64,000 nt of DNA from assembly GCA_022791685.1 (NCBI GenBank), contig JAAVZO010000042.1:13479-77478 (forward strand). Direction: 5' to 3'. The notes beneath the pieces are model-generated. The model saw nothing but the letters and a program-made list of their open reading frames with translations. It had not been told where the DNA came from and did no database searches. The DNA is from Clostridiales bacterium. GTDB taxonomy: Bacteria; Bacillota; Clostridia; Oscillospirales; CAG-272. Both the position numbers and the translations under genes were made by a program. Every line of letters starts with the position of its first letter. The stretch's first letter is position 1. Below are positions 1 to 64,000 of this stretch, piece after piece.

Positions 1-1163
1 TCACATGGATCCGCTTCCTGCGTGAAATGCCGTCAGTACCGATATTCTTCGCATCCATAGTGCGCGACAAGCTCGATATCGTCGACACAAACGATGAAAA
101 TCAGTTTATCGACTTCTTATCCGCTGGAGCGCTTGTCGGCGTTCAGGAAGCGTCCGGTTCGTTCCAGCGCTTCAATCGCGAAATGTGCGAAACATTTATC
201 GGCACGCTCGACGACGTATGCGCAAAATTCAAGACATTTGCGAAAGCAGCCCATGTCCGTGCACAGCTTCGCAGTACGAATTTAGGTCTGCTCGCCTGCT
301 ACAACGAAGCAATGTGGGCAACCTACGTTGACCCTTACAACATCTTCAAAAAAATCGGACCTGAGATACATTTTCTCAGCATACAGGAGCTCACCGGGGA
401 AATTGAAAACACGCCGCAGGGCCTTGTGGACGAGCTCACCGACAGCATTGCACAGATCTACAGAATGATGCCCAACGTCGATTACGAAAAGTTCAAAGCC
501 TCTGTACGTGCATCCTACGCAATGGAACAAATTGCAAAACAGACAGACATTGACCTGCTTGTACTAAACGATATTGATACAGTGCTGTTCAAATACGTCG
601 GACTGCGCCCGGGCTTCACTCCCACAAGCAAGGATTCTCAAATGGTGACCGTACCCGAGGGAGATATCGGCGGCGGACTTGCTACCTACATACTCCAGCT
701 GCTCGCCGGAAGCAATGCCAACTTCATCGAGCCCTTCTACATTGACCACGCAAACGGCGGCTTCGTAGCCGGACACGCCGGACCTAACGACTACCGCGAA
801 GCACCTGAAAATGTAGTAATTGCCCGCGATGAGCGTTTCGCAAAGACCGCATGGAAATACGCGGGCGCACCGTTTGCATGGTATGTATTCCCCACCGGCA
901 TGAAGACAATGCTTCACATGAGCGAGAAGGACGGTGTAATGAAGATGGTTTGCACTGTAGTAGAGTGCCTGCCAACCAAGCACTACCTTGCAAGCTACTC
1001 TCATGCAAATTTCCGTCATCCGACCCTCTCCCCTGAGGAGCTGTTCAACAAAATCCTGCCCAACGGTGTAACCCAGCACTACGGAATCGTTGCCGGTGAT
1101 GTAACCGCCGAGCTCGAATATGTAGCAAAGCTGTGCGGCTTTGAGTTTGTGTGCATAAAATAA
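1..1163 (+). CDS. Sugar isomerase of the L-fucose/L-arabinose isomerase family, C-terminal part (5' end outside window)
   Basis: The frame is open from base 3 to the stop at 1161-1163, so the listed Met at 27 is probably internal. From memory, the translation resembles central/C-terminal domains of FucI/AraA-like isomerases. It sits in a sugar-catabolic neighbourhood. Confidence 0.55.
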   Translation, partial: TWIRFLREMPSVPIFFASIVRDKLDIVDTNDENQFIDFLSAGALVGVQEASGSFQRFNREMCETFIGTLDDVCAKFKTFAKAAHVRAQLRSTNLGLLACYNEAMWATYVDPYNIFKKIGPEIHFLSIQELTGEIENTPQGLVDELTDSIAQIYRMMPNVDYEKFKASVRASYAMEQIAKQTDIDLLVLNDIDTVLFKYVGLRPGFTPTSKDSQMVTVPEGDIGGGLATYILQLLAGSNANFIEPFYIDHANGGFVAGHAGPNDYREAPENVVIARDERFAKTAWKYAGAPFAWYVFPTGMKTMLHMSEKDGVMKMVCTVVECLPTKHYLASYSHANFRHPTLSPEELFNKILPNGVTQHYGIVAGDVTAELEYVAKLCGFEFVCIK

Positions 1164-1202
1164 TCTATCATTTCGTAAAAAATTTAAGGAGACATATATT
1201 CA

Positions 1203-3017
1203 ATGAGTTTCATGTTCAATCCCTACCCGTTTGACGATCCGGCGGCTGTCAATCACATAACTGCGCCAGATGTCGATCTTTCCACGATAAAAACCTGTCC
1301 CGACTGCATTAAGTCTGAAATTACCAAGGCTGCAAAGCAGCTCGGCCGCGGTATTATCGCTGTTGACGGTTACGTTACTGCACCGTTCGATACGTTTGCA
1401 AAACTCGTAAGTGAAGCTGTCGCCGACGCTGGAATAAAGGCGAATGTCGTATGTACTCGCTCGCTTGCACGTCCATCCGACGAACTCAAGCAGGAATTAG
1501 CTGAATACCTTCCCGAAGATAAGGCGAAAGACCCAGTACTGCTCTACGGTAAAATCTACGACAAGGGCTATCGCGGTCTTATGGACGCTGGCAAAGTCTC
1601 TGCTATGCTCGACGCAGCAAAGGCTTTCGATGGGATTACTGTAATCGTCGGAAATGGCGCGCTTGCGCCTGACATTATCGGCTCGGCAGATTACAAGATA
1701 TTTGCCGATATCACTCCGAAAATGGCAGTTCTAAACGTCAAAAAGGGTGGTTACAGGAACTACGGCTGCGACGAAGAGCTCCCATTCAAAATTGCTATGC
1801 GCCGCAACTACTATGTAGATTTCGACCAGAGCTTCAATCTGAGAAAGAGCCTGCTCGAAACTGGCAATCTCGACCTTTACATCGCTGCTGACAAGCCTGA
1901 AGCGCTCATCGCTATGCCCTACGACACGATGAAGAAGCTTCTTTCTCGTGCAACCGACTATCCATTCCGCTGTAAGCCTGTATATCTTGAAGGCGTATGG
2001 GGCGGCTATATGACAATGAAGGAACGCAATCTTCCTAAAGAAATGAAGAACGCCGCATGGATATTCGACCTTATTCCTATGGAAGTTTCGATAGTACTCG
2101 AGGTCGGCGGACTCAACCTCGAATTCCCATATTACACTCTCATAGGTACTAACGAAAAGAAGCTGCTCGGTGAACAGTGCCTTAAGGATTTCAATGGCTT
2201 CTTCCCTATTCGATTCAATTTCGACGACACCTTCCACTCGAACGGCAATATGTCGATCCAGCTTCACCCGGGCGAAAAGTTTCTGAAAGAGAATTCCAAT
2301 GAGCTTGGTCGTCAGGACGAGAGCTACTACATAATAGCAACCGCTCAGGATGCAAAGACCTACCTTGGCTTCAAGCAGGACGCTGATATTGATCAGTTCC
2401 TCTCTGATATCAAGCGCTCAGAAACAGCGCACACCGAGGTTGATTATCAGAAATACATCAACGCTGTTGAATCAAAGCCCGGCGTACAGGTAATGATTCC
2501 TCACGGCACTATACACGCTTCCGGACGCAATCAGCTTATACTTGAAATCGGAAGCCTTACTGTAGGCTCGTACACCTACAAAATGTACGACTACCTGAGA
2601 AAAGACCTCGACGGCAATCCGCGCCCAATACACAGCTATTATGGTGAAATGAACCTAAACCGTGATATGCGTGAGGATTATGTATACGATAACCTCGTAA
2701 ACGGAAATAAGCGCACACTTCGTTCGGGCGATGGCTGGGAGGAATACGTAGTCGGCGAATGCGACCGTCTGTATTTCTCACTGCGCAATGAAAAGTTCGT
2801 AGAGAAAATTGAAGATAATACGAACGATGACTTCCATGTACTGACACTTGTTGACGGTGAAGAGGTTGAAATCCGTTCTAAGAAGGATCCGAGTCTTTCA
2901 TTCACTCAGAAATTCCTCGATATCGTTGTTGTTCCCGCGTCTATGGGCGAATATGAGATAATCAACAAAAAGCCTGGAACTGTCGTAGTTGAGCATAAGA
3001 CTATGCTTAAGAGATAA
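1203..3017 (+). CDS. Type I phosphomannose-isomerase-like cupin protein with a long N-terminal extension (604 aa)
   Basis: AAGGAGA RBS upstream of the ATG. The central segment FHSNGNMSIQLHPGE...QDESYYII...HGTIHASG resembles the metal-binding cupin motifs of class I mannose-6-phosphate isomerases. The N-terminal ~250 aa are unassigned. Confidence 0.5.
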   Translation: MSFMFNPYPFDDPAAVNHITAPDVDLSTIKTCPDCIKSEITKAAKQLGRGIIAVDGYVTAPFDTFAKLVSEAVADAGIKANVVCTRSLARPSDELKQELAEYLPEDKAKDPVLLYGKIYDKGYRGLMDAGKVSAMLDAAKAFDGITVIVGNGALAPDIIGSADYKIFADITPKMAVLNVKKGGYRNYGCDEELPFKIAMRRNYYVDFDQSFNLRKSLLETGNLDLYIAADKPEALIAMPYDTMKKLLSRATDYPFRCKPVYLEGVWGGYMTMKERNLPKEMKNAAWIFDLIPMEVSIVLEVGGLNLEFPYYTLIGTNEKKLLGEQCLKDFNGFFPIRFNFDDTFHSNGNMSIQLHPGEKFLKENSNELGRQDESYYIIATAQDAKTYLGFKQDADIDQFLSDIKRSETAHTEVDYQKYINAVESKPGVQVMIPHGTIHASGRNQLILEIGSLTVGSYTYKMYDYLRKDLDGNPRPIHSYYGEMNLNRDMREDYVYDNLVNGNKRTLRSGDGWEEYVVGECDRLYFSLRNEKFVEKIEDNTNDDFHVLTLVDGEEVEIRSKKDPSLSFTQKFLDIVVVPASMGEYEIINKKPGTVVVEHKTMLKR

Positions 3018-3040
3018 GTAAACTGGATTATTTGGCACAA

Positions 3041-3075
3041 CGCGCCGCCGAGAACGGCGGCGCGCATTTATTTTC
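3041..3075 (+). terminator. Rho-independent terminator after the PMI-like gene
   Basis: Perfect GC-rich stem cgcgccgccg / cggcggcgcg (3041-3050 / 3055-3064) with loop agaa, followed by catttatttt. Confidence 0.75.
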
Positions 3076-3107
3076 GCTGATAAAATAAAAAGGGTGGTTA
3101 TAGACGC

Positions 3108-4007
3108 ATGAAAAAATATGTTATTGCTATTGACGCAGGCGGAACATTCTTCAAATCGGCTATAGTATCGAGTGAAGCTGAGATTCTCGACGGCTCTATG
3201 CTGACTGTACCAGCAAATAATGATGCTTCACCTGACATAGTCCGTGAAGGCTACCGCTATACGCTGACTGAACAGCTGAAAACAGCAAAATCTAACGGTA
3301 TTGAGATATCCGCAGTTGCAATCGACACACCGGGTCCATTTGATTATGAGGGTGGATTCAGTATGATGGAGCATAAATTCAAAGCTATATACAAGATTCC
3401 GCTTCGCCTATGGATAGAGGAGATAGCAGGAAAGCTTCCGATTACGTTTATCCATGACTCAGCAGCTTTTCTGAGCGGAGAGATGTGGCATTCGCCATAT
3501 GTTGATTCGAACGGTCGCGAATACAAGAATGCCGCAGGAGTTATGATAGGTACAGGACTTGGATTCGCCACAATGAAGGATGGTAAGGTTCTGCGCAAAC
3601 CGGACGGCTCTCCGCTGTACAGTATTTGGGCACAGACGTATGGGGACAAAATTGCAGAAGACTACATTTCCGGACGTGGAATTGCCGCACGCTACACAAA
3701 AGCTGAAAAAACTGCAAAGGAAATTGAAGAGCTTGCAAAGTCAGGTGACGAGGAAGCGCTCAAGGTATACGCCGACACCGGACGCATACTCGCCGAGGTA
3801 ACAGCGCCATATCTTGAGCTTATAGGTGCAGAGATATTGGTGCTCGGCGGTCAAATAAGCCGTGGACTCCCGCTCTTTGAAAAAGAGCTCACAGCCGGTT
3901 TGCAAAACGTAAAGACACTCAAACGGATAACCAGATCTGAGCGGCTTGAGATTTCACATATGCTCGGAGCAGCTAACGACTGCTTTAATAAATGTAAACT
4001 TTTTTAA
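3108..4007 (+). CDS. ROK-family sugar kinase
   Basis: N-terminal ATP-binding motif IAIDAGGTFFKSA and central GTGLGFA. The ~300 aa length is typical of ROK kinases lacking the HTH. Confidence 0.75.
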   Translation: MKKYVIAIDAGGTFFKSAIVSSEAEILDGSMLTVPANNDASPDIVREGYRYTLTEQLKTAKSNGIEISAVAIDTPGPFDYEGGFSMMEHKFKAIYKIPLRLWIEEIAGKLPITFIHDSAAFLSGEMWHSPYVDSNGREYKNAAGVMIGTGLGFATMKDGKVLRKPDGSPLYSIWAQTYGDKIAEDYISGRGIAARYTKAEKTAKEIEELAKSGDEEALKVYADTGRILAEVTAPYLELIGAEILVLGGQISRGLPLFEKELTAGLQNVKTLKRITRSERLEISHMLGAANDCFNKCKLF

Positions 4008-4129
4008 TTCGCGATAAAAGTTTCAAAAAGCGGTAAAAAAAACTTGAAATTTAATTTTATATGGTGTATAATATTATGGAACAATGGAACAGCATACAAG
4101 GCTGTTCCTGAAATTATATAAAATAGGAG

Positions 4130-4993
4130 TTGTTAAAACTGCGCTGTTATCTTAATATTAAAGAAAGCTATGAACGCCTTTCTATCAGCGAAAAGCGCAT
4201 AGCAAAATACATCATTGATAATCCAAATGAAGTCGTAAAAATGCCTATCAGCGACCTTGCCGATAAGTGTCAGACAAGTAAGCCTACCGTCGTGCGTCTC
4301 TGCAAGACGCTTGGCTACAGCGGCTACAAGGAGCTTTGTATGTACCTCAACGCCGATATCATGCTGAGTGAAAACGGCGAGATGAGCTACAAGGATATCA
4401 ATCCGAACGACAATTCGCCCGAAATCGTTTCCAAAGTTACCGAAAATAATATCAAGGCAATTCAGAATACCGTCGAGATCATGGACTACGCTGAACTCAA
4501 TCGTGCAGTAGAGCTGCTTGTTAAAGCGAGACGAATCGACTTCTACGGTGTCGGAAATTCCGGATTCGTAGCGCTTGACGCACAAAACAAGTTTCTGCGT
4601 ATAAGTAAACTCGCCACCGCACAGATCGACCCGCATTTGCAGATACTTACTGCGTCCAATATGTCAGCAGATGACGTTGCAGTGTTTATCTCTTATACCG
4701 GCGAAACACGCGATATACTTGAGACGATGGATATAGTAAAATCGACCGGAGCGTCAACAATAAGCATTACAAAGCTCGGCAAAAATTCACTTTCGCAGAT
4801 GTGCGATGTCAATCTTTTCATGGTATCCGACGAAAGCTTCATCCGCAGCGGTGCAATGAGCTCGCGAATCGGTCAGCTCTGCATAGTTGATATACTGTTC
4901 TCGATAGTAACAAGTAGACTTTACAATGACATCAAACCATATCTCGATCGTTCGATGACCGCGTCGAAGAAAAAGAAAACGCTTAAAGTTTAA
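4130..4993 (+). CDS. RpiR/MurR-family transcriptional regulator (HTH + SIS domain)
   Basis: N-terminal LSISEKRIAKYIIDNPNEVVKMPISDLADKCQTSKPTVVRLCKTLGYSGYKE HTH, followed by an SIS domain (DFYGVGNSG). The start is uncertain because the TTG at 4130 abuts the AGGAG at 4125-4129. Confidence 0.85.
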   Translation: MLKLRCYLNIKESYERLSISEKRIAKYIIDNPNEVVKMPISDLADKCQTSKPTVVRLCKTLGYSGYKELCMYLNADIMLSENGEMSYKDINPNDNSPEIVSKVTENNIKAIQNTVEIMDYAELNRAVELLVKARRIDFYGVGNSGFVALDAQNKFLRISKLATAQIDPHLQILTASNMSADDVAVFISYTGETRDILETMDIVKSTGASTISITKLGKNSLSQMCDVNLFMVSDESFIRSGAMSSRIGQLCIVDILFSIVTSRLYNDIKPYLDRSMTASKKKKTLKV

Positions 4994-5003
4994 ATAAAAT
5001 AAC

Positions 5004-5041
5004 CCGACTGATACTTATGATCCGTATCAGTCGGTATTTTA
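5004..5041 (+). terminator. Rho-independent terminator after the RpiR gene
   Basis: Stem ccgactgatac / gtatcagtcgg (5004-5014 / 5024-5034) followed by tatttta. Confidence 0.75.
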
Positions 5042-5066
5042 TCGTCATTCGTCATTGAAGCTGGGC

Positions 5067-5090
5067 GAATAAATTCTGATTATTTATTCA
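5067..5090. promoter_or_regulatory. Possible ArgR/AhrC operator (ARG-box-like palindromes) upstream of the carA promoter
   Basis: GAATAAATTC (5067-5076) is directly followed by TGATTATTTATTCA (5077-5090). The latter resembles the ARG-box consensus TGAATwwwwATTCA with one mismatch and lies just upstream of the -35. Confidence 0.25.
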
Positions 5091-5099
5091 TTTTTTGCA

Positions 5100-5129
5100 T
5101 TGACATATACATACAAAATGTGATATAAT
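5100..5129 (+). promoter_or_regulatory. Sigma-70-type promoter of carA/carB
   Basis: TTGACA (5100-5105), 18-nt spacer, TATAAT (5124-5129). It lies ~40 nt upstream of the carA ATG, which has a GGAGG RBS. Confidence 0.6.
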
Positions 5130-5166
5130 ATTAAGAACGCAAAGATACATTTATGGAGGTATAAAT

Positions 5167-6249
5167 ATGCAGACTAAACCCGCTTACCTGATACTTGCAA
5201 ACGGCATGGTATTTGGCGGTCAGTCATTCGGATATATGGCGGACGCTACTGGTGAAATTGTTTTCACAACCGCTATGACCGGCTATCTCGAAACCCTTAC
5301 CGACCCGAGCTATTTCGGTCAGATAGTCATTCAGACGTTTCCTCTTATTGGTAATTACGGTGTAATCACACCAGATTTTGAAAGCAGCAAGCCAGCTCTT
5401 TCAGCCTATATTGTCAGAGACTTATGTCAAGAGCCTTCCAATTTTAGAAGTGAAGGTGCTCTTGACGTTTTTTTGAGAGATAACCATATTGTAGGTCTTG
5501 CCGATATTGATACACGTAAACTTACAAGAATTGTGCGTGAAGTCGGTGTCATGAACGCTAAGATAACACACACTCTTCCAGAAGACCTTACAGAAACTCT
5601 CGCTGAACTAAATAAATTTACGATCAAAAACGCAGTTGAAAGCGTAACCTGTAAAGAACCCGAAACATTCACGCCCGAAAGCAAGAAGCGCCGCGTCGTT
5701 TTGTGGGACTTCGGTGCAAAGGCAAACATCCGCCGTGAGCTTGTAAACCGTGGCTGCGAGGTCATCGTAATGCCCGCACATTCGACAGCAGAGGATATCC
5801 TCGCGCAAAATCCCGATGGAATCATGCTTTCGAACGGTCCCGGCGACCCGTCCGCAAATACCGGAGTTATCGCTGAGCTGAAGAAGCTCATGGAGCACAA
5901 GCTGCCGACATTCGGAATCTGCCTTGGTCACCAGCTGCTCGCACTTTCTCAGGGCGCTAAGACTGAGAAGCTGAAATACGGTCACCGCGGAGCAAATCAG
6001 CCGGCAATACGTATGTCAGACAAGCGCGTATTCATCACCAGCCAGAACCACGGCTATGCCGTTATCGGCGATTCGCTGCCTTCCACCGCTGAAGTCAGCT
6101 ACATAAACGGAAACGACGGCACCTGCGAAGGTGTTGATTATAAGGATATGCCGGCATTCACCGTGCAGTTCCACCCCGAAGCATCCGCCGGTCCGCTCGA
6201 TACACAGTTCCTGTTCGACAGATTTATAAATTTGATGGAGGTAAACTAA
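5167..6249 (+). CDS. carA: Carbamoyl-phosphate synthase small (glutamine amidotransferase) subunit
   Basis: Class I GATase active site GICLGHQLL and the HPE motif (FTVQFHPEAS). The N-terminal CPSase small-chain domain is present. The stop lies 1 nt before the carB ATG. Confidence 0.95.
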   Translation: MQTKPAYLILANGMVFGGQSFGYMADATGEIVFTTAMTGYLETLTDPSYFGQIVIQTFPLIGNYGVITPDFESSKPALSAYIVRDLCQEPSNFRSEGALDVFLRDNHIVGLADIDTRKLTRIVREVGVMNAKITHTLPEDLTETLAELNKFTIKNAVESVTCKEPETFTPESKKRRVVLWDFGAKANIRRELVNRGCEVIVMPAHSTAEDILAQNPDGIMLSNGPGDPSANTGVIAELKKLMEHKLPTFGICLGHQLLALSQGAKTEKLKYGHRGANQPAIRMSDKRVFITSQNHGYAVIGDSLPSTAEVSYINGNDGTCEGVDYKDMPAFTVQFHPEASAGPLDTQFLFDRFINLMEVN

Positions 6250-6250
6250 T

Positions 6251-9200
6251 ATGCCGCTTAATAAAGAGCTGAAAAAGGTAATGGTCATCGGCTCAGGTCC
6301 TATCGTCATCGGTCAGGCAGCCGAATTTGACTATGCAGGCACTCAGGCGTGCCGCGCACTCAAAGAGGACGGGCTCGAGGTAGTGCTCGTCAACTCCAAT
6401 CCTGCGACGATAATGACCGATAATGCAATGGCAGATGAAGTATATATCGAGCCGCTGACACTCCCGACCATCAAACGTATAATCGAAAAAGAGCGCCCAG
6501 ACAGCCTGCTGTCAACGCTCGGCGGTCAGACAGGTCTTACCCTCTCAATGCAGCTTGCAAAGGAAGGCTTCCTTGACAAGATGGGAGTTAAGCTGCTTGG
6601 CGCTAACCCTGAAACTATAGATAAAGCCGAGGACCGCCAGTCTTTCAAGGACACCATGCTCAAAATCGGTCAGCCGGTCATTCCGTCTACCGTTGTAAAC
6701 GACCTTGAATCCGCGCTCGCCTTCGCTCACACCAACGGCTACCCGCTCATCATCCGTCCGGCATTCACGCTCGGAGGTTCAGGCGGAGGTATCGCTCAGA
6801 ATGAAGATGAGTTCATTGAGATCACCAACAACGGTCTGCGCCTGTCGCCTATCAATCAGGTATTGGTCGAGAAATGTATCGCAGGCTGGAAGGAAATCGA
6901 ATTTGAGGTAATGCGCGACAGCGCCGGAAACGTCATCACTATCTGCTCGATGGAAAACCTCGACCCAGTCGGTGTTCACACCGGAGACAGTATAGTAATC
7001 GCGCCTGCTGTTACCCTCTCTGATAAAGAATATCAAATGCTTCGCTCGGCTGCATTGTCGATAATCGACGAGCTGAAAATAGAGGGCGGCTGTAACTGTC
7101 AGTTCGCACTCCACCCAGAGAGCATGGAATATGCCGTAATTGAGGTAAATCCGCGTGTATCGCGTTCATCCGCACTCGCATCGAAGGCTACCGGATACCC
7201 GATCGCAAAGGTCGCAGCAAAGATCGCTATTGGTTACACGCTTCCTGAGATACTCAACGCCGTAACAAAGAAAACCTACGCTTGCTTCGAGCCGACACTC
7301 GACTATGTAGTCGTAAAGTTCCCGAAGTGGCCGTTCGATAAATTCGTATATGCAAAGCGCACACTCGGTACGCAGATGAAGGCTACCGGTGAAGTCATGG
7401 CTATCGGCACAACCTTCGAACAGGCTATCATGAAGGCTGTTCGCGGCGTAGAGATCGGTATGTCGAGCCTGTCGCATAAGAAATATCGCGGACTTTCTGA
7501 CGATGAGATCGCTGAGCGTCTGTATAATATCGACGACGAGCGTATATTCATAGTCTATGAGGCGCTCAAGCGCGGAACTACAATTGAAAAGATTCACGAG
7601 ATCACAATGATCGACGAGTGGTTCTTATCGAAGCTGATGAACCTCATAAAGCTCGAGAACGAGCTCAAGACCGAGCCGCTCACTAATGACTTATATCTCA
7701 AGGCTAAGAAGCTCGGATACCCGGATAACGTAATTGAAGAGCTCATTGGTGAAAAGCTGCCGGCTGGTATGCACCGCAGAGCTGTTTATAAGATGGTTGA
7801 CACCTGCGCTGCTGAGTTCTCCGCTGAAACTCCCTACTTCTACTCCACCTATGACGATGAAAATGAAGCCGCTGAGTTCATCGACGAGCACAGACCGGCT
7901 GACAAGAAGACCGTTATCGTATTCGGTGCGGGTCCTATCCGTATCGGTCAGGGTATCGAGTTCGACTATGCGTCAGTACACTGCGTATGGTCGCTGAAAA
8001 AAGCCGGATATGACGTTGTTATCGTAAACAACAACCCTGAGACTGTATCGACCGACTTCGACACTGCCGACCGACTCTATTTCGAGCCGCTGACTAACGA
8101 GGACGTAATGAACATAATCGAGACCGAAAAGCCCTACGGTGTCGTAGTCGCATTCGGTGGTCAGACTGCAATAAAGCTGACTAAGTTCATGTCCGAAAAC
8201 GGAGTCAACATTTTAGGTACAAGCGCAGATTCGATAGACGCTGCTGAGGACCGCGAGCGTTTCGACGCGCTGCTCGAAATGCACCACATCGAGCGTCCAG
8301 AGGGCTTTACTGTAATGACCACAGAGGAAGCACTTGAGATCGCAAATCGTATCGGTTATCCGGTACTTATGCGTCCGTCATACGTGCTTGGCGGTCAGAA
8401 TATGATAATCGCCTTCACCGACGACGACATCAAGGAATACATGGCGATAATCCTGTCGCACAACATCGAAAATCCGGTACTTATCGATAAATACCTGATG
8501 GGTATCGAGCTTGAAGTAGACGCTATCTGCGACGGTGAAGATATACTTATCGCCGGCATTATGGAACACGTTGAGCGCACTGGTATTCACTCTGGCGACT
8601 CGATTGCTGTATACCCCGCATGGAACATCAACGACAAGCTGCGCCGTGATATAATCGAATGCACAAAGAACCTCTCTGTATCACTGAAGATAATGGGACT
8701 TGTAAATATCCAGTACCTTATCTATAAAGAACAGCTTTACGTAATCGAGGTAAATCCGCGCTCGTCGCGTACTATCCCTTACATCAGTAAGGTTACCGGC
8801 GTTCCGATGGTCGACCTTGCTACCCGCGCAATGCTCGGTGAAAAGTTAAAGGATATGGGCTTCGGCACTGGACTTTATAAGACTTCCCCGTATGTCGCAG
8901 TCAAGGTTCCTGTATTCTCGTTCGAAAAGCTCATGAACGTCGATACTCACCTTGGACCAGAAATGAAATCCACTGGTGAAGTACTCGGACTCGCAAGTAC
9001 CCGTGAAGAGGCGCTTTACAAGGGACTTGTAGCTGCCGGATATACTCTGAAAAAGCATGGCGGCGTATTTATCACCGTCCGTGACAGCGATAAATCAGAA
9101 ATCGGCGAGACTGCTAAACGTTACTACGACCTCGGCTTTGAGCTCTACGCAACCCGCGGAACTGCAAAGATCATCGAGGATTACGGCATGAAGGTAAAGG

Positions 9201-10312
9201 TCGTCGATAAGATCCATGAGGGCGAGAATAACACTCTCAAGCTTATCGAGAGCGGCTGGATTGATTATGTGATTTCCACCTCCGCAAAAGGACGCATTCC
9301 GACGCGCGACAGCGTTAAGATACGCCGCAAGACAGTCGAACGCGCTATCCCATGTCTTACATCTATAGACACTGCAAATGCGGTCGCTGACTGCTTAAAG
9401 AGCCGCTACTCGCAGGCTTGCACTGAGCTTGTAAACATCAACGATATGCGCTCCGAAAAGGCATCACTCAACTTCACTAAGATGGAAGCCTGCGGAAACG
9501 ACTACATTTACTTCAACTGCTTTGACCAGAAGATAGACAATCCAGAGGGACTTTCGGTTCGTCTCGCTGACAGACACTTCGGTATCGGCGGAGACGGCGT
9601 AGTACTGATGTATCCGTCTAAGGTTGCCGATGTCAGAATGCGTATGTTCAACCTCGACGGCACAGAAGGCAAGATGTGCGGCAATGCTGCACGCTGCATA
9701 GCGAAGTACATGGTCGACAATAACCTCGTAGATGGTGAGACTGTCAAGATCGAGACTCTCAGCGGAATCCGCGAGGTCACAGTCGAAAAGGTAAACGGCG
9801 AAGTAAGCTGGGCTACTGTCAATATGGGCAAGGCTGAGCTGAATCCGGCTATGATTCCGGTGAAGCTCGCTGGTAACACCGCAATAGGCGTGCCGACCAA
9901 GGTCGCAGACGGACGTTACCGTATAACCTGCGTATCAATGGGCAACCCGCACTGCGTGGTATTCAGTGAAGATCTCGACGCGCCTCTCGATGACCTCAAT
10001 CTCGAAGAGATCGGACCAAAGTTCGAGAACGACCCGCTCTTCCCCGAGCGCATCAACACCGAGTTCATAAAGGTACTCAACCGTACAACGCTGAAAATGC
10101 GTGTATGGGAGCGCGGCTCTGGCGAAACATTCGCCTGCGGAAGCGGCGCGTGTGCTGCGGTAGTTGCAGCAGTCGAGAACGGCTACTGCCCGAAGAACGA
10201 GGATATCACCGTAAAACTGCGCGGCGGCGACCTCAAAATACGCTACACCAACGATGCAGTTTACCTATCCGGCGGATGCGTAAAGGTCTACGAAGGCAAG
10301 ACTATACTTTAA
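6251..10312 (+). CDS. carB: Carbamoyl-phosphate synthase large subunit fused in frame to a diaminopimelate-epimerase (DapF)-like domain (1353 aa)
   Basis: Residues 1 to ~1065 carry two ATP-grasp halves plus an MGS-like tail (full-length CarB). From ~9467 the same frame continues as LNFTKMEACGNDYIYF...MGNPHCVVF...ERGSGETFACGSGACA, which are typical DapF motifs with both catalytic-Cys contexts. No stop codon lies between them. Confidence 0.9.
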   Translation: MPLNKELKKVMVIGSGPIVIGQAAEFDYAGTQACRALKEDGLEVVLVNSNPATIMTDNAMADEVYIEPLTLPTIKRIIEKERPDSLLSTLGGQTGLTLSMQLAKEGFLDKMGVKLLGANPETIDKAEDRQSFKDTMLKIGQPVIPSTVVNDLESALAFAHTNGYPLIIRPAFTLGGSGGGIAQNEDEFIEITNNGLRLSPINQVLVEKCIAGWKEIEFEVMRDSAGNVITICSMENLDPVGVHTGDSIVIAPAVTLSDKEYQMLRSAALSIIDELKIEGGCNCQFALHPESMEYAVIEVNPRVSRSSALASKATGYPIAKVAAKIAIGYTLPEILNAVTKKTYACFEPTLDYVVVKFPKWPFDKFVYAKRTLGTQMKATGEVMAIGTTFEQAIMKAVRGVEIGMSSLSHKKYRGLSDDEIAERLYNIDDERIFIVYEALKRGTTIEKIHEITMIDEWFLSKLMNLIKLENELKTEPLTNDLYLKAKKLGYPDNVIEELIGEKLPAGMHRRAVYKMVDTCAAEFSAETPYFYSTYDDENEAAEFIDEHRPADKKTVIVFGAGPIRIGQGIEFDYASVHCVWSLKKAGYDVVIVNNNPETVSTDFDTADRLYFEPLTNEDVMNIIETEKPYGVVVAFGGQTAIKLTKFMSENGVNILGTSADSIDAAEDRERFDALLEMHHIERPEGFTVMTTEEALEIANRIGYPVLMRPSYVLGGQNMIIAFTDDDIKEYMAIILSHNIENPVLIDKYLMGIELEVDAICDGEDILIAGIMEHVERTGIHSGDSIAVYPAWNINDKLRRDIIECTKNLSVSLKIMGLVNIQYLIYKEQLYVIEVNPRSSRTIPYISKVTGVPMVDLATRAMLGEKLKDMGFGTGLYKTSPYVAVKVPVFSFEKLMNVDTHLGPEMKSTGEVLGLASTREEALYKGLVAAGYTLKKHGGVFITVRDSDKSEIGETAKRYYDLGFELYATRGTAKIIEDYGMKVKVVDKIHEGENNTLKLIESGWIDYVISTSAKGRIPTRDSVKIRRKTVERAIPCLTSIDTANAVADCLKSRYSQACTELVNINDMRSEKASLNFTKMEACGNDYIYFNCFDQKIDNPEGLSVRLADRHFGIGGDGVVLMYPSKVADVRMRMFNLDGTEGKMCGNAARCIAKYMVDNNLVDGETVKIETLSGIREVTVEKVNGEVSWATVNMGKAELNPAMIPVKLAGNTAIGVPTKVADGRYRITCVSMGNPHCVVFSEDLDAPLDDLNLEEIGPKFENDPLFPERINTEFIKVLNRTTLKMRVWERGSGETFACGSGACAAVVAAVENGYCPKNEDITVKLRGGDLKIRYTNDAVYLSGGCVKVYEGKTIL

Positions 10313-10328
10313 TCTAAATAACTACAAA

Positions 10329-10363
10329 ATGCCGATACGAGTAATCGTATCGGCATTATTTTT
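10329..10363. terminator. Bidirectional terminator between convergent carB-dapF and an oxidoreductase gene
   Basis: Stem atgccgatacg / cgtatcggcat (10329-10339 / 10346-10356), with an A-run upstream and a T-run downstream. Confidence 0.75.
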
Positions 10364-11438
10364 ATAACTTCACTACATCTCCTGACGAAATGCTGTCATA
10401 TACAGCGTTCATTATGCGTATCGTCTCGCGATGGCGGCGGAGATTTATCTTTGGCAGACGGCTAAGTCTGATGTTGTCGACAAACTCGTCGATAAGCCCG
10501 ACCCATTCGTCAAAATATGTGTAATTTACCGTGTAACGGTCATTCGGCGCGCCGTTGTGGTAGGTGTTAGGTCCGAAGCAATCTGTCATCAGCGTACCCT
10601 TTTCACCACTGATGATGAGGTTCACCTCCATGCGCTTTGGCGCTACCTCCCATCCCGGAGCTGGAACTTTGAGCCGTTCCTCCATGTTCGACCACGACGG
10701 GTCGAGTGAGAATATAACGCCATTCTTCATGCGTCCGATCACGTTCAGCATATCCTCTTCCTCGATATCCGGACGAATATTAGGCGCAGCTGAAGCGTAC
10801 AAGGTCTCGAATTCGCTGTCGGTAATCTCACGCAGCATATCGAAAATATGAGGGTGGTCACAGAGTGCACCGCCACGGAAACGGTTATCGCCCTCTTTCA
10901 GCGGAACACGCTTACCATAGCTCTTTTCAGGTACGCCCTGCCACGGGAACGCCCATACTGGCGAGAGCGTCGTATTTGTCGCCTTTATCGACAATATCTT
11001 TCCGAGCTTTCCGGAAACGATAATGTCCTTCATGCGCTGTACGACCGGATTATAATGCAGCTCAAGCTCGACTTGGCAGACTACTTTATTTTCCTCGCAA
11101 AGCTTGATCATTTCGTCGTATTCATCCATATCAAAGCTTGGGATCTTCATAGAGAGAATATGTATTCCCCTCTCGGCGCAGAGCTTCATCTGGCGCAAAT
11201 GGTCACTGTTCTCGCTTGCCAGTACGACTGCTTCGATTTCAGGGTGAGCGTCGAGCATAGCTTCGTCGGAATCAAAGCAGGGTATGCCGTCTACCGAATT
11301 GAGGAATATCTGCTTCACGTCCTCGTTCGCCGTCGATACTGCTATCCATTCGAGCTTCGGGTTTTCCTTCAACACCTGATAATATTTACGCGTATGTCCA
11401 TGTGTCATTGACATCATGGCTATTTTTAATCTTTCCAT
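10362..11438 (-). CDS. Gfo/Idh/MocA-family NAD(P)-dependent oxidoreductase
   Basis: N-terminal Rossmann-like segment (KIAMMSMTHGHTRKYY...) and the overall length and pattern of the family. It is the last gene of the minus-strand hexosamine locus. Confidence 0.8.
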   Translation of the reverse strand: MERLKIAMMSMTHGHTRKYYQVLKENPKLEWIAVSTANEDVKQIFLNSVDGIPCFDSDEAMLDAHPEIEAVVLASENSDHLRQMKLCAERGIHILSMKIPSFDMDEYDEMIKLCEENKVVCQVELELHYNPVVQRMKDIIVSGKLGKILSIKATNTTLSPVWAFPWQGVPEKSYGKRVPLKEGDNRFRGGALCDHPHIFDMLREITDSEFETLYASAAPNIRPDIEEEDMLNVIGRMKNGVIFSLDPSWSNMEERLKVPAPGWEVAPKRMEVNLIISGEKGTLMTDCFGPNTYHNGAPNDRYTVNYTYFDEWVGLIDEFVDNIRLSRLPKINLRRHRETIRIMNAVYDSISSGDVVKL

Positions 11439-11441
11439 AGT

Positions 11442-12131
11442 TTACACCGACACCTTTCTGCACTCGCTTATAGAAGTACGCACGCAGTCGAGCAAATGAT
11501 TGAGCGCCTTGTCATCGCTGAGCGCCGCCTCACGCAGCAACGCATCCTTAGCCAGCGCAAACGCCGCACGAACCTTAGCAACGTCATCAGCGTTAAGTCC
11601 ATACAGTTCAAAGTCAACATCAGTATAAGCTTCATTCTCATCAGCATAAAGATATATCGACTGCTGTGGTATCTGTGTATCGACTACGCGGTCGCATACG
11701 AGTCCGCGCGCACTGATAACCTCGTGCTTGTCGATCGGAACTGCACCCTTTGGAAGTGTGTTCGCGACCTCTATCGTACACTGTACACCATTGTCGAGCA
11801 CAGCGATCATATTTGCCGCCGATTTACCGTTCGCGAATGCCATAACACTCGCAACCTCGTGCATTGACAGATAACGGCAGATATCAAGTTCACGCCGAAT
11901 AAGCGTTTCAAGCGATACGTCAGCCGATGTAACATGACCGCAGCGGATAGTAGAAATTCCGGTAAGCGTTCCATCGTTCATCATCTTACGAAGCTCAGCA
12001 AACCGACGCTCGAAACGGTGCGGCATAAGCGGGTAGGCAGTATTATCAATAGCCACTGTATCGCCGCTAATCTCAGCTGTAGCTGTAACTGCATATTTTT
12101 CCAACAGCAGATTTAATTTTTCCTGTAACAT
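11442..12131 (-). CDS. Hypothetical protein resembling only the C-terminal alpha/beta domain of Gfo/Idh/MocA oxidoreductases (229 aa)
   Basis: The start was moved to ATG 12131 (MLQEK), which has a GAGG RBS and avoids overlap with the upstream SIS gene. There is no Rossmann motif. The similarity to the oxidoreductase C-domain is my visual impression only. Confidence 0.45.
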   Translation of the reverse strand: MLQEKLNLLLEKYAVTATAEISGDTVAIDNTAYPLMPHRFERRFAELRKMMNDGTLTGISTIRCGHVTSADVSLETLIRRELDICRYLSMHEVASVMAFANGKSAANMIAVLDNGVQCTIEVANTLPKGAVPIDKHEVISARGLVCDRVVDTQIPQQSIYLYADENEAYTDVDFELYGLNADDVAKVRAAFALAKDALLREAALSDDKALNHLLDCVRTSISECRKVSV

Positions 12132-12142
12132 AATAACCTCTA

Positions 12143-12892
12143 TTAAAGCATTTTGACGCGCGGACGATACTTCTCTATCAGTGCCGCATTCTTCTCGTCT
12201 CCACCCGGAACGTTCGCACTCGACCATACCGGCGGCGTAATTCCACGGCGCACACATTCTGCTACTGTGTTGATCTCAAGCATATGCGCGATGTAAAAGT
12301 CGACGATATTCGATATCGGCGCGATAGACGTTTCACATCCGGGGACGTTTACTTCTGAGTCGCCGACCGGATTGAAGTCATCGATAGCAACATCAGCGAA
12401 ATCAAACAGATTCTTCTTTGATGGGTGACGGATGAAATGGTCCGCTGGTATATCATTCTGCCAGTACGAGCTCGAAACTGCAATTATCTTTGCGCCCGCT
12501 TTCTTAGCTTCCATCGCAGCGTCGATAGTCGCTGCGTTAATACCGATGTTGTGGAAAATTATCAGCACGTCATCCTGCTTCAGCTGATAATATTTCATTA
12601 TCGACGCACCGAAATTGACGGTACGCTCAAGCTCGAGATACTTCAGCGCCTGATTGAATACCGACAGCGCCGGTTCCATCACCGGGTCGATATTGGCAAG
12701 TCCACCAGCACGGAAAAACATCTCACCAACCGGCAATGTCGTATGTCCTCCGCCACCGTAAACATGAATCAGTCTGTCATCCGCGATAGCGTCCGCCATA
12801 AGCTTCGCCGCTGCGTCAATATTGTCGCCCTGAGTCGCATTGACCTTTTCAAGGTTTGCGATTATTTTTGAATAATATCCAAAATCCTGCAT
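12143..12892 (-). CDS. SIS-domain protein (UPF0309-like sugar-phosphate isomerase/binding protein)
   Basis: DRLIHVYGGGGHTTLPVGEMFFRAGGLA and IIFHNIGINAATIDAAMEAKKAGAKIIAVSS are typical of the stand-alone SIS family. Confidence 0.7.
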   Translation of the reverse strand: MQDFGYYSKIIANLEKVNATQGDNIDAAAKLMADAIADDRLIHVYGGGGHTTLPVGEMFFRAGGLANIDPVMEPALSVFNQALKYLELERTVNFGASIMKYYQLKQDDVLIIFHNIGINAATIDAAMEAKKAGAKIIAVSSSYWQNDIPADHFIRHPSKKNLFDFADVAIDDFNPVGDSEVNVPGCETSIAPISNIVDFYIAHMLEINTVAECVRRGITPPVWSSANVPGGDEKNAALIEKYRPRVKML

Positions 12893-12902
12893 ATTCTTCT
12901 CC

Positions 12903-13937
12903 TCAATTCTGTTTCATAACGCGGCGATAGTTCTCGCCTATCTTATCCCACAGCGCGATAGGGTCTTTCGCCGCTACCGATGTACCGTATCCGCCGCGAT
13001 AGGTCCACGTTCCGAGACGGTCAACGCCAAGGCTCTCGTACAAATCAACGACTTTATCAACCTGCGCAAGGTCGATCGGACACTTGTTATAGCCCATCAG
13101 CCAACGCTCAGACTCCTTGCCGTACTTGCGCGCAATGTTTACTGTCCGCTCGGTTATATCGCGGAAGAAGCCCTCCGGCAGCTCCCAGTTGATTATTGTA
13201 GTCGAGAATACATCGAAATACGGGCAGGCTGCAACTGCGTCCCAATTATCGTATCCGCGAAGTTCGGTGACATAGTATGTATTCAGCGTTGCGTGTACAC
13301 AGCAGGTGATTTCGAGCTTCGAGTTTATCTCCTTAAGCGCCTTTGAAGTATCTACAAGGATCTCCAACGCTTCACGCCAACGGAACTGTTTGACATCATC
13401 TGTCATCAGCTTCGGCATTTCGTAGCCATAATAATCATAGAATTTCTTCTGGCAAACCGGACATCTGCACGCCCAGTCTTCACCAGCGCCACCGGTTATC
13501 GACGCATACGATTTCGGCAGCGCGTAATGCGGCTCATCCCAGAAGAAACCGTCGATCTCGGTATTCTCTGCTACCTTTACAGCCATGCGCTTGAAGTAGT
13601 CGCGGAAGGACTGCGTGTTGAAACAAGCGGCATTCAGCGGCTCTCCGGTAAACGCCGACACCTGACGATTGTGTATATTATTCTGCAAGAACAAGCTTAC
13701 CTGCTCGCCGCCGAAATATTTTCCTATACCCCACAGATCGGCGATACAGCGCAGTCCGACATCATGTGCGGTCTTGATTATATTGTTGAGATTCGGGAAC
13801 CAAAAATCAAGGTCAAACTCGGTTATCGCGAGTATCACTGTATCGCAGCCGTGTTCCTTCATTTCAAGAAAATCGACGCGCGCGTGCTCCTCGTAGTTCA
13901 TTCCGTAATAGCTTATAGATGTGTGTTTTATTGACAT
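12903..13937 (-). CDS. Hypothetical protein, possibly a TIM-barrel glycoside-hydrolase-like fold with a CxCxxC motif
   Basis: Clean ORF tightly packed between the GH20 and SIS genes. Alternating beta/alpha-like pattern with DGFFWDEPHY and CRCPVCQKKF. I recognise no family. Confidence 0.4.
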   Translation of the reverse strand: MSIKHTSISYYGMNYEEHARVDFLEMKEHGCDTVILAITEFDLDFWFPNLNNIIKTAHDVGLRCIADLWGIGKYFGGEQVSLFLQNNIHNRQVSAFTGEPLNAACFNTQSFRDYFKRMAVKVAENTEIDGFFWDEPHYALPKSYASITGGAGEDWACRCPVCQKKFYDYYGYEMPKLMTDDVKQFRWREALEILVDTSKALKEINSKLEITCCVHATLNTYYVTELRGYDNWDAVAACPYFDVFSTTIINWELPEGFFRDITERTVNIARKYGKESERWLMGYNKCPIDLAQVDKVVDLYESLGVDRLGTWTYRGGYGTSVAAKDPIALWDKIGENYRRVMKQN

Positions 13938-13954
13938 TTTTAACTCCAGTAACG

Positions 13955-15385
13955 TTATTGCAATACTTCGTTTAAATTCCAGCCGGCTTCGTCAAAATTA
14001 CCTTCGGTATCATATAACCGACGCAGCAGGCACGCAAATTCAGTCTGCGCATACGGTGCGCGTCCATAGCCTTCACACCATACACATCCCGCCCAATATC
14101 CCGCGTCACGCAGGAATGAAGGAAGTCTGTCCCATGTTGTCAGCATTATTCCGAACGCATTCATGCGCTTAGCGTCAGCTGACAGCGTGCGGATATTTTC
14201 GTGGTCATCCCAAGGACAAACGATTGTATCAAAGCCTTTATCAATAAAGTACTGTGTAGTCGGATTGAAATCATCCTTATACCAATACTGCCAGTCAGCA
14301 ATAATTGCTCGCTTGTCGATAAGGTCGATTGCCTTATCTGTATTGTGACTATTACCGCTCGCAACCGCTCCCTTGAAATCCTTACTGCTTATAAGCTCGT
14401 CGTGCCAGATTATCGGTCGTCTGCCATCCTTCGCCAAATCATCAGTCAAACGATTCAGGTACTCGCTGAGCAGTTCATACGGCTCGCGTTTACGGCACTT
14501 ATCGCAGGTAGCGAACGAATACGCCTCATCAAAGCCAAGGTGAAAATATCCGCCGTCGCCGCAAAGCTCCATCTGCTCGGCACGCATTTCAGCAAGAAGC
14601 TTGTATGTGTCGGGGTTAGACAGACACCACGTCCAGCCGTCCGGCTCGAACAGCATCGACAGACGCGGATTATTGTTGAGCACCACGTGTCGACCGTAGC
14701 AGCTGCGCGATTGTGTCGCGTGTCCGAAATGGTTCACCATCGGGATTATCTCCATACCATAGCTTCTTGCGAGGTCGATCAGCGGCTCTACCTCTGCCTT
14801 GCTGAAGGAATGCCCATCCCACGCAAGCTCCGGCATACACTTATATTGATACGTTCCCCAGAACTCAATGATCAAGTGCGTAAGTTTAAGAAATCCGGCG
14901 AGGTGTATCGCCTTTTCGATGTTGTAAAGCTTGCTGTCCGGGAATATGCAGATGTGGATCGCGCGGAACTTGATCGCGGGTGAATCGTGTACCTCTGCGG
15001 ACGAGATGTAGAATTGCTCATGACCTTCGGACAAGTTGATCGGGCAAATCAGCTGCACAAGCGTCTTTATCGCATTGAGAAGTGAAGACTCATCCTTAGC
15101 CTTCGCGCAAACACCAGATTCAGTAACGCTGATCGCATATTCATCGTCGGCTTCAAGGCTGCAATCTGCATTTCCGATAATTAAACTGTAACCGCAACCA
15201 GCAGCTGCGTTAATTTCAAGCTCAGACGCATCGCACGAAAAGCGGTACCACAGCTTCTTTGCACGCTCAGCGCATTTTTCTGACAATCCACTGACAATTG
15301 CAGTAACCTTAGAACCAAAGATAAAACGGTGTGCTTCATCTTCAGTGAACTTTTTTGGGGTCGGGTATAAATGACGTAAATACAT
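13955..15385 (-). CDS. Glycoside hydrolase family 20-like beta-N-acetylhexosaminidase (no signal peptide)
   Basis: The catalytic-region motif HLGFDE (H-x-G-x-D-E) and the preceding NHFGH segment are characteristic of GH20. Confidence 0.7.
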   Translation of the reverse strand: MYLRHLYPTPKKFTEDEAHRFIFGSKVTAIVSGLSEKCAERAKKLWYRFSCDASELEINAAAGCGYSLIIGNADCSLEADDEYAISVTESGVCAKAKDESSLLNAIKTLVQLICPINLSEGHEQFYISSAEVHDSPAIKFRAIHICIFPDSKLYNIEKAIHLAGFLKLTHLIIEFWGTYQYKCMPELAWDGHSFSKAEVEPLIDLARSYGMEIIPMVNHFGHATQSRSCYGRHVVLNNNPRLSMLFEPDGWTWCLSNPDTYKLLAEMRAEQMELCGDGGYFHLGFDEAYSFATCDKCRKREPYELLSEYLNRLTDDLAKDGRRPIIWHDELISSKDFKGAVASGNSHNTDKAIDLIDKRAIIADWQYWYKDDFNPTTQYFIDKGFDTIVCPWDDHENIRTLSADAKRMNAFGIMLTTWDRLPSFLRDAGYWAGCVWCEGYGRAPYAQTEFACLLRRLYDTEGNFDEAGWNLNEVLQ

Positions 15386-15396
15386 AATTCTCTCCT

Positions 15397-16860
15397 TTAT
15401 TCTGCGGCTTTATTTAAGTTTTCCATCCCATTCTCCCAGAATGAACGCATACGTTCAAGATATGAGGTAATATTGCCGTTGCTCATCTGGAGTATATTGT
15501 TCGGCATATCACCGGCGGAAAATGTACTTCCATAGCAGAATGCAAAGTCAGTCGTCATACCTTCGCGAATAAGCGCCAGCATTTCCGGCACGTCTTCATC
15601 GCGTGTATATTTGGCTTCAAGCGCTACCTCATAGTAAGCCGGAACAACATCAATCATGCTGTAGTAACTGAGCGCTTCCATAACGCGGCAGGTAAGGTCG
15701 ATATCACTCGCAGTTTTCGGGATAACAAGCAAGTCAGATGAAGTACCTATTTGCGTGTGATATTTCTCTTGTGTCTCATCATACTTCGGCATTGGGATAA
15801 GTCCAAAATCAGACTTCATATTGCGCATAAGCTCACTTTCGGTCACATATAGATATGACGCATGGAAAAGCGCTCGGTCTTCGGTAAACGCCGATACATA
15901 TTGATTAAAATCAACAGCTCCAAAATTAACTATCAAGCCTTCATTATCCTTCACTGCCATAAGCTTATCATAGATATTGGCAAGTCTGTCAGTTAAACCA
16001 ATAAAAACTCTTGTTCCGCTGTCATCTACATCAAAGACTTTTATTTCTGTTGCGGTAAGAAATGTACGGTACGGCACTCCCTGCGTGTAGAAACCGACAC
16101 GGTCATCGGTTTCCGTAATCTTGCCGTCGTTGTTAAGGTCTGCTGCTACTGCCTCAGACATTTCGAGAAGCTTGTCTACCGTCCATTTCCCACTGCGCAC
16201 AAGATCATACGGATTTTCGAGCGAGAAATCCTCGATTACCTTTTTATTAAAGTACATAACAGTGCAGTCTTTATAAAGCGACAGATTCGCGTCGCCTATC
16301 GCGCAGTAGAGCTTGCCGTCGCCAATAGAGAGATTTTCAACTATATCTGATATCCACCACGGATTTTCAAGATTCAAATCGCTTTGAGAAGTAAGCTCAA
16401 CTAAAACATCATTGAGTATCAAAGGCGTTGTGCAGGCAACAAATCCAGTGACTAAATCATAGTCACTGTCGCCAGCCATAACCGAGTTTATGACAAGCGA
16501 ATTGTACGTATCTCTCTGTTCCCAGTCATCAGACTCATATTGATAAGTGAAGTTGATGTTGAATAGCTCCTCAACCTTCTTGCTGCGGTTATAAACCTTG
16601 TCGTTTACAATTTCTCCGTTTGATTCAGATACAAACTCGTAGCTCTTTTCAAGCGGAACAAGAATATTAAAATCGCGTCCGCCGTTATCCTCCGGCTGAA
16701 TACCAAGCGCCGTTCCGCTTGATTCAGAGTCCTGAATAGAACCCCCCCCCGAACTTTCGTCGTTCGTATCAACGTCATTCGGTGTTTCACCATTGCCGCA
16801 AGCGAACATTGACGCTGTCATTAAAAGCAGCAAAATGGATGTTATTGTGCGTTTTTTCAT
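15397..16860 (-). CDS. Lipoprotein, ABC-transporter extracellular solute-binding protein (487 aa)
   Basis: Signal peptide with a lipobox (LLLLMTASMFAC), a Ser/Gly/Asp-rich linker, then SBP-like sequence. GGAGG RBS. It is a paralog of the broken gene at 51273-52720. Confidence 0.8.
   Translation of the reverse strand: MKKRTITSILLLLMTASMFACGNGETPNDVDTNDESSGGGSIQDSESSGTALGIQPEDNGGRDFNILVPLEKSYEFVSESNGEIVNDKVYNRSKKVEELFNINFTYQYESDDWEQRDTYNSLVINSVMAGDSDYDLVTGFVACTTPLILNDVLVELTSQSDLNLENPWWISDIVENLSIGDGKLYCAIGDANLSLYKDCTVMYFNKKVIEDFSLENPYDLVRSGKWTVDKLLEMSEAVAADLNNDGKITETDDRVGFYTQGVPYRTFLTATEIKVFDVDDSGTRVFIGLTDRLANIYDKLMAVKDNEGLIVNFGAVDFNQYVSAFTEDRALFHASYLYVTESELMRNMKSDFGLIPMPKYDETQEKYHTQIGTSSDLLVIPKTASDIDLTCRVMEALSYYSMIDVVPAYYEVALEAKYTRDEDVPEMLALIREGMTTDFAFCYGSTFSAGDMPNNILQMSNGNITSYLERMRSFWENGMENLNKAAE
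16742..16750 (-). repeat. G9 homopolymer (C9 on plus strand) inside the SBP linker, in frame (encodes GGG)
   Basis: Direct count of nine consecutive C at 16742-16750. It encodes the GGG of ...DESSGGGSIQD... just after the lipobox. Confidence 0.95.
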
Positions 16861-16901
16861 AATGAGTAACCTCCGGTTATATATTTTTGTATCTATAATT
16901 T

Positions 16902-16930
16902 ATTATATCAGATAAAATTAGTGTATGCAA
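16902..16930 (-). promoter_or_regulatory. Sigma-70-type promoter for the SBP/GH20 operon
   Basis: On the minus strand: TTGCAT (16925-16930), 17-nt spacer, TATAAT (16902-16907). It lies between the upstream terminators and the SBP start. Confidence 0.5.
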
Positions 16931-16945
16931 TAGAAATTAAAAAAT

Positions 16946-17030
16946 CGTACCAGAACATTATACAATATGTTCTGGTACGATCTCACATATTTCAATAAGA
17001 AAAAATCCCATGCCTAAGCATGGGATTTTT
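16946..17030 (-). terminator. Two tandem rho-independent terminators ending the upstream seven-gene operon
   Basis: Hairpin 1 is aaaaaatcccatgc / gcatgggattttt (17001-17030). Hairpin 2 is a perfect 13-bp stem cgtaccagaacat / atgttctggtacg (16946-16958 / 16967-16979). On the minus strand each is followed by a T-run. Confidence 0.8.
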
Positions 17031-17059
17031 GTTTGATAAACTTGATATCAGAATACCAA

Positions 17060-18118
17060 TTAACCAACGATACCGGAACGCTCGATACCACCGATAAGGT
17101 ATCTCTGCATGAACACGTAAACGAGAAGCAGAGGAGCAAGTATCAGCAGACCGCAGGTGTTGCGGATCGCGGACTCATACAGGTTCTGAGCTGCATATGC
17201 AGTGTCGAGTGTACGAGGGATCTGGATAATGTTAGGCATCATTACCTTCGAAGCCTTTGTGAAGAAGATGGTAGTGTAGAAGTTATCAGTCCACTGCCAT
17301 GAGAACGCAAAGAGGAAGATAGTGATCATCATCGGAACAGAAAGCGGGAGAATGATCTGGATGAAGGTTCTGAATGTGCCGCTGCCGTCGATGTATGCCG
17401 ACTCTTCAAGCTCATCCGGAACGCCGTGGAAGAACTGACGCATCATGAAGATGTACAGACCGTTCTTAAACGCAAGTCCGCCGAGCGAAAGCAGTGCGAG
17501 CGGCCAGTAGGAGTTATTCAGGTTCAGTGAAGTGAACGGGATAACATTTAATCCTTCAAATACGCCGCCTCCAAGCAGATTGAAAATGCCGAGGATATCA
17601 AAGTATCTGAACTTCATGAACATTGAAAGCTGAAGTGTTCTGTGAGGAACGACCATCGTAAAGATTACGAGGAAGAATATCAGCTTGTTGCCCTTGAACT
17701 TGAACTTTGCGAGACCGTAGCCGATAAGGCAGCAGATAAATGTCTGGATAAGTCCGCAGAGAACAGAAAGGGTCAATGTATTCAGAAGTGCTTCAAAATA
17801 CTTATTCTGTGAAATGATAGCCTTGTAGGTATCAAGCGTAGGATATTTCGGAATCAGCTTTACCGTAACATCTACGAAGTCCTCTCGGCTCATGAATGAG
17901 CCGGAGATCTTCGCGAAGAACGGAAACAGAATTACATACGAAATACCGATAAGAAGTACGAGTCTGAATATTACCCAGACAACGTTCTTGAGAAAACGCA
18001 TACTCAAGAATTTTGACTTGAGTCTTTCTTTGAGAGGGGTTCTTTCAAACTCAACTCTAATTTTGTTTTTGCTCTCCTTCATTACGCGGGGAGCCTTTGG
18101 TACCTGTTGAGAATTCAT
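17060..18118 (-). CDS. Carbohydrate ABC transporter permease (MalG-like, with N-terminal extension)
   Basis: Multi-TM protein with the EAA-type loop region (DELEESAYIDGSGTFRTFIQIILPLS). AGGAGGG RBS. Confidence 0.85.
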   Translation of the reverse strand: MNSQQVPKAPRVMKESKNKIRVEFERTPLKERLKSKFLSMRFLKNVVWVIFRLVLLIGISYVILFPFFAKISGSFMSREDFVDVTVKLIPKYPTLDTYKAIISQNKYFEALLNTLTLSVLCGLIQTFICCLIGYGLAKFKFKGNKLIFFLVIFTMVVPHRTLQLSMFMKFRYFDILGIFNLLGGGVFEGLNVIPFTSLNLNNSYWPLALLSLGGLAFKNGLYIFMMRQFFHGVPDELEESAYIDGSGTFRTFIQIILPLSVPMMITIFLFAFSWQWTDNFYTTIFFTKASKVMMPNIIQIPRTLDTAYAAQNLYESAIRNTCGLLILAPLLLVYVFMQRYLIGGIERSGIVG

Positions 18119-18130
18119 TTATTTCCCTCC

Positions 18131-19099
18131 TTAATCGCGTTTCTGGTAGAATACGTAAGCACTGAGAACAGCAGCAACGATACCGATTATTACTATAACA
18201 ATCAGGAAGTATACCCACGCCATCGCCGAGCTCAATACGTTACCGCCTGCCTGGTCGTAAACGGTTGCAATATACGTCATGACCTTGTTAGACTGAGATG
18301 TGAACGAGTCAATTACTGTATAAATCGAGTTTACGAGAATCATCGGGCTTATCATCGGGAAGGTAATCTTCCAGAAGGTTTCCCAAGCGGTCGCACCGTC
18401 TATTTCGCACGACTCATAGATAGCCGGCGAGATCGACTGAAGACCTGCAAGGTAAATAAGCATCTGGACACCAGAACGGTTGATAATGTTGTAAATGTTA
18501 TTGACCATCTGAACAACATAGTCAACAAGCTCTGTACCAACCTTCATGTTATCGAACAATCGCTCAATATCGACCGCTGACAGAATCTCGTTAGTCGTAT
18601 TCTGTCCAGAACCGTCTTCGATTCCAGTGTCAGTCATGTAGTCGACCATGGTGTTTGCCTGGTCGATCTTGTCGATAATACCGGTCGAAATGATGACAGG
18701 TATGAAGAAGATCGCACGGAATGCGGCACGTCCAACCATCTTCTGGTTAAGCAGGACCGCCATAAAGAGCGAGAAAATTACGATCGCAGGGATATCAAAG
18801 ATAAGCTGCTGAATACCAGACGCGAGCGTCTGAACAAAGTTCGGGTCGACGAAGAGAGCTTCCTGATAGTTATCCCAGCCGACAAACTCAAGCGTGTAAC
18901 CGCCGCCCTGTCCAATTTTAATCTTGTTGAAGCTGTACTTTATCGAGTCGATAATTATCGGAAGATAAATAACAACAAAGCCGAGAACAAACGGTAATAC
19001 GAAAAACCAACCTGCACGTGCTTTACGTGCATCAAGAGAGGCTCTACGTTTACGTTTCTTCGGAGCACTGACATTTGTAAGCTTTGCTTCGCTATTCAT
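18131..19099 (-). CDS. Carbohydrate ABC transporter permease (MalF-like)
   Basis: Six-TM pattern with the loop AIYESCEIDGATAWETFWKITFPMISP. The stop overlaps the RBS of the next permease. Confidence 0.85.
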   Translation of the reverse strand: MNSEAKLTNVSAPKKRKRRASLDARKARAGWFFVLPFVLGFVVIYLPIIIDSIKYSFNKIKIGQGGGYTLEFVGWDNYQEALFVDPNFVQTLASGIQQLIFDIPAIVIFSLFMAVLLNQKMVGRAAFRAIFFIPVIISTGIIDKIDQANTMVDYMTDTGIEDGSGQNTTNEILSAVDIERLFDNMKVGTELVDYVVQMVNNIYNIINRSGVQMLIYLAGLQSISPAIYESCEIDGATAWETFWKITFPMISPMILVNSIYTVIDSFTSQSNKVMTYIATVYDQAGGNVLSSAMAWVYFLIVIVIIGIVAAVLSAYVFYQKRD

Positions 19100-19118
19100 T
19101 TAATACACCTCTCTTATT

Positions 19119-22118
19119 TTACTTTGCTGCAACAAAATCGAGAGCACCTATTGTATAAGTCTTGCCGTTGTCTTCAACGGTGATCTCAAAGTTATTGTAA
19201 TTAAGGATGAACGACTTGCCGCCTTCGTAAGTTACCTTAACGATTCTTCCATCATCAGAGGTATACTTCGTGTAATTATAACCCGTAGTAGTCTCCTCAG
19301 CTTCATCGTTAGTAGTTACAGACGGCGCGGTAGTTCCGAGTCTCTGTGCAAGCTTCTCAGCCTTTTCAGCCTTCTCAGCAGCAAGCTTTGCAGCTTCGTC
19401 AGCCGCTTTCTTTGCTTCTTCAGCTGCGATCTTATCGGCTGCGATCTCCTCAGCGGACGGCACGCGCTCGCCTATAAGGAATTCATGACCAACGATCTTC
19501 TTAGTCTGGAGTCCTGCCATGATCTCGTTAAGCTCATCGTAGAGCGAAACGACTTCATCATACCAGATATCGAACGATACCGAATAATATTTGTTGAACT
19601 CAACGTCTTCTTTCAGAAGAGAAGTATTCTGCATCGAAAGAGTGAAGTAGAGCGACGCACCGTTTTCAATTGCCTTGAGGAACTCATACTGAGTATCGCC
19701 CGCCATATTGATCGCAGTGCCTGCGAAATTCATGCTTCCGTGGAGTACCATTCCGACAAACGGAACCGACTCACTTGCATTGGAATAACGGCTTGAGTCA
19801 AGTGAAACATTCAGAATATGGTCTGCATACTGAAGCGCATATGCGTTTCCGCCTTCGATCATTACATTCTGCTGATTTTCCTTGATATCTTTGAGGAGGT
19901 CAACGGTGAATTCCTTTGAGTCCTCACGGTTGTACGGATCCTTCTTATCGAAGTCCGAGTTCAGGTCGGTACCAAGGGTCGCAACCGAGATACCATTCGG
20001 GTTGAGTGCCGAATACTTCTCATTGAAGTGATCATAGAAGTAGCTGAATACCGATGGAGAAACTGCAAGCGAGTAACCTCTTACAAACGACTGGAGAGTC
20101 GAATCGTAATAACGCTTACTGGTATAACGGTTATCCATCGTCTTTACGAGGTGCTTTCTCATCGAAACACCGTCAAACATCTCAAACATACCGATGTTAG
20201 CAAAGTCAAAGTCAGGATATACACCGATGTTGTTGGCATTTGCATACTCAACAAATTCAGTAAAGCCCTTGTTTCCGCCAACGACCTTTTCAAACTTAAC
20301 GTTATACGGAGCAGTATCATTCATACCGCCGTTTGCATAACCAGTAAGCTTGTAGTTTACATTTGTGATACCTGCTTCAGAAAGTTTTGTGTACATATCC
20401 TTGAGGTCATCAAATGTAGTAAGAGGCTTTAATACCTCGACCGGTATCGAAAGAATTCTTTCGATATCCTCCATGCAGCCAAACGACTCAATGTAGAGCG
20501 GGATAGAATCCTTGACATCAGTGAGATCACTGAGGATGCCCTTATCCTTAAGATAATCTCTGTATGCCTTAGCCATACCTACATATGATGCTTCATAGTA
20601 GTCCTTTACGCCGCTTTCAGCTGCAAGCTCATCATCAGTGAGCATGATGTACTTTATACGGTAACTTCCAGTATATTTACGCTCGGAAACAACTGTATAA
20701 GTTGCATTCTGACCAACCGAAATTGCTTCTGCAAGGTTGTAAGAGTCCTTCGGACGAGGAGAGAAGGTGGTGTAAACTGTGTTGTACTTGTGTGTTGTTC
20801 CGCCGTGGTCAGTACTTATCTGAGCAAGAGCGTCGCCTTCTTCGATTATTGCGAGGAAGCCGTTTGTCTTTTTCTCATAAGGCTCGCCATCAGCGGTTTT
20901 GATCTCTGCGTAAACAACAGATTCTACCTTAGACTCAGGGTCTACGACAGTTTTAGCTACTGGCACATTGGTTTCGACAATACCGTAAACCGGCATTCTC
21001 ATTACCTCTCTGTGCTGACCGCTTACCTGCTGGTACGCGTAGTCCTCACCGTAGAGTCTTCCGGAAAGAGTCAGCGGCTTGCTTCCGATATCTTCGAAAC
21101 GAACCAGTGCACCTGAACCATCCGGGAAGAAGGTGTATCCGCTGTAATCACCGGAACCAGCTCCAAAGTAAGGAAGCATGGAGATCCAGCTCAGCGAGAA
21201 TGAACTTTCGTCGAAACGAATGCCGTTTGCAGGAAGTCTTACATTGAGAGAGCCATCATCGCTGAGGCTGTACTCAAGTGAAAGTCTGAACAATACAGGT
21301 GCTGCGTCAGTACCTTCATACTGAGTTATGGTATGATCCTCTTCAAGAGTTTCATATGTATACTCAGGGCAGTAGGTCTTGATGTAGCCCTCGATCTGAT
21401 TAAGCTCACGATCCGAAGCGTACGGGTCGAAGATGTAAATTGCCATCTCCGAACATATCGGGAAGGTAGCTATCAGCTCGTTCTTTGCACGCTCAGTCAG
21501 ATCCGGATCAAAAGGATCCTTCAGCTGATAGAACGCTTCCATCTTGGATCTTGCAGTTCCTTCAGGAATGTTTGCCATAATAAGCTCTTGGAAGCGTTCT
21601 GCATTGATCTGCTTCGGAACGAGCTTACGGGTCTCTTCACGCCCCATTACGTATTCGACACGAACACCATTTTTGATCTTCTTAACTTTGATCTGACCTC
21701 TCTGGCAAGCTTCTTGGAAGCTGAAGAGATCAAGCTCTGAGTTGTTGTCGGTATACTTAATACGGATCTGAGAGAGAAGCTGTCCTTTTATACTCTCAGA
21801 AGCGCCGGTCTGTGAAACATCGTATGGATTCGAGAATATGATCTGTCCTGTTGCCTTGTTGACATATGCGATCTCACCGGATATCGGCTCAACATACAGC
21901 TCGTAGCCTCCATTGTCGAGGTACTTAGTCATAGTTGCAAGCTTATCCTCAGGAGTTGCATAAACCTGTGTGATATAGTTTATCGTTGGCAGGTTTGTAT
22001 CTGGGTCAAGTCCGGGAACCAGCGGTTCTTCGTCTTCCGCGAAAACCGGAAGAGCGGAGAGCATTCCGAAAACCATAACAACAGTCAGGAACGCCGATAA
22101 TAATCTTATTTTTTTCAT
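19119..22118 (-). CDS. Large secreted protein of unknown function (999 aa). Possibly the family annotated as DUF5696 (recollection, unverified).
   Basis: The start was set at MKKIRLLSAFLTVVMVFGMLSALPVFA (ATG 22118, GGGAG RBS), avoiding overlap with the upstream gene. It has a signal peptide. The central and C-terminal parts have a glycoside-hydrolase-like TIM-barrel feel. An Ala/Glu/Lys-rich coiled segment (AADKIAAEEAKKAADEAAKLAAEKAEKAEKLAQ) lies near the C-terminus. Confidence 0.6.
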   Translation of the reverse strand: MKKIRLLSAFLTVVMVFGMLSALPVFAEDEEPLVPGLDPDTNLPTINYITQVYATPEDKLATMTKYLDNGGYELYVEPISGEIAYVNKATGQIIFSNPYDVSQTGASESIKGQLLSQIRIKYTDNNSELDLFSFQEACQRGQIKVKKIKNGVRVEYVMGREETRKLVPKQINAERFQELIMANIPEGTARSKMEAFYQLKDPFDPDLTERAKNELIATFPICSEMAIYIFDPYASDRELNQIEGYIKTYCPEYTYETLEEDHTITQYEGTDAAPVLFRLSLEYSLSDDGSLNVRLPANGIRFDESSFSLSWISMLPYFGAGSGDYSGYTFFPDGSGALVRFEDIGSKPLTLSGRLYGEDYAYQQVSGQHREVMRMPVYGIVETNVPVAKTVVDPESKVESVVYAEIKTADGEPYEKKTNGFLAIIEEGDALAQISTDHGGTTHKYNTVYTTFSPRPKDSYNLAEAISVGQNATYTVVSERKYTGSYRIKYIMLTDDELAAESGVKDYYEASYVGMAKAYRDYLKDKGILSDLTDVKDSIPLYIESFGCMEDIERILSIPVEVLKPLTTFDDLKDMYTKLSEAGITNVNYKLTGYANGGMNDTAPYNVKFEKVVGGNKGFTEFVEYANANNIGVYPDFDFANIGMFEMFDGVSMRKHLVKTMDNRYTSKRYYDSTLQSFVRGYSLAVSPSVFSYFYDHFNEKYSALNPNGISVATLGTDLNSDFDKKDPYNREDSKEFTVDLLKDIKENQQNVMIEGGNAYALQYADHILNVSLDSSRYSNASESVPFVGMVLHGSMNFAGTAINMAGDTQYEFLKAIENGASLYFTLSMQNTSLLKEDVEFNKYYSVSFDIWYDEVVSLYDELNEIMAGLQTKKIVGHEFLIGERVPSAEEIAADKIAAEEAKKAADEAAKLAAEKAEKAEKLAQRLGTTAPSVTTNDEAEETTTGYNYTKYTSDDGRIVKVTYEGGKSFILNYNNFEITVEDNGKTYTIGALDFVAAK

Positions 22119-22140
22119 TACTATTACTCCCATCCTGTTA

Positions 22141-24267
22141 TTACATTCTATAAGTAATTTCAATTACGATACTGGAAATGAAGCTTACTATCTTAGCAAG
22201 CAGCGTGGAGAAGAGGACACCAATAAACATGATAACACCCATACCCACGATAGTACCAAGCGAAGTAACTACATTCTTCGAGAAGGTGTAGTCATGAGTT
22301 ACCATTGTACCGAAGAAGATAAGCAGTCCGCACCAAATGAATGCGAATGTAACAAGAAGATTGATAATGGTTGCTTCACTTGCTACAGCAAAGTTAGAGA
22401 TGATGACCGAAGGAATGATAAGAATCGGCAGCGGAACAAGTGCATAGCAGGTAGCAACAAAGATATCCTTGAAGCTTCCTTCGCCGTCGAACAGAGTTGT
22501 CAGACACCAGTTAGCAACACTCCAGAGAAGTACTGGTACCAATACTGCGGTAAGCTGTATCAGTATTGTCGAGTAGCCCTGACGCGGATTGAATACATAT
22601 CCGGTACCAACGCTCTGATAATAGAACGTGAGGACTGCAAGTGCAAGCCATACAAATGCTGCACGAACCGAACCGCGGTACTCATGCTTCAGATCCCAGT
22701 AGCCATCGAACGGGTGAAGAATAAGGTGATTTGCGTAGATGAGCTCTTCCCAGAAGGTTTTTCTTCCCTTCTTGAGCTGAGTCTTTTTATTGAGCTTAGC
22801 TGCATATTTGTTGAACAGAACGAGCAGCACAACTATGGCGATAACGATTATCGGAATAAGTATGATATACTTAGAAATCCAGTTCTTACGAATTTCCTTA
22901 AAGGAATCCGAGTAGTTGGCAGTATCGTAAGCTGACTTGTAATAATCGAGCGACTCCTCGTACTCTGCGCTGCGGTAGAGGCTCTTACCAATACCGATGT
23001 ACGCAGTATCAAAGTTGTTATTACGCTTGAGAATTTCAGTCCAGTAGTTTACAGTCGTATCATACTGACGCTCATTTGTATTCTGTATAGCAGAGAGAAG
23101 CAGGTCGCCGTACTCGGTGCGTCTGAATACTGTAATGTTATCCGAAGTCTTGTCAAGAACAAGAATGTCGTTATCAAGGTAAGCAATAGCTTCGATAGAC
23201 TGAATGTTACCGAGCTGCTGACCTTTATCGCCGAATATGAAGAGCAGATTGCCTTCAGCGTCGTAAGTGTAGATCTTACTTCTCTTTTCATCTATCAGCG
23301 ACCAGGTGTTTTCCGGACCGATAGCAACGTCAATTATCTTAGAAGGACCAGCGATTTCTGCGGTCGATACGTTGGTGATATTTACTTCACCGCCAGGACC
23401 GAAGAAGCCGTTACGCTTCATGATATCCGCGCCAGCAGTGTTGAGCTTTTTAACAGGTGCGTATGTACCGCTCTTGTCATTGATAGCCGACTGCTGCTTG
23501 TTTTCGTCGATAGATGAAGTTGTTACATAGATGAAGCCTTTTTCATCTATGGTGATGTTGTTGAACTCAGTCGAGACGTACTGCTGAGAAAGCTTTCTCT
23601 GCTCATCAGTCTGGAAACGTCTCCAAAGAATTGTCATAGCGTCGATGGTAACCTTCTGAGCTCCAATAAAGCCCTGGAAGTCACCTTCTTCATTGATCGC
23701 AATAACGCCCATGTAAGTTGTGGACGAAATTACGTAGATACGTCCGTAAGCATCAACTGCAAGCGCTACCGGCTTGTAAATAGATCCTGCCGGAAATACA
23801 TCCGAATCCGGTTCTTCTATTATCTTATAGAAGGTACCGTCAAGATTGTACATAACTATACGGTTGTTGTCAGTATCTGCTACATAAATCTTTTCGTCAG
23901 TTACATAAACGCCCGACGGATTGTTAAGAGAATCCGGAACGCCCTGTCCGTTGACAAACTCATTGATGTAGAATTTCAGCTTGAAGTATCTGTCAAGTAC
24001 TACAATACGGTTATTTGCCGCGTCAGCTATATAAACGTTTTTGTTTCCGTCGACAAAGAGGTCGCGCGGATCGTCTATTGCGGGAGATACGCCCATATAT
24101 GCTGAATCGATCTGTCTGTCAGGCGTATATGCGTCAGGAGACATAAGAGCAAAGCCGTCAATGGAGTAGGTGTAGGTGGAATACGGTGTGATAGCGCCTA
24201 ACGGGAGGCAGCCTATCGCAAGAATCAAGCAGGCCGCGAGGGCAAGTATTCTTGATAACTTTTTCAT
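22141..24267 (-). CDS. Lipoprotein-signal / NHL-repeat beta-propeller / TPR-like / Yip1-type multi-pass membrane fusion protein (708 aa)
   Basis: N-terminal signal with an AIGC lipobox. Repeated NHL-like units (ADAANNRIVVLD, ADTDNNRIVMYN, YVISST..., YVTTSS...). A TPR-like helical stretch precedes a TM helix (YIILIPIIVIAIVVLLVLF) at ~470. The C-terminal ~200 aa have five hydrophobic helices typical of Yip1-domain proteins. Confidence 0.7.
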   Translation of the reverse strand: MKKLSRILALAACLILAIGCLPLGAITPYSTYTYSIDGFALMSPDAYTPDRQIDSAYMGVSPAIDDPRDLFVDGNKNVYIADAANNRIVVLDRYFKLKFYINEFVNGQGVPDSLNNPSGVYVTDEKIYVADTDNNRIVMYNLDGTFYKIIEEPDSDVFPAGSIYKPVALAVDAYGRIYVISSTTYMGVIAINEEGDFQGFIGAQKVTIDAMTILWRRFQTDEQRKLSQQYVSTEFNNITIDEKGFIYVTTSSIDENKQQSAINDKSGTYAPVKKLNTAGADIMKRNGFFGPGGEVNITNVSTAEIAGPSKIIDVAIGPENTWSLIDEKRSKIYTYDAEGNLLFIFGDKGQQLGNIQSIEAIAYLDNDILVLDKTSDNITVFRRTEYGDLLLSAIQNTNERQYDTTVNYWTEILKRNNNFDTAYIGIGKSLYRSAEYEESLDYYKSAYDTANYSDSFKEIRKNWISKYIILIPIIVIAIVVLLVLFNKYAAKLNKKTQLKKGRKTFWEELIYANHLILHPFDGYWDLKHEYRGSVRAAFVWLALAVLTFYYQSVGTGYVFNPRQGYSTILIQLTAVLVPVLLWSVANWCLTTLFDGEGSFKDIFVATCYALVPLPILIIPSVIISNFAVASEATIINLLVTFAFIWCGLLIFFGTMVTHDYTFSKNVVTSLGTIVGMGVIMFIGVLFSTLLAKIVSFISSIVIEITYRM

Positions 24268-24278
24268 CTTTACCCTCC

Positions 24279-25151
24279 TTAGTCCTTCATACCCGATGAA
24301 CCCATCGTTTCGATGATGTTACTCTGGCTTATAATAAATACGATGATCGGAACCGCCATCATGATAACCTGAGAAGCGGCAGCGGCACCAGCACGAGCAA
24401 TACCAGCGTTTACGATCTGGCTTATCGCGTAGTTAAAGGTTTTAAGCTGTTCTGAATAAATGTAGATCGAGTTGCCTGCATTCCAGAGACCCTGGAAGGA
24501 GTAGATTATAAGTGTCAGCCATGCCGGCTTAACCATCGGCATCGCGATCTTCAAGAATGTAGTAAACTCAGACGCACCGTCGAGTCGGGCAGATTCAAGC
24601 ACTGCATCCGAGACTGATGTCTCCATAAAGTTCTTCATAAGGTAAAGTCCAAGTGAAGAGCCCCATGCAGGGATGATGATCGCAAGATATGTATCGACCC
24701 AATGGAGTGTACTCATGGTCAGGAAGTTTGCAATAGCAGTAACTGTCGAGTTGAACATGAGCGAGAGGACAACGACCTGGAACATCCAGCCGCGTCCGGG
24801 GAATTTGATCTTTGCAAGCGCATAAGCTGCGAGCGAAGAAAGAAGCAGGTTACCGAGTGTGCCAAGCACTGAGATAAGCACAGTATTAAAGATATATCTT
24901 GAGAATGGTACCCAAGATGTGCTCATCAGCTGGAACAGGTCAGTATAGTTTTTAAGAGTCGGGCTCATAACGTAGAAACGCGGCGGGAACATCCACAACT
25001 CATCAAGAGGCTTCAGAGACTGCATTACTACATAAAGCATCGGCAGGAACATGAACGCGCCCATAAGCACGAGCAGTACGTTGATTCCTATATCGCCGCC
25101 AACCGAACGGTTAAGGACAACCTTGTGTTTTCTGGTTCTTAATCTTGCCAT
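24279..25151 (-). CDS. Carbohydrate ABC transporter permease (MalG-like)
   Basis: Six-TM protein with the loop ESARLDGASEFTTFLKIAMPMVKP. Confidence 0.9.
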   Translation of the reverse strand: MARLRTRKHKVVLNRSVGGDIGINVLLVLMGAFMFLPMLYVVMQSLKPLDELWMFPPRFYVMSPTLKNYTDLFQLMSTSWVPFSRYIFNTVLISVLGTLGNLLLSSLAAYALAKIKFPGRGWMFQVVVLSLMFNSTVTAIANFLTMSTLHWVDTYLAIIIPAWGSSLGLYLMKNFMETSVSDAVLESARLDGASEFTTFLKIAMPMVKPAWLTLIIYSFQGLWNAGNSIYIYSEQLKTFNYAISQIVNAGIARAGAAAASQVIMMAVPIIVFIISQSNIIETMGSSGMKD

Positions 25152-25152
25152 C

Positions 25153-26112
25153 TTACTGTCCTACCTTCGATAATAGTTTTTTGATCACAAGGTTAGCGCC
25201 CACCATTATTACGAACAGTACGACCGCAATAGTTGATGAGTAACCGACCTCAAATCGCTGTCCACCATAGTCCTCGAGGTGATGCATGATGGTGTGTGCG
25301 GCGTAGTTTACCGACGGGAAGCCGGCAAGCGCGGTAACAACAGCACCGAAACCGAAAGACTGGGTTATGGACATGACCGCACCGAACATCAGCTGCGGCT
25401 TCATTGTCGGAAGTGTGATATACCAGAGCTCCTGCCATCTGTTCTTTACACCGTCGACCGCGCCAGCCTCATAGAGCGACTTATCGATCGTCTGAAGACC
25501 TGCGATAAACGAAAGGAAGGATGTACCGAGCGAAGTCCAGAGCGCAACTACTATACATAGTCCCATAACGTATTTTTCATCGTGGAACCAGAGTATCGGC
25601 TCATTTATAAAGCCTAATTCCATCAGCCAAGCATTTGCATAGCCGTAGGAGTCATCCGAGAAGATTATTGTCCAGATCAGGTATACCGAACCTGAAATAG
25701 ACGGAGCATAGAATACGAGTGTTACGAGCGCACGGATCTTTGGAGTAAGCTCATTGATGAACCATGCGATCAAAAGTGACATGAAGTATGATACAGGACC
25801 GGTGATAGCCGCGAAAACAAGCGTGTTCTGGCAGGCTGTCATAAAAATGTCGTCATCAAGGAACAGTCTGATATAGTTGTCCATGAAGACAGGCTCCGGA
25901 AATTCAAGCAGGTTGAACTGAGTGAAGCTTAAGATTATTGACAAAAGTACCGGGAAGACTGTGAAGATAAGAAAGATCAGCATAAACGGCGCGATCATTA
26001 AGTATGCCGTTTTGTTGCGTGCGATTTCTTTCAGCGTCCACTGTGCTTTTGTCATGTCCTTACGAGCTGTCGGCTTCGGTTTGTTTGCAACCGCCGCTGC
26101 ATTTTGTGACAT
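25153..26112 (-). CDS. Carbohydrate ABC transporter permease (MalF-like)
   Basis: Six-TM protein with the loop YEAGAVDGVKNRWQELWYITLPTMKP. Its stop is 1 nt from the next start. Confidence 0.9.
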   Translation of the reverse strand: MSQNAAAVANKPKPTARKDMTKAQWTLKEIARNKTAYLMIAPFMLIFLIFTVFPVLLSIILSFTQFNLLEFPEPVFMDNYIRLFLDDDIFMTACQNTLVFAAITGPVSYFMSLLIAWFINELTPKIRALVTLVFYAPSISGSVYLIWTIIFSDDSYGYANAWLMELGFINEPILWFHDEKYVMGLCIVVALWTSLGTSFLSFIAGLQTIDKSLYEAGAVDGVKNRWQELWYITLPTMKPQLMFGAVMSITQSFGFGAVVTALAGFPSVNYAAHTIMHHLEDYGGQRFEVGYSSTIAVVLFVIMVGANLVIKKLLSKVGQ

Positions 26113-26167
26113 TAGCGTTCTCTCCTTAATTACAGATTTTTATTCACTGTCAAATTTCCTTGTGCAA

Positions 26168-26203
26168 ACCGACATTATTGCCAATATCAGACATAATGTC
26201 GGT
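26168..26203 (-). other. Intra-operon stem-loop after the giant SBP gene
   Basis: Perfect 11-bp stem accgacattat / ataatgtcggt (26168-26178 / 26193-26203) in the 125-nt gap between the SBP and the first permease. On the minus strand only a weak T-run (TTTG) follows. Confidence 0.5.
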
Positions 26204-26237
26204 CCACACAATTTCATCTTGGCAGATGGTTCAGATG

Positions 26238-29204
26238 TTAATTGTCGTTGTTCTTGTTAGCTTCTCTGTCAGCGAGAGTCTCACCGAGCTCGAGAGTATC
26301 AAGACCAAATTCCTTACGTTTTCTCGTGATTTCCTTATTGATATCATCAACATATCCGAGAAGCTCCTCAACAGGATCCTTATTGTCGTTATACGCGCTG
26401 AGGAAAGCGAACTGTACATAACGAGTGATAATGTATCCGCCGGGCATTTCAGGAATTGCAGCGAGGTTGTTGTACTGCGCCATAATATTTTCAAGGTCAG
26501 TTGTCGACCATGGCAGCGACTGGAGCGCTTCCTTGTTAGCAGTAGCATACATAGCGCCCTGACCAACGATAGCGACCATTTCATTAGCGTAAGTCGACTG
26601 GGTGTCAGCCGAAGTATACCAATCCATGAATCTCCATGCGTTCTGCTGGTTCTTACAACCGTTCATCATGATCATAGTAGTCAGAGTCGAAATAGAAGTA
26701 TTATTGATCTTTCCATTTTCATCTTCCATACCAATGATCGGTACGAATTCCCAAAGGTCACGAATTTCGGTTGCGAAAATCGAGAGCTGGTTGTACATTG
26801 CAACGTAGTCAGCAAGCATGATCGGCATTTCACCAGTTCTGAAACGGTTTGCCGCATCATAAGTTACCGGGAACGAATACTGAGTAAAGTACGAGCAAAG
26901 TGTGTCGAATGCCTCAAGAGCTAAGTTAGAATCGAAATTGATTCTCATACCATTGTCGGCATACTGTTCACCGCCCATCTGGTAAAGGAACATCTGATAA
27001 CCAGCAAGCTCCTTCGGGATACCAACGATCATGTTGTTGTACTGGAGATACGGTACTATCGACATGAGGTCGTCCCAAGTCTTAGGAATATCAACTTCAA
27101 GCTCAGCGAAAACGTCCTTGCGGTAGAACATCATGTTGAAGGTCTGTGTTTCAGGCAGACCATAAGTGGTACCATAAAGTGTTACAGGAACCATCGCAGC
27201 TGAAGAGAAGCGCGAGGTTACTTCATCAAATGTATCGAAATCGTTCAGCGGGATTACAGCGTTACGGATCGCATACTCGACCGGTATACCCTGTGCATTA
27301 CTAAGCGCGATGTCAGGACCTGTTCCAGAAAGAGTTGCCGGAAGCAGTGTTCCTGCTGCAACGAGCTTCAGATTTACACCGATGTTTGTCTTAGAAGTAA
27401 ACTCATTATCTACCATTGAACGAATAACCAGCGCCTGGTCACGTCCAGTAGGAGTCCAAACTTCAATTGTATCTTCCTTCTCAAGCTTGATCGTCGCACC
27501 GAGGTTCGAGTAATCAGTAAAGAAGGACATAATGAATGAACCGATCTCAAAGAATGCTGCTTCAAAGAAATTAGCCTCAGCCTTTGGAAGCTTTTCGTTA
27601 GCCGGCTGAATTGCTATGTAGTCGAAATATACCGGCTGGCTTCTTACGTTGTTCAGCCAAGTACCGAGCGTACCGATATAGCTCTTAAGTGTATCCATGC
27701 TCTTTGCGACTTCATCCTCGTCTGTAGCCATGTTTCTGAGGACACGCGCGATATTATCGAGCTGTGCAACGTTACTACCCTTCTGACCGTTTATTTCGGT
27801 AAGAAGCTCTGAAATAGCAGTAAGCTCGAGGTACTGAGCATAGAGGTCTTTAATGGTATCCGGAATAAGATTTCTAAAGTTATAGTCACGATAATCGTCA
27901 GGGTCAGCACCGGTGATCTGAAGTATCTTCAGGTAATCGGCGTTGATAGCGGTCAGTGTATCCTGAACGCGTCCGATAATCTCGCTCATTCCGCCAAGAA
28001 CTACTTCGAACTGGATTGTATATTCTTTTCCTTCTTCAAAGTAAAACTGGAATGTGTTTGTACCATCATTGAGCGCCTTAGTCTGCCAGTTATCCGAGAA
28101 ATCAAACTGGAGATAGTTAGCTTCTTCAAACGGGATCTCGCCGTTTATACGAATACGGCGCGAAGTGTACATACCAGAGAGGTCAGCCTGCTTATAGCGC
28201 GGTACGATCTCATAGAGACCTGACTTTTCAACAGTAAATGAATACTCTACCCACTGACCAACTGTCTGCCACTTAGTACTTCCGAGCGCGTTCAGCTTGG
28301 AGAGCGATGTGCTCTGCGGCTGAGTAAGTGCCGAAGTTCTGTCGTTAGACGGATAAATAGTACTATCCGATGTAGCATCTGGGTACTCAGCCTGAATAAT
28401 TACCTGATTAGCTCCAGTAGCCGGCTGATATCCTTTAGCCGCATAATCAGCCTGAACTTCTTCCCACGTAGGAAGATCCTCGTAAGGATAGAGCGTGATC
28501 GACTTGATCACAAGCGATTCACGAGCAGATTCAAGCGATATTGTATGCTTTCCGGCTTCAAATACGATCTGGTACGGATCAATGTCATAGCCTGTGGAGT
28601 CGCTTACAGTGTAGGTTCTCCACTCACCAGAAATCTCCTTCTGAGGCTTAATATCGTTTCCGTTTATATCTGTTTTAAAAGCGGGATTTCCGTTTTCATC
28701 TGTCAGATACTGATCGCGCCACACTTTTGTAATTGCAAGATATCTTGCGCCTTTGAACGGATACTCGCCGTCTACGCGAAGCTTACGTTCAATTGCGGTC
28801 GATTTTCCGTCAATCGGGAATGAGTACTCGATATCTACCGCATATTTTCCGGTCGATGGAATATCAACATCCCATACTACAGTACCGGTCGCTGGGGTCA
28901 AGAGCGCATCGCCAGTAGAACCGTTATAGTTCTTGACGACCTCAACCTTAGCGGTGGTCTGTTCAGCATTGTAATTTGCTGCATCTATCTTTATTGACGA
29001 TCTGCCCTTAGGTACATTTGCATTACGAATCGCATAATCGGAATAGCTTTCCGCGTTGAGAAGGTCGCGAACATCAGCGATATTATAGCTGACAGTAGAC
29101 GAATTCTCATCATCGGCTGCATATGTACCGACCGCAAGGGACGATCCGAGCATCATAAATGATAGAAAACCAGCAATTAACCTTGTTAAATTGGTTTTTT
29201 TCAT
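26238..29204 (-). CDS. Giant extracellular solute-binding protein with two N-terminal CBM-like modules (988 aa)
   Basis: Signal peptide MKKTNLTRLIAGFLSFMMLGSSLAVGTYA. Two beta-sandwich CBM6/35-like segments (...STGKYAVDIEYSF...RKLRVDGE... and ...KSGLYEIVPRYKQ...RRIRINGE...). The C-terminal ~450 aa are SBP-like. AGGAGG RBS. It is the first gene of the operon. Confidence 0.7.
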   Translation of the reverse strand: MKKTNLTRLIAGFLSFMMLGSSLAVGTYAADDENSSTVSYNIADVRDLLNAESYSDYAIRNANVPKGRSSIKIDAANYNAEQTTAKVEVVKNYNGSTGDALLTPATGTVVWDVDIPSTGKYAVDIEYSFPIDGKSTAIERKLRVDGEYPFKGARYLAITKVWRDQYLTDENGNPAFKTDINGNDIKPQKEISGEWRTYTVSDSTGYDIDPYQIVFEAGKHTISLESARESLVIKSITLYPYEDLPTWEEVQADYAAKGYQPATGANQVIIQAEYPDATSDSTIYPSNDRTSALTQPQSTSLSKLNALGSTKWQTVGQWVEYSFTVEKSGLYEIVPRYKQADLSGMYTSRRIRINGEIPFEEANYLQFDFSDNWQTKALNDGTNTFQFYFEEGKEYTIQFEVVLGGMSEIIGRVQDTLTAINADYLKILQITGADPDDYRDYNFRNLIPDTIKDLYAQYLELTAISELLTEINGQKGSNVAQLDNIARVLRNMATDEDEVAKSMDTLKSYIGTLGTWLNNVRSQPVYFDYIAIQPANEKLPKAEANFFEAAFFEIGSFIMSFFTDYSNLGATIKLEKEDTIEVWTPTGRDQALVIRSMVDNEFTSKTNIGVNLKLVAAGTLLPATLSGTGPDIALSNAQGIPVEYAIRNAVIPLNDFDTFDEVTSRFSSAAMVPVTLYGTTYGLPETQTFNMMFYRKDVFAELEVDIPKTWDDLMSIVPYLQYNNMIVGIPKELAGYQMFLYQMGGEQYADNGMRINFDSNLALEAFDTLCSYFTQYSFPVTYDAANRFRTGEMPIMLADYVAMYNQLSIFATEIRDLWEFVPIIGMEDENGKINNTSISTLTTMIMMNGCKNQQNAWRFMDWYTSADTQSTYANEMVAIVGQGAMYATANKEALQSLPWSTTDLENIMAQYNNLAAIPEMPGGYIITRYVQFAFLSAYNDNKDPVEELLGYVDDINKEITRKRKEFGLDTLELGETLADREANKNNDN

Positions 29205-29430
29205 TAACCTTTCCTCCTGCCAAGAATTTTACTTTGAAGGGAACATTGTAGCTTTTGCAGCTCCATTCCAGTGATCTTAACAAATCCATCAAAGCAAGCG
29301 TGGCATAATATGCAGACGGATCCAAACGATCTCTGGACAAAGCAATGAGCCAATCCTACAAGCAGACATAACTGAGCGTCGGACACCATATGCACAGTAT
29401 TGCCCTACTTGAAGATTATTTCATACAAAT

Positions 29431-29459
29431 ATAATATCATAACAGCGGCCAAAAGTCAA
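29431..29459 (-). promoter_or_regulatory. Sigma-70-type promoter of the seven-gene ABC operon
   Basis: On the minus strand: TTGACT (29454-29459), 17-nt spacer, TATTAT (29431-29436). It predicts a ~220-nt leader before the ATG at 29204. Confidence 0.5.
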
Positions 29460-29943
29460 TAGCGGGCTTTTTATAGAAAGTTCAGGTCAGGACTTCAAAA
29501 AGGGTTCATTTAGTCGTCACTTAGCCGTTCAAAATTTCAATTACACTTTAGTTCGCTTCACTGTAAACATTTTACAATGTGTAATTTGTGTGGTAGTAAT
29601 TTTAAATTACCTATATTCCAGTCGTTTTCACCTGAAAATATCGAATATTTGCAATAAATAGATTTATATTTTCACTATATGTAATTTTTATTTACTCACT
29701 TTTTCAATGCTTTCATTTGTGACATTGCTACATAAACACGTCTATCTTTTGTAACACTTGCACAAATTTTGTGATGAATTTTCTACACCTATACAAAATG
29801 CACAAATTCATCGCAATTTCACAACTTTTTACCTGTTTTTGGAATAATAAGCTAATATTGTATGTATTTATGCACTCATCATTACTTAAAGGATATCATT
29901 TGTAAACAAGCCCAAATGATTATTACGACAATGTAACAATATG

Positions 29944-29976
29944 CAAAACAGCACCGCTTTATTGCAGTGCTGTTCA
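29944..29976 (-). terminator. Terminator downstream of iscU
   Basis: Stem aacagcac / gtgctgtt (29947-29954 / 29967-29974). On the minus strand it is followed by TTTTGC. Confidence 0.6.
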
Positions 29977-29988
29977 TATATTCACTTA

Positions 29989-30420
29989 TTAGTGCTTCTT
30001 CTGACAGGTCGCGCAGTGTCCATCACAGTTCTCCATGATGTCGTGCTTAATACCCTTCTTGTCATAGTAGTTCGCAATAGCAGCCTTTACAGCTTCCTCT
30101 GCAAGTACCGAGCAGTGAATCTTCTGAGGCGGCAGTCCATCAAGAGCTTCTATAACTGCCTTATTTGTAAGCTTGAGCGCCTCATCAACAGTCTTACCTT
30201 TAATAAGCTCGGTAGCCATAGACGAAGTAGCTATCGCTGCACCACATCCAAATGTCTTGAACTTTACATCTTCAATTACATTATCATCATTTATCTTCAA
30301 GTACATCTTCATGATGTCACCGCAGACTGCATTGCCGACCTCGCCGACTGCATCTGCATTTTCAATTTCACCTACATTACGCGGATTAGCGAAATGATCC
30401 ATTACTTTCTCGCTGTACAT
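29989..30420 (-). CDS. iscU: Fe-S cluster assembly scaffold protein (NifU/IscU type)
   Basis: Three conserved Cys contexts are present: GNAVCGD, FKTFGCGAAIA and PPQKIHCSVLA. Confidence 0.9.
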   Translation of the reverse strand: MYSEKVMDHFANPRNVGEIENADAVGEVGNAVCGDIMKMYLKINDDNVIEDVKFKTFGCGAAIATSSMATELIKGKTVDEALKLTNKAVIEALDGLPPQKIHCSVLAEEAVKAAIANYYDKKGIKHDIMENCDGHCATCQKKH

Positions 30421-30439
30421 TATATTTATTCCTCCAATA

Positions 30440-31633
30440 TTATTTTACGTTATTTTTCAAATATTCCTCGTAGAGTGGGCTCATCTCGCGCAGACGCTGA
30501 ACAATGCCCGGCAACTTTTCGAGAATATAGTCGACATCCTCATCAGTATTTTGACGGCTGATCGACAGACGAAGTGAACCATGTGCAAGCTCTACCGGCA
30601 CACCGATCGAAATAAGCACGTGCGACGGTTCGAGTGAAGTCGACGAGCAAGCGGAACCGGTCGAAGCACAGATACCAGCCATATCGAGCAGCAGCAGCAG
30701 ACTCTCGCCTTCGATAAACTCGAACGATATATTCACGTTGCCAACGAGACGGGTTGTCCGCGAGCCGTTCAAACGCGAGTGCGGAATTGAGGTAAGGATA
30801 CCGTCAATCAGACGATCACGCATTTTTTCGACACGTTTATTCTCATCCATGCCATTTACCGCAACTTCAAGCGCCTTTGCAAGTCCTACGATATATGCAA
30901 CATTCTCCGTACCGCCGCGCTTGCCGCGCTCCTGACCACCGCCGTCGACAAGATTCAGTATTCTGACACCAGTCTTGATATACAGCGCACCGATTCCCTT
31001 CGGGGTATGGATCTTATGTCCGGAAAGGCTGAGCATATCAACTCCAAGCTCAGCTACATTTATCGGAACATTTCCGACTGCCTGTACTGCGTCAGTAAAT
31101 ACGAGCGTCTTCGGATTTTTCGCTTTTACTGCTGCCGCGATTTCCTTTATAGGCTCAATAGTTCCGACTTCATTGTTCGCAAACATAACTTCAACAAGCG
31201 TAGTATCATCGCGCATAGCGTTTACAACAGCTTCAGGAGTTACAAGTCCGTCGCTGTCAACATCAAGATATGTTACCTCAAAGCCTTCCTTTTCAAGTGC
31301 TTCAAGCGAATGCAGAACTGCGTGGTGCTCGATTTTAGTCGAAATTATATGCTTTCCGCGATTCTGGTTTGCGTGAGCCGCGCCCTTTATTGCCCAGTTA
31401 TCGGCTTCCGAGCCACTGGCTGTAAAATATATCTCATTCGGCTTTGCAGCTCCAAGCAGCGATGCGATTTTTTCGCGTGCTTCTGTGATAGCTGCCTTAG
31501 CCTCACGTCCCTTCTTATGAAGGCTCGACGGGTTGCCATAGCCATCCTTGAAATAAGGCATCATTGCCTCGAGAACTTCCGGCGAGGTTGATGTCGTTGC
31601 CGCATTGTCTGCGTAAACGAATCTTTCTTCCAT
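30440..31633 (-). CDS. nifS: Cysteine desulfurase (NifS/IscS type)
   Basis: PLP-lysine motif [12 protein letters not shown] and active-site STGSACSS. The start was set at [14 protein letters not shown] (ATG 31633), which has an AAGGAGA RBS. Confidence 0.9.
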
Positions 31634-31791
31634 AATATATATGTCTCCTTGTATTTTAATCAATATATGCTTAATTAACTTTCGCGGTATTTAAAACATA
31701 CCATCAAATAACCGCATATCTATTGTATACCTTTTCGGTGCTTTTTTCAATAGCGCTGTTGAAATTTCACTGTAAACTTTTCGTGAATGAC

Positions 31792-32235
31792 CTATTTGCC
31801 GCGATAAAATTCTGCCTGAGCTACTGCAAGTTGGTCGCAGCGTTCATTATATGGATGTCCCGCGTGACCTTTGACCCACACAAGCTTCACCGTGTGAATC
31901 TCGAGCAGCTTCAGAAGCCGTTCCCACAGATCCGGATTAAGCGCCGGTGTCTTGTCCGACTTCACCCATCCGCGCTTCTGCCAACCGTACACCCATTTCT
32001 TCTCTATCGAATCTATCATATACTTCGAATCCGATGTAAGTGTCACATCGCATGGCTCTTTCAGCGCCGATAATGCACTTATCGCCGCCATTAGCTCCAT
32101 GCGGTTATTAGTAGTGCTTGGCTCACCGCCCGACAGCTCCTTCTCAACTGAGCCGTAAACGATAACTGCACCCCAGCCACCTGGACCGGGATTGTGTTTA
32201 CAAGCGCCATCAGTATATATGTCAACGTGCTTCAT
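31792..32235 (-). CDS. rnhA: Ribonuclease HI
   Basis: [23 protein letters not shown] and [18 protein letters not shown] motifs are present. The ~147 aa length fits. Confidence 0.9.
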
Positions 32236-32948
32236 CTATTTCCTTCCTTATTTATAGGCATTCCATTCTCGTCGTATTCGTCCATGAATATCTCACACTG
32301 TCCCGCTTTCATCAATTGAACGAAATCAGCCTCACACTTGATTCGCTCAGGCAGATAAACGCCGCCGAGCCGCGAACGCTTTCCAACGTGATTGTCCGAA
32401 CCAGCCGATCTCAGTAATCTATAGCTATCGGCATACCAATCGGCACGCGCATTTACTTCGTCTGTCATGCTTGAATTGATCACCTCGACCCCATCGACAT
32501 CACGCGGGATAAGGCGGATAAGCTCAATATATCCAGCCTCGCGGAATGGATGTGCATGAATCACGAGTGCGCCGTCGGCACGTGCCTTCGACATATAATC
32601 GCGCAGCTTCCATTCGAGCTGGTCAGGATTTGCAAGCAGCCATTCACGGTCAAGCCCGTAAATAAGGAAATCATTTCCGCCTATCGTATATTCCCATCCA
32701 AAAAATACATCAAGCCCGATCTTGTCTCCTTCAGCTTTAGCCGCAAGATATCCAGCTTCAAAGCGTTCGACGCGTTCCTTCCATTCAAGATCACGCGGCA
32801 CGATTGTATTGCCGTTGAAAAAATGGTCTGTTATAAATAGTCCAGTATATCCGAGCGACTTATAGAATCGCGCCAGCTCCGCGCCCGGGATTTTAGAGCA
32901 CTTGCTCGTTTCGCTTGTATGCGAATGGGTCTCATATTTATATCGCAT
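32232..32948 (-). CDS. PHP-domain metal-dependent phosphoesterase
   Basis: N-terminal [11 protein letters not shown] motif plus later FITDHF and HAHPF histidine clusters. It overlaps rnhA by 4 nt (ATGA). Confidence 0.7.
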
Positions 32949-33151
32949 TTTAGATTGCTCCTATGTTATTTAACTACATATTATAATTATACCACAATTC
33001 TAACATTATTTCCATACAATTATTAAATTAACGCTTGAAAACTTGCCCTGAAATATTATATAATATTTATGTAATTCGCCAACCTTTTATAAAAAATAAG
33101 CACTTAATATATGTAACGCCAAAAAGCGTAACAATAACGGAGGGAACCAAA

Positions 33152-34759
33152 ATGGAAAAAGAGCTGTGCGACAAACTCATATGCGAATACAACAAGAAGC
33201 TGTACGGCTTTGCGATATCTAAAACTAACTCCATCGAGCGCGCCGAGGAGCTGGCAGCAAGGATAACGCTTGAAGTTTATTCTTCCCTGTTAAAGCGTGA
33301 AAACATTATCAACGTCAAAGCATACATCTATCGCATTGCGCAGAATGTCTACGCGCACTTTACCGACGAGTACAAAAATTCTCAATACTGCGATATCGAC
33401 GACTTCGAGCTCGCCGACCCGGACGACTTCACAGAAAAGATAGCGCAGAGTGAAGAATACGCTCGCCTCAGGTGTGAGATAGCCTACCTATCAAAGCTGA
33501 GACGCGAGATACTCGTTCGCCATTATTATAATAATATGAAGCTTTCCGACATCGCAAAGTCGCTGTATATCCCACTTGGGACGGTCAAATGGCATTTGAG
33601 CGGTGCGAAAAGCTCACTCAAGGAGGGCATGAATATTATGCGAAATATTGGAAAATTAGGACTCGACCCAATCGAAATGTGTTCTCTTGGACACGATGGA
33701 AATCCCGGAGCTAAAGGAGACACTTCTGACTTTTTAGCAAAACGGCTGACTCAGAATATCGCATACGCGGCATATCAAAATCCACTCACCATCAACGAGA
33801 TTGCGGACGAGCTCGGTGTATCGCCGATATTCGTCGCAGATGAAGTCGAAACGCTTGAGGAATATGGTTTTATGGACCGTATAGGCGACAAATATCTGAC
33901 CAACATATTCATTCAAGACACGATAAGTGAGATAGAAGAAGGTATCCAAAAGCTAAATGTTGAATACAGCGCAAAGGTCGCGGATATGTATATTCCGCAG
34001 CTCATCGAATCGCTGAACGCATTCGACCGCTCAAAGGTGTACATTCCGAACAACGACAACAACCTTTGGCTGTGGGCTGGTATCATGTTCGCACTGAGCA
34101 ATAAGCTCAACTTCTGTATGCAGAATGATTCGCTCGACAAATTCCGCGTTAAGCGCAAGGATGGCGGCGATTACATCGCACATGCTTACATTAAACGCAA
34201 TTTAAATCTGAGCTATGACAGCTCAAAGTACAACAGCTGCGGAAGTATGAACCGCGGTTCGAACAAATACCCAATATTCTCGTGGCAGTACAACACAAAC
34301 TACGATTCGCGCGATATGTCATGGCGTGAGAATCTTTACACAGACTATGAATACTTGTACGAATTCTACACCGATATGTTAAAGAAAGAACCGTCGCAGA
34401 TCGAAAAATATCAGCGTATCCGCGACAAGGGCTACCTCACTGCCGACGATAAGGTAAATCTTATCTGTATTAAAGACACAAATGCGAAGTGGATAGAACA
34501 GGCAGAATTCGTGAAATCGCTCCCCGAAGCCGGAGAGGATATATGGGCACTGCTGAATGAGCTCGGCGATAAAACCTACAAACTCAAAGAGCCGACCTTC
34601 CCAGAACATATACGTCCACTCGCAAAGCTTTACTGCAAGCCAATGCTTGTTATGCACATAATCGAGCTGCTCGTAAATCGCGGAACTCTTTCACTTCCGA
34701 ATAAGGAAGCAAGCTACGGTCTGAATACCCTGCTCTTCTGCGACAAGCTGCCGGAATAA
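33152..34759 (+). CDS. Sigma-70-family (ECF-like) RNA polymerase sigma factor with a ~340-aa C-terminal extension (535 aa)
   Basis: The start was set at MEKELCDKL (ATG 33152, GGAGGG RBS). A region-2-like segment (AEELAARITLEVYSSL...YIYRIAQNVY) and region 4 (LSDIAKSLYIPLGTVKWHLSGAKSSLKEG) are present. These are followed by a soluble extension containing a wHTH-like LTINEIADELGVSPIFVADEVETLEEYGFMDRIGDKYLTN. It is a paralog of 49535-51124. Confidence 0.75.
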   Translation: MEKELCDKLICEYNKKLYGFAISKTNSIERAEELAARITLEVYSSLLKRENIINVKAYIYRIAQNVYAHFTDEYKNSQYCDIDDFELADPDDFTEKIAQSEEYARLRCEIAYLSKLRREILVRHYYNNMKLSDIAKSLYIPLGTVKWHLSGAKSSLKEGMNIMRNIGKLGLDPIEMCSLGHDGNPGAKGDTSDFLAKRLTQNIAYAAYQNPLTINEIADELGVSPIFVADEVETLEEYGFMDRIGDKYLTNIFIQDTISEIEEGIQKLNVEYSAKVADMYIPQLIESLNAFDRSKVYIPNNDNNLWLWAGIMFALSNKLNFCMQNDSLDKFRVKRKDGGDYIAHAYIKRNLNLSYDSSKYNSCGSMNRGSNKYPIFSWQYNTNYDSRDMSWRENLYTDYEYLYEFYTDMLKKEPSQIEKYQRIRDKGYLTADDKVNLICIKDTNAKWIEQAEFVKSLPEAGEDIWALLNELGDKTYKLKEPTFPEHIRPLAKLYCKPMLVMHIIELLVNRGTLSLPNKEASYGLNTLLFCDKLPE

Positions 34760-34787
34760 TTAAATCACAGCTCTGTTTAAAATCCAA

Positions 34788-34824
34788 CAGCCGCAAATCA
34801 AACGATTTGCGGCTGATTTTTGTT
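34788..34824. terminator. Bidirectional terminator between the sigma gene and purL
   Basis: Perfect 12-bp stem cagccgcaaatc / gatttgcggctg (34788-34799 / 34804-34815) followed by atttttgtt. Confidence 0.8.
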
Positions 34825-34833
34825 ATATTTTAT

Positions 34834-37800
34834 TTATTTAAAATACTTAACGCCAGATTCGAAGATCTTCTGATCCTTCTCGCCGTCGATATTGACAGCG
34901 ATATTTCTTCCGCGGCGCTCGCTATGTCCCATCTTACCGAGAATACGACCGTCGGGGCTGAGAATTCCCTCGATAGCGTAGCTCGAACCGTTAGGATTGT
35001 AGCGGATATCCATAGTAGGATTGCCGTTGAGGTCGACGTACTGAGTAGCGATCTGACCGTTAGCTGCAAGGCTGCGGATAAGCTCTTCGCTCGCCCAGAA
35101 ACGTCCTTCACCGTGCGAGATCGGCACTGTGTGAATGTCGCCTGCGTTTACTCCTGCAAGCCACGGTGACTTGGTAGAAGCGATACGAGTGTGGACCATC
35201 ATCGACTGGTGACGACCTATCGAGTTGAAGGTCAGCGTCGGACAGTCGGCGTTCATTTCGTCCATGATCTTTCCGTAAGGAAGCAGTCCTGACTTGACAA
35301 GCGCTTGGAAGCCGTTGCAGATACCGAGCACGAGTCCGTCACGCTTTTCGATAAGCTCAGTTATTGCCTCTTTTACGTGCGGATTACGGAGAACAGCGGT
35401 AATAAACTTACCCGAACCGTCCGGCTCGTCGCCGCCAGAGAATCCGCCCGGAATCATAAGCATTTGCGAGTTGCTGATAAGCTTTACAAACTCAGCTACA
35501 GCGTCTTCAAGCGCGTTTGCGTTGAGGTTACGGAGTACGAATATATTCGACTCAGCGCCGACTGCATTGAACTGGCGCATTGTGTCGTATTCGCAGTTTG
35601 TGCCTGGGACTACCGGTATTACAACGCGCGGACGTGCGAACTTGCTTATCGATACAGCGCTTGAGCGTGCATCACAAGTGAATGCTTCAACAGTTTCCGG
35701 CTTTATCTCAGCGACCTTAGTCGGGAATACCTTTTCAAGCGTACCCTCCCATGCGTCCTGCAATTCGGTAAGCTTAATCGAAGAATCGCCGATAGTTACA
35801 GATTCATCGTCAGTAGTATATCCAAGCAGCGTTCCGTCAAGGTCGTCGTCAGTCTCGATAATGAACGAACCGTACATAAGTCCGAACAGAGTCTTCTTGT
35901 CGATATCTCCCGTCTTCACACCGATACGGTTACCGAGCGCCATCTTAACAAGCCCCTCAGCAACACCACCGTTGTCGACCGTGTAAATAGCCTTTGCTCT
36001 GCCGAATACCGCGATATCGTGTACATTGTCAAACAGCTTTCTCAGGCTCTCGAACTCAGGAAGTCCATCAACAGTGTAGTCAGGCTTCATAAGGTATACT
36101 TTGCTTCCAGCAGACTTGAACTCAGGAGTGATTATCTTATTAGCGTCGAGCATAGCTACTGCGAACGAAACGAGTGTCGGCGGAACATCGATATTCTCGA
36201 ACGTACCCGACATCGAATCCTTACCGCCGATAGCCGCAATTTTAAGCTCGCACTGAGCCTTCAGTGCGCCAAGCAGTGCAGCCATAGGCTTGCCCCAACG
36301 CGACGGAGTATTCTGTGTCTTTTCGAAATACTCCTGGAATGTGAGGTAAATATCCTCATATCTCGCACCAGCTGCTACCAGCTTTGCGACCGACTCAACG
36401 ACCGCATAAACTGCGCCGTGGTACGGACTCTTTTCGGAGAGATACGGGTCAAATCCGTATGCCATCAGCGAGGTAGTATCAGTCTCGCCCTCAAGCACCG
36501 GAATCTTCGCCGCCATATACTGCGGCTGTGTTATCTGATACTTACCGCCGTAAGGCATTACGACAGTTCCCGCACCAATCGTGCTGTCGAACTTTTCGAC
36601 CAGTCCACGCTGCGAGCAGATGTTGAGGTCAGAGATTATTTCCTTGACCACCGCTGCTGTATCAGAGGTATCAACGCTTGCTGCAAATCCATCGAGGATT
36701 CCGTCAGTGTTGACCTTTGTAATTTCAATATCTGTATGCTTTTCAGCGCCGTTCGAATTGAGGAACTCACGCGAAAGGTCGATTATAAAGTTACCGTTCC
36801 ATGTCATGCGCAGTCTCGGCTCTTCTGTAACCGACGCAACGATAGTTGACTCGAGATTTTCGCGCGACGCATATTCGCGGAACTTCTCTGCGTCCTCTTT
36901 CGCAACAACTACCGCCATACGCTCCTGCGATTCGGAAATCGCAAGCTCGGTACCGTCGAGGCCCTCATATTTTTTCGGAACCTTAGACAGGTCGATGAGC
37001 AGTCCATCAGCAAGCTCGCCGATTGCAACCGATACACCGCCTGCACCGAAGTCGTTGCAGCGCTTAATGAGACGAGTCACATTCTCGTCGCGGAACAGAC
37101 GCTGGATCTTGCGCTCTTCTGGAGGATTACCCTTCTGAACCTCAGCGCCGCAAGTTGTAAGCGATTCAGCGGTGTGAGCCTTTGAAGAACCAGTAGCGCC
37201 GCCGCAGCCGTCACGTCCGGTACGTCCGCCAAGCAGGATTATAAGGTCGCCGGGAATCGGGCGCTCGCGAACTACATTCTTCTCAGGAGCAGCGCCGACT
37301 ACCGCACCGATCTCGAGGTGCTTTGCAACATAGTTTGGGTGATATATTTCATAAACCGCGCCGGTAGCAAGTCCGATCTGGTTGCCGTAGGACGAATATC
37401 CGCTCGACGCGCCGTGAGTGATTTTTGACTGCGGGAGCTTGCCGGACATTGTGTCAGCTACTGAAGTTCTCGGGTCAGCGCATCCGGTTACGCGCATTGC
37501 CTGATATACATACGAGCGTCCAGACAGCGGGTCACGGATAGCACCGCCAAGACAGGTAGCTGCGCCGCCGAATGGCTCGATTTCGGTAGGATGGTTGTGC
37601 GTCTCGTTCTTGAACATGAAGAGCCAATCTTCCTGCTTTCCGTCGATATCAACTTTAATCTTAATCGAGCAGGCGTTGATCTCCTCGGACTCATCAAGAT
37701 TCTTTAATACACCGGACTTCTTCAGATATTTAGCTGCAATAGTAGCCATATCCATAAGAGTTACGTTCTTGTGACGTGCGCCGTACACGAGCTTACGCTT

Positions 37801-38556
37801 TTCAAGATAATCGTCGAAGGTCTCCTGAATGTACTTATCGCCAATCTTGACCTCATCAATAGCAGTGAGGAATGTAGTATGACGGCAGTGGTCTGACCAG
37901 TAAGAATCTATAAGGCGAATTTCCGAAATTGTCGGGTCTCGCTTTTCTTCATTTTTGAAGTAGCTCTGGCAGAATACGACATCATCATAATCCATAGCAA
38001 GTGCATACTTTTTGAGGAACGCGTGAAGCTCGTCCTCGCCCATACCGATAAAGCCGTCGATAGTCTCAACTGTAGTCGGAATATCGTACTTCTCAGCGAG
38101 CGTCTCAGGCTTATCGAGCGAAGCCTCGCGGCTCTCGACCGGGTTTATCACATAATGCTTAATGCGCTCGATCTCAGCATCGGTAAGCTCGCCTGTAAGT
38201 ATATATATACGTGCAGTGCGGACTATCGGTCTGTCCTCGAGCGTGATAAGCTGTACACACTGTGCACACGAATCCGCACGCTGATCAAACTGTCCGGGCA
38301 AATACTCAACTGCGAATACCTTATCGGTATCGGCAGTCACGAGTTCATCATATACGATATCACTCTGAGGCTCAGAGAATATCGTATTCTTCGCTTTAGC
38401 GAAAATTTCAGAGGATATTCCCTCGATATCGTAACGATTGAGCACACGGATCGACGTAAGCGAGCTTATCATCAGGTTCTCGCGTATGTCAGCAAAAAGA
38501 GAACGCGACTCTACTGCGTGCGCTGGCTGCTTTTCTACAAATAATCTGTAAACCAT
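34834..38556 (-). CDS. purL: Phosphoribosylformylglycinamidine (FGAM) synthase, single-chain large type
   Basis: 1240-aa protein with AIR-synthase-like repeats and a C-terminal GATase domain (LGICNGFQAL ... HGEGRF). Confidence 0.95.
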   Translation of the reverse strand: MVYRLFVEKQPAHAVESRSLFADIRENLMISSLTSIRVLNRYDIEGISSEIFAKAKNTIFSEPQSDIVYDELVTADTDKVFAVEYLPGQFDQRADSCAQCVQLITLEDRPIVRTARIYILTGELTDAEIERIKHYVINPVESREASLDKPETLAEKYDIPTTVETIDGFIGMGEDELHAFLKKYALAMDYDDVVFCQSYFKNEEKRDPTISEIRLIDSYWSDHCRHTTFLTAIDEVKIGDKYIQETFDDYLEKRKLVYGARHKNVTLMDMATIAAKYLKKSGVLKNLDESEEINACSIKIKVDIDGKQEDWLFMFKNETHNHPTEIEPFGGAATCLGGAIRDPLSGRSYVYQAMRVTGCADPRTSVADTMSGKLPQSKITHGASSGYSSYGNQIGLATGAVYEIYHPNYVAKHLEIGAVVGAAPEKNVVRERPIPGDLIILLGGRTGRDGCGGATGSSKAHTAESLTTCGAEVQKGNPPEERKIQRLFRDENVTRLIKRCNDFGAGGVSVAIGELADGLLIDLSKVPKKYEGLDGTELAISESQERMAVVVAKEDAEKFREYASRENLESTIVASVTEEPRLRMTWNGNFIIDLSREFLNSNGAEKHTDIEITKVNTDGILDGFAASVDTSDTAAVVKEIISDLNICSQRGLVEKFDSTIGAGTVVMPYGGKYQITQPQYMAAKIPVLEGETDTTSLMAYGFDPYLSEKSPYHGAVYAVVESVAKLVAAGARYEDIYLTFQEYFEKTQNTPSRWGKPMAALLGALKAQCELKIAAIGGKDSMSGTFENIDVPPTLVSFAVAMLDANKIITPEFKSAGSKVYLMKPDYTVDGLPEFESLRKLFDNVHDIAVFGRAKAIYTVDNGGVAEGLVKMALGNRIGVKTGDIDKKTLFGLMYGSFIIETDDDLDGTLLGYTTDDESVTIGDSSIKLTELQDAWEGTLEKVFPTKVAEIKPETVEAFTCDARSSAVSISKFARPRVVIPVVPGTNCEYDTMRQFNAVGAESNIFVLRNLNANALEDAVAEFVKLISNSQMLMIPGGFSGGDEPDGSGKFITAVLRNPHVKEAITELIEKRDGLVLGICNGFQALVKSGLLPYGKIMDEMNADCPTLTFNSIGRHQSMMVHTRIASTKSPWLAGVNAGDIHTVPISHGEGRFWASEELIRSLAANGQIATQYVDLNGNPTMDIRYNPNGSSYAIEGILSPDGRILGKMGHSERRGRNIAVNIDGEKDQKIFESGVKYFK

Positions 38557-38581
38557 TTATTCCGACTCCTTTATATTTATA

Positions 38582-39922
38582 TTATACAATAAATCCAGTG
38601 AAAACATTGCCGTCAAAGCCGTTTAATTTTACCGTCTTGACCTGATTGTGCAGGTCGTCGGAGGTTATAACAGCCACCTCAAGGAAGTCCGGAGTATGAC
38701 CGATCGCTATCCCGTCCTCGCAAAGCTCAAACAGTACTTCACGCTTTTCGCCTATGTATCCCTCGGCAAGTCCGTATAAAACCTCACGCTGAGCAGCTTC
38801 GAGCTTCTCCATACGCTCAGTCTTTATATTATCCGGCACCTGATCTTCCATATCGAATGCCTCAGTTCCTGCGCGCTTTGAATACGGGAATGCGTGCAGA
38901 TGGGTCAATTTCACGCGGCGGATAAATTCAACCGTTTCGTTGAAATTCTCCTCAGTTTCACCCGGGAAGCCTACAATTATATCAGCATTGAATGTTATTC
39001 CCGGTATCTTTTCGCGGATGTAGGATATATATTTCTCAGCAGTTTCCGCATTATATTTGCGTCTCATAGCTGCAAGTACCGACGACGAGCCCGACTGAAT
39101 CGAAAGATGAAGATTCGGGGCAAAATGCTTCAATGAAGCAAGCTTGTCCACAAATTCCGGCTTCATCATTGATGGGTCAAGCGAGCCAAGGCGGATACGC
39201 TCGATACCGTCTATATTGTCAACCTCAGAAAGTAAATCAGCCAGTCCCTTTCCATCGGCAAAATCCTTACCGTAGGAAGCAGTCTCGATACCCGTGAGTA
39301 CGATCTCACGATATCCGTTCTCGACAAGCCCCTTTACTTCTGCGACCACATCGTCAAGCGGCTTCGAACGAACGTGACCGCGTGCGAGCGGAACAGTGCA
39401 GTATGCACAGCGATTGTCGCAGCCGTCCTCGATCTTGACAAATGCACGTGTGCGCTCAGAAGAGTGTATCGTCATCTGTTCGAGTGGAGCAGACATTACA
39501 TCGTCGACCTTTATATCTGCAGCGCCGTTCTTCTCGCCCGACGCGATAAGTCCGAGCGCAGCGTCAACTAAACGCATTTTATTGCTGTTTCCACAGATAA
39601 AGTCAACTCCATCTATACCAGCAGTCTTGCCAGGATTAAGCTGCGAATAGCATCCTGTTACAAGGACATATGCCTTCGGGTTATGACGCGCTGCACGACG
39701 TATCATCTGACGTGTCTTGCGGTCACTCTCAGCGGTAACTGTACAAGTATTTATAATATAAATACCGCACTTCTCAGAAAAACGTCCGATAACAAATCCG
39801 TTCTTCTGGAATTCCTCCGCGATAGCCTGACTTTCATACTGGTTTACTTTACAGCCGAGCGTCATTATACCAACTCGTCTGCTTATATCATTGGTTCCTA
39901 TTTTAAACACCTCAAAATCCAT
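38582..39922 (-). CDS. mtaB: tRNA methylthiotransferase of the MiaB/MtaB radical-SAM family (MtaB-like)
   Basis: N-terminal TLGCKVNQYES, radical-SAM CDNRCAYCTVP and a C-terminal TRAM-like domain. The exact start is uncertain, with no clear RBS at 39922. Confidence 0.8.
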   Translation of the reverse strand: MDFEVFKIGTNDISRRVGIMTLGCKVNQYESQAIAEEFQKNGFVIGRFSEKCGIYIINTCTVTAESDRKTRQMIRRAARHNPKAYVLVTGCYSQLNPGKTAGIDGVDFICGNSNKMRLVDAALGLIASGEKNGAADIKVDDVMSAPLEQMTIHSSERTRAFVKIEDGCDNRCAYCTVPLARGHVRSKPLDDVVAEVKGLVENGYREIVLTGIETASYGKDFADGKGLADLLSEVDNIDGIERIRLGSLDPSMMKPEFVDKLASLKHFAPNLHLSIQSGSSSVLAAMRRKYNAETAEKYISYIREKIPGITFNADIIVGFPGETEENFNETVEFIRRVKLTHLHAFPYSKRAGTEAFDMEDQVPDNIKTERMEKLEAAQREVLYGLAEGYIGEKREVLFELCEDGIAIGHTPDFLEVAVITSDDLHNQVKTVKLNGFDGNVFTGFIV

Positions 39923-40111
39923 CTAAATAAATAATCATCAAAATAAATTATCGCATACTATATATTGTAACATTTTTTCAATTTCATGTAAATATCAAAA
40001 TCTGCTGAACTTTGTCGCAAACTATAAAAATATAATGTCATTTTCGACAACTTACACAATTTGGTCATCTGTTTTTGTGCCTTATAACAAATTTGAAAGA
40101 CAAAATCCGTC

Positions 40112-40146
40112 ACGACAAAAGGCGAAGGAGACCTAACTCCTCCGCC
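40112..40146 (-). terminator. Terminator downstream of the 104-aa gene
   Basis: Stem ggcgaaggag / ctcctccgcc (40121-40130 / 40137-40146, one mismatch). On the minus strand it is followed by TTTTGTC. Confidence 0.55.
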
Positions 40147-40159
40147 AATTTACACTTCA

Positions 40160-40474
40160 CTATCTTTGTTTGATAACACCGATTGCAATAAATATCGGAT
40201 AAAGGTAACTCGAACCGAATGTGCCAAGCTTCTTAGGTCCGTTTACATAACCGCAAGTCTTCATAAGCTCCATAGCGGCATGATATGCGATATTTACAGT
40301 TGAACGTGTAATTGTCTTGGTCCTTCTCGATATAAAAAGCTCATTACCTCTCAGCCAATAGGTAAACTCAAGCCCTCTAAATGTAGTCAGCACCTTGCCC
40401 TGATAAGATTCCATCAGCTCCCAGAGCTCTATCTCATCCTGACTATAGTTGAATATATCCATATCGATAGTCAT
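40160..40474 (-). CDS. Hypothetical small protein (104 aa)
   Basis: ORF with its own terminator, located 100 nt downstream of the ABC membrane gene. I recognise no motif. Confidence 0.45.
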   Translation of the reverse strand: MTIDMDIFNYSQDEIELWELMESYQGKVLTTFRGLEFTYWLRGNELFISRRTKTITRSTVNIAYHAAMELMKTCGYVNGPKKLGTFGSSYLYPIFIAIGVIKQR

Positions 40475-40575
40475 ATTATGAGCATTCCTTTCTGAAATGT
40501 CAAGTTAAAGTCTACAAATATTTTATCACACGACATAACAAAAGTCAATGCACAATCAGTGAACAAATCATTATT

Positions 40576-42666
40576 TTATTCGAATGCTCTCAAAACAATG
40601 TTAGGTACTCTTCCATAAAGGAAATATGAGCTGTATTCCTCACTGTAGGTCTCCAAATGGTATTCGTCTTCATCCGCATAATCATTTCTGATGTCTAAGC
40701 TGAAGTCTATATAATAATCAGAATCTACCAGAGTCATTGGAGAATATCTGCCGCTGTAGCTGTCAATCGAAACAACATTCATAAATATTTCGCGCTTATC
40801 TTCAAGCGAAGTAAATTCAACGCTTTTTCCGGTAGAAAATTCTGTTATGGTTACCTTTTCAACAACGCGAATAATCTCATCCAGCTTTTCATCAATTGAC
40901 TCATCTACAAATCTCATCTCTTGAATCGTGCTAAATAGATTCTCCATATCACTATATATCGGAATAAACGAATTTTGCGACGCGAAATTATAAATACCAT
41001 CAGAATTTCTTATTTCAGCATATCCAAATGAGATCCGCTGGAAGTAATCAAATCCGATCTTGTCAGCGTCAATATCCGATTTCAATGCTGTGTATAATCT
41101 CTCTCTGTTTTCATAAACAGAACTATGTCCATTCCATCTGCTGTCTGCTGTCGATTCATCAAGGTCGTATTTATACATTATTGGCTCTGATAGGCTCAAA
41201 TACGATATCTGCGAATTATTTATCGTATCCACATACTGCTGCTTGAATTCATCACTGTCAAGTATAATGTGCAGCTGGTTTATCATCTTATTGACGTTAT
41301 ATATCGTAACCTGCTTAGCCTGCGGCAAACCAAATTTTGGGCAGAACACGATTTCAAGCTCTAAAGAATTGCGCGAATTTGCATAATAATATCTACGTTC
41401 GTTAGTCGAATTAATGTCTCCAATGCTCCAATCTCCGTCAACATAAAGCTCGCGCAGTGCAGCCATTGTCTCGATGTCTTTAAATTCAAAGCCATCAATA
41501 TCGCGCGGAATGTTGAATATCACCTTAGAAAGATTTTCCGCCTCAGGAATGCTGCTGTTTACACCAAACACATTGTTGAGCAGCATAAGCATAGACAGTG
41601 CAATAACGACGCAGTATACAGCAAATCCCTTTAGGCCTCTGAACATCAGCTTTGCGCTCTTTTGAAGTATCGTATTCGCCAGCATAAATGTCAGCAAACC
41701 GCCGCATACCATACCGAAAACCGTCCAAACGAAGTTTTCCATCATCAGATAGAAGAACAATCCGCCAAACAGTGTCATCAAAAATACGAGAACATACTTA
41801 ATGACCGAGCCGAGCGGTGTAAATACGACCGATACTCCTGCCCTCTCGCTCTTTCGATGCGCATATATGAAATATCCGCCGACGAACATTCCGGCCGCCA
41901 CAATCAGATATATAGCTATCTCCCAAGCTCTCAATGAAGTTAAGTTTAAACAAAATCTCATTACTGGAGACAATATGCACATTACATCTCTTGAGATATA
42001 CCAGCCCATCCACATATTCTCATTGAATATGCCAACAAAGTATATCACCGCGATGTAAATAAGCGGAAGAATAAATATCGCCACACCGGTCAATACAAGG
42101 TGTACACCAGTAACGCCGCTGACCATACCGACTACAGTGCTCAAGCCATAAAACACCAGCGAATAGACAATGCAGTCAATTAAGCCACGCAGTATCCGCT
42201 GAATCACCAAAGCAGTGAGCATACTGTTGCAGGCGCATACGATAAGCGACGCTATCAGCATAAAAATCAGCGGAACTATCACAACGATATATCCGACAAG
42301 CAGCTGATTGACATACAGACGACTACGCTTTATCGGAAGGCTGTGATAGAAATCGACCGAAACACGATTTTTGAGATACCGCAGCATAGCACACGACATT
42401 ACAACAGACAGAATCGAAGTCAGTGGAACAATAACGAATCTGATTCCAACGCTCCAATCCTCTGCCATCTCTCTAAGGTACTTAATTCTTTCAGCGCCTT
42501 CATAAAATACACCCTGAGATGCAGCCATCATAAGTGGTATCGGAAGTGCAAAAAAGAATATTATCAATATGAGCAGCATAGTTGTAAGACGCTGCTTTAA
42601 TGTAATGCCGAAAAACGGCATGAATTTAGCACGTTTTGCCTCAGTAGATGAGCTTGCCGAAGTCAT
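40576..42666 (-). CDS. Large ABC-associated membrane protein (about 10 TM helices + ~300-aa C-terminal soluble domain, 696 aa)
   Basis: The start was set at MTSASSST (ATG 42666), which has a GGAGGA RBS inside the end of the ATPase gene. The N-terminal two thirds are strongly hydrophobic. The C-terminal third is hydrophilic and rich in Asp/Glu/Tyr. Confidence 0.65.
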   Translation of the reverse strand: MTSASSSTEAKRAKFMPFFGITLKQRLTTMLLILIIFFFALPIPLMMAASQGVFYEGAERIKYLREMAEDWSVGIRFVIVPLTSILSVVMSCAMLRYLKNRVSVDFYHSLPIKRSRLYVNQLLVGYIVVIVPLIFMLIASLIVCACNSMLTALVIQRILRGLIDCIVYSLVFYGLSTVVGMVSGVTGVHLVLTGVAIFILPLIYIAVIYFVGIFNENMWMGWYISRDVMCILSPVMRFCLNLTSLRAWEIAIYLIVAAGMFVGGYFIYAHRKSERAGVSVVFTPLGSVIKYVLVFLMTLFGGLFFYLMMENFVWTVFGMVCGGLLTFMLANTILQKSAKLMFRGLKGFAVYCVVIALSMLMLLNNVFGVNSSIPEAENLSKVIFNIPRDIDGFEFKDIETMAALRELYVDGDWSIGDINSTNERRYYYANSRNSLELEIVFCPKFGLPQAKQVTIYNVNKMINQLHIILDSDEFKQQYVDTINNSQISYLSLSEPIMYKYDLDESTADSRWNGHSSVYENRERLYTALKSDIDADKIGFDYFQRISFGYAEIRNSDGIYNFASQNSFIPIYSDMENLFSTIQEMRFVDESIDEKLDEIIRVVEKVTITEFSTGKSVEFTSLEDKREIFMNVVSIDSYSGRYSPMTLVDSDYYIDFSLDIRNDYADEDEYHLETYSEEYSSYFLYGRVPNIVLRAFE

Positions 42667-43540
42667 AGCCCTTTTCCTCCATTTCACTAATAAATATTTC
42701 CTCAAGCGTCAGTGGGATAGTTTCAAAGAAGGTCGGCGACTTAGCGCGCAGGAACTCGTTTATTTCGCCTTCCTGACCACGCACAACAAATGTCACCAAG
42801 CTTCCGCGGCGCTCGTACCGCAGTATATGCAAAGGACGCAGCTGATCCGCGTCAAAGTTTTCATCAAATATTGCCTGTACCTTGTGCAGCCCGAGCTTCA
42901 TGTCATCAAGTTCGCGCACAAATAAAAGCTCACCCTTATGCAGAAGTCCTATAGTATCGCATATATCCTCGATCTCACGGAGATTGTGCGACGCAATTAT
43001 AGTCGTCATCTGACGCTCAGCTGATTCCTCTGCGAGTATCCGCTTGACAAGATGACGCACAACCGGGTCGAGTCCGTCGAAGGTCTCATCGCACAACAGA
43101 TATTTCGGACGAGCTGAAATTCCAAGCATAATTGAAGCTTGCTTCTTCATGCCTTTTGAAAAAGTAGCTATTTTGCGGTCACAGTCGAGCTTGAAAATAT
43201 CTCTAAGCTTTTTGAAGGTATCTTCTGAAAACGCAGTACATAGACTTTTATACAATTGCTTCATATCGTTTATTGAACAATGCGGCATGAAATACTGCTC
43301 ATCAGAAAGATATATTATCCCCTGCTTGACAAGATCATTCTCCCACACTGATATACCATTATATGTGAGACTGCCGCAGTCAGGCTTGACTATTCCCGCC
43401 ATAACGCGCAGCAGCGTAGACTTACCAGAGCCATTCGAGCCTATAAGTCCAAATATAGAGCCGTCATGAAATTCTGCGCTCACCGCGTCAAGCGGCTTTA
43501 CAGCGCCAAATTTTACGCTGACATTATCTGCTTTGATCAT
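42641..43540 (-). CDS. ABC transporter ATP-binding protein
   Basis: Walker A GSNGSGKST, signature-like FSKGMKKQ and Walker B LLCDETFDGLD. Confidence 0.9.
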   Translation of the reverse strand: MIKADNVSVKFGAVKPLDAVSAEFHDGSIFGLIGSNGSGKSTLLRVMAGIVKPDCGSLTYNGISVWENDLVKQGIIYLSDEQYFMPHCSINDMKQLYKSLCTAFSEDTFKKLRDIFKLDCDRKIATFSKGMKKQASIMLGISARPKYLLCDETFDGLDPVVRHLVKRILAEESAERQMTTIIASHNLREIEDICDTIGLLHKGELLFVRELDDMKLGLHKVQAIFDENFDADQLRPLHILRYERRGSLVTFVVRGQEGEINEFLRAKSPTFFETIPLTLEEIFISEMEEKGYDFGKLIY

Positions 43541-43562
43541 AAAATATTTTCACTCCTTTGAT

Positions 43563-43955
43563 CTATAAATTCTGTTTATCTATATCGGTTCTCCAGATTT
43601 CAGAAACAACTCTATCGATCTCTGAGCGCTCGAGTCCCGACTCAAAGCATTCGATCAAATATCGTTTGAGTTCATCAAGCAGCCTTCTGCGATTGACAAA
43701 AGCGAGACCGTCGATGTCATCTGAAATAAAACTACCGCGTCCAGGTATAGAATATATTATGCCCATCCGTTCAAGCTCTGCATACGCCTTTTGTATAGTA
43801 TTAGGATTTATCGCAAGTTCTCCCGCAAGGGCACGTACACTCGGAAGCTGTTCACCAGCTGAAAGTGTTCCAAGAAGTACATTCTGCCGAATATTTTCCA
43901 CAAGCTGCTCATACAGCGGCTTGCGGCTCAAAGTGTCTACCGAAATGACGCTCAT
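43563..43955 (-). CDS. GntR-family transcriptional regulator, short YtrA-like subfamily
   Basis: wHTH LPSVRALAGELAINPNTIQKAYAELERMGIIYSIPGRGSFI with a short helical C-terminus. The start was set at MSVISVD (ATG 43955) downstream of GGAGG 43961-43965. Confidence 0.85.
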   Translation of the reverse strand: MSVISVDTLSRKPLYEQLVENIRQNVLLGTLSAGEQLPSVRALAGELAINPNTIQKAYAELERMGIIYSIPGRGSFISDDIDGLAFVNRRRLLDELKRYLIECFESGLERSEIDRVVSEIWRTDIDKQNL

Positions 43956-43979
43956 ACCTACCTCCATATTATTCGTGCA

Positions 43980-44002
43980 CTGTTCTATGTGTAATAGTAC
44001 AG
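43980..44002. promoter_or_regulatory. Candidate operator (inverted repeat) for the YtrA-like repressor
   Basis: CTGTTCTAT (43980-43988) and ATAGTACAG (43994-44002) form a 9-bp inverted repeat with one mismatch. It lies between the predicted -10 and the RBS of the GntR gene. Confidence 0.4.
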
Positions 44003-44006
44003 ATAT

Positions 44007-44035
44007 ATAATACCATAATTCACCCCGATTGTCAA
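44007..44035 (-). promoter_or_regulatory. Sigma-70-type promoter of the GntR-ABC operon
   Basis: On the minus strand: TTGACA (44030-44035), 17-nt spacer, TATTAT (44007-44012). Confidence 0.55.
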
Positions 44036-44084
44036 GAACTATTAAGTTTTTTTAAGATTTTCCCATATACTTTTTCAATAGGAC

Positions 44085-44113
44085 TTGAAAAATTCGGAAA
44101 AATATATTACAAT
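44085..44113 (+). promoter_or_regulatory. Sigma-70-type promoter of trkA-trkH
   Basis: TTGAAA (44085-44090), 17-nt spacer, TACAAT (44108-44113). Confidence 0.55.
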
Positions 44114-44175
44114 ATATAGTGAGCAAGAATATTTGTAATTTTATTGACGTTAAGAAACGTTTTCGGAGGAATTTT

Positions 44176-45534
44176 ATGAAAATAATAATTGTAGGCTGCG
44201 GCAAGGTAGGAGACCTGCTGACCTCATATATATCAAAAGAAGGACACGATGTCGTAGTCGTTGACACCGACTCGCAGATAATCGAAGATATCGTAAACGA
44301 GTACGATGTCATGGGTATCGCTGGAAACGGTGCGAGCAACTCAGTGCAGCTTGAGGCAGGCGCAAATAACGCAGACCTGCTTATCGCGGTCACTGCACAG
44401 GACGAACTGAATATAATGTGCTGCATGGTTGCACGCAAGCTTGGCACACGACACACTATAGCGCGTGTACGAAATCCCGACTACTCCGAGCAGATAGTAT
44501 TCATGCGCAAGGAATTCGGAATCTCGATGGCAGTAAACCCGGAATTTGACGCGGCACATGAGATATCAAGAATAATTCAGTTTCCAGCAGCGATAAAGGT
44601 TGATACATTCGCTAAAGGCCGCGTAGACCTCGTAGAAATAAAGATCGGTAAAGGTCACCCTCTCTGCGGACGCAGACTTAGCGAGCTGTCAAGCGTATAT
44701 GGAGTCAGCATACTTGTATGCGCGGTAAGACGCGGCGATGAAGTAACGATACCTTCCGGCGACTTCATAACAGAAGCCGATGACATTCTCCATATAACCG
44801 CACCTCATTCTGAGTTAGCTGCATTCTTTAAAAAGCTCGGAATAGCCGAAAAGCGCATTCGCAGCGTAATGATAATCGGCGGCGGAAAAATTGCATTCTT
44901 CCTTTCAAAAATGCTTATCTCGCTCGGAATAAAAGTCAAGATAGTTGAAGCTGACCCTGAACGCGCTAATACTCTGTCGGAATTGCTTCCAAAAGCAATG
45001 GTCATTCAGGGCGATGGAACTGACAGTGATATTCTCATTGAAGAAGGCGTTGACCAAGTCGACGCTTGTGTATCGCTTACTGGAATCGATGAAGAAAATA
45101 TCATAATCTCGATGTTTGCCGGTACACGCAAGGTCGATAAGGTAATCACTAAGATCAACCACCTAAACATGATGAAAATGCTCTCATCTATCGGACTTGA
45201 ATGTATAGTATCACCAAAAAATATATCAGCAAACAATATTTTGCGATATCTGCGTGGTATCGAAAATTCAGACGGAAGCAGCATTCAGACACTGTATAAG
45301 ATAGTCGATGGCAAGGCAGAAGCACTTGAATTCATCGCAGCCGAAAGCTTCGGATATCTGAGTATGCCGATCAAAGACATTAAATTAAAGAAAAATCTGC
45401 TGCTCGCCTGCATTATCCGTCAAAGTAAAATAATTTACCCGCACGGAAGCGATACAATAGAGCTCGGAGACAGCGTGATCGTTGTCGCAAAGAGCGATGA
45501 CGCACTGCGCGGTCTTGAAGACATAATCGCCTGA
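44176..45534 (+). CDS. trkA: Trk-system potassium uptake protein TrkA (two RCK/NAD-binding repeats)
   Basis: The start was set at MKIIIVGCGKVG (ATG 44176, GGAGGA RBS). A second Rossmann motif VMIIGGGKIAFF lies at mid-protein. Confidence 0.9.
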   Translation: MKIIIVGCGKVGDLLTSYISKEGHDVVVVDTDSQIIEDIVNEYDVMGIAGNGASNSVQLEAGANNADLLIAVTAQDELNIMCCMVARKLGTRHTIARVRNPDYSEQIVFMRKEFGISMAVNPEFDAAHEISRIIQFPAAIKVDTFAKGRVDLVEIKIGKGHPLCGRRLSELSSVYGVSILVCAVRRGDEVTIPSGDFITEADDILHITAPHSELAAFFKKLGIAEKRIRSVMIIGGGKIAFFLSKMLISLGIKVKIVEADPERANTLSELLPKAMVIQGDGTDSDILIEEGVDQVDACVSLTGIDEENIIISMFAGTRKVDKVITKINHLNMMKMLSSIGLECIVSPKNISANNILRYLRGIENSDGSSIQTLYKIVDGKAEALEFIAAESFGYLSMPIKDIKLKKNLLLACIIRQSKIIYPHGSDTIELGDSVIVVAKSDDALRGLEDIIA

Positions 45535-45587
45535 CAGACAATCTTTCAGGCATAATTATAACGTATCAAAAAGGATTTTCATAAATT

Positions 45588-47042
45588 ATGAACTACAGAA
45601 TGATATCGTATATAGTCGGACAGATCGTGCGCGTAGAGGGAATTCTGATGATCCCCGCACTTGTCGTCGGATTTATATATGATGAAAACGTACTCGCTGC
45701 GTTTCTGATACCGATTGCACTCTCAATAATATCAGGCACGCTGCTGACCATAAAAAAGCCTGCGAACACTTCAATATTCGCGAAAGAGGGCTTTGTCACA
45801 GTCGGACTGTCATGGATAGTCATGTCAATAATCGGCGCACTTCCATTTGTGATAGACGGCTGTATACCATCGTTTATCGACGCATTTTTCGAAACCGTAT
45901 CCGGCTTCACTACAACTGGAGCAAGTATACTAACAGAAGTCGAATCACTCGGATATGCAGTGCTGTTCTGGCGCAGCTTCACACACTGGATAGGCGGTAT
46001 GGGAGTACTGGTATTCGTGCTTGCTATACTTCCGCAGGCTGACACTCGTTCGGTAAAGCTAATGCACGTAATGCGCGCCGAAGTCCCCGGACCTAAGGTC
46101 GGCAAGCTCGTGTCGAAAATTGGACGCACCGCACGTATAATGTATGGACTTTACGTCGCCCTGACATTTATTCAGGTAGCGCTGCTGCTGTTCGGAGGAA
46201 TGCCGCTATTCGACAGCCTTGTGAACTCATTTGCAACTGCTGGAACTGGAGGATTTGCGATTAAAAATGCAAGTATCGCCGCCTACAACAGCGCCTATAT
46301 TGACTATGTTATCGGAATATTCATGGTGCTGTTCGGAATCAACTTCAACCTGTTCTATCTACTGATAATCGGGCATTTTGCTCAGGCGTTCAAAAGCGAA
46401 GAGCTGCGCTGGTATATCGCCATTGTACTTGGCTCTACCGCACTTATAGCCGCCGATATATACAGCATTTTCGGAAGCGTCGGCGAGTCAATACGCTATG
46501 CTTTCTTTCAAGTCGCATCTGTCATCACGACGACCGGATTTGCGACCTACGACTACAACACGTGGCCTGCACTATCTAAAATAATACTCGTAATGCTGAT
46601 GTTCTGCGGTGCCTGTGCGGGCTCTACCGGCGGCGGAATCAAGGTCGGCCGAATAATACTGCTGGTCAAAAACGGACTGCGTGAGATAAAATATATGCTT
46701 CACCCGCGCGCAGTTGTATCTATACGTATGGAGGACAAGCCGGTCGAGCGTGATGTGATACGCAGTGCGACCTCGTATATGATAGTATATATCATGCTTT
46801 TCAGTGTGTCGATGTTCTTTATTGAAATGATAGAAGAATGCGACCTCGTTACCGGATTTACCGCGGTTTCTGCCTGCCTCAACAATATCGGACCAGGACT
46901 TGAAGCAGTCGGTCCTGCCGGCAACTACGCAGCACTGACTGGAGCGTCAAAGCTGATACTCTCGTTTAATATGCTCGCCGGACGACTTGAGATATTCCCT
47001 CTCTTAATGCTGTTCGCGCCGTCGACATGGAGAAATCACTGA
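45588..47042 (+). CDS. trkH: Trk-type potassium transporter membrane subunit TrkH
   Basis: Multi-pass membrane protein with repeated selectivity-filter-like TTTG/TAGTGG/STGGG motifs. Confidence 0.9.
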   Translation: MNYRMISYIVGQIVRVEGILMIPALVVGFIYDENVLAAFLIPIALSIISGTLLTIKKPANTSIFAKEGFVTVGLSWIVMSIIGALPFVIDGCIPSFIDAFFETVSGFTTTGASILTEVESLGYAVLFWRSFTHWIGGMGVLVFVLAILPQADTRSVKLMHVMRAEVPGPKVGKLVSKIGRTARIMYGLYVALTFIQVALLLFGGMPLFDSLVNSFATAGTGGFAIKNASIAAYNSAYIDYVIGIFMVLFGINFNLFYLLIIGHFAQAFKSEELRWYIAIVLGSTALIAADIYSIFGSVGESIRYAFFQVASVITTTGFATYDYNTWPALSKIILVMLMFCGACAGSTGGGIKVGRIILLVKNGLREIKYMLHPRAVVSIRMEDKPVERDVIRSATSYMIVYIMLFSVSMFFIEMIEECDLVTGFTAVSACLNNIGPGLEAVGPAGNYAALTGASKLILSFNMLAGRLEIFPLLMLFAPSTWRNH

Positions 47043-47067
47043 TTAACAGGACTAATCGAATAAAATT

Positions 47068-47101
47068 GCGCATATCTATTTACATATGCGCGATTTTGTG
47101 T
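47068..47101 (+). terminator. Terminator after trkH
   Basis: Stem gcgcatat / atatgcgc (47068-47075 / 47084-47091) followed by gattttgtgtt. Confidence 0.55.
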
Positions 47102-47141
47102 TAGAATTATATTGTGGCAAATAATCTTATGGAGCAACACT

Positions 47142-47669
47142 ATGGTCATATTGATAGCAGGCGCGTCGCACACTGGAAAAACAGCTCTGGCTCAGAGGCT
47201 GCTCGAAAAATATAAATATCCATATCTTTCGATAGACCATCTGAAAATGGGCCTCATTCGCAGCAATAATACCTCACTCAAACCGGATAGCGACGATAAA
47301 GCGTTGACCGATTATCTATGGAACATCGTTAAGGAAATTGTCAAAACAGCTGTTGAGAATAAGCAGGATCTGATAATTGAGGGCTGCTATATCCCATACA
47401 ACTGGACTGAGAGCTTCAATGATGATTACCTAAAGCATATCAAATATCGCTGCTTAGTTATGAGCGAGACCTATATAAGAAATCATTTCGGCGATATTAA
47501 AAAATATGCCAGCACGATCGAAGATCGTCTCGATGATTCATACTGTACGATCGAAACTCTGCTTCACGACAACGATGAATCGCTTCGGATGTGTAAGCTG
47601 TACAACGCCGATTACATTTTGATTGACGATACCTATAATGTAGATATAGCCTTACAACTGCTCGATTAA
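47142..47669 (+). CDS. Small P-loop NTPase / putative kinase (175 aa)
   Basis: The start was set at MVILIAGASHTGKTALAQ (Walker A GASHTGKT) with a GGAG RBS. The size and N-terminus resemble 2-phosphoglycerate-kinase-like or adenylate-kinase-like P-loop proteins. Confidence 0.55.
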   Translation: MVILIAGASHTGKTALAQRLLEKYKYPYLSIDHLKMGLIRSNNTSLKPDSDDKALTDYLWNIVKEIVKTAVENKQDLIIEGCYIPYNWTESFNDDYLKHIKYRCLVMSETYIRNHFGDIKKYASTIEDRLDDSYCTIETLLHDNDESLRMCKLYNADYILIDDTYNVDIALQLLD

Positions 47670-47724
47670 ATAAAGCTACACCATATTAAAGAAATGAAAA
47701 AATAGACAAGAAAGGAATATGATC

Positions 47725-49368
47725 ATGCCTATCAGAACAAAAATAATCCCGTCGATTGAAAAGTGCTTCCTTGATGAAAGCATTCTATCAAAGCCGCAGC
47801 TTTCGGAGATCTCGATGCTCCGCAACGAGCGGCTCTCGTTCCAGTTCGCGTACATCTACGATGATGTGAACCTTGGTCATAAGCAGCACTCATCGCTCGT
47901 AGTCGAGAGTCCGATTGCCGATTACATTAAAATCGCACTCATCGAATCTGTACCAGTAGCTCTTCCAGCTTACCCGCACGCCTTCGATGACAACTATCTG
48001 CGCACGACTCCCGGTCTCTATCCCGACCTGCTGATCCCGTTCGACACCAAGCTTCCGCTTGTTCTCGTCTACAATCAGCTGCGTTCTCTGCTCATAACCA
48101 TTGAAAACACCGATGGAATCGAGCCCGGTGAATATCCGGTAAATATCAGCGTGGTACTCGGTGAGAATAAGGTCACATCCACAATCAACGTAAAGGTAGT
48201 CGACGCAATGCTTCCTGAACAGGAGCTGATCCATACTCAGTGGTTCCACAACGACTGTATCGCTACATACTATAACTGCGACATTTTCTCTGAGCGTCAC
48301 TGGGAGCTTATCGGAAATTATATGGAAGCTGCACACAACTGTGGAGTAAATATGATCCTTACTCCAGTGCTCACTCCTCCGCTCGATACCGCTGTAGGAC
48401 ATGAGCGTCCGACTGTTCAGCTCGTTGATATCGACGTTGTTGATGGCACATACAAATTCGGTTACGACAAACTAGACCGCTATGTAAAGCTCGCACTCGA
48501 CAGTGGAATGAAGTATTTCGAGATCTCACACTTCTTCTCGCAGTGGGGCGCTATCCACGCACCAAAAGTAATGGCGACTGTTGACGGCGAGTATAAGCGT
48601 ATATTCGGCTGGGATACCGATTCGACCGGTGAAGAATATAAGACATTCATACGCGCATTTGTATCGAGTCTCGTTGACCATCTGAAGCTGCTCGGAGTCG
48701 ATAAACAGTGCTGGTTCCATATTTCAGATGAACCGGGTCTTGACCAACTCGAAAGCTATAAAGCAGCAAAGGCGCTTGTAGCTGACCTGCTCGACGGATA
48801 TAAGCTTATGGACGCGCTATCGAGCTACGAATTTTACGAGACCGGTGCTTGTGATATTCCTGTTCCATGCAACAATCATGTCGCTAAATTTATCGAAAAC
48901 AATGTTCCAAACCTTTGGACATATTACTGCTGCAGCCAGAATAAAGAGGTTTCGAACCGCTTCCTCGCAATGCCGGGTCAGCGTACACGAATCCTCGGTG
49001 AGCAGCTCTATAAGTTCGATATCAAGGGATTCCTCCAGTGGGGCTTCAACTTCTGGTACAGCCAAGGCTCGCTTCACCCGATCAATCCTTTTACCGATAC
49101 TTGTGGTGATTATTTCGTACCGGCAGGAGACGCATATTCGGTATATCCCGGTCAGGACGGAAAGGCGCTATACTCACTCCATGCCGTACACTTCTACGAG
49201 GCATTGCAGGATCAGCGCGCACTCAAGCTGCTTGAAGCTAAGATAGGACGCGAAAAGGTACTCGAGCTCATCGAAGAAAACTGCACTGAGCCGATGACAT
49301 TCTCAAAATATCCGCACTCGCGCGAATATCTCCTTGCACTCCGTGAAAAGGTAAATTCGCTGCTCTGA
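47725..49368 (+). CDS. Intracellular glycoside-hydrolase-like protein (possibly the DUF4091 family; recollection, unverified)
   Basis: The start was set at MPIRTK (ATG 47725), 8 nt after AGGA. There is no signal peptide. An N-terminal beta-sandwich-like region is followed by a TIM-barrel-like region (WFHISDEP). Confidence 0.45.
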   Translation: MPIRTKIIPSIEKCFLDESILSKPQLSEISMLRNERLSFQFAYIYDDVNLGHKQHSSLVVESPIADYIKIALIESVPVALPAYPHAFDDNYLRTTPGLYPDLLIPFDTKLPLVLVYNQLRSLLITIENTDGIEPGEYPVNISVVLGENKVTSTINVKVVDAMLPEQELIHTQWFHNDCIATYYNCDIFSERHWELIGNYMEAAHNCGVNMILTPVLTPPLDTAVGHERPTVQLVDIDVVDGTYKFGYDKLDRYVKLALDSGMKYFEISHFFSQWGAIHAPKVMATVDGEYKRIFGWDTDSTGEEYKTFIRAFVSSLVDHLKLLGVDKQCWFHISDEPGLDQLESYKAAKALVADLLDGYKLMDALSSYEFYETGACDIPVPCNNHVAKFIENNVPNLWTYYCCSQNKEVSNRFLAMPGQRTRILGEQLYKFDIKGFLQWGFNFWYSQGSLHPINPFTDTCGDYFVPAGDAYSVYPGQDGKALYSLHAVHFYEALQDQRALKLLEAKIGREKVLELIEENCTEPMTFSKYPHSREYLLALREKVNSLL

Positions 49369-49383
49369 TTTATATGAAAATTC

Positions 49384-49413
49384 ATCCCGCTCCTAATCGA
49401 GCGGGATTTTTTC
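49384..49413 (+). terminator. Rho-independent terminator
   Basis: Stem atcccgctc / gagcgggat followed by TTTTTTC. Confidence 0.7.
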
Positions 49414-49534
49414 TGAAAAATTATTATTTTTCGAGAACCGTTTCAAATTTTTCGGCACTATATATATGTCTACAGGATATGTGGGCAAATCTAATGTAAA
49501 CGTTTACAAAATCACCCCGAATGGAGACAAGCAC

Positions 49535-51124
49535 ATGACGCAGACCGAGCTGTTTACTAACGAATATTTCGGTAAGGTATTTTACTTCTGCCTGAAAAAG
49601 ACCGGCAATCAGCATGAAGCCGAAGAGTTAGCAGGAGATATCGCGCTGAACGTCGTCGATTCGCTGGCAAAATATCCACCACCAACACATTTTTCAGCAT
49701 GGGTATGGACTATCGCGCAGCGCCGATACGCGCGTTGGGCGGGATATCGCAGCGAGTACCGCGAGCATATTATCTTATCTGACAATGAAAGCGATACACC
49801 AGAGCCAGCGTCGGATGAATCGGTCGAAAATAGCATTATCGAAAAGGAGCAATATTCACTGCTGCGGCGTGAGCTCGCGTTCATATCGAACGAATATCGC
49901 GAGTTGCTGGTCGCTTACTATATAAACGACATCAGAATAAGCGAGCTGTCGCGTCGGCTTGGGCTTCCTACGGGTACGATAAAAACCCGCTTGATGCGGG
50001 CACGAAAAATTTTGAAAGAGGGAATGGACATGGCACGAGAATTTGGAAAACGCAGCTACAATCCGGAGGATGTAAACTTTTGCGCAAGCGGAAATCAGCC
50101 AGACGGGCTTCCGTGGTCGGCGGTAAACCGAAAGATACCGAATAATATATTGCTCGAAGCGAGCAATAACCCATCGACCGCTGAGGAACTTTCGATGGAG
50201 CTTGGGATCGCGCTCCCGTACATGGAGGATGAGATAAATCGACTCGTTGACGCTACGCTGCTCGAAAAGATAGGCGACAAATATGTTACCAACTTTTTCA
50301 TCGCCGACAAGGAAACGCAGGTCGAGATATACAAAACAATGCGCCGCGATTCAATCGAGCGCTCGAAACTGTTAGCGGAAGCAATAAACGACAATTATGC
50401 GGAAATTCGCGAGCTAATCGCACCAACCTGCTCAGAGGACGACTTCAAATGGTTCGTATATATTTATGCGATCGACCGTCTTATAGCAAAAATCGATGGC
50501 TATGGAATATGGAACATATTCAAGCGTCCGAACGGCGGTAACTGGGGTTTCTGTGGATATGAACGACATGATCTTATACCGGAAAATGTCTACGTAAACC
50601 ACAATATGTGCGGTACTGATACTAACGCATGTATGGGGCAGTATTCGGTAAAAAAATACGGCTTCCCGGCATATTCATACGACGCTTCATTCAATACCGA
50701 AGCCGCCAATCTGCTCGCTGATATCGTTATGCACGACCGCGGTGAGGACAGTATAACCGAAGCTGAATCGCAGACATTTAAAGGGTTATGCAAAAAATTT
50801 GCACACATTGAAAACGGTAAAATCATACCGGATATAGTAGTATTGCGCCCGAACGTCGCAAGTAAGTTGATAGAGCTTGTTCTGTCACATCCATCCGGCA
50901 AACGCTGTCTTGATATGCTGAATGAGCTGTTCGCTGAGATACGCGAAATACTCAAACGCAACTCGAACGAAGTGCTGCACAAAACGCTGAACTACTATGT
51001 ATCAATGTTTATCTTCGACGCACGCGGTATGCTGATGAACGACAATGTGGATTCCGGCGTACTCAAAGTACCCGAAAATCCCGCAAATTCAAACGCAGGC
51101 ACATATTTATCGATCTGCGATTAA
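49535..51124 (+). CDS. Sigma-70-family (ECF-like) sigma factor with a ~340-aa C-terminal extension (529 aa); paralog of 33152-34759
   Basis: The start was set at MTQTELF (ATG 49535, GGAGA RBS). Region 2 (AEELAGDIALNVV...WVWTIAQRRYARW) and region 4 (ISELSRRLGLPTGTIKTRLMRARKILKEG) are present. The extension shares ...PSTAEELSMELGIALPYMEDEINRLVDATLLEKIGDKYVTNFFI with its paralog. Confidence 0.75.
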   Translation: MTQTELFTNEYFGKVFYFCLKKTGNQHEAEELAGDIALNVVDSLAKYPPPTHFSAWVWTIAQRRYARWAGYRSEYREHIILSDNESDTPEPASDESVENSIIEKEQYSLLRRELAFISNEYRELLVAYYINDIRISELSRRLGLPTGTIKTRLMRARKILKEGMDMAREFGKRSYNPEDVNFCASGNQPDGLPWSAVNRKIPNNILLEASNNPSTAEELSMELGIALPYMEDEINRLVDATLLEKIGDKYVTNFFIADKETQVEIYKTMRRDSIERSKLLAEAINDNYAEIRELIAPTCSEDDFKWFVYIYAIDRLIAKIDGYGIWNIFKRPNGGNWGFCGYERHDLIPENVYVNHNMCGTDTNACMGQYSVKKYGFPAYSYDASFNTEAANLLADIVMHDRGEDSITEAESQTFKGLCKKFAHIENGKIIPDIVVLRPNVASKLIELVLSHPSGKRCLDMLNELFAEIREILKRNSNEVLHKTLNYYVSMFIFDARGMLMNDNVDSGVLKVPENPANSNAGTYLSICD

Positions 51125-51132
51125 GCAGAACA

Positions 51133-51164
51133 GCGGCACACGCATGAATTCATGTGTGTGCCGC
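51133..51164 (+). terminator. Strong hairpin after the sigma gene (no U-tract)
   Basis: 14-bp stem gcggcacacgcatg / catgtgtgtgccgc with one G-U pair and loop aatt. It is followed by ctataata, so intrinsic termination is uncertain. Confidence 0.35.
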
Positions 51165-51272
51165 CTATAATATACAAATGTGGCTAAAAGTATTGACAAT
51201 CATATCATATTATGCTATAATTAAACTGCATTATAAATAATAATCTGAATAATGCAGAAAAGGAGAAATGCT

Positions 51273-52720
51273 ATGAAACGCATTACATCATGCTTTCTTT
51301 TGGCAGCACTCATGCTGACAGCGTGCCAGAACTCCGGCACTCCAACTGATAGCACAAATTCAATTACCCCCCCCCGACCGACACCGAGCCGGTTGAAACT
51401 GAACTGACTGACGGTTTGCCCGATGTTGACATGGACGGCTTCGAGCTGACCATCAACCACCAAAACCAATCTTGGTTAAACTGGGCAAAAAATGTACTCG
51501 ATGTTGAAAGTGAAAACGGCGATCTATTAAACGACGCTATCTACAAGCATAATCGCAGCATTGAAGACCGCTTTAACTGCACTATAAGCGTTGCTGAGCA
51601 AACTAAGATCGAGACGACAACTATTCAGAACGAGGTTATGGCAGGAGATTCAAACTATGACCTTTGGCTCTTTTACGATGTTTGGGCGCTGAATGTGATT
51701 GAGTATTTGCTTCCGTGGGAAAATATTCCGTACATTGATCTTGACAAGCAATGGTGGAATCCCCTTGCGTCGGAAGTATTCAACATAGGCGGAAATCAAT
51801 ATGCAGCAGCCGGAAGCTATAGTCTGAGCGTGCTTTCACGTGCTTCGGGATATATCTTTAATAAAAAGATATATGAGGAACTTAACCTTGATACCGATAT
51901 GTATCAGCTCGCTGCGGATGGTAAATGGACGATCGACCAGTTCCACAACGTAGCAAAATCAGCCTATTATGATCTAAACGGCGATACGATGATGGATGAT
52001 AGCGACAGATACGGCGTTTCTGGCTCATGGAAGGAATTTGCTAACCGCTTAATGCTCGGTGCGGGCATTCAATATATAACCAAAGATGATGAAGGTTATC
52101 CAACATTTGCACTTCCAACTGATGAGAATTCCATCAATAAGATATTAAAGCTGTATGACTTATTCACACAGTCTGAAATTTTCAATATACCATATACGAC
52201 GAATGTAAATGGGCAATTTAGTAAAGGAGATTTCGAAAAAGGCGGTACGCTGTTCACGCTTGGCAATCTAAAGGGATTGGAAGATATGCGAACATTGGAT
52301 ATAGATGTCGGATTTGTTCCATGTCCGAAATACGACGAAGCACAGGAGTGATACTATGCACCGGCATTCGGCGCAGAAATTTCAGTTCTGCTGAAAACAT
52401 TGCCAGAAGAACGATATAATAATGTAGGTATATTACTTGAAGCGTTGGCATTCGATTCCTACATAAATGTAATTCCATCATATAAAGAAATTGTGCTCAA
52501 AACAAAATCTGCACGAGATGATGAATCTGCGGCAATGATCGATATAATCATTGATTCGATCAGTTTCGAATTTGGACTCAACGCATGGCAGGATGTAGTT
52601 GCTAATCCGCTGGTAGTCGGAACGTTTGCAGCCGGCAACCCGAATATTGCTTCCACATTGGCAAGTATGGAAAACTCCGTAAATGCTGAAATAAATAGGC
52701 TGAAGGATAAGCTGAAATAA
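51273..52720 (+). pseudogene. Disrupted lipoprotein solute-binding protein gene (paralog of 15397-16860)
   Basis: AGGAGA RBS and the lipoprotein signal MKRITSCFLLAALMLTAC. The frame is lost at the C9 tract (51367-51375), and one extra C would join it to the 51416-52351 frame. An in-frame TGA at 52349-52351 then separates ...PKYDEAQE from YYAPAFGAEISVLL.... The pieces align by eye with the intact paralog along its whole length. Confidence 0.75.
51367..51375 (+). repeat. C9 homopolymer at the frameshift point of the broken SBP gene
   Basis: Direct count of nine C at 51367-51375, flanked by tta...gac. Confidence 0.95.
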
Positions 52721-52847
52721 CAGAAATTCGACCAAATATACGGCTTTCATAAAATAAATAACCAACCTCACCTGACCGCGTTGACAAACACGGTCAGGTG
52801 AGGTATAATTATTTTAATTAGATTTTCCCATGAAAGGAACATAACAA

Positions 52848-53960
52848 ATGAATAAAGTCAAAGTAATGCTCGCCGGAATCGGCGGCTACGGTGAAGGATA
52901 CGTCAGAAGGCTGTTCGAGCTCGATGACAAGGGAAAGGTATCGGTTGAGGGACTCGTCGAACCATTCCCGCAATCCTGCAAGCTGCTCGGCGATATAAAA
53001 GCGCGCGGCTGGAAAATATATAACTCTCTCAACGATTTCTACGCTGAAAAAACTTGCGAGCTCGCGGTAATATCCACTCCGATCCAGTTTCACACAAGCA
53101 TGATCATGTCGGCGCTGTCGCACGGCAGCAACGTACTCTGTGAAAAGCCGCTGACTGGCGATGTGCGCGATATTGAGAAACTCATCGAAGCGCGTGACAA
53201 AGCTGGCAAGTTCGTCATGATAGGCTATCAGTGGTCGCATAGTGACGCGATTCTCGCGATGAAGCGTGATGTGCTCGCCGGAGTATATGGCAAGCCGAAA
53301 TATCTAAAAACGCTTGTATTGTGGCCACGTGCTGAATCTTACTTCAAGCGTGGTACAGGTTGGGCTGGCAAAATCAAGGGCAGCGACGGCACACTGATAC
53401 TCGACAGCGTAGCAAACAACGCCTGTGCGCATTATCTGCACAATATATTCTTTACCATCGGCGACTCGATCGACACAAGCCTCACTCCGTCCAGCGTCAA
53501 AGCCGCGCTCTACCGAACCAATCCGATTGAAAACTTCGACACTGCGATAATCGACTGCGGCTTCGACAATGGTGCAAGATCTACTTTCATTGCTTCACAT
53601 TCGACTGAGAAGAATTTCGAACCGATATTCAACTATAGCTTTGAGAACGGAACTATCGAATATAGTGAAGGCAGCGGAAGAGTTATCGTCGGCACACTTT
53701 CAAATGGCGAGCGCCGCGAATACGGTGATCCGTTCGCAGACGGATATAATAAGCTCAATATAGCGGTTGACAATGTAAATTCTTCCGAACCGTTTATTCC
53801 ATGCGGAATTGAAACTGCGTCGGCTCAGGTACGCTGCATAGCCGAATGCGCCAAGCTTCCTATTGTGGATTTCCCAAGCGAGCGAAAGCATATCACCGCC
53901 AGTGGACTTACATATATCGAAGGACTTTATGACGAGCTGTTAGTTAAATATAATAGATAA
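52848..53960 (+). CDS. Gfo/Idh/MocA-family oxidoreductase
   Basis: N-terminal Rossmann VMLAGIGGYGEGY and the EKP motif (VLCEKPL). Confidence 0.85.
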   Translation: MNKVKVMLAGIGGYGEGYVRRLFELDDKGKVSVEGLVEPFPQSCKLLGDIKARGWKIYNSLNDFYAEKTCELAVISTPIQFHTSMIMSALSHGSNVLCEKPLTGDVRDIEKLIEARDKAGKFVMIGYQWSHSDAILAMKRDVLAGVYGKPKYLKTLVLWPRAESYFKRGTGWAGKIKGSDGTLILDSVANNACAHYLHNIFFTIGDSIDTSLTPSSVKAALYRTNPIENFDTAIIDCGFDNGARSTFIASHSTEKNFEPIFNYSFENGTIEYSEGSGRVIVGTLSNGERREYGDPFADGYNKLNIAVDNVNSSEPFIPCGIETASAQVRCIAECAKLPIVDFPSERKHITASGLTYIEGLYDELLVKYNR

Positions 53961-53966
53961 AATGAG

Positions 53967-54010
53967 ATCGGCATGATACTATATTTTGTATCATGCCGAT
54001 TTTGTTATTT
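53967..54010. terminator. Bidirectional terminator between the oxidoreductase and the CapD-like gene
   Basis: Perfect 13-bp stem atcggcatgatac / gtatcatgccgat (53967-53979 / 53988-54000) followed by tttgttattt. Confidence 0.8.
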
Positions 54011-54016
54011 AAATCA

Positions 54017-56080
54017 TCATGCCTCAGCGAGTGCCGGAGAGGGTGTAACCATTTTCATCTCCTGAGCCTTTTCAGCCTCAGCGTTTACATCCGCCATATT
54101 GCGGAAAGTTGGAACGACCGATCTCAGCGCGTTTCTGACTGTATCGTCATCCTCCGTAAGCACCGCCTTGCGCAGCACATCAAGCTTATTGTTGATTTCA
54201 TCCATCATAAGCGGTGTGTCGCGCTCGATAAATATCAAACTGTTGTCAGTTTTATCAAGTTCTTCAGTGCGAATGAGCAGCTCCTCATAAAGCTTCTCAC
54301 CGGGACGGAGTCCAGTCTCGATAATATCGATATCCTTATACGGTTCATAACCGCTGAGCTTGATCATATTCTTAGCAAGCTCCATGATCTGAACCGGCTT
54401 ACCCATATCAAGTACAAACAGCTCACCGTTCTTTGCCATAGCTCCAGACTGCAATACCAGTTGGCTCGCTTCCGGAATGGTCATAAAGTAACGAATGATA
54501 CGCTTATCAGTTATCGTAATCGGACCGCCGTTCATAATCTGCCGCTTAAACAGTGGAATTACAGAACCAGCGCTTCCAAGTACATTTCCGAATCGAGTAG
54601 CACTGAATACGGTTTTATGCGTACCATCACCAGTCATACGGCTGTGACTCTGCACTATCATCTCACACATACGCTTAGTCGCACCCATAACATTTGTCGG
54701 GTTGACCGCCTTGTCAGTAGATACCATAATGAATCTTCCGACACCGTATTTTTCTGCAAGCTCAACTGTATTGAGAGTTCCGAATACATTGTTTTTCACC
54801 GCTTCACAACAGTTATGCTCCATAAGTGGAACGTGCTTGTGAGCAGCCGCATGAAGCAAAATATCCGGATGATACGTTGCAAAAACCTTTTCAAGTCCGA
54901 CTCTATCACATACAGATACGATCTCGACCTGTAAATTGAGCTTAGAGCCATACGCTATACGAAGCTCCTGCTGAACATCGTATGCTCCATTTTCATACAC
55001 ATCAAGTATGATAAGCTGCTTTGGATTCATTTTTGCGATTTGTCTTGAAAGCTCGCTTCCAATTGATCCTCCGCCGCCAGTTATAAGTATTACCTTATCA
55101 CGGTAATATGCCTTGGTCTTTGCATTATTAAACTCGATCGGCTGTCTGAATAACAGCTCTTCTATATCAAACTCGCGCAAATGGCGCTTGCCAGTTCCGG
55201 CAGTGCGCATTGTCGGATAATCATAAATTTTAATTTTGCAGCCAGTTTGCTTGTAGTATTCATATAGCTCTTTACGAGCTTCAGCACTGATCTGCGGCAG
55301 TGCAAATACTATCTCCTGCACACCAAGCCCATTTAGCCTGTCGTGTGTCGCTTCACGCTCAGAAAGCACTGGGATACCATAAATACTGCGTCCGATCTTT
55401 TCTTTTTTTATATCAATGAAACAACATGGCGTATAAGAAGCAGTTGGATTATTCAATAGCTCATCAGCAAGTGCTGTTCCAACGCGTCCAGCTCCTACTA
55501 TCGCGATTTTAATTCGCGTATCCTCAAGTTTCCCACTTTTTACTTCATCAGGATCTATCGCAACACCAGTTAATATATGCAGGAATTTGCGTAAAAAACT
55601 TCCAAGTTTAGTAGGCTGATCGACAAACTGATAAATATAATTATATATAATTCGCATCGTTATTGCGCCTAAAAGATTCAGGCAAACGATCGAAAATGTA
55701 CGTATAAATACGATATGCTCTATTGGAAGCAGAGATTCGAGAATAAAATATAATATTCCACCGATAACATCTGCAACGATAAGATGGACATACGCTTTCA
55801 TTCCGCCGTAACGCCAAATCTGGCGGTATACATCAGCAACAAAACGCATACCAAATATACATATAACTCCAAGAAAAATCTGGGTGAAATTTCCAACTAT
55901 AGATAATCCAGCGTTATCACTCGGATGAAGCACTATCAATAAAAAGCATACCACCAGATACATAAGAAAATCATACAATACCAGCAGCCATCTTACATGA
56001 AATGTCTTCGACCTTAAGCCTTGAATACTATCTTTTTTGTTTTCATTATTCTGGTTATTTGTTTTAGATGGTGTTTCCAT
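54017..56080 (-). CDS. Membrane-anchored polysaccharide biosynthesis protein, CapD/PglF/WbpM-type NDP-sugar 4,6-dehydratase
   Basis: Four N-terminal TM helices, then Rossmann motifs IAIVGAGRVGTALA and ILITGGGGSIGSEL, then a short-chain dehydratase core (MGATKR). Confidence 0.9.
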   Translation of the reverse strand: METPSKTNNQNNENKKDSIQGLRSKTFHVRWLLVLYDFLMYLVVCFLLIVLHPSDNAGLSIVGNFTQIFLGVICIFGMRFVADVYRQIWRYGGMKAYVHLIVADVIGGILYFILESLLPIEHIVFIRTFSIVCLNLLGAITMRIIYNYIYQFVDQPTKLGSFLRKFLHILTGVAIDPDEVKSGKLEDTRIKIAIVGAGRVGTALADELLNNPTASYTPCCFIDIKKEKIGRSIYGIPVLSEREATHDRLNGLGVQEIVFALPQISAEARKELYEYYKQTGCKIKIYDYPTMRTAGTGKRHLREFDIEELLFRQPIEFNNAKTKAYYRDKVILITGGGGSIGSELSRQIAKMNPKQLIILDVYENGAYDVQQELRIAYGSKLNLQVEIVSVCDRVGLEKVFATYHPDILLHAAAHKHVPLMEHNCCEAVKNNVFGTLNTVELAEKYGVGRFIMVSTDKAVNPTNVMGATKRMCEMIVQSHSRMTGDGTHKTVFSATRFGNVLGSAGSVIPLFKRQIMNGGPITITDKRIIRYFMTIPEASQLVLQSGAMAKNGELFVLDMGKPVQIMELAKNMIKLSGYEPYKDIDIIETGLRPGEKLYEELLIRTEELDKTDNSLIFIERDTPLMMDEINNKLDVLRKAVLTEDDDTVRNALRSVVPTFRNMADVNAEAEKAQEMKMVTPSPALAEA

Positions 56081-56086
56081 TAGTAA

Positions 56087-56095
56087 CCCCCCCCC
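56087..56095 (-). repeat. G9 homopolymer (C9 on plus strand) 6 nt upstream of the CapD-like start codon
   Basis: Direct count of nine C at 56087-56095. On the coding strand this reads GGGGGGGGGTTACTAATG, so the tract occupies the Shine-Dalgarno position. Confidence 0.95.
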
Positions 56096-56133
56096 GACTT
56101 TAAATTGTTTTATGTCGGTTTACTGCAACTTTT

Positions 56134-57123
56134 TTAATCTGTGCATTTTTTATAAAAAAGATTTATTACTATTTCCTGTACCGCTGATTCATCGACATAA
56201 TACTCCATGTAAGTATCACCGAGAACAGCTTCTCCATCAAGCGGGATTATACCCTGATATTCATATTCACTAAGTTTGTTATTAAGAGTTGACAACTGCT
56301 GCACTGTGAAATCAGATGCCATATATTCATTAACACTCAGCAGTGTGTCTACTACATTTAGTCCAGATATCTTATCTGTACCAAAATATTGATTAAATAA
56401 TGCCTCAATATATTGACGCTGACGTTCCATACGATGAAGATTCGTACTATCTTCAAGGCTCGAACGTGCACGTACATAAACCAGCGCTTGCCTTCCCATA
56501 AGAGTGTGCGTCGAACCCTTAGTAAAATCATCGCCAAGTTCATATAAATCGTCCATCAATTCAACTGTAACGCCACCGACAGCATCATTAAGTATCGGTA
56601 TAGCGTCCATAGTCAGTGACAAATAATGATCAATATCGACATTGTAAAGCAAATTTTTAACAGCGCTGACTGTATTTTTACAGCGCTGTGTCTCATCTTT
56701 ACCATATGTATGTGCAAGTGCTAGCTGACCAATAAATGAGTTTGCAGTTTTTCCATCTACATTGATCGTCGGAATGCTCGTCATTGTATCACGATTGAGA
56801 TGAAGAATCTTAAATGTCTTCTCACTATCATTCATAACAACTAAAGCAAGGAAGTCCGACTGCTTTGAATCCGAGCCCGCCAACTCGTCAACGCCTATTA
56901 CAAGCATTGTGGATATTTTTTTGTTCAGCTCATACCAGTCTGAATCATAAAATATCCGCGCTCCATCATCCGGTGGTATATTGTCACCATATATGTTGCT
57001 ATCCGCATTTTCGGCCTTATTGACCATATAATCAATAAGACCGAAAACGGATATTAGCAATAATGCAATGCCTACAATACAGATGACCGGATAAAGAGCT
57101 TTCTTACCGGTGCGAATCTGCAT
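56134..57123 (-). CDS. LytR-CpsA-Psr (LCP) family cell-envelope glycopolymer transferase
   Basis: A single N-terminal TM helix, then the LCP core (MLVIGVDE...SDFLALVVMN...ILHLNRDT). Confidence 0.85.
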   Translation of the reverse strand: MQIRTGKKALYPVICIVGIALLLISVFGLIDYMVNKAENADSNIYGDNIPPDDGARIFYDSDWYELNKKISTMLVIGVDELAGSDSKQSDFLALVVMNDSEKTFKILHLNRDTMTSIPTINVDGKTANSFIGQLALAHTYGKDETQRCKNTVSAVKNLLYNVDIDHYLSLTMDAIPILNDAVGGVTVELMDDLYELGDDFTKGSTHTLMGRQALVYVRARSSLEDSTNLHRMERQRQYIEALFNQYFGTDKISGLNVVDTLLSVNEYMASDFTVQQLSTLNNKLSEYEYQGIIPLDGEAVLGDTYMEYYVDESAVQEIVINLFYKKCTD

Positions 57124-57124
57124 T

Positions 57125-57811
57125 TTAGTCGTCGCGACGGCTCTTTACTACAAATGCAGCGCCTGCTCCAGCGAAAGATACCGAAGCGAGAACGATAGCA
57201 GCAGTAGAAACACCGGTCTGAGGCGACTTAGTATCGCCATCAACAGCCGGAGCTGCACCATTGTCAACTACGATAGCAAACGGGGAGAGCGAGCTTACGG
57301 TTACTATGATTTCACCGTCAGCACCACGACGAGAAGGCTCAACCTTCCATCCATCGCTGGTCTTGTGGATAAGAACAACACTATCATCTGCTGTAATATC
57401 ACTGGCCTTCAATGTAACATCTATTGCACCATTTGCAAAAACCGTGTCTGCATTACCTACAACAGAAACATCAAAAACATGTGAAATCACTGCATTTTCA
57501 AGCGGTGCTCCACTGGTAGCTGCTGCCCAAGAATCTGCAAAACCTGGGACAAGATTTGTCAACTCATTTCCTCTGAGTTCAGTAAGAGCAACATTTAATG
57601 CTTCTCTGATCTGAACGGTTGATTCAGAGGTATCATTAAGCGATACGACTAAAAGGCTTCCATCATCGAGAGCGTTTCCGGCAGCATCATTTGCAGTCAC
57701 TGTAGGAACATTCTTGTTCTCAATACTTGGCACAGTCGTCGCAGCCGCCGCAGAGACCGAAAGGAGTGCAGCGGTAAGATAGAGTGTGACAAAATTACGA
57801 ATGCGTTTCAT
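57125..57811 (-). CDS. Small secreted cell-wall-anchored protein with an SPQTG sorting signal (228 aa)
   Basis: It has a signal peptide. The C-terminal SPQTG (57212-57226) is followed by the hydrophobic stretch VSTAAIVLASVSFAGAGAAFVV and the charged tail KSRRDD. Confidence 0.75.
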   Translation of the reverse strand: MKRIRNFVTLYLTAALLSVSAAAATTVPSIENKNVPTVTANDAAGNALDDGSLLVVSLNDTSESTVQIREALNVALTELRGNELTNLVPGFADSWAAATSGAPLENAVISHVFDVSVVGNADTVFANGAIDVTLKASDITADDSVVLIHKTSDGWKVEPSRRGADGEIIVTVSSLSPFAIVVDNGAAPAVDGDTKSPQTGVSTAAIVLASVSFAGAGAAFVVKSRRDD

Positions 57812-57825
57812 AATTTTTCTCCTTA

Positions 57826-58755
57826 CTAAAATATTTTATTATTGTTTTCCATAGACATGATATCAGTTTGATCTACGATATCATCCTGAAAAACAGCAAT
57901 AACAAGATAACGTTTTGTGCTGTCGCCGTTAAGGCAAGTGGATAAAATTATCACTCTGTCTCCAGGTTCAACAGTAACAGTATCATCAAAGTTCGCACCT
58001 ATGCTGCGAATCTTTTTGACACCTTTGAAAAAATTATTGTACCAATAGTCATTACTGAAATCATACGTATAAAGTATGTGCTTATTATCATATGGTACCG
58101 CTGCAAAAACCTTATAGTATCGCACCTCATTTTCAAGAGAGATCTTGATCATATTGTGCTTCTTAAAGCTTTCAGCGTCGGAATATGTAGATTGAAGTGA
58201 CCCAAACAAGGTTTTATTCCGCATAGTATGTCCGTAAATAACAGTAACTGGATCATCAAAATCTGTTGAATTATATTTAGATTCTGTAAAAATTGATCCG
58301 CCTATATAGTACTTACCTTTATAATCGGTGGTAAGATATTTTGAATCGTTCGTAGGACTTTGAAGTATGGGATGATCAACTGGGGTGCCTTCAATTTCAA
58401 TCCAAGCATATATATCTGGATTGATTTCATGATACTTATCAAAATCAAGCAGAGGTTCAGACTCGACCGGCTTTGGTGGCTCTGTAGTCTCAGGCTCTGT
58501 TGAAGTCTCTTGAGTATCCTCGTCAGTATTGATTGATGTAGTATCATCAAATACATCTGAACTGCTATCTTCTATTGTATCACTGTCCGTATCAGATGTT
58601 AAATCATCTGTAACATATATCTTGGGAAGATTTCTTAGATCATCTAAATCATCGTTCACTTCTTTATCGCGCACAAATAACGCTACCCACCATGTTAATA
58701 ATGCAACAGCTATCACAAAGCAAACTATTCCTACTATAAGTAAACCACGTTTCAT
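57826..58755 (-). CDS. srtB: Class B sortase
   Basis: An N-terminal TM anchor and an acidic Asp/Thr/Ser-rich linker. The catalytic His context is VIYGHTM and the Cys context is IILSTC. The N-terminal region IYAWIEIEGTPVDHPILQ is typical of class B. Confidence 0.85.
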   Translation of the reverse strand: MKRGLLIVGIVCFVIAVALLTWWVALFVRDKEVNDDLDDLRNLPKIYVTDDLTSDTDSDTIEDSSSDVFDDTTSINTDEDTQETSTEPETTEPPKPVESEPLLDFDKYHEINPDIYAWIEIEGTPVDHPILQSPTNDSKYLTTDYKGKYYIGGSIFTESKYNSTDFDDPVTVIYGHTMRNKTLFGSLQSTYSDAESFKKHNMIKISLENEVRYYKVFAAVPYDNKHILYTYDFSNDYWYNNFFKGVKKIRSIGANFDDTVTVEPGDRVIILSTCLNGDSTKRYLVIAVFQDDIVDQTDIMSMENNNKIF

Positions 58756-59606
58756 ATCAGAACACCATCCGGTCTGATGATTGATTTTTTAGCCTTCTGC
58801 ATTAGCAGTTGAAATCCATGATCCAACATTTTTTTAGTAACAATATCACCGAGCTGCTCTCGAACTATCTCATATGCCTCTCCAAGGACTGGTCGTCTCG
58901 ATGTCATATTATGACAATCGGAGCCAAGCAAATGTATACGGCCTTCAGAAACCATGTTCAGCGCTTTTCGACGGCTAAACCGCTTAATAAAGAATGAAGC
59001 ATTTGATTGGATCAGTACACCTTCACGTATAAGCAATTCGATCACATCTTCTTTCTGATCGTTCAAATATCGCTCAATATGCGCAAGAATAATATGATAA
59101 TTACTCCTGCTGTTCAGTTCAAGTATATCGTCGATCATCCGCGTTGACCATTTGCCATGCAGCATTTCAACCAGCAGCAGCTTAGTATTTCCAATACACA
59201 GCAACTCAAGCTCTTCCATAGTAGTAATACCTTCAAAGTACTCAACCTCTGCACCAGCTATCAAAACCGGAAAAGGTGTAGTTATATGCTGCTTCAGAAG
59301 TGCAAACGATCTTTGCCGCTTCATAATAAAATGCTCTGGATCATCATTTTTTGCATAAAAATGTGGTGTTAGAACAATACAGCACACGCCCTGCTTTACA
59401 GATTCATAGATCATTTGCAGACTTTCGCCAAGCGAACGGCTTCCATCATCCATCATAGGGAGAATATGTGTGTGAAAGTCAATCAGCCGACCAGACGGAG
59501 TCTCGAAGCCACTGCTTTGATTATCCGCAGTCTTAATCGGTTGATTTACCGTAATAATATCCCCCTCTTGCATAGCTACCATAACGTTTTTTGTAATATC
59601 CGTCAT
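58752..59606 (-). CDS. CpsB/YwqE-type PHP-family protein-tyrosine phosphatase
   Basis: IDFHTHILPMMDDGS motif. The ORF has a ~40-aa N-terminal extension that overlaps the kinase gene by up to 74 nt, so the true start is uncertain (alternatives at 59582 and 59573). Confidence 0.8.
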   Translation of the reverse strand: MTDITKNVMVAMQEGDIITVNQPIKTADNQSSGFETPSGRLIDFHTHILPMMDDGSRSLGESLQMIYESVKQGVCCIVLTPHFYAKNDDPEHFIMKRQRSFALLKQHITTPFPVLIAGAEVEYFEGITTMEELELLCIGNTKLLLVEMLHGKWSTRMIDDILELNSRSNYHIILAHIERYLNDQKEDVIELLIREGVLIQSNASFFIKRFSRRKALNMVSEGRIHLLGSDCHNMTSRRPVLGEAYEIVREQLGDIVTKKMLDHGFQLLMQKAKKSIIRPDGVLI

Positions 59607-60291
59607 TTACATCTACGCAATTGACTACGAAACCAAGTACATTCACGTTGTGGAATTTCAGCTGATTCATAGCGCTCTTGAGTGCTCGCTTGTCAACATA
59701 ATTCTGACGAGTGACCACAATCATCCCGTGCAGCAGACCTGAAACAATAAGCGCATCCGAGACCGCATCAATCGGCGGAAGGTCAAGAATTATTATATCA
59801 TATTTAGACGAGAGCAGTTCAAGTGTTGCGCTCATACGTCTTGAAGAAAGCAGTTCAGTTGGGTTAGGTACAGTATCTCCTGCAGATATTATTGAAAGAT
59901 TTTTATGATACTCTGTACCGCGTACAATATTTGAACCGTTACTTACTCCAGCAAGCAAATTACTCAGTCCAGGAGACTGCGACATTTCAAATATCTTATG
60001 TATCTGCGAAAGACGCATATCAGCGTCAATAAGCAATACTTTCTTACCCATCTCGGCAAAAGAATATGCTAAATTAGACGAAGTAGTTGATTTGCCTTCT
60101 CCTCTAATTGAACTTGTAATTCCAATTATGCGGCATTCTTTTTCATCTGCAAAACTGAACATTACATTTGTGCGCAAACGCTTATATGCTTCTTTAGCTG
60201 CAAAATTAAGATTTTCGCCCACAAATTTTGCTCTGGATGAATCATCATCCTTAGGAGCTACACTAGTATATTTTTTTAAATTCATAGCCAT
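59533..60291 (-). CDS. BY-kinase, CpsD/YwqD-type protein-tyrosine kinase (cytoplasmic subunit)
   Basis: Walker A GEGKST, Walker A' LLIDADMR, Walker B ILDLPP and a C-terminal tyrosine cluster YYKKRYGSYARGGYYYG. Confidence 0.9.
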   Translation of the reverse strand: MAMNLKKYTSVAPKDDDSSRAKFVGENLNFAAKEAYKRLRTNVMFSFADEKECRIIGITSSIRGEGKSTTSSNLAYSFAEMGKKVLLIDADMRLSQIHKIFEMSQSPGLSNLLAGVSNGSNIVRGTEYHKNLSIISAGDTVPNPTELLSSRRMSATLELLSSKYDIIILDLPPIDAVSDALIVSGLLHGMIVVTRQNYVDKRALKSAMNQLKFHNVNVLGFVVNCVDVNDGYYKKRYGSYARGGYYYGKSTD

Positions 60292-60315
60292 ATCTATGTT
60301 TTAATTATACCTCTG

Positions 60316-61080
60316 TTACATTTTATGTATATTTGTCTGTTCTGCATTATTACCATAATGCTTATACGCCGACGATTTGCATTTACTCATATCAGGTATA
60401 GCTGCTAGTATAGGAAGTCCATAAGTCTCAGAGAGATAATCTTCATCGTGTACAGTATTATTGAGAAGGTCAATAATCATAATAACTCCCACACTCGCAA
60501 CAAGCCCGAGAAGCACACCCATCATAGCAAATTTGCTATAGCTCGGTGAAGATCTATGAGAAGCAACAACAGCATTATCGACTATACGAACTGAACATCC
60601 ATCAATGATATCAGCGATCCTATCAGGAATCACCTTAACTATTGTGTCTACAATAAGCTTCGCTTCGACTGGGTCTGTATTTGTCACAACAACTTCAAAA
60701 ATTTCAGTGCTATTTACCGACTTAGCCTGAACCATGCCAAGCAATTGCTCATATGTATAATCAAGACCCGCAGTTGAAATAACCTCTTCAAGAGTTTCAC
60801 GTGTCTTAAGTATCTCTACATACAAGGGCAAAAGCTTGCTTGCTACATTCAAATCGTTCAGAGACAGCGACACACTACTTCCAAGCGATATTGAACCGTT
60901 ATTTACATAAAGCTTAGCCTTTGACTCATATGTCGGTGTCACCATAAACATAGCATAAGAAAATGCGATCGCACCGCATACGATCATACTGAGTACGATT
61001 ATCCATGCACGGTGCCATAAAACTTTCATTAAATGCAGCAGGTCTATTTCAACTTCATTATTTGCAGCAGTGTTTTTCAT
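60316..61080 (-). CDS. CpsC/YwqC (Wzz-like) chain-length-determinant / kinase transmembrane modulator
   Basis: Two TM helices flank an extracellular domain. The N-terminal EIDLLHLMKVLWHRAWIIVL is typical of the family. It sits directly upstream of the BY-kinase. Confidence 0.85.
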   Translation of the reverse strand: MKNTAANNEVEIDLLHLMKVLWHRAWIIVLSMIVCGAIAFSYAMFMVTPTYESKAKLYVNNGSISLGSSVSLSLNDLNVASKLLPLYVEILKTRETLEEVISTAGLDYTYEQLLGMVQAKSVNSTEIFEVVVTNTDPVEAKLIVDTIVKVIPDRIADIIDGCSVRIVDNAVVASHRSSPSYSKFAMMGVLLGLVASVGVIMIIDLLNNTVHDEDYLSETYGLPILAAIPDMSKCKSSAYKHYGNNAEQTNIHKM

Positions 61081-61315
61081 TTTATTTAATCAATCCCCCA
61101 TGGTCCAGCTTATCATACGGCCGCGTTGACTCAAAAAGTATCTATTATAACAGAATATTCAATGATACTTGTAGCAATTACTGTGCATGCCGCCGTTATT
61201 CAAAAGCAATTTCCGTTAACTTTAAACAATCAATTAGAAATATATGTATATTATATGAAAGTGCATACATTAAACCATCAAAATTCGACTCAATACACAT
61301 ACTTTCTGTTATAAA

Positions 61316-61344
61316 ATTATAGCATATAATCTCCTGATTGTCAA
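61316..61344 (-). promoter_or_regulatory. Sigma-70-type promoter of the cps-like operon
   Basis: On the minus strand: TTGACA (61339-61344), 17-nt spacer, TATAAT (61316-61321). It predicts a ~235-nt leader. Confidence 0.45.
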
Positions 61345-61511
61345 TACCCGTAGTCAAATAAATCTCAGTAATATTTTCATTTCGTAGAAACTAATATTAT
61401 TTTTTACCTATTTAATACTAGTTTTTGTCAGTTTGGCACTCCAAACAATTTACACTAAAATTGGGTAAATTCACATATAACAACCGAGTATTCGATAAAC
61501 CTATCAAATCT

Positions 61512-61544
61512 AAAAGTCTCCATTTGATGAGATAGGAGACTTTT
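61512..61544 (-). terminator. Terminator downstream of nrdG
   Basis: Stem aaaagtctcc / ggagactttt (61512-61521 / 61535-61544). On the minus strand a T-run follows. Confidence 0.6.
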
Positions 61545-61567
61545 AAATATAAAATTAGTTTGTAAAA

Positions 61568-62092
61568 TTACTTATCCCACAATACGATCTGTCCGCTGGC
61601 GAGTGTTGCCTTCATATCGATCAGACGCTGGTTTGACGAACCACGAAAACGAAGTGATAGATTCTTCTTTGCCTCAACAAATCGTCCATCGACCAGCACA
61701 TCAATAAGGCTGAGCAGCGGCAGCGTCACCTCGCAGTTCGAATGTGAGCCATCCATCAATAGCTCTTCAAGCGTAAATCCAGAATACGCCCATATTGTCT
61801 TATCCGGATAGCACTCATGGACCTTAGCTACAAACGGCAGTAATGCTCGCTGATTCGACGGCTCAAACGGCTCTCCGCCAAGTATCGTCAACCCACAGAT
61901 ATAATCGGGTGCGAGTAATTTCAATATACTTTTCTCTGTATCTTCAGTGAATGGCTTGCCGTAGTTAAAGTCCCACGTTTCAGGCTGAAAACAGTGTTCG
62001 CAGTGATTCGTGCAGCCCGATACGAACAGCGACACACGTACACCGACACCATTAGCAATATCGCAGCTTTTAATATTTCCGTAATTCATCAC
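61568..62092 (-). CDS. nrdG: Anaerobic ribonucleoside-triphosphate reductase activating protein (radical SAM)
   Basis: CTNHCEHCFQPETW (CxxxCxxC). The ~174 aa length fits. It overlaps nrdD by 4 nt. Confidence 0.9.
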   Translation of the reverse strand: MMNYGNIKSCDIANGVGVRVSLFVSGCTNHCEHCFQPETWDFNYGKPFTEDTEKSILKLLAPDYICGLTILGGEPFEPSNQRALLPFVAKVHECYPDKTIWAYSGFTLEELLMDGSHSNCEVTLPLLSLIDVLVDGRFVEAKKNLSLRFRGSSNQRLIDMKATLASGQIVLWDK

Positions 62093-64000
62093 AGGTGCAG
62101 CACCCGTTCCTTTATTTCCTGGGTGCGTCCCTGATTCCAGAACTGTGTTCCGATATATCCGCAGGTGCGGCGGGCAACGTTCATCTTGTTCTGGTCATCG
62201 TTACCACACTGTGGACATACCCAGACAAGCTTACCGTCACGCTCCTGTATCTCAATTTCACCATCATATCCGCATATCTGGCAATAGTCGCTCTTCGTGT
62301 TGAGCTCTGCGTACATTATGTTATCGTAGATAAATTTGATTATCTGCAATACTGCTTCAAGATTGTTCTGCATATTCGGAACTTCAACGTAACTGATAGC
62401 ACCGCCGGTCGAAAGCGCTTGGAACTGCGATTCAAATCTCAGCTTCTCGAACGCGTCAATATCCTCGGTGACATGAACATGATAGCTGTTGGTTATATAT
62501 CCCTTGTCAGTTACTCCTGGGATTATGCCGAAACGCTTTTGCAGGCACTTTGCAAATTTGTAGGTAGTCGATTCAAGCGGCGTACCGTATATTCCAAAGC
62601 CTATAGTAGTCTCATCCTTCCAGCGATTGCAGGCAGCATTCATATATTTCATTACATCGAGCGCAAACGGAGTTGCTTCGGGATCGGTATGCGACTTGCC
62701 AGTCATATAGCGAACACACTCGCAGAGTCCAGCATATCCGAGCGATATTGTCGAATATCCACCGACAAGCAGCTTATCTATAGGCTCACCCTTTTTGAGT
62801 CTTGCACAAGCACCGTACTGCCAAAGTATAGGCGCAGCGTCGGAAAGGGTCCCCATCAGTCTATTATGGCGGCACATAAGCGCACGATAGCAGAGGTCGA
62901 GACGCTCGTCGAATATTTTCCAGAATTTGTCCATGTTTCCGCCAGAAGAACAAGCTATGTCGACAAGATTGAGCGTAACTACACCCTGATTGAATCGTCC
63001 GTAGAACTTGTAGTTTCCGTTTTCATCCTTCCACGGCGAAAGCGCGCTGCGGCAGCCCATTACCGGGAAACAGTTGCCTTCCTTGAGCTCCTTCATCTTC
63101 TTTTCGGAGATATAATCAGGAACAAGCCGTTTTGCGGTACACTTAGCCGCTAACTTAGTAAGATAGTAGTATTCCGAATCCTCGTGGATATTGTCTTCCT
63201 CAAGCACATATATAAGCTTCGGGAACGCCGGAGTTACCCATACTCCACTCTCATTCTTTACGCCCTTATAGCGCTGTTCGAGCGTTTCCTCTATTATCAT
63301 CGCAAGGTCGCGCTTCTCGCTCTCATTCTTCGCCTCATTGAGGTACATAAATACAGTGACGAACGGAGCCTGACCGTTTGTAGTCAATAATGTGAGTACC
63401 TGATATTGGATCGTCTGAACTCCGCGGCTTATCTCATCGCGAAGGCGGCGTTCTACCATATGGCTTATCTCATCGTCAGTCAATGTTATACCAACGTCAG
63501 CGATCTCAGAAAGAAGGTTGCGGCGTATTTTCTCACGGCTCACCTGAACGAACGGTGCAAGATGTGCGAGCGATATCGACTGACCGCCGTACTGATTCGA
63601 TGCGACCTGAGCGATTATCTGGGTCGCGATATTGCAGGCAGTTGAGAAGCTGTGCGGACGTTCAAGCATTGTTCCTGTGACGACTGTACCGTTCTGGAGC
63701 ATATCCTCGAGATTTACAAGGTCGCAGTTGTGCATGTGCTGTGCATAGTAATCGGTATCGTGGAAGTGAATTATACCTTCATTATGCGCCTTAACGATAT
63801 CCGCAGGAAGCAGTATACGGTTGGTGATATCGCGCGATACCTCACCTGCCATATAGTCACGCTGAGTCGAGTTTATGACCGGATTCTTATTAGAATTCTC
63901 CTGCTTCGCTTCCTCGTTGTTGCACTCGATAAGACTAAGTATCTTGTCGTCGGTGGTGTTCGACTGACGGACAAGATTGCGGGTATAGCGATAGGTTATG
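62089..64000 (-). CDS. nrdD: Anaerobic ribonucleoside-triphosphate reductase (class III), N-terminus outside the window
   Basis: C-terminal zinc ribbon CQICG...CPQCG and glycyl-radical motif RRTCGYIG. The frame stays open past the listed Met at 63852 to the window edge. Confidence 0.9.
   Translation of the reverse strand, partial: ITYRYTRNLVRQSNTTDDKILSLIECNNEEAKQENSNKNPVINSTQRDYMAGEVSRDITNRILLPADIVKAHNEGIIHFHDTDYYAQHMHNCDLVNLEDMLQNGTVVTGTMLERPHSFSTACNIATQIIAQVASNQYGGQSISLAHLAPFVQVSREKIRRNLLSEIADVGITLTDDEISHMVERRLRDEISRGVQTIQYQVLTLLTTNGQAPFVTVFMYLNEAKNESEKRDLAMIIEETLEQRYKGVKNESGVWVTPAFPKLIYVLEEDNIHEDSEYYYLTKLAAKCTAKRLVPDYISEKKMKELKEGNCFPVMGCRSALSPWKDENGNYKFYGRFNQGVVTLNLVDIACSSGGNMDKFWKIFDERLDLCYRALMCRHNRLMGTLSDAAPILWQYGACARLKKGEPIDKLLVGGYSTISLGYAGLCECVRYMTGKSHTDPEATPFALDVMKYMNAACNRWKDETTIGFGIYGTPLESTTYKFAKCLQKRFGIIPGVTDKGYITNSYHVHVTEDIDAFEKLRFESQFQALSTGGAISYVEVPNMQNNLEAVLQIIKFIYDNIMYAELNTKSDYCQICGYDGEIEIQERDGKLVWVCPQCGNDDQNKMNVARRTCGYIGTQFWNQGRTQEIKERVLHL

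Follow-up and report, generated by a model that had tools for sequence, protein, structure and literature searches.

A conserved Bacillota gene cassette with two CUT1-type permease pairs, an NHL/Yip1 membrane protein and a DUF5696 protein, probably a glycan-uptake module

Sugar importers of the CUT1 type (TC 3.A.1.1), among them MalEFG, GanSPQ and the mannan importers of Roseburia and Faecalibacterium, are built from a family-1 solute-binding protein (SBP) and MalF/MalG-type permeases with EAA loops. In the Firmicutes such importers usually depend on a shared ATPase of the MsmK/MsmX type that is encoded elsewhere, and cytoplasmic glycosidases and LacI or two-component regulators are found near them. 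The locus described here resembles these systems in all of these respects, the glycosidases and regulators being nearby in several lineages. It differs from them in having two permease pairs, a non-lipoprotein SBP of about twice the normal size with two CBM35-like modules, and two additional obligatory genes between the permease pairs, one for an NHL/Yip1 membrane protein and one for a DUF5696 protein. A literature search returned no described CUT1 system with such features and no description of the cassette itself, and the terms DUF5696 and PF18952 gave nothing in full text. The earlier sequence-only reading of this DNA had likewise considered the arrangement uncharacterised.

Two further systems invite comparison. 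YknW is the Yip1-family accessory subunit of the Bacillus subtilis transporter YknWXYZ. That system is described as a four-component transporter (PMC4887032). As in the present cassette, a bacterial Yip1-domain protein is encoded together with an ABC transporter, and the likeness is that of a shared Pfam family; unlike the cassette, YknWXYZ is a MacAB-like system that exports a peptide toxin, and YknW lacks an NHL propeller. The Sus-like systems of Bacteroidota and the "Gram-positive PULs" are functional analogues in which lineages add glycosidases and regulators of their own to a conserved uptake core so as to use different glycans, but the cassette has no SusC/SusD homology and would rely on ABC transport across a single membrane. 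On balance we favour the view that the Bacillota possess a deeply conserved and self-contained module for glycan uptake, with two CUT1-type ABC translocators as its basis, that the operon is one of its copies, and that the cassette most likely imports complex carbohydrates.

The window, that is, the whole 64,000-nucleotide stretch of DNA analysed, contains seven tightly packed ORFs on the minus strand (17060-29204) in the order SBP, F, G, NHL/Yip1, DUF5696, F, G, separated by gaps of 125, 1, 11, 22, 19 and 12 nt and flanked by a promoter-like site at one end and two strong terminators at the other. The latter are tandem intrinsic-terminator-like hairpins on the minus strand (16941..17030), one at 17030-17001 with 13 pairs and one at 16984-16941 with 18 pairs, each with a T-run, and their stems are the longest in a 15-kb scan. 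The ORFs, the gap sizes and both terminators had been called from the letters of the DNA and were all recovered, and Pfam agrees with the domains proposed at that time (SBP, BPD_transp_1 in four permeases, NHL plus Yip1). The promoter called at the other end fared less well. The site itself is present (29431..29459, minus strand; TTGACT-17-TATTAT with an extended TG, scoring 10/12 and lying 227 nt upstream of the SBP start codon), but promoter-like sites are not enriched as a class in the region (31 observed against 27.7 +/- 6.4 expected from shuffles), so that the site at 29459-29431 is weak evidence by itself and is retained as a candidate only. An Rfam scan of 16-31 kb detected no riboswitch or other element in the 227-nt leader; sub-threshold Rfam leader matches near 16941..17030 fall on the terminator hairpins and were rejected as artefacts. 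In the 125 nt that separate the SBP gene from the first permease gene, the minus strand carries an inverted repeat, ACCGACATTAT ... ATAATGTCGGT (26161..26210), which, as read from the sequence, may form an mRNA-stabilising or attenuating hairpin.

The first gene of the operon encodes the giant SBP (988 aa; 26238..29204, minus strand), which was analysed by Pfam, a repeat search, structure matches and an orthologue alignment. Its type-I signal peptide, which lacks a lipobox Cys, is followed by two CBM35-like modules in tandem (about residues 70-240 and 270-410), a helical linker (about 410-560) that is highly conserved in the orthologue alignment, and a family-1 SBP domain in its C-terminal part (about 565-960). 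Residues 595-874 match SBP_bac_8 (E 5e-20) and SBP_bac_1 (E 9e-17), and solved sugar SBP structures match the protein with a best E of 2.9e-9. When the N-terminal half was scanned alone, CBM_35 reached 30 bits against a cutoff of 28, and the second, diverged copy was recognised as an internal repeat (E 5e-6). Both the giant SBP and the DUF5696 protein have cleavable-looking signal peptides, and no recognised surface anchor was found in either.

The four permeases, all encoded on the minus strand and assigned with Pfam and NCBIfam, form two pairs. Permease 1F (25153..26112, 319 aa) is MalF/UgpA-like and permease 1G (24279..25151, 290 aa) is MalG/UgpE-like; permease 2F (18131..19099, 322 aa) has a diverged N-terminal half, and permease 2G (17060..18118, 352 aa) has an N-terminal extension. 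BPD_transp_1 is found in 4/4, the best NCBIfam matches are UgpA/UgpE and MalF/MalG, and the EAA-x3-G-x9-I-x-LP motif of the EAA loop can be read in each. Permease 2F is only 23% identical to 1F and 2G is 24% identical to 1G; the two pairs are ancient paralogues. No MalK/MsmK-type ATPase is encoded in the operon or among the 44 window ORFs scanned, which leave out a few larger ORFs situated mainly beyond 57.8 kb. In Paenibacillus cellulosilyticus, a gene for a UgpC/MsmX-type ATPase immediately precedes the giant SBP gene.

The NHL/Yip1 membrane protein (708 aa; 22141..24267, minus strand) was studied by Pfam, PDB sequence search, AF2 and Foldseek. An N-terminal signal or anchor is followed by a six-bladed NHL beta-propeller (about residues 30-383), TPR-like helices (385-446), a transmembrane helix (470-497) and a five-helix Yip1 membrane domain that extends to residue 707. 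Pfam detects NHL at E 1.4e-10 and Yip1 (PF04893, residues 515-681) with 53.8 bits against a cutoff of 28.6, and the AF2 model (pLDDT 72.8) contains five long helices past residue 505. PDB sequences that match the protein include Thin, TRIM71 and PknD, with E values down to 2.8e-13. Foldseek returned NHL domains with TM-scores on the target of 0.75-0.77; these were generic propellers only, with nothing informative for the Yip1 part and no enzyme-like top match (virginiamycin B lyase ranked 39). The predicted topology places the NHL propeller outside the cell, on the Yip1 membrane domain, and the invariant motif HPFDGxWDLKHExRGS (residues 518-533) probably in the cytoplasm. Eight of ten distant loci encode NHL and Yip1 by separate genes, and the split falls at this inferred cytoplasmic loop.

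The DUF5696 protein (19119..22118, minus strand) has 999 aa when counted from its ATG, the mechanical ORF extending to a TTG at 22163, and was characterised by Pfam, AF2, Foldseek and profile search. It matches PF18952 (DUF5696) with 495 bits against a cutoff of 25.6 (E 3e-148). A signal peptide and a beta-rich N-terminal region lead to a (beta/alpha)8 barrel at about 510-870, and the C-terminal part consists of an A/E/K-rich helical stalk (889-926), then a linker, then a conserved beta domain (950-999). The best Foldseek matches of the AF2 model (pLDDT 78.5, pTM 0.76) are 5opq (DagB; E 8.5e-27) and 5wzn (NagBb; E 2.5e-19), with TM-scores on the target of 0.67-0.69, and GH101, GH31 and GH36 structures come after them. 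NagBb of Bifidobacterium bifidum is a GH129 alpha-N-acetylgalactosaminidase and DagB of Zobellia galactanivorans is a GH129-like 3,6-anhydro-D-galactosidase. The DUF5696 protein has the three-part build of both enzymes, in which a beta-sandwich at the N-terminus precedes a (beta/alpha)8 barrel and a beta domain lies at the C-terminus. A DUF5696 profile that spans three branches, searched against PDB sequences, finds NagBb at E 5e-6 and DagB at E 2e-4; the alignment with DagB runs collinearly from the N-terminus as far as the C-terminal beta domain. Nothing significant came from PDB sequence searches with a single sequence or with a profile of 33 sequences, identity to NagBb and DagB is about 10%, and a Pfam scan at E <= 10 matched no GH family, the GH129 and GH101 models included.

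Judged by the structural model together with the three-branch profile, DUF5696 is thus a remote homologue of the GH129/DagB-type glycosidases and is best treated as a separate family related to GH129. The statement of the sequence-only reading that the operon has no recognisable glycoside hydrolase therefore holds at the level of Pfam only. Neither of the two proteins that it had called unknown turned out to belong to a well-characterised family with an established function. NagBb and DagB are stand-alone enzymes, whereas DUF5696 is encoded inside an ABC transporter cassette in every case examined. It also differs from them by an additional region at the N-terminus and by a helical stalk before its last beta domain, the length of which varies from about 40 to more than 550 residues.

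DUF5696 might instead be a non-catalytic binding or docking part, acting perhaps as a lid, as a stalk spacer or as the receptor of permease pair 2, in which case the module would only capture and transport and other enzymes would carry out hydrolysis. Several observations are in keeping with this. DUF5696 is the least conserved component of the cassette (26-29% identity to distant loci), it accompanies very different glycosidases, some of them for beta-linked glycans, and the variable stalk inserted ahead of the last beta domain has the look of a positioning device. Furthermore, no conserved acid/base residue or equivalent of that in NagBb and DagB was found, barrel strand 5 included; position 755 was considered for this role and rejected, since it is E in the window, D in close relatives and not conserved in Paenibacillus. 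Against a purely structural role, D333 (in a PDGSG motif), D359, D722 and E818 are invariant across branches, as is N804, and N758 and H793 are nearly so over three deep branches. D722 sits after a barrel strand at roughly the distance expected for a nucleophile, in a loop modelled with a pLDDT below 50. The invariant barrel Asp and the N-domain Asp residues recall D486 and D202 of DagB, and the pattern of acidic residues resembles that in DagB, whose activity requires an Asp in the N-domain as well as Asp and Glu residues of the barrel (PMC5698469). Taking both sides together, we regard a non-catalytic DUF5696 as unlikely, and a glycan-uptake module in which DUF5696 binds or trims the substrate is the reading that we carry forward.

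The genes around the cassette bear on what it takes up. We located ten distant loci in Lachnospiraceae and Paenibacillaceae (Butyrivibrio, Roseburia, Acetatifactor, Paenibacillus and Cohnella). In these lineages the cassette stands under LacI or histidine-kinase/response-regulator (two-component) genes and is encoded together with signal-peptide-less GH26/GH113, GH53 or GH43 enzymes, with an accessory lipoprotein SBP and, once, with an MsmX-type ATPase. A regulator and a glycosidase both adjoin it in 5/10 distant loci and at least one of the two does so in 9/10. Candidate substrates can be named from the mannanase-linked loci of the cultured carriers Paenibacillus and Cohnella, and a GH53-linked locus occurs in a Roseburia MAG. 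These neighbours of the distant cassettes agree with the connection to glycan uptake that had been proposed from the window alone. A point against the favoured reading is that GH129-type chemistry concerns alpha-linked sugars, whereas the GH26, GH113 and GH53 neighbours have beta-linked backbones as their substrates.

Close to home the picture is plainer. In the window's own clade the cassette usually lies among housekeeping genes (nifS/nifU, carAB), and a census of the flanks of 80 close loci showed no consistently linked ATPase, regulator or glycosidase; the commonest flanking families were Aminotran_5 (15 ORFs), ROK (11), GH27 (3) and GH123 (2). No regulator adjoins the cassette in the window, where the distance from its 3' end to an RpiR regulator and a ROK kinase further downstream is about 12-14 kb. 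Directly downstream, the minus strand encodes a lipoprotein of 487 aa (15397..16860; lipobox MFAC) that has no Pfam or NCBIfam family match and was recognised by its sequence matches to the accessory SBPs of Roseburia, Paenibacillus and Cohnella (E 1e-11 to 1e-17). The accessory SBP adjoins the cassette in all seven distant loci searched (7/7), and in every distant lineage whose flanks are intact, but in only five close loci. The homologue immediately downstream indicates that the unit is probably incomplete at seven genes, the lipoprotein probably being an eighth component, and that the two permease pairs are probably served by two SBPs and not, as had been thought, by one. A GH20-like glycosidase gene (13955..15385, minus strand, 476 aa; Glyco_hydro_20 E 1e-13) follows 11 nt downstream of the accessory SBP gene; by its position it is a possible partner enzyme in this genome, and its place next to the cassette is not conserved in close relatives.

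The housekeeping surroundings raise the question of whether the cassette serves the cell's own envelope, recycling or remodelling a cell-wall or capsular glycan common to these Firmicutes, with the catabolic glycosidase neighbours being secondary. Besides the window-clade cassettes that adjoin housekeeping genes without regulators, such a role could draw on the LytR_cpsA_psr and Polysacc_synt_2 genes elsewhere in the window and on the conservation of the giant SBP and permease pair 1, which at 36-61% identity between most loci with different glycosidases suggests one ligand. Within this range the giant SBP accounts for 36-38% and permease pair 1 for 54-61%; permease 1F is 57-61% identical to its Lachnospiraceae and mannanase-linked Paenibacillus/Cohnella orthologues and 42% identical to that of P. 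cellulosilyticus. Since this conservation is unusual in view of the differing neighbours, a common ligand or a structural role fits the giant SBP and pair 1 better than substrate-specific capture. An envelope function is nevertheless distinctly improbable in our estimation, because 8/10 distant loci have close, same-strand, signal-peptide-less hydrolases for plant glycans and/or adjoining LacI or sensor-kinase regulators, because CBM35-like modules and CUT1 importers typically serve to capture nutrient glycans, and because two copies of the cassette are carried on large plasmids, which commonly harbour accessory catabolic loci.

The constancy of the arrangement argues for a glycan-uptake module that functions as a unit. 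Gene order and strand are kept in 63/80 related loci; the remaining 17/80 are truncated where a contig ends, and none of them departs from the order. Conservation of the gene order extends well beyond this genome, to the ten distant loci as well, and supports the earlier proposal that the two unfamiliar proteins are integral to one conserved unit. The Gram-positive anaerobe in which that proposal had placed the unit is too narrow a setting, as Paenibacillus and Cohnella carry it also. That two ordinary CUT1 operons merely lie by chance beside two unrelated genes is very improbable indeed: the halves SBP-F-G and X-F-G each resemble a normal CUT1 operon and the permease pairs are distinct paralogues, but the order is invariant in 63/63 complete related loci and in ten distant ones across Clostridia and Bacilli, the start and stop codons of Yip1/DUF5696 and of DUF5696/permease 2F overlap by 4 nt in Paenibacillus and Butyrivibrio, and every DUF5696 gene examined is located in this cassette. 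Clustered at 50% identity, the DUF5696 family has about 5,460 representatives, and the cassette was confirmed at no fewer than 535 places in a one-genome-per-species collection. Its carriers include gut Oscillospiraceae, gut Lachnospiraceae (Roseburia, Butyrivibrio and Acetatifactor) and soil Paenibacillaceae.

Based on these results we propose how the glycan-uptake module could work. The giant, non-lipidated SBP would use both its CBM35-like modules and its SBP domain to capture an oligo- or polysaccharide and would serve permease pair 1, while the extracytoplasmic DUF5696 protein, with its GH129/DagB-like fold, would bind or trim glycan at the cell surface beside the permeases. The NHL-propeller/TPR/Yip1 protein would be a membrane-embedded organiser, its propeller facing outward and its conserved, probably cytoplasmic motif lying before the Yip1 helices. 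Permease pair 2 would import a second product or the same one and would probably be served by the accessory lipoprotein SBP where present, in the window the product of 15397-16860. Both pairs would be energised by a shared MsmK/MsmX-type ATPase encoded elsewhere, and cytoplasmic glycosidases that differ by lineage would finish the imported oligosaccharides. What the data show directly is which genes the cassette contains, their order and how it is conserved, the identities of the domains, the homology to GH129 and the genomic surroundings. That the cassette proteins form one physical machine is an inference, and the same applies to the pairing of SBPs with permeases, catalysis by DUF5696, the role of NHL/Yip1 and the substrate.

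A bolder version, which we put forward tentatively and consider possible but doubtful, is that the cassette encodes a new kind of multi-component ABC importer, in which two translocator dimers, NHL/Yip1, the CBM-bearing SBP and DUF5696 form one surface supercomplex that would bind the chain of a polysaccharide, cut it or thread it, and pass the products straight into both channels. If true, this would be a Gram-positive counterpart of the Sus "utilisome" of Bacteroidota, and DUF5696 would found a new glycoside hydrolase family. Should several dietary and host glycans enter these bacteria with the cassette as their uptake core, then a major carbohydrate route of Firmicutes is still undescribed. 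Additionally, the cassette raises the questions of why two translocator pairs are needed, what a bacterial Yip1/NHL protein does and whether DUF5696 constitutes a new GH family.

Two minor observations complete the analysis. The length of the DUF5696 stalk appeared to co-vary with the length of the SBP (Pearson r 0.68), a relation that was set aside since one or two clades drive it and since the extra SBP length consists of CBM insertions and a C-terminal helical tail, with no stalk to match that of DUF5696. A plus-strand ORF of 206 aa (29941-30561) that seemed to be conserved upstream of the cassette was rejected as the antisense shadow of a 143-aa minus-strand ORF (29989-30420), which comes after a class-V aminotransferase (nifS-like) gene and which, from its size and position, we take to be nifU-like.

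The seven minus-strand genes at 17060-29204 form a cassette whose order is conserved beyond this genome. The sequence-only reading had proposed an operon running from a giant solute-binding protein (SBP) through permeases 1F and 1G (pair 1), an NHL/Yip1 protein and a large secreted protein to permeases 2F and 2G (pair 2). All seven open reading frames lie where it had placed them, with gaps of 125, 1, 11, 22, 19 and 12 nt. The secreted protein (999 aa, 19119-22118) is a member of Pfam DUF5696 (PF18952; E 3e-148), and a scan of one genome per species returned at least 535 places encoding a relative of it. The best 80 of these were fetched, mostly from Candidatus Flemingibacterium, Oscillospiraceae and other Clostridia metagenome-assembled genomes (MAGs). 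They are mostly of animal or human gut origin, and the close relatives are mostly MAGs. In 63 of these best 80 loci the seven genes keep both their order and their common strand; in the remaining 17 a contig end interrupts the run, and the order is violated in none. The cassette was also found in cultured Butyrivibrio fibrisolvens D1 (plasmid pNP243), Paenibacillus cellulosilyticus (509-kb plasmid), P. alkalitolerans, P. catalpae, Cohnella nanjingensis, a Roseburia MAG, an Acetatifactor-type contig and three other metagenomic contigs. Thus the gene order is kept in close loci and in distant lineages alike, and chance juxtaposition is excluded. Two fetched loci, L033 and L042, are filed under Methanocorpusculum sp. 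and Selenomonadaceae with a layout near-identical to that of Clostridia contigs; these implausible taxon labels are probably MAG binning errors.

Between the window and most of the distant copies, identity is 57-61% for permease 1F, 54-61% for 1G, 39-43% for 2F, 35-43% for 2G, 36-38% for the giant SBP, 32-35% for the NHL part and 26-29% for DUF5696. In P. cellulosilyticus the identity of every component is lower (for example, 42% for 1F and 34% for 1G). Start and stop codons overlap at several gene junctions in the Paenibacillus and Butyrivibrio cassettes.

The promoter-like site and tandem terminators claimed for the cassette ends were both located by sequence scan. The former, TTGACT-17-TATTAT with TG (29459-29431, minus strand), is only a candidate promoter, because promoter-like sites in the region are not enriched over shuffles. 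The two terminator-like hairpins (17030-17001 and 16984-16941, minus strand) have the longest stems in a 15-kb scan. A search of the leader against Rfam found no family. The 125-nt gap 3' of the SBP gene contains an 11-bp inverted repeat with a 14-nt loop and no T run after it (26161-26210, minus strand), which may stabilise the SBP portion of the transcript.

The distant lineages carry the cassette within classic sugar loci. Paenibacillus and Cohnella carry LacI, a lipoprotein SBP (the accessory SBP), the cassette and then GH26 and/or GH113, and the Roseburia MAG carries LacI, a small GH53, the cassette, an accessory SBP and a large lipoprotein GH53. In Butyrivibrio, the Acetatifactor-type contig and a third contig, GH43 is followed by the cassette and one or two accessory SBPs, sometimes together with GH35/GH42; the first two loci begin with a sensor kinase with or without a response regulator, and the third has LacI downstream. 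A UgpC/MsmX-type ATPase precedes the cassette in P. cellulosilyticus. By iterated search, the accessory SBP type lies beside the cassette in all seven distant loci searched and in only five close loci. Flanks in the close relatives differ from locus to locus and hold mainly housekeeping genes (nifS, carAB, a ROK-family gene), and no ATPase, regulator or glycosidase was consistently linked across the 80 close loci. The GH26, GH113, small GH53 and Butyrivibrio GH43 proteins next to the cassette lack a signal peptide, and the substrate must therefore enter the cell as an oligosaccharide. This genomic context speaks for glycan uptake.

The giant SBP (988 aa) carries its family-1 SBP domain in the C-terminal 400 residues, as assigned by Pfam/NCBIfam. 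Ahead of this domain are two tandem CBM35-like modules (30 bits; internal repeat E 5e-6) and then a strongly conserved helical linker. Unusually for a Gram-positive SBP, the giant protein lacks a lipobox cysteine in its signal peptide. In related loci the accessory SBPs are lipoproteins. The four permeases are MalF/UgpA-like and MalG/UgpE-like (Pfam/NCBIfam), each with an EAA loop. Pairs 1 and 2 share only 23-24% identity, a divergence that rules out recent duplication and marks them, by sequence, as ancient paralogues.

The DUF5696 protein is, judged from profile and model comparisons, a hidden relative of GH129/DagB-type glycosidases. Its AF2 model (pLDDT 78.5, pTM 0.76) matched the GH129-like 3,6-anhydro-D-galactosidase DagB (5opq, Foldseek E 8.5e-27), with TM-scores on target of 0.67-0.69 for the DagB and NagBb matches, followed by GH101, GH31 and GH36. 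A profile built from close relatives alone reached NagBb only at E 0.32; a profile across three branches reached NagBb at E 5e-6 and 1.6e-5 and DagB at E 2e-4. The DagB alignment pieces are collinear, covering the N-terminal strands, the junction with the barrel and the C-terminal beta domain (the last not significant alone), and the NagBb match is one continuous segment that runs from this junction into the early barrel. DagB consists of an N-terminal beta-sandwich, a TIM barrel and a C-terminal Ig-like domain (PMC5698469), the same domain order as in DUF5696. Furthermore, DagB-D486 is the equivalent of the NagBb nucleophile D435, and DagB activity needs an N-domain Asp (PMC5698469). In 34 DUF5696 sequences from all branches, D333 (in PDGSG), D359, D722 and E818 are invariant and N758, H793 and R731 nearly so. 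D722 follows a barrel strand at approximately the right distance for a nucleophile. Because it sits in a low-confidence loop of the model, and because no conserved acid/base residue could be assigned in this alignment, catalytic competence is only plausible. In many homologues an A/E/K-rich helical stalk of ~40 to >550 residues lies between the barrel and the last ~50-residue beta domain (seen in fetched loci L039, L047, L050, L051, L053, L054, L056, L062, L063 and L065); the Lachnospiraceae and Paenibacillus versions are without it. The family comprises 5,462 cluster representatives (E <= 1e-3), the longest of ~2,500 residues, and no mention of DUF5696 or PF18952 was found in open-access full text.

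The 708-aa NHL/Yip1 protein (22141-24267, minus strand) consists, from the N-terminus, of a signal/anchor, a six-bladed NHL propeller, TPR-like helices, one transmembrane helix, a basic loop predicted to be cytoplasmic and a five-helix Yip1 domain. The block HPFDGxWDLKHExRGS (residues 518-533), directly ahead of the first Yip1 helix, is invariant in 28 homologues. Other lineages have separate NHL and Yip1 genes, split in the basic loop just upstream of this block. The permeases or the ATPase may make contact with the protein at the block.

Together, the best-supported reading is that the cassette is an elaborated CUT1 uptake module. Two translocators would be served by two SBPs, one giant, CBM-bearing and non-lipidated, the other an ordinary lipoprotein frequently, though not invariably, encoded next to the cassette. 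DUF5696 would be a surface GH129-like protein, NHL/Yip1 a membrane organiser, and the ATPase would be shared and encoded elsewhere; we infer the assignment of SBPs to pairs, assembly into a single complex and the roles of DUF5696 and NHL/Yip1. Between most loci with differing flanking glycosidases, the giant SBP and pair 1 show high conservation, and neither the giant SBP nor DUF5696 has a recognisable surface anchor. These observations do not fit simple substrate-specific capture, and thus keep other proposals in play. That the parts form a true supercomplex, a new class of importer, is a tentative possibility. A non-catalytic DUF5696, in keeping with the lack of an assignable conserved acid/base residue and set against the invariance of D722, is unlikely. 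A role with envelope glycan, set against the sugar loci of the distant lineages, is quite improbable.

Every part of the proposed CUT1 module is of a known kind (CUT1 importer, GH129-like fold, NHL propeller, Yip1 domain), but the combination is not known. The sequence-only reading knew of no characterised system of this type; likewise, open-access full text yielded no description of a system that combines two permease pairs and a CBM-SBP of doubled size with obligatory NHL/Yip1 and DUF5696 genes. As a precedent for a Yip1 protein within an ABC system, YknW of the B. subtilis exporter YknWXYZ comes closest. YknWXYZ is a four-component transporter (PMC4887032).

Directly 3' of the cassette is a six-gene minus-strand cluster (10362-16860). 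Its first gene, also the first past the terminators, encodes a 487-aa accessory SBP-like lipoprotein (15397-16860, minus strand) that had no match in Pfam and NCBIfam and is homologous to the accessory SBPs of the distant loci (E 1e-11 to 1e-17). The following genes encode a GH20-like protein (476 aa), an unknown protein (344 aa), a sugar-isomerase-domain protein (PRK02947, 249 aa), a second unknown protein (271 aa) and a GFO/IDH/MocA oxidoreductase (358 aa). In L001-L003, the three closest relatives, carB comes straight after the cassette, so the cluster has the look of an insertion peculiar to this genome. Elsewhere in the window are a GH123 gene (beta-N-acetylgalactosaminidase family; 47719-49368, plus strand, E 3e-108) and, beside carA, genes for a ROK-family kinase (closest models NanK and NagK) and an RpiR/MurR-type regulator (3108-4993, plus strand). 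Taken with the GH20-like, sugar-isomerase-domain and oxidoreductase genes, these hint weakly at a HexNAc-containing glycan in this organism. GH123 and GH27 genes also adjoin the cassette in a few related loci and, with the GH123 of the window, hint at GalNAc/HexNAc glycans. Upstream of the cassette, 11 related loci likewise have ROK genes.

In a 1353-aa open reading frame (6251-10312, plus strand), a complete carbamoyl-phosphate synthase large chain is followed by a diaminopimelate-epimerase domain (PF01678, E 5e-57) at the C-terminus; the product looks like an unusual CarB-DapF fusion. Close loci L001, L003 and L009 have frames of equal length at this position. A 143-aa frame (29989-30420, minus strand) downstream of a class-V aminotransferase (nifS-like) gene is taken as nifU-like from its size and position only. 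The 206-aa Cys-rich plus-strand frame at 29941-30561 looks non-coding, its apparent conservation coming from this opposite-strand frame. Finally, two plus-strand frames of ~550-575 aa (33035-34759 and 49466-51124) have N-terminal sigma-70 region 2/4 domains and long C-terminal parts without annotation, and may be sigma/anti-sigma-like fusions.
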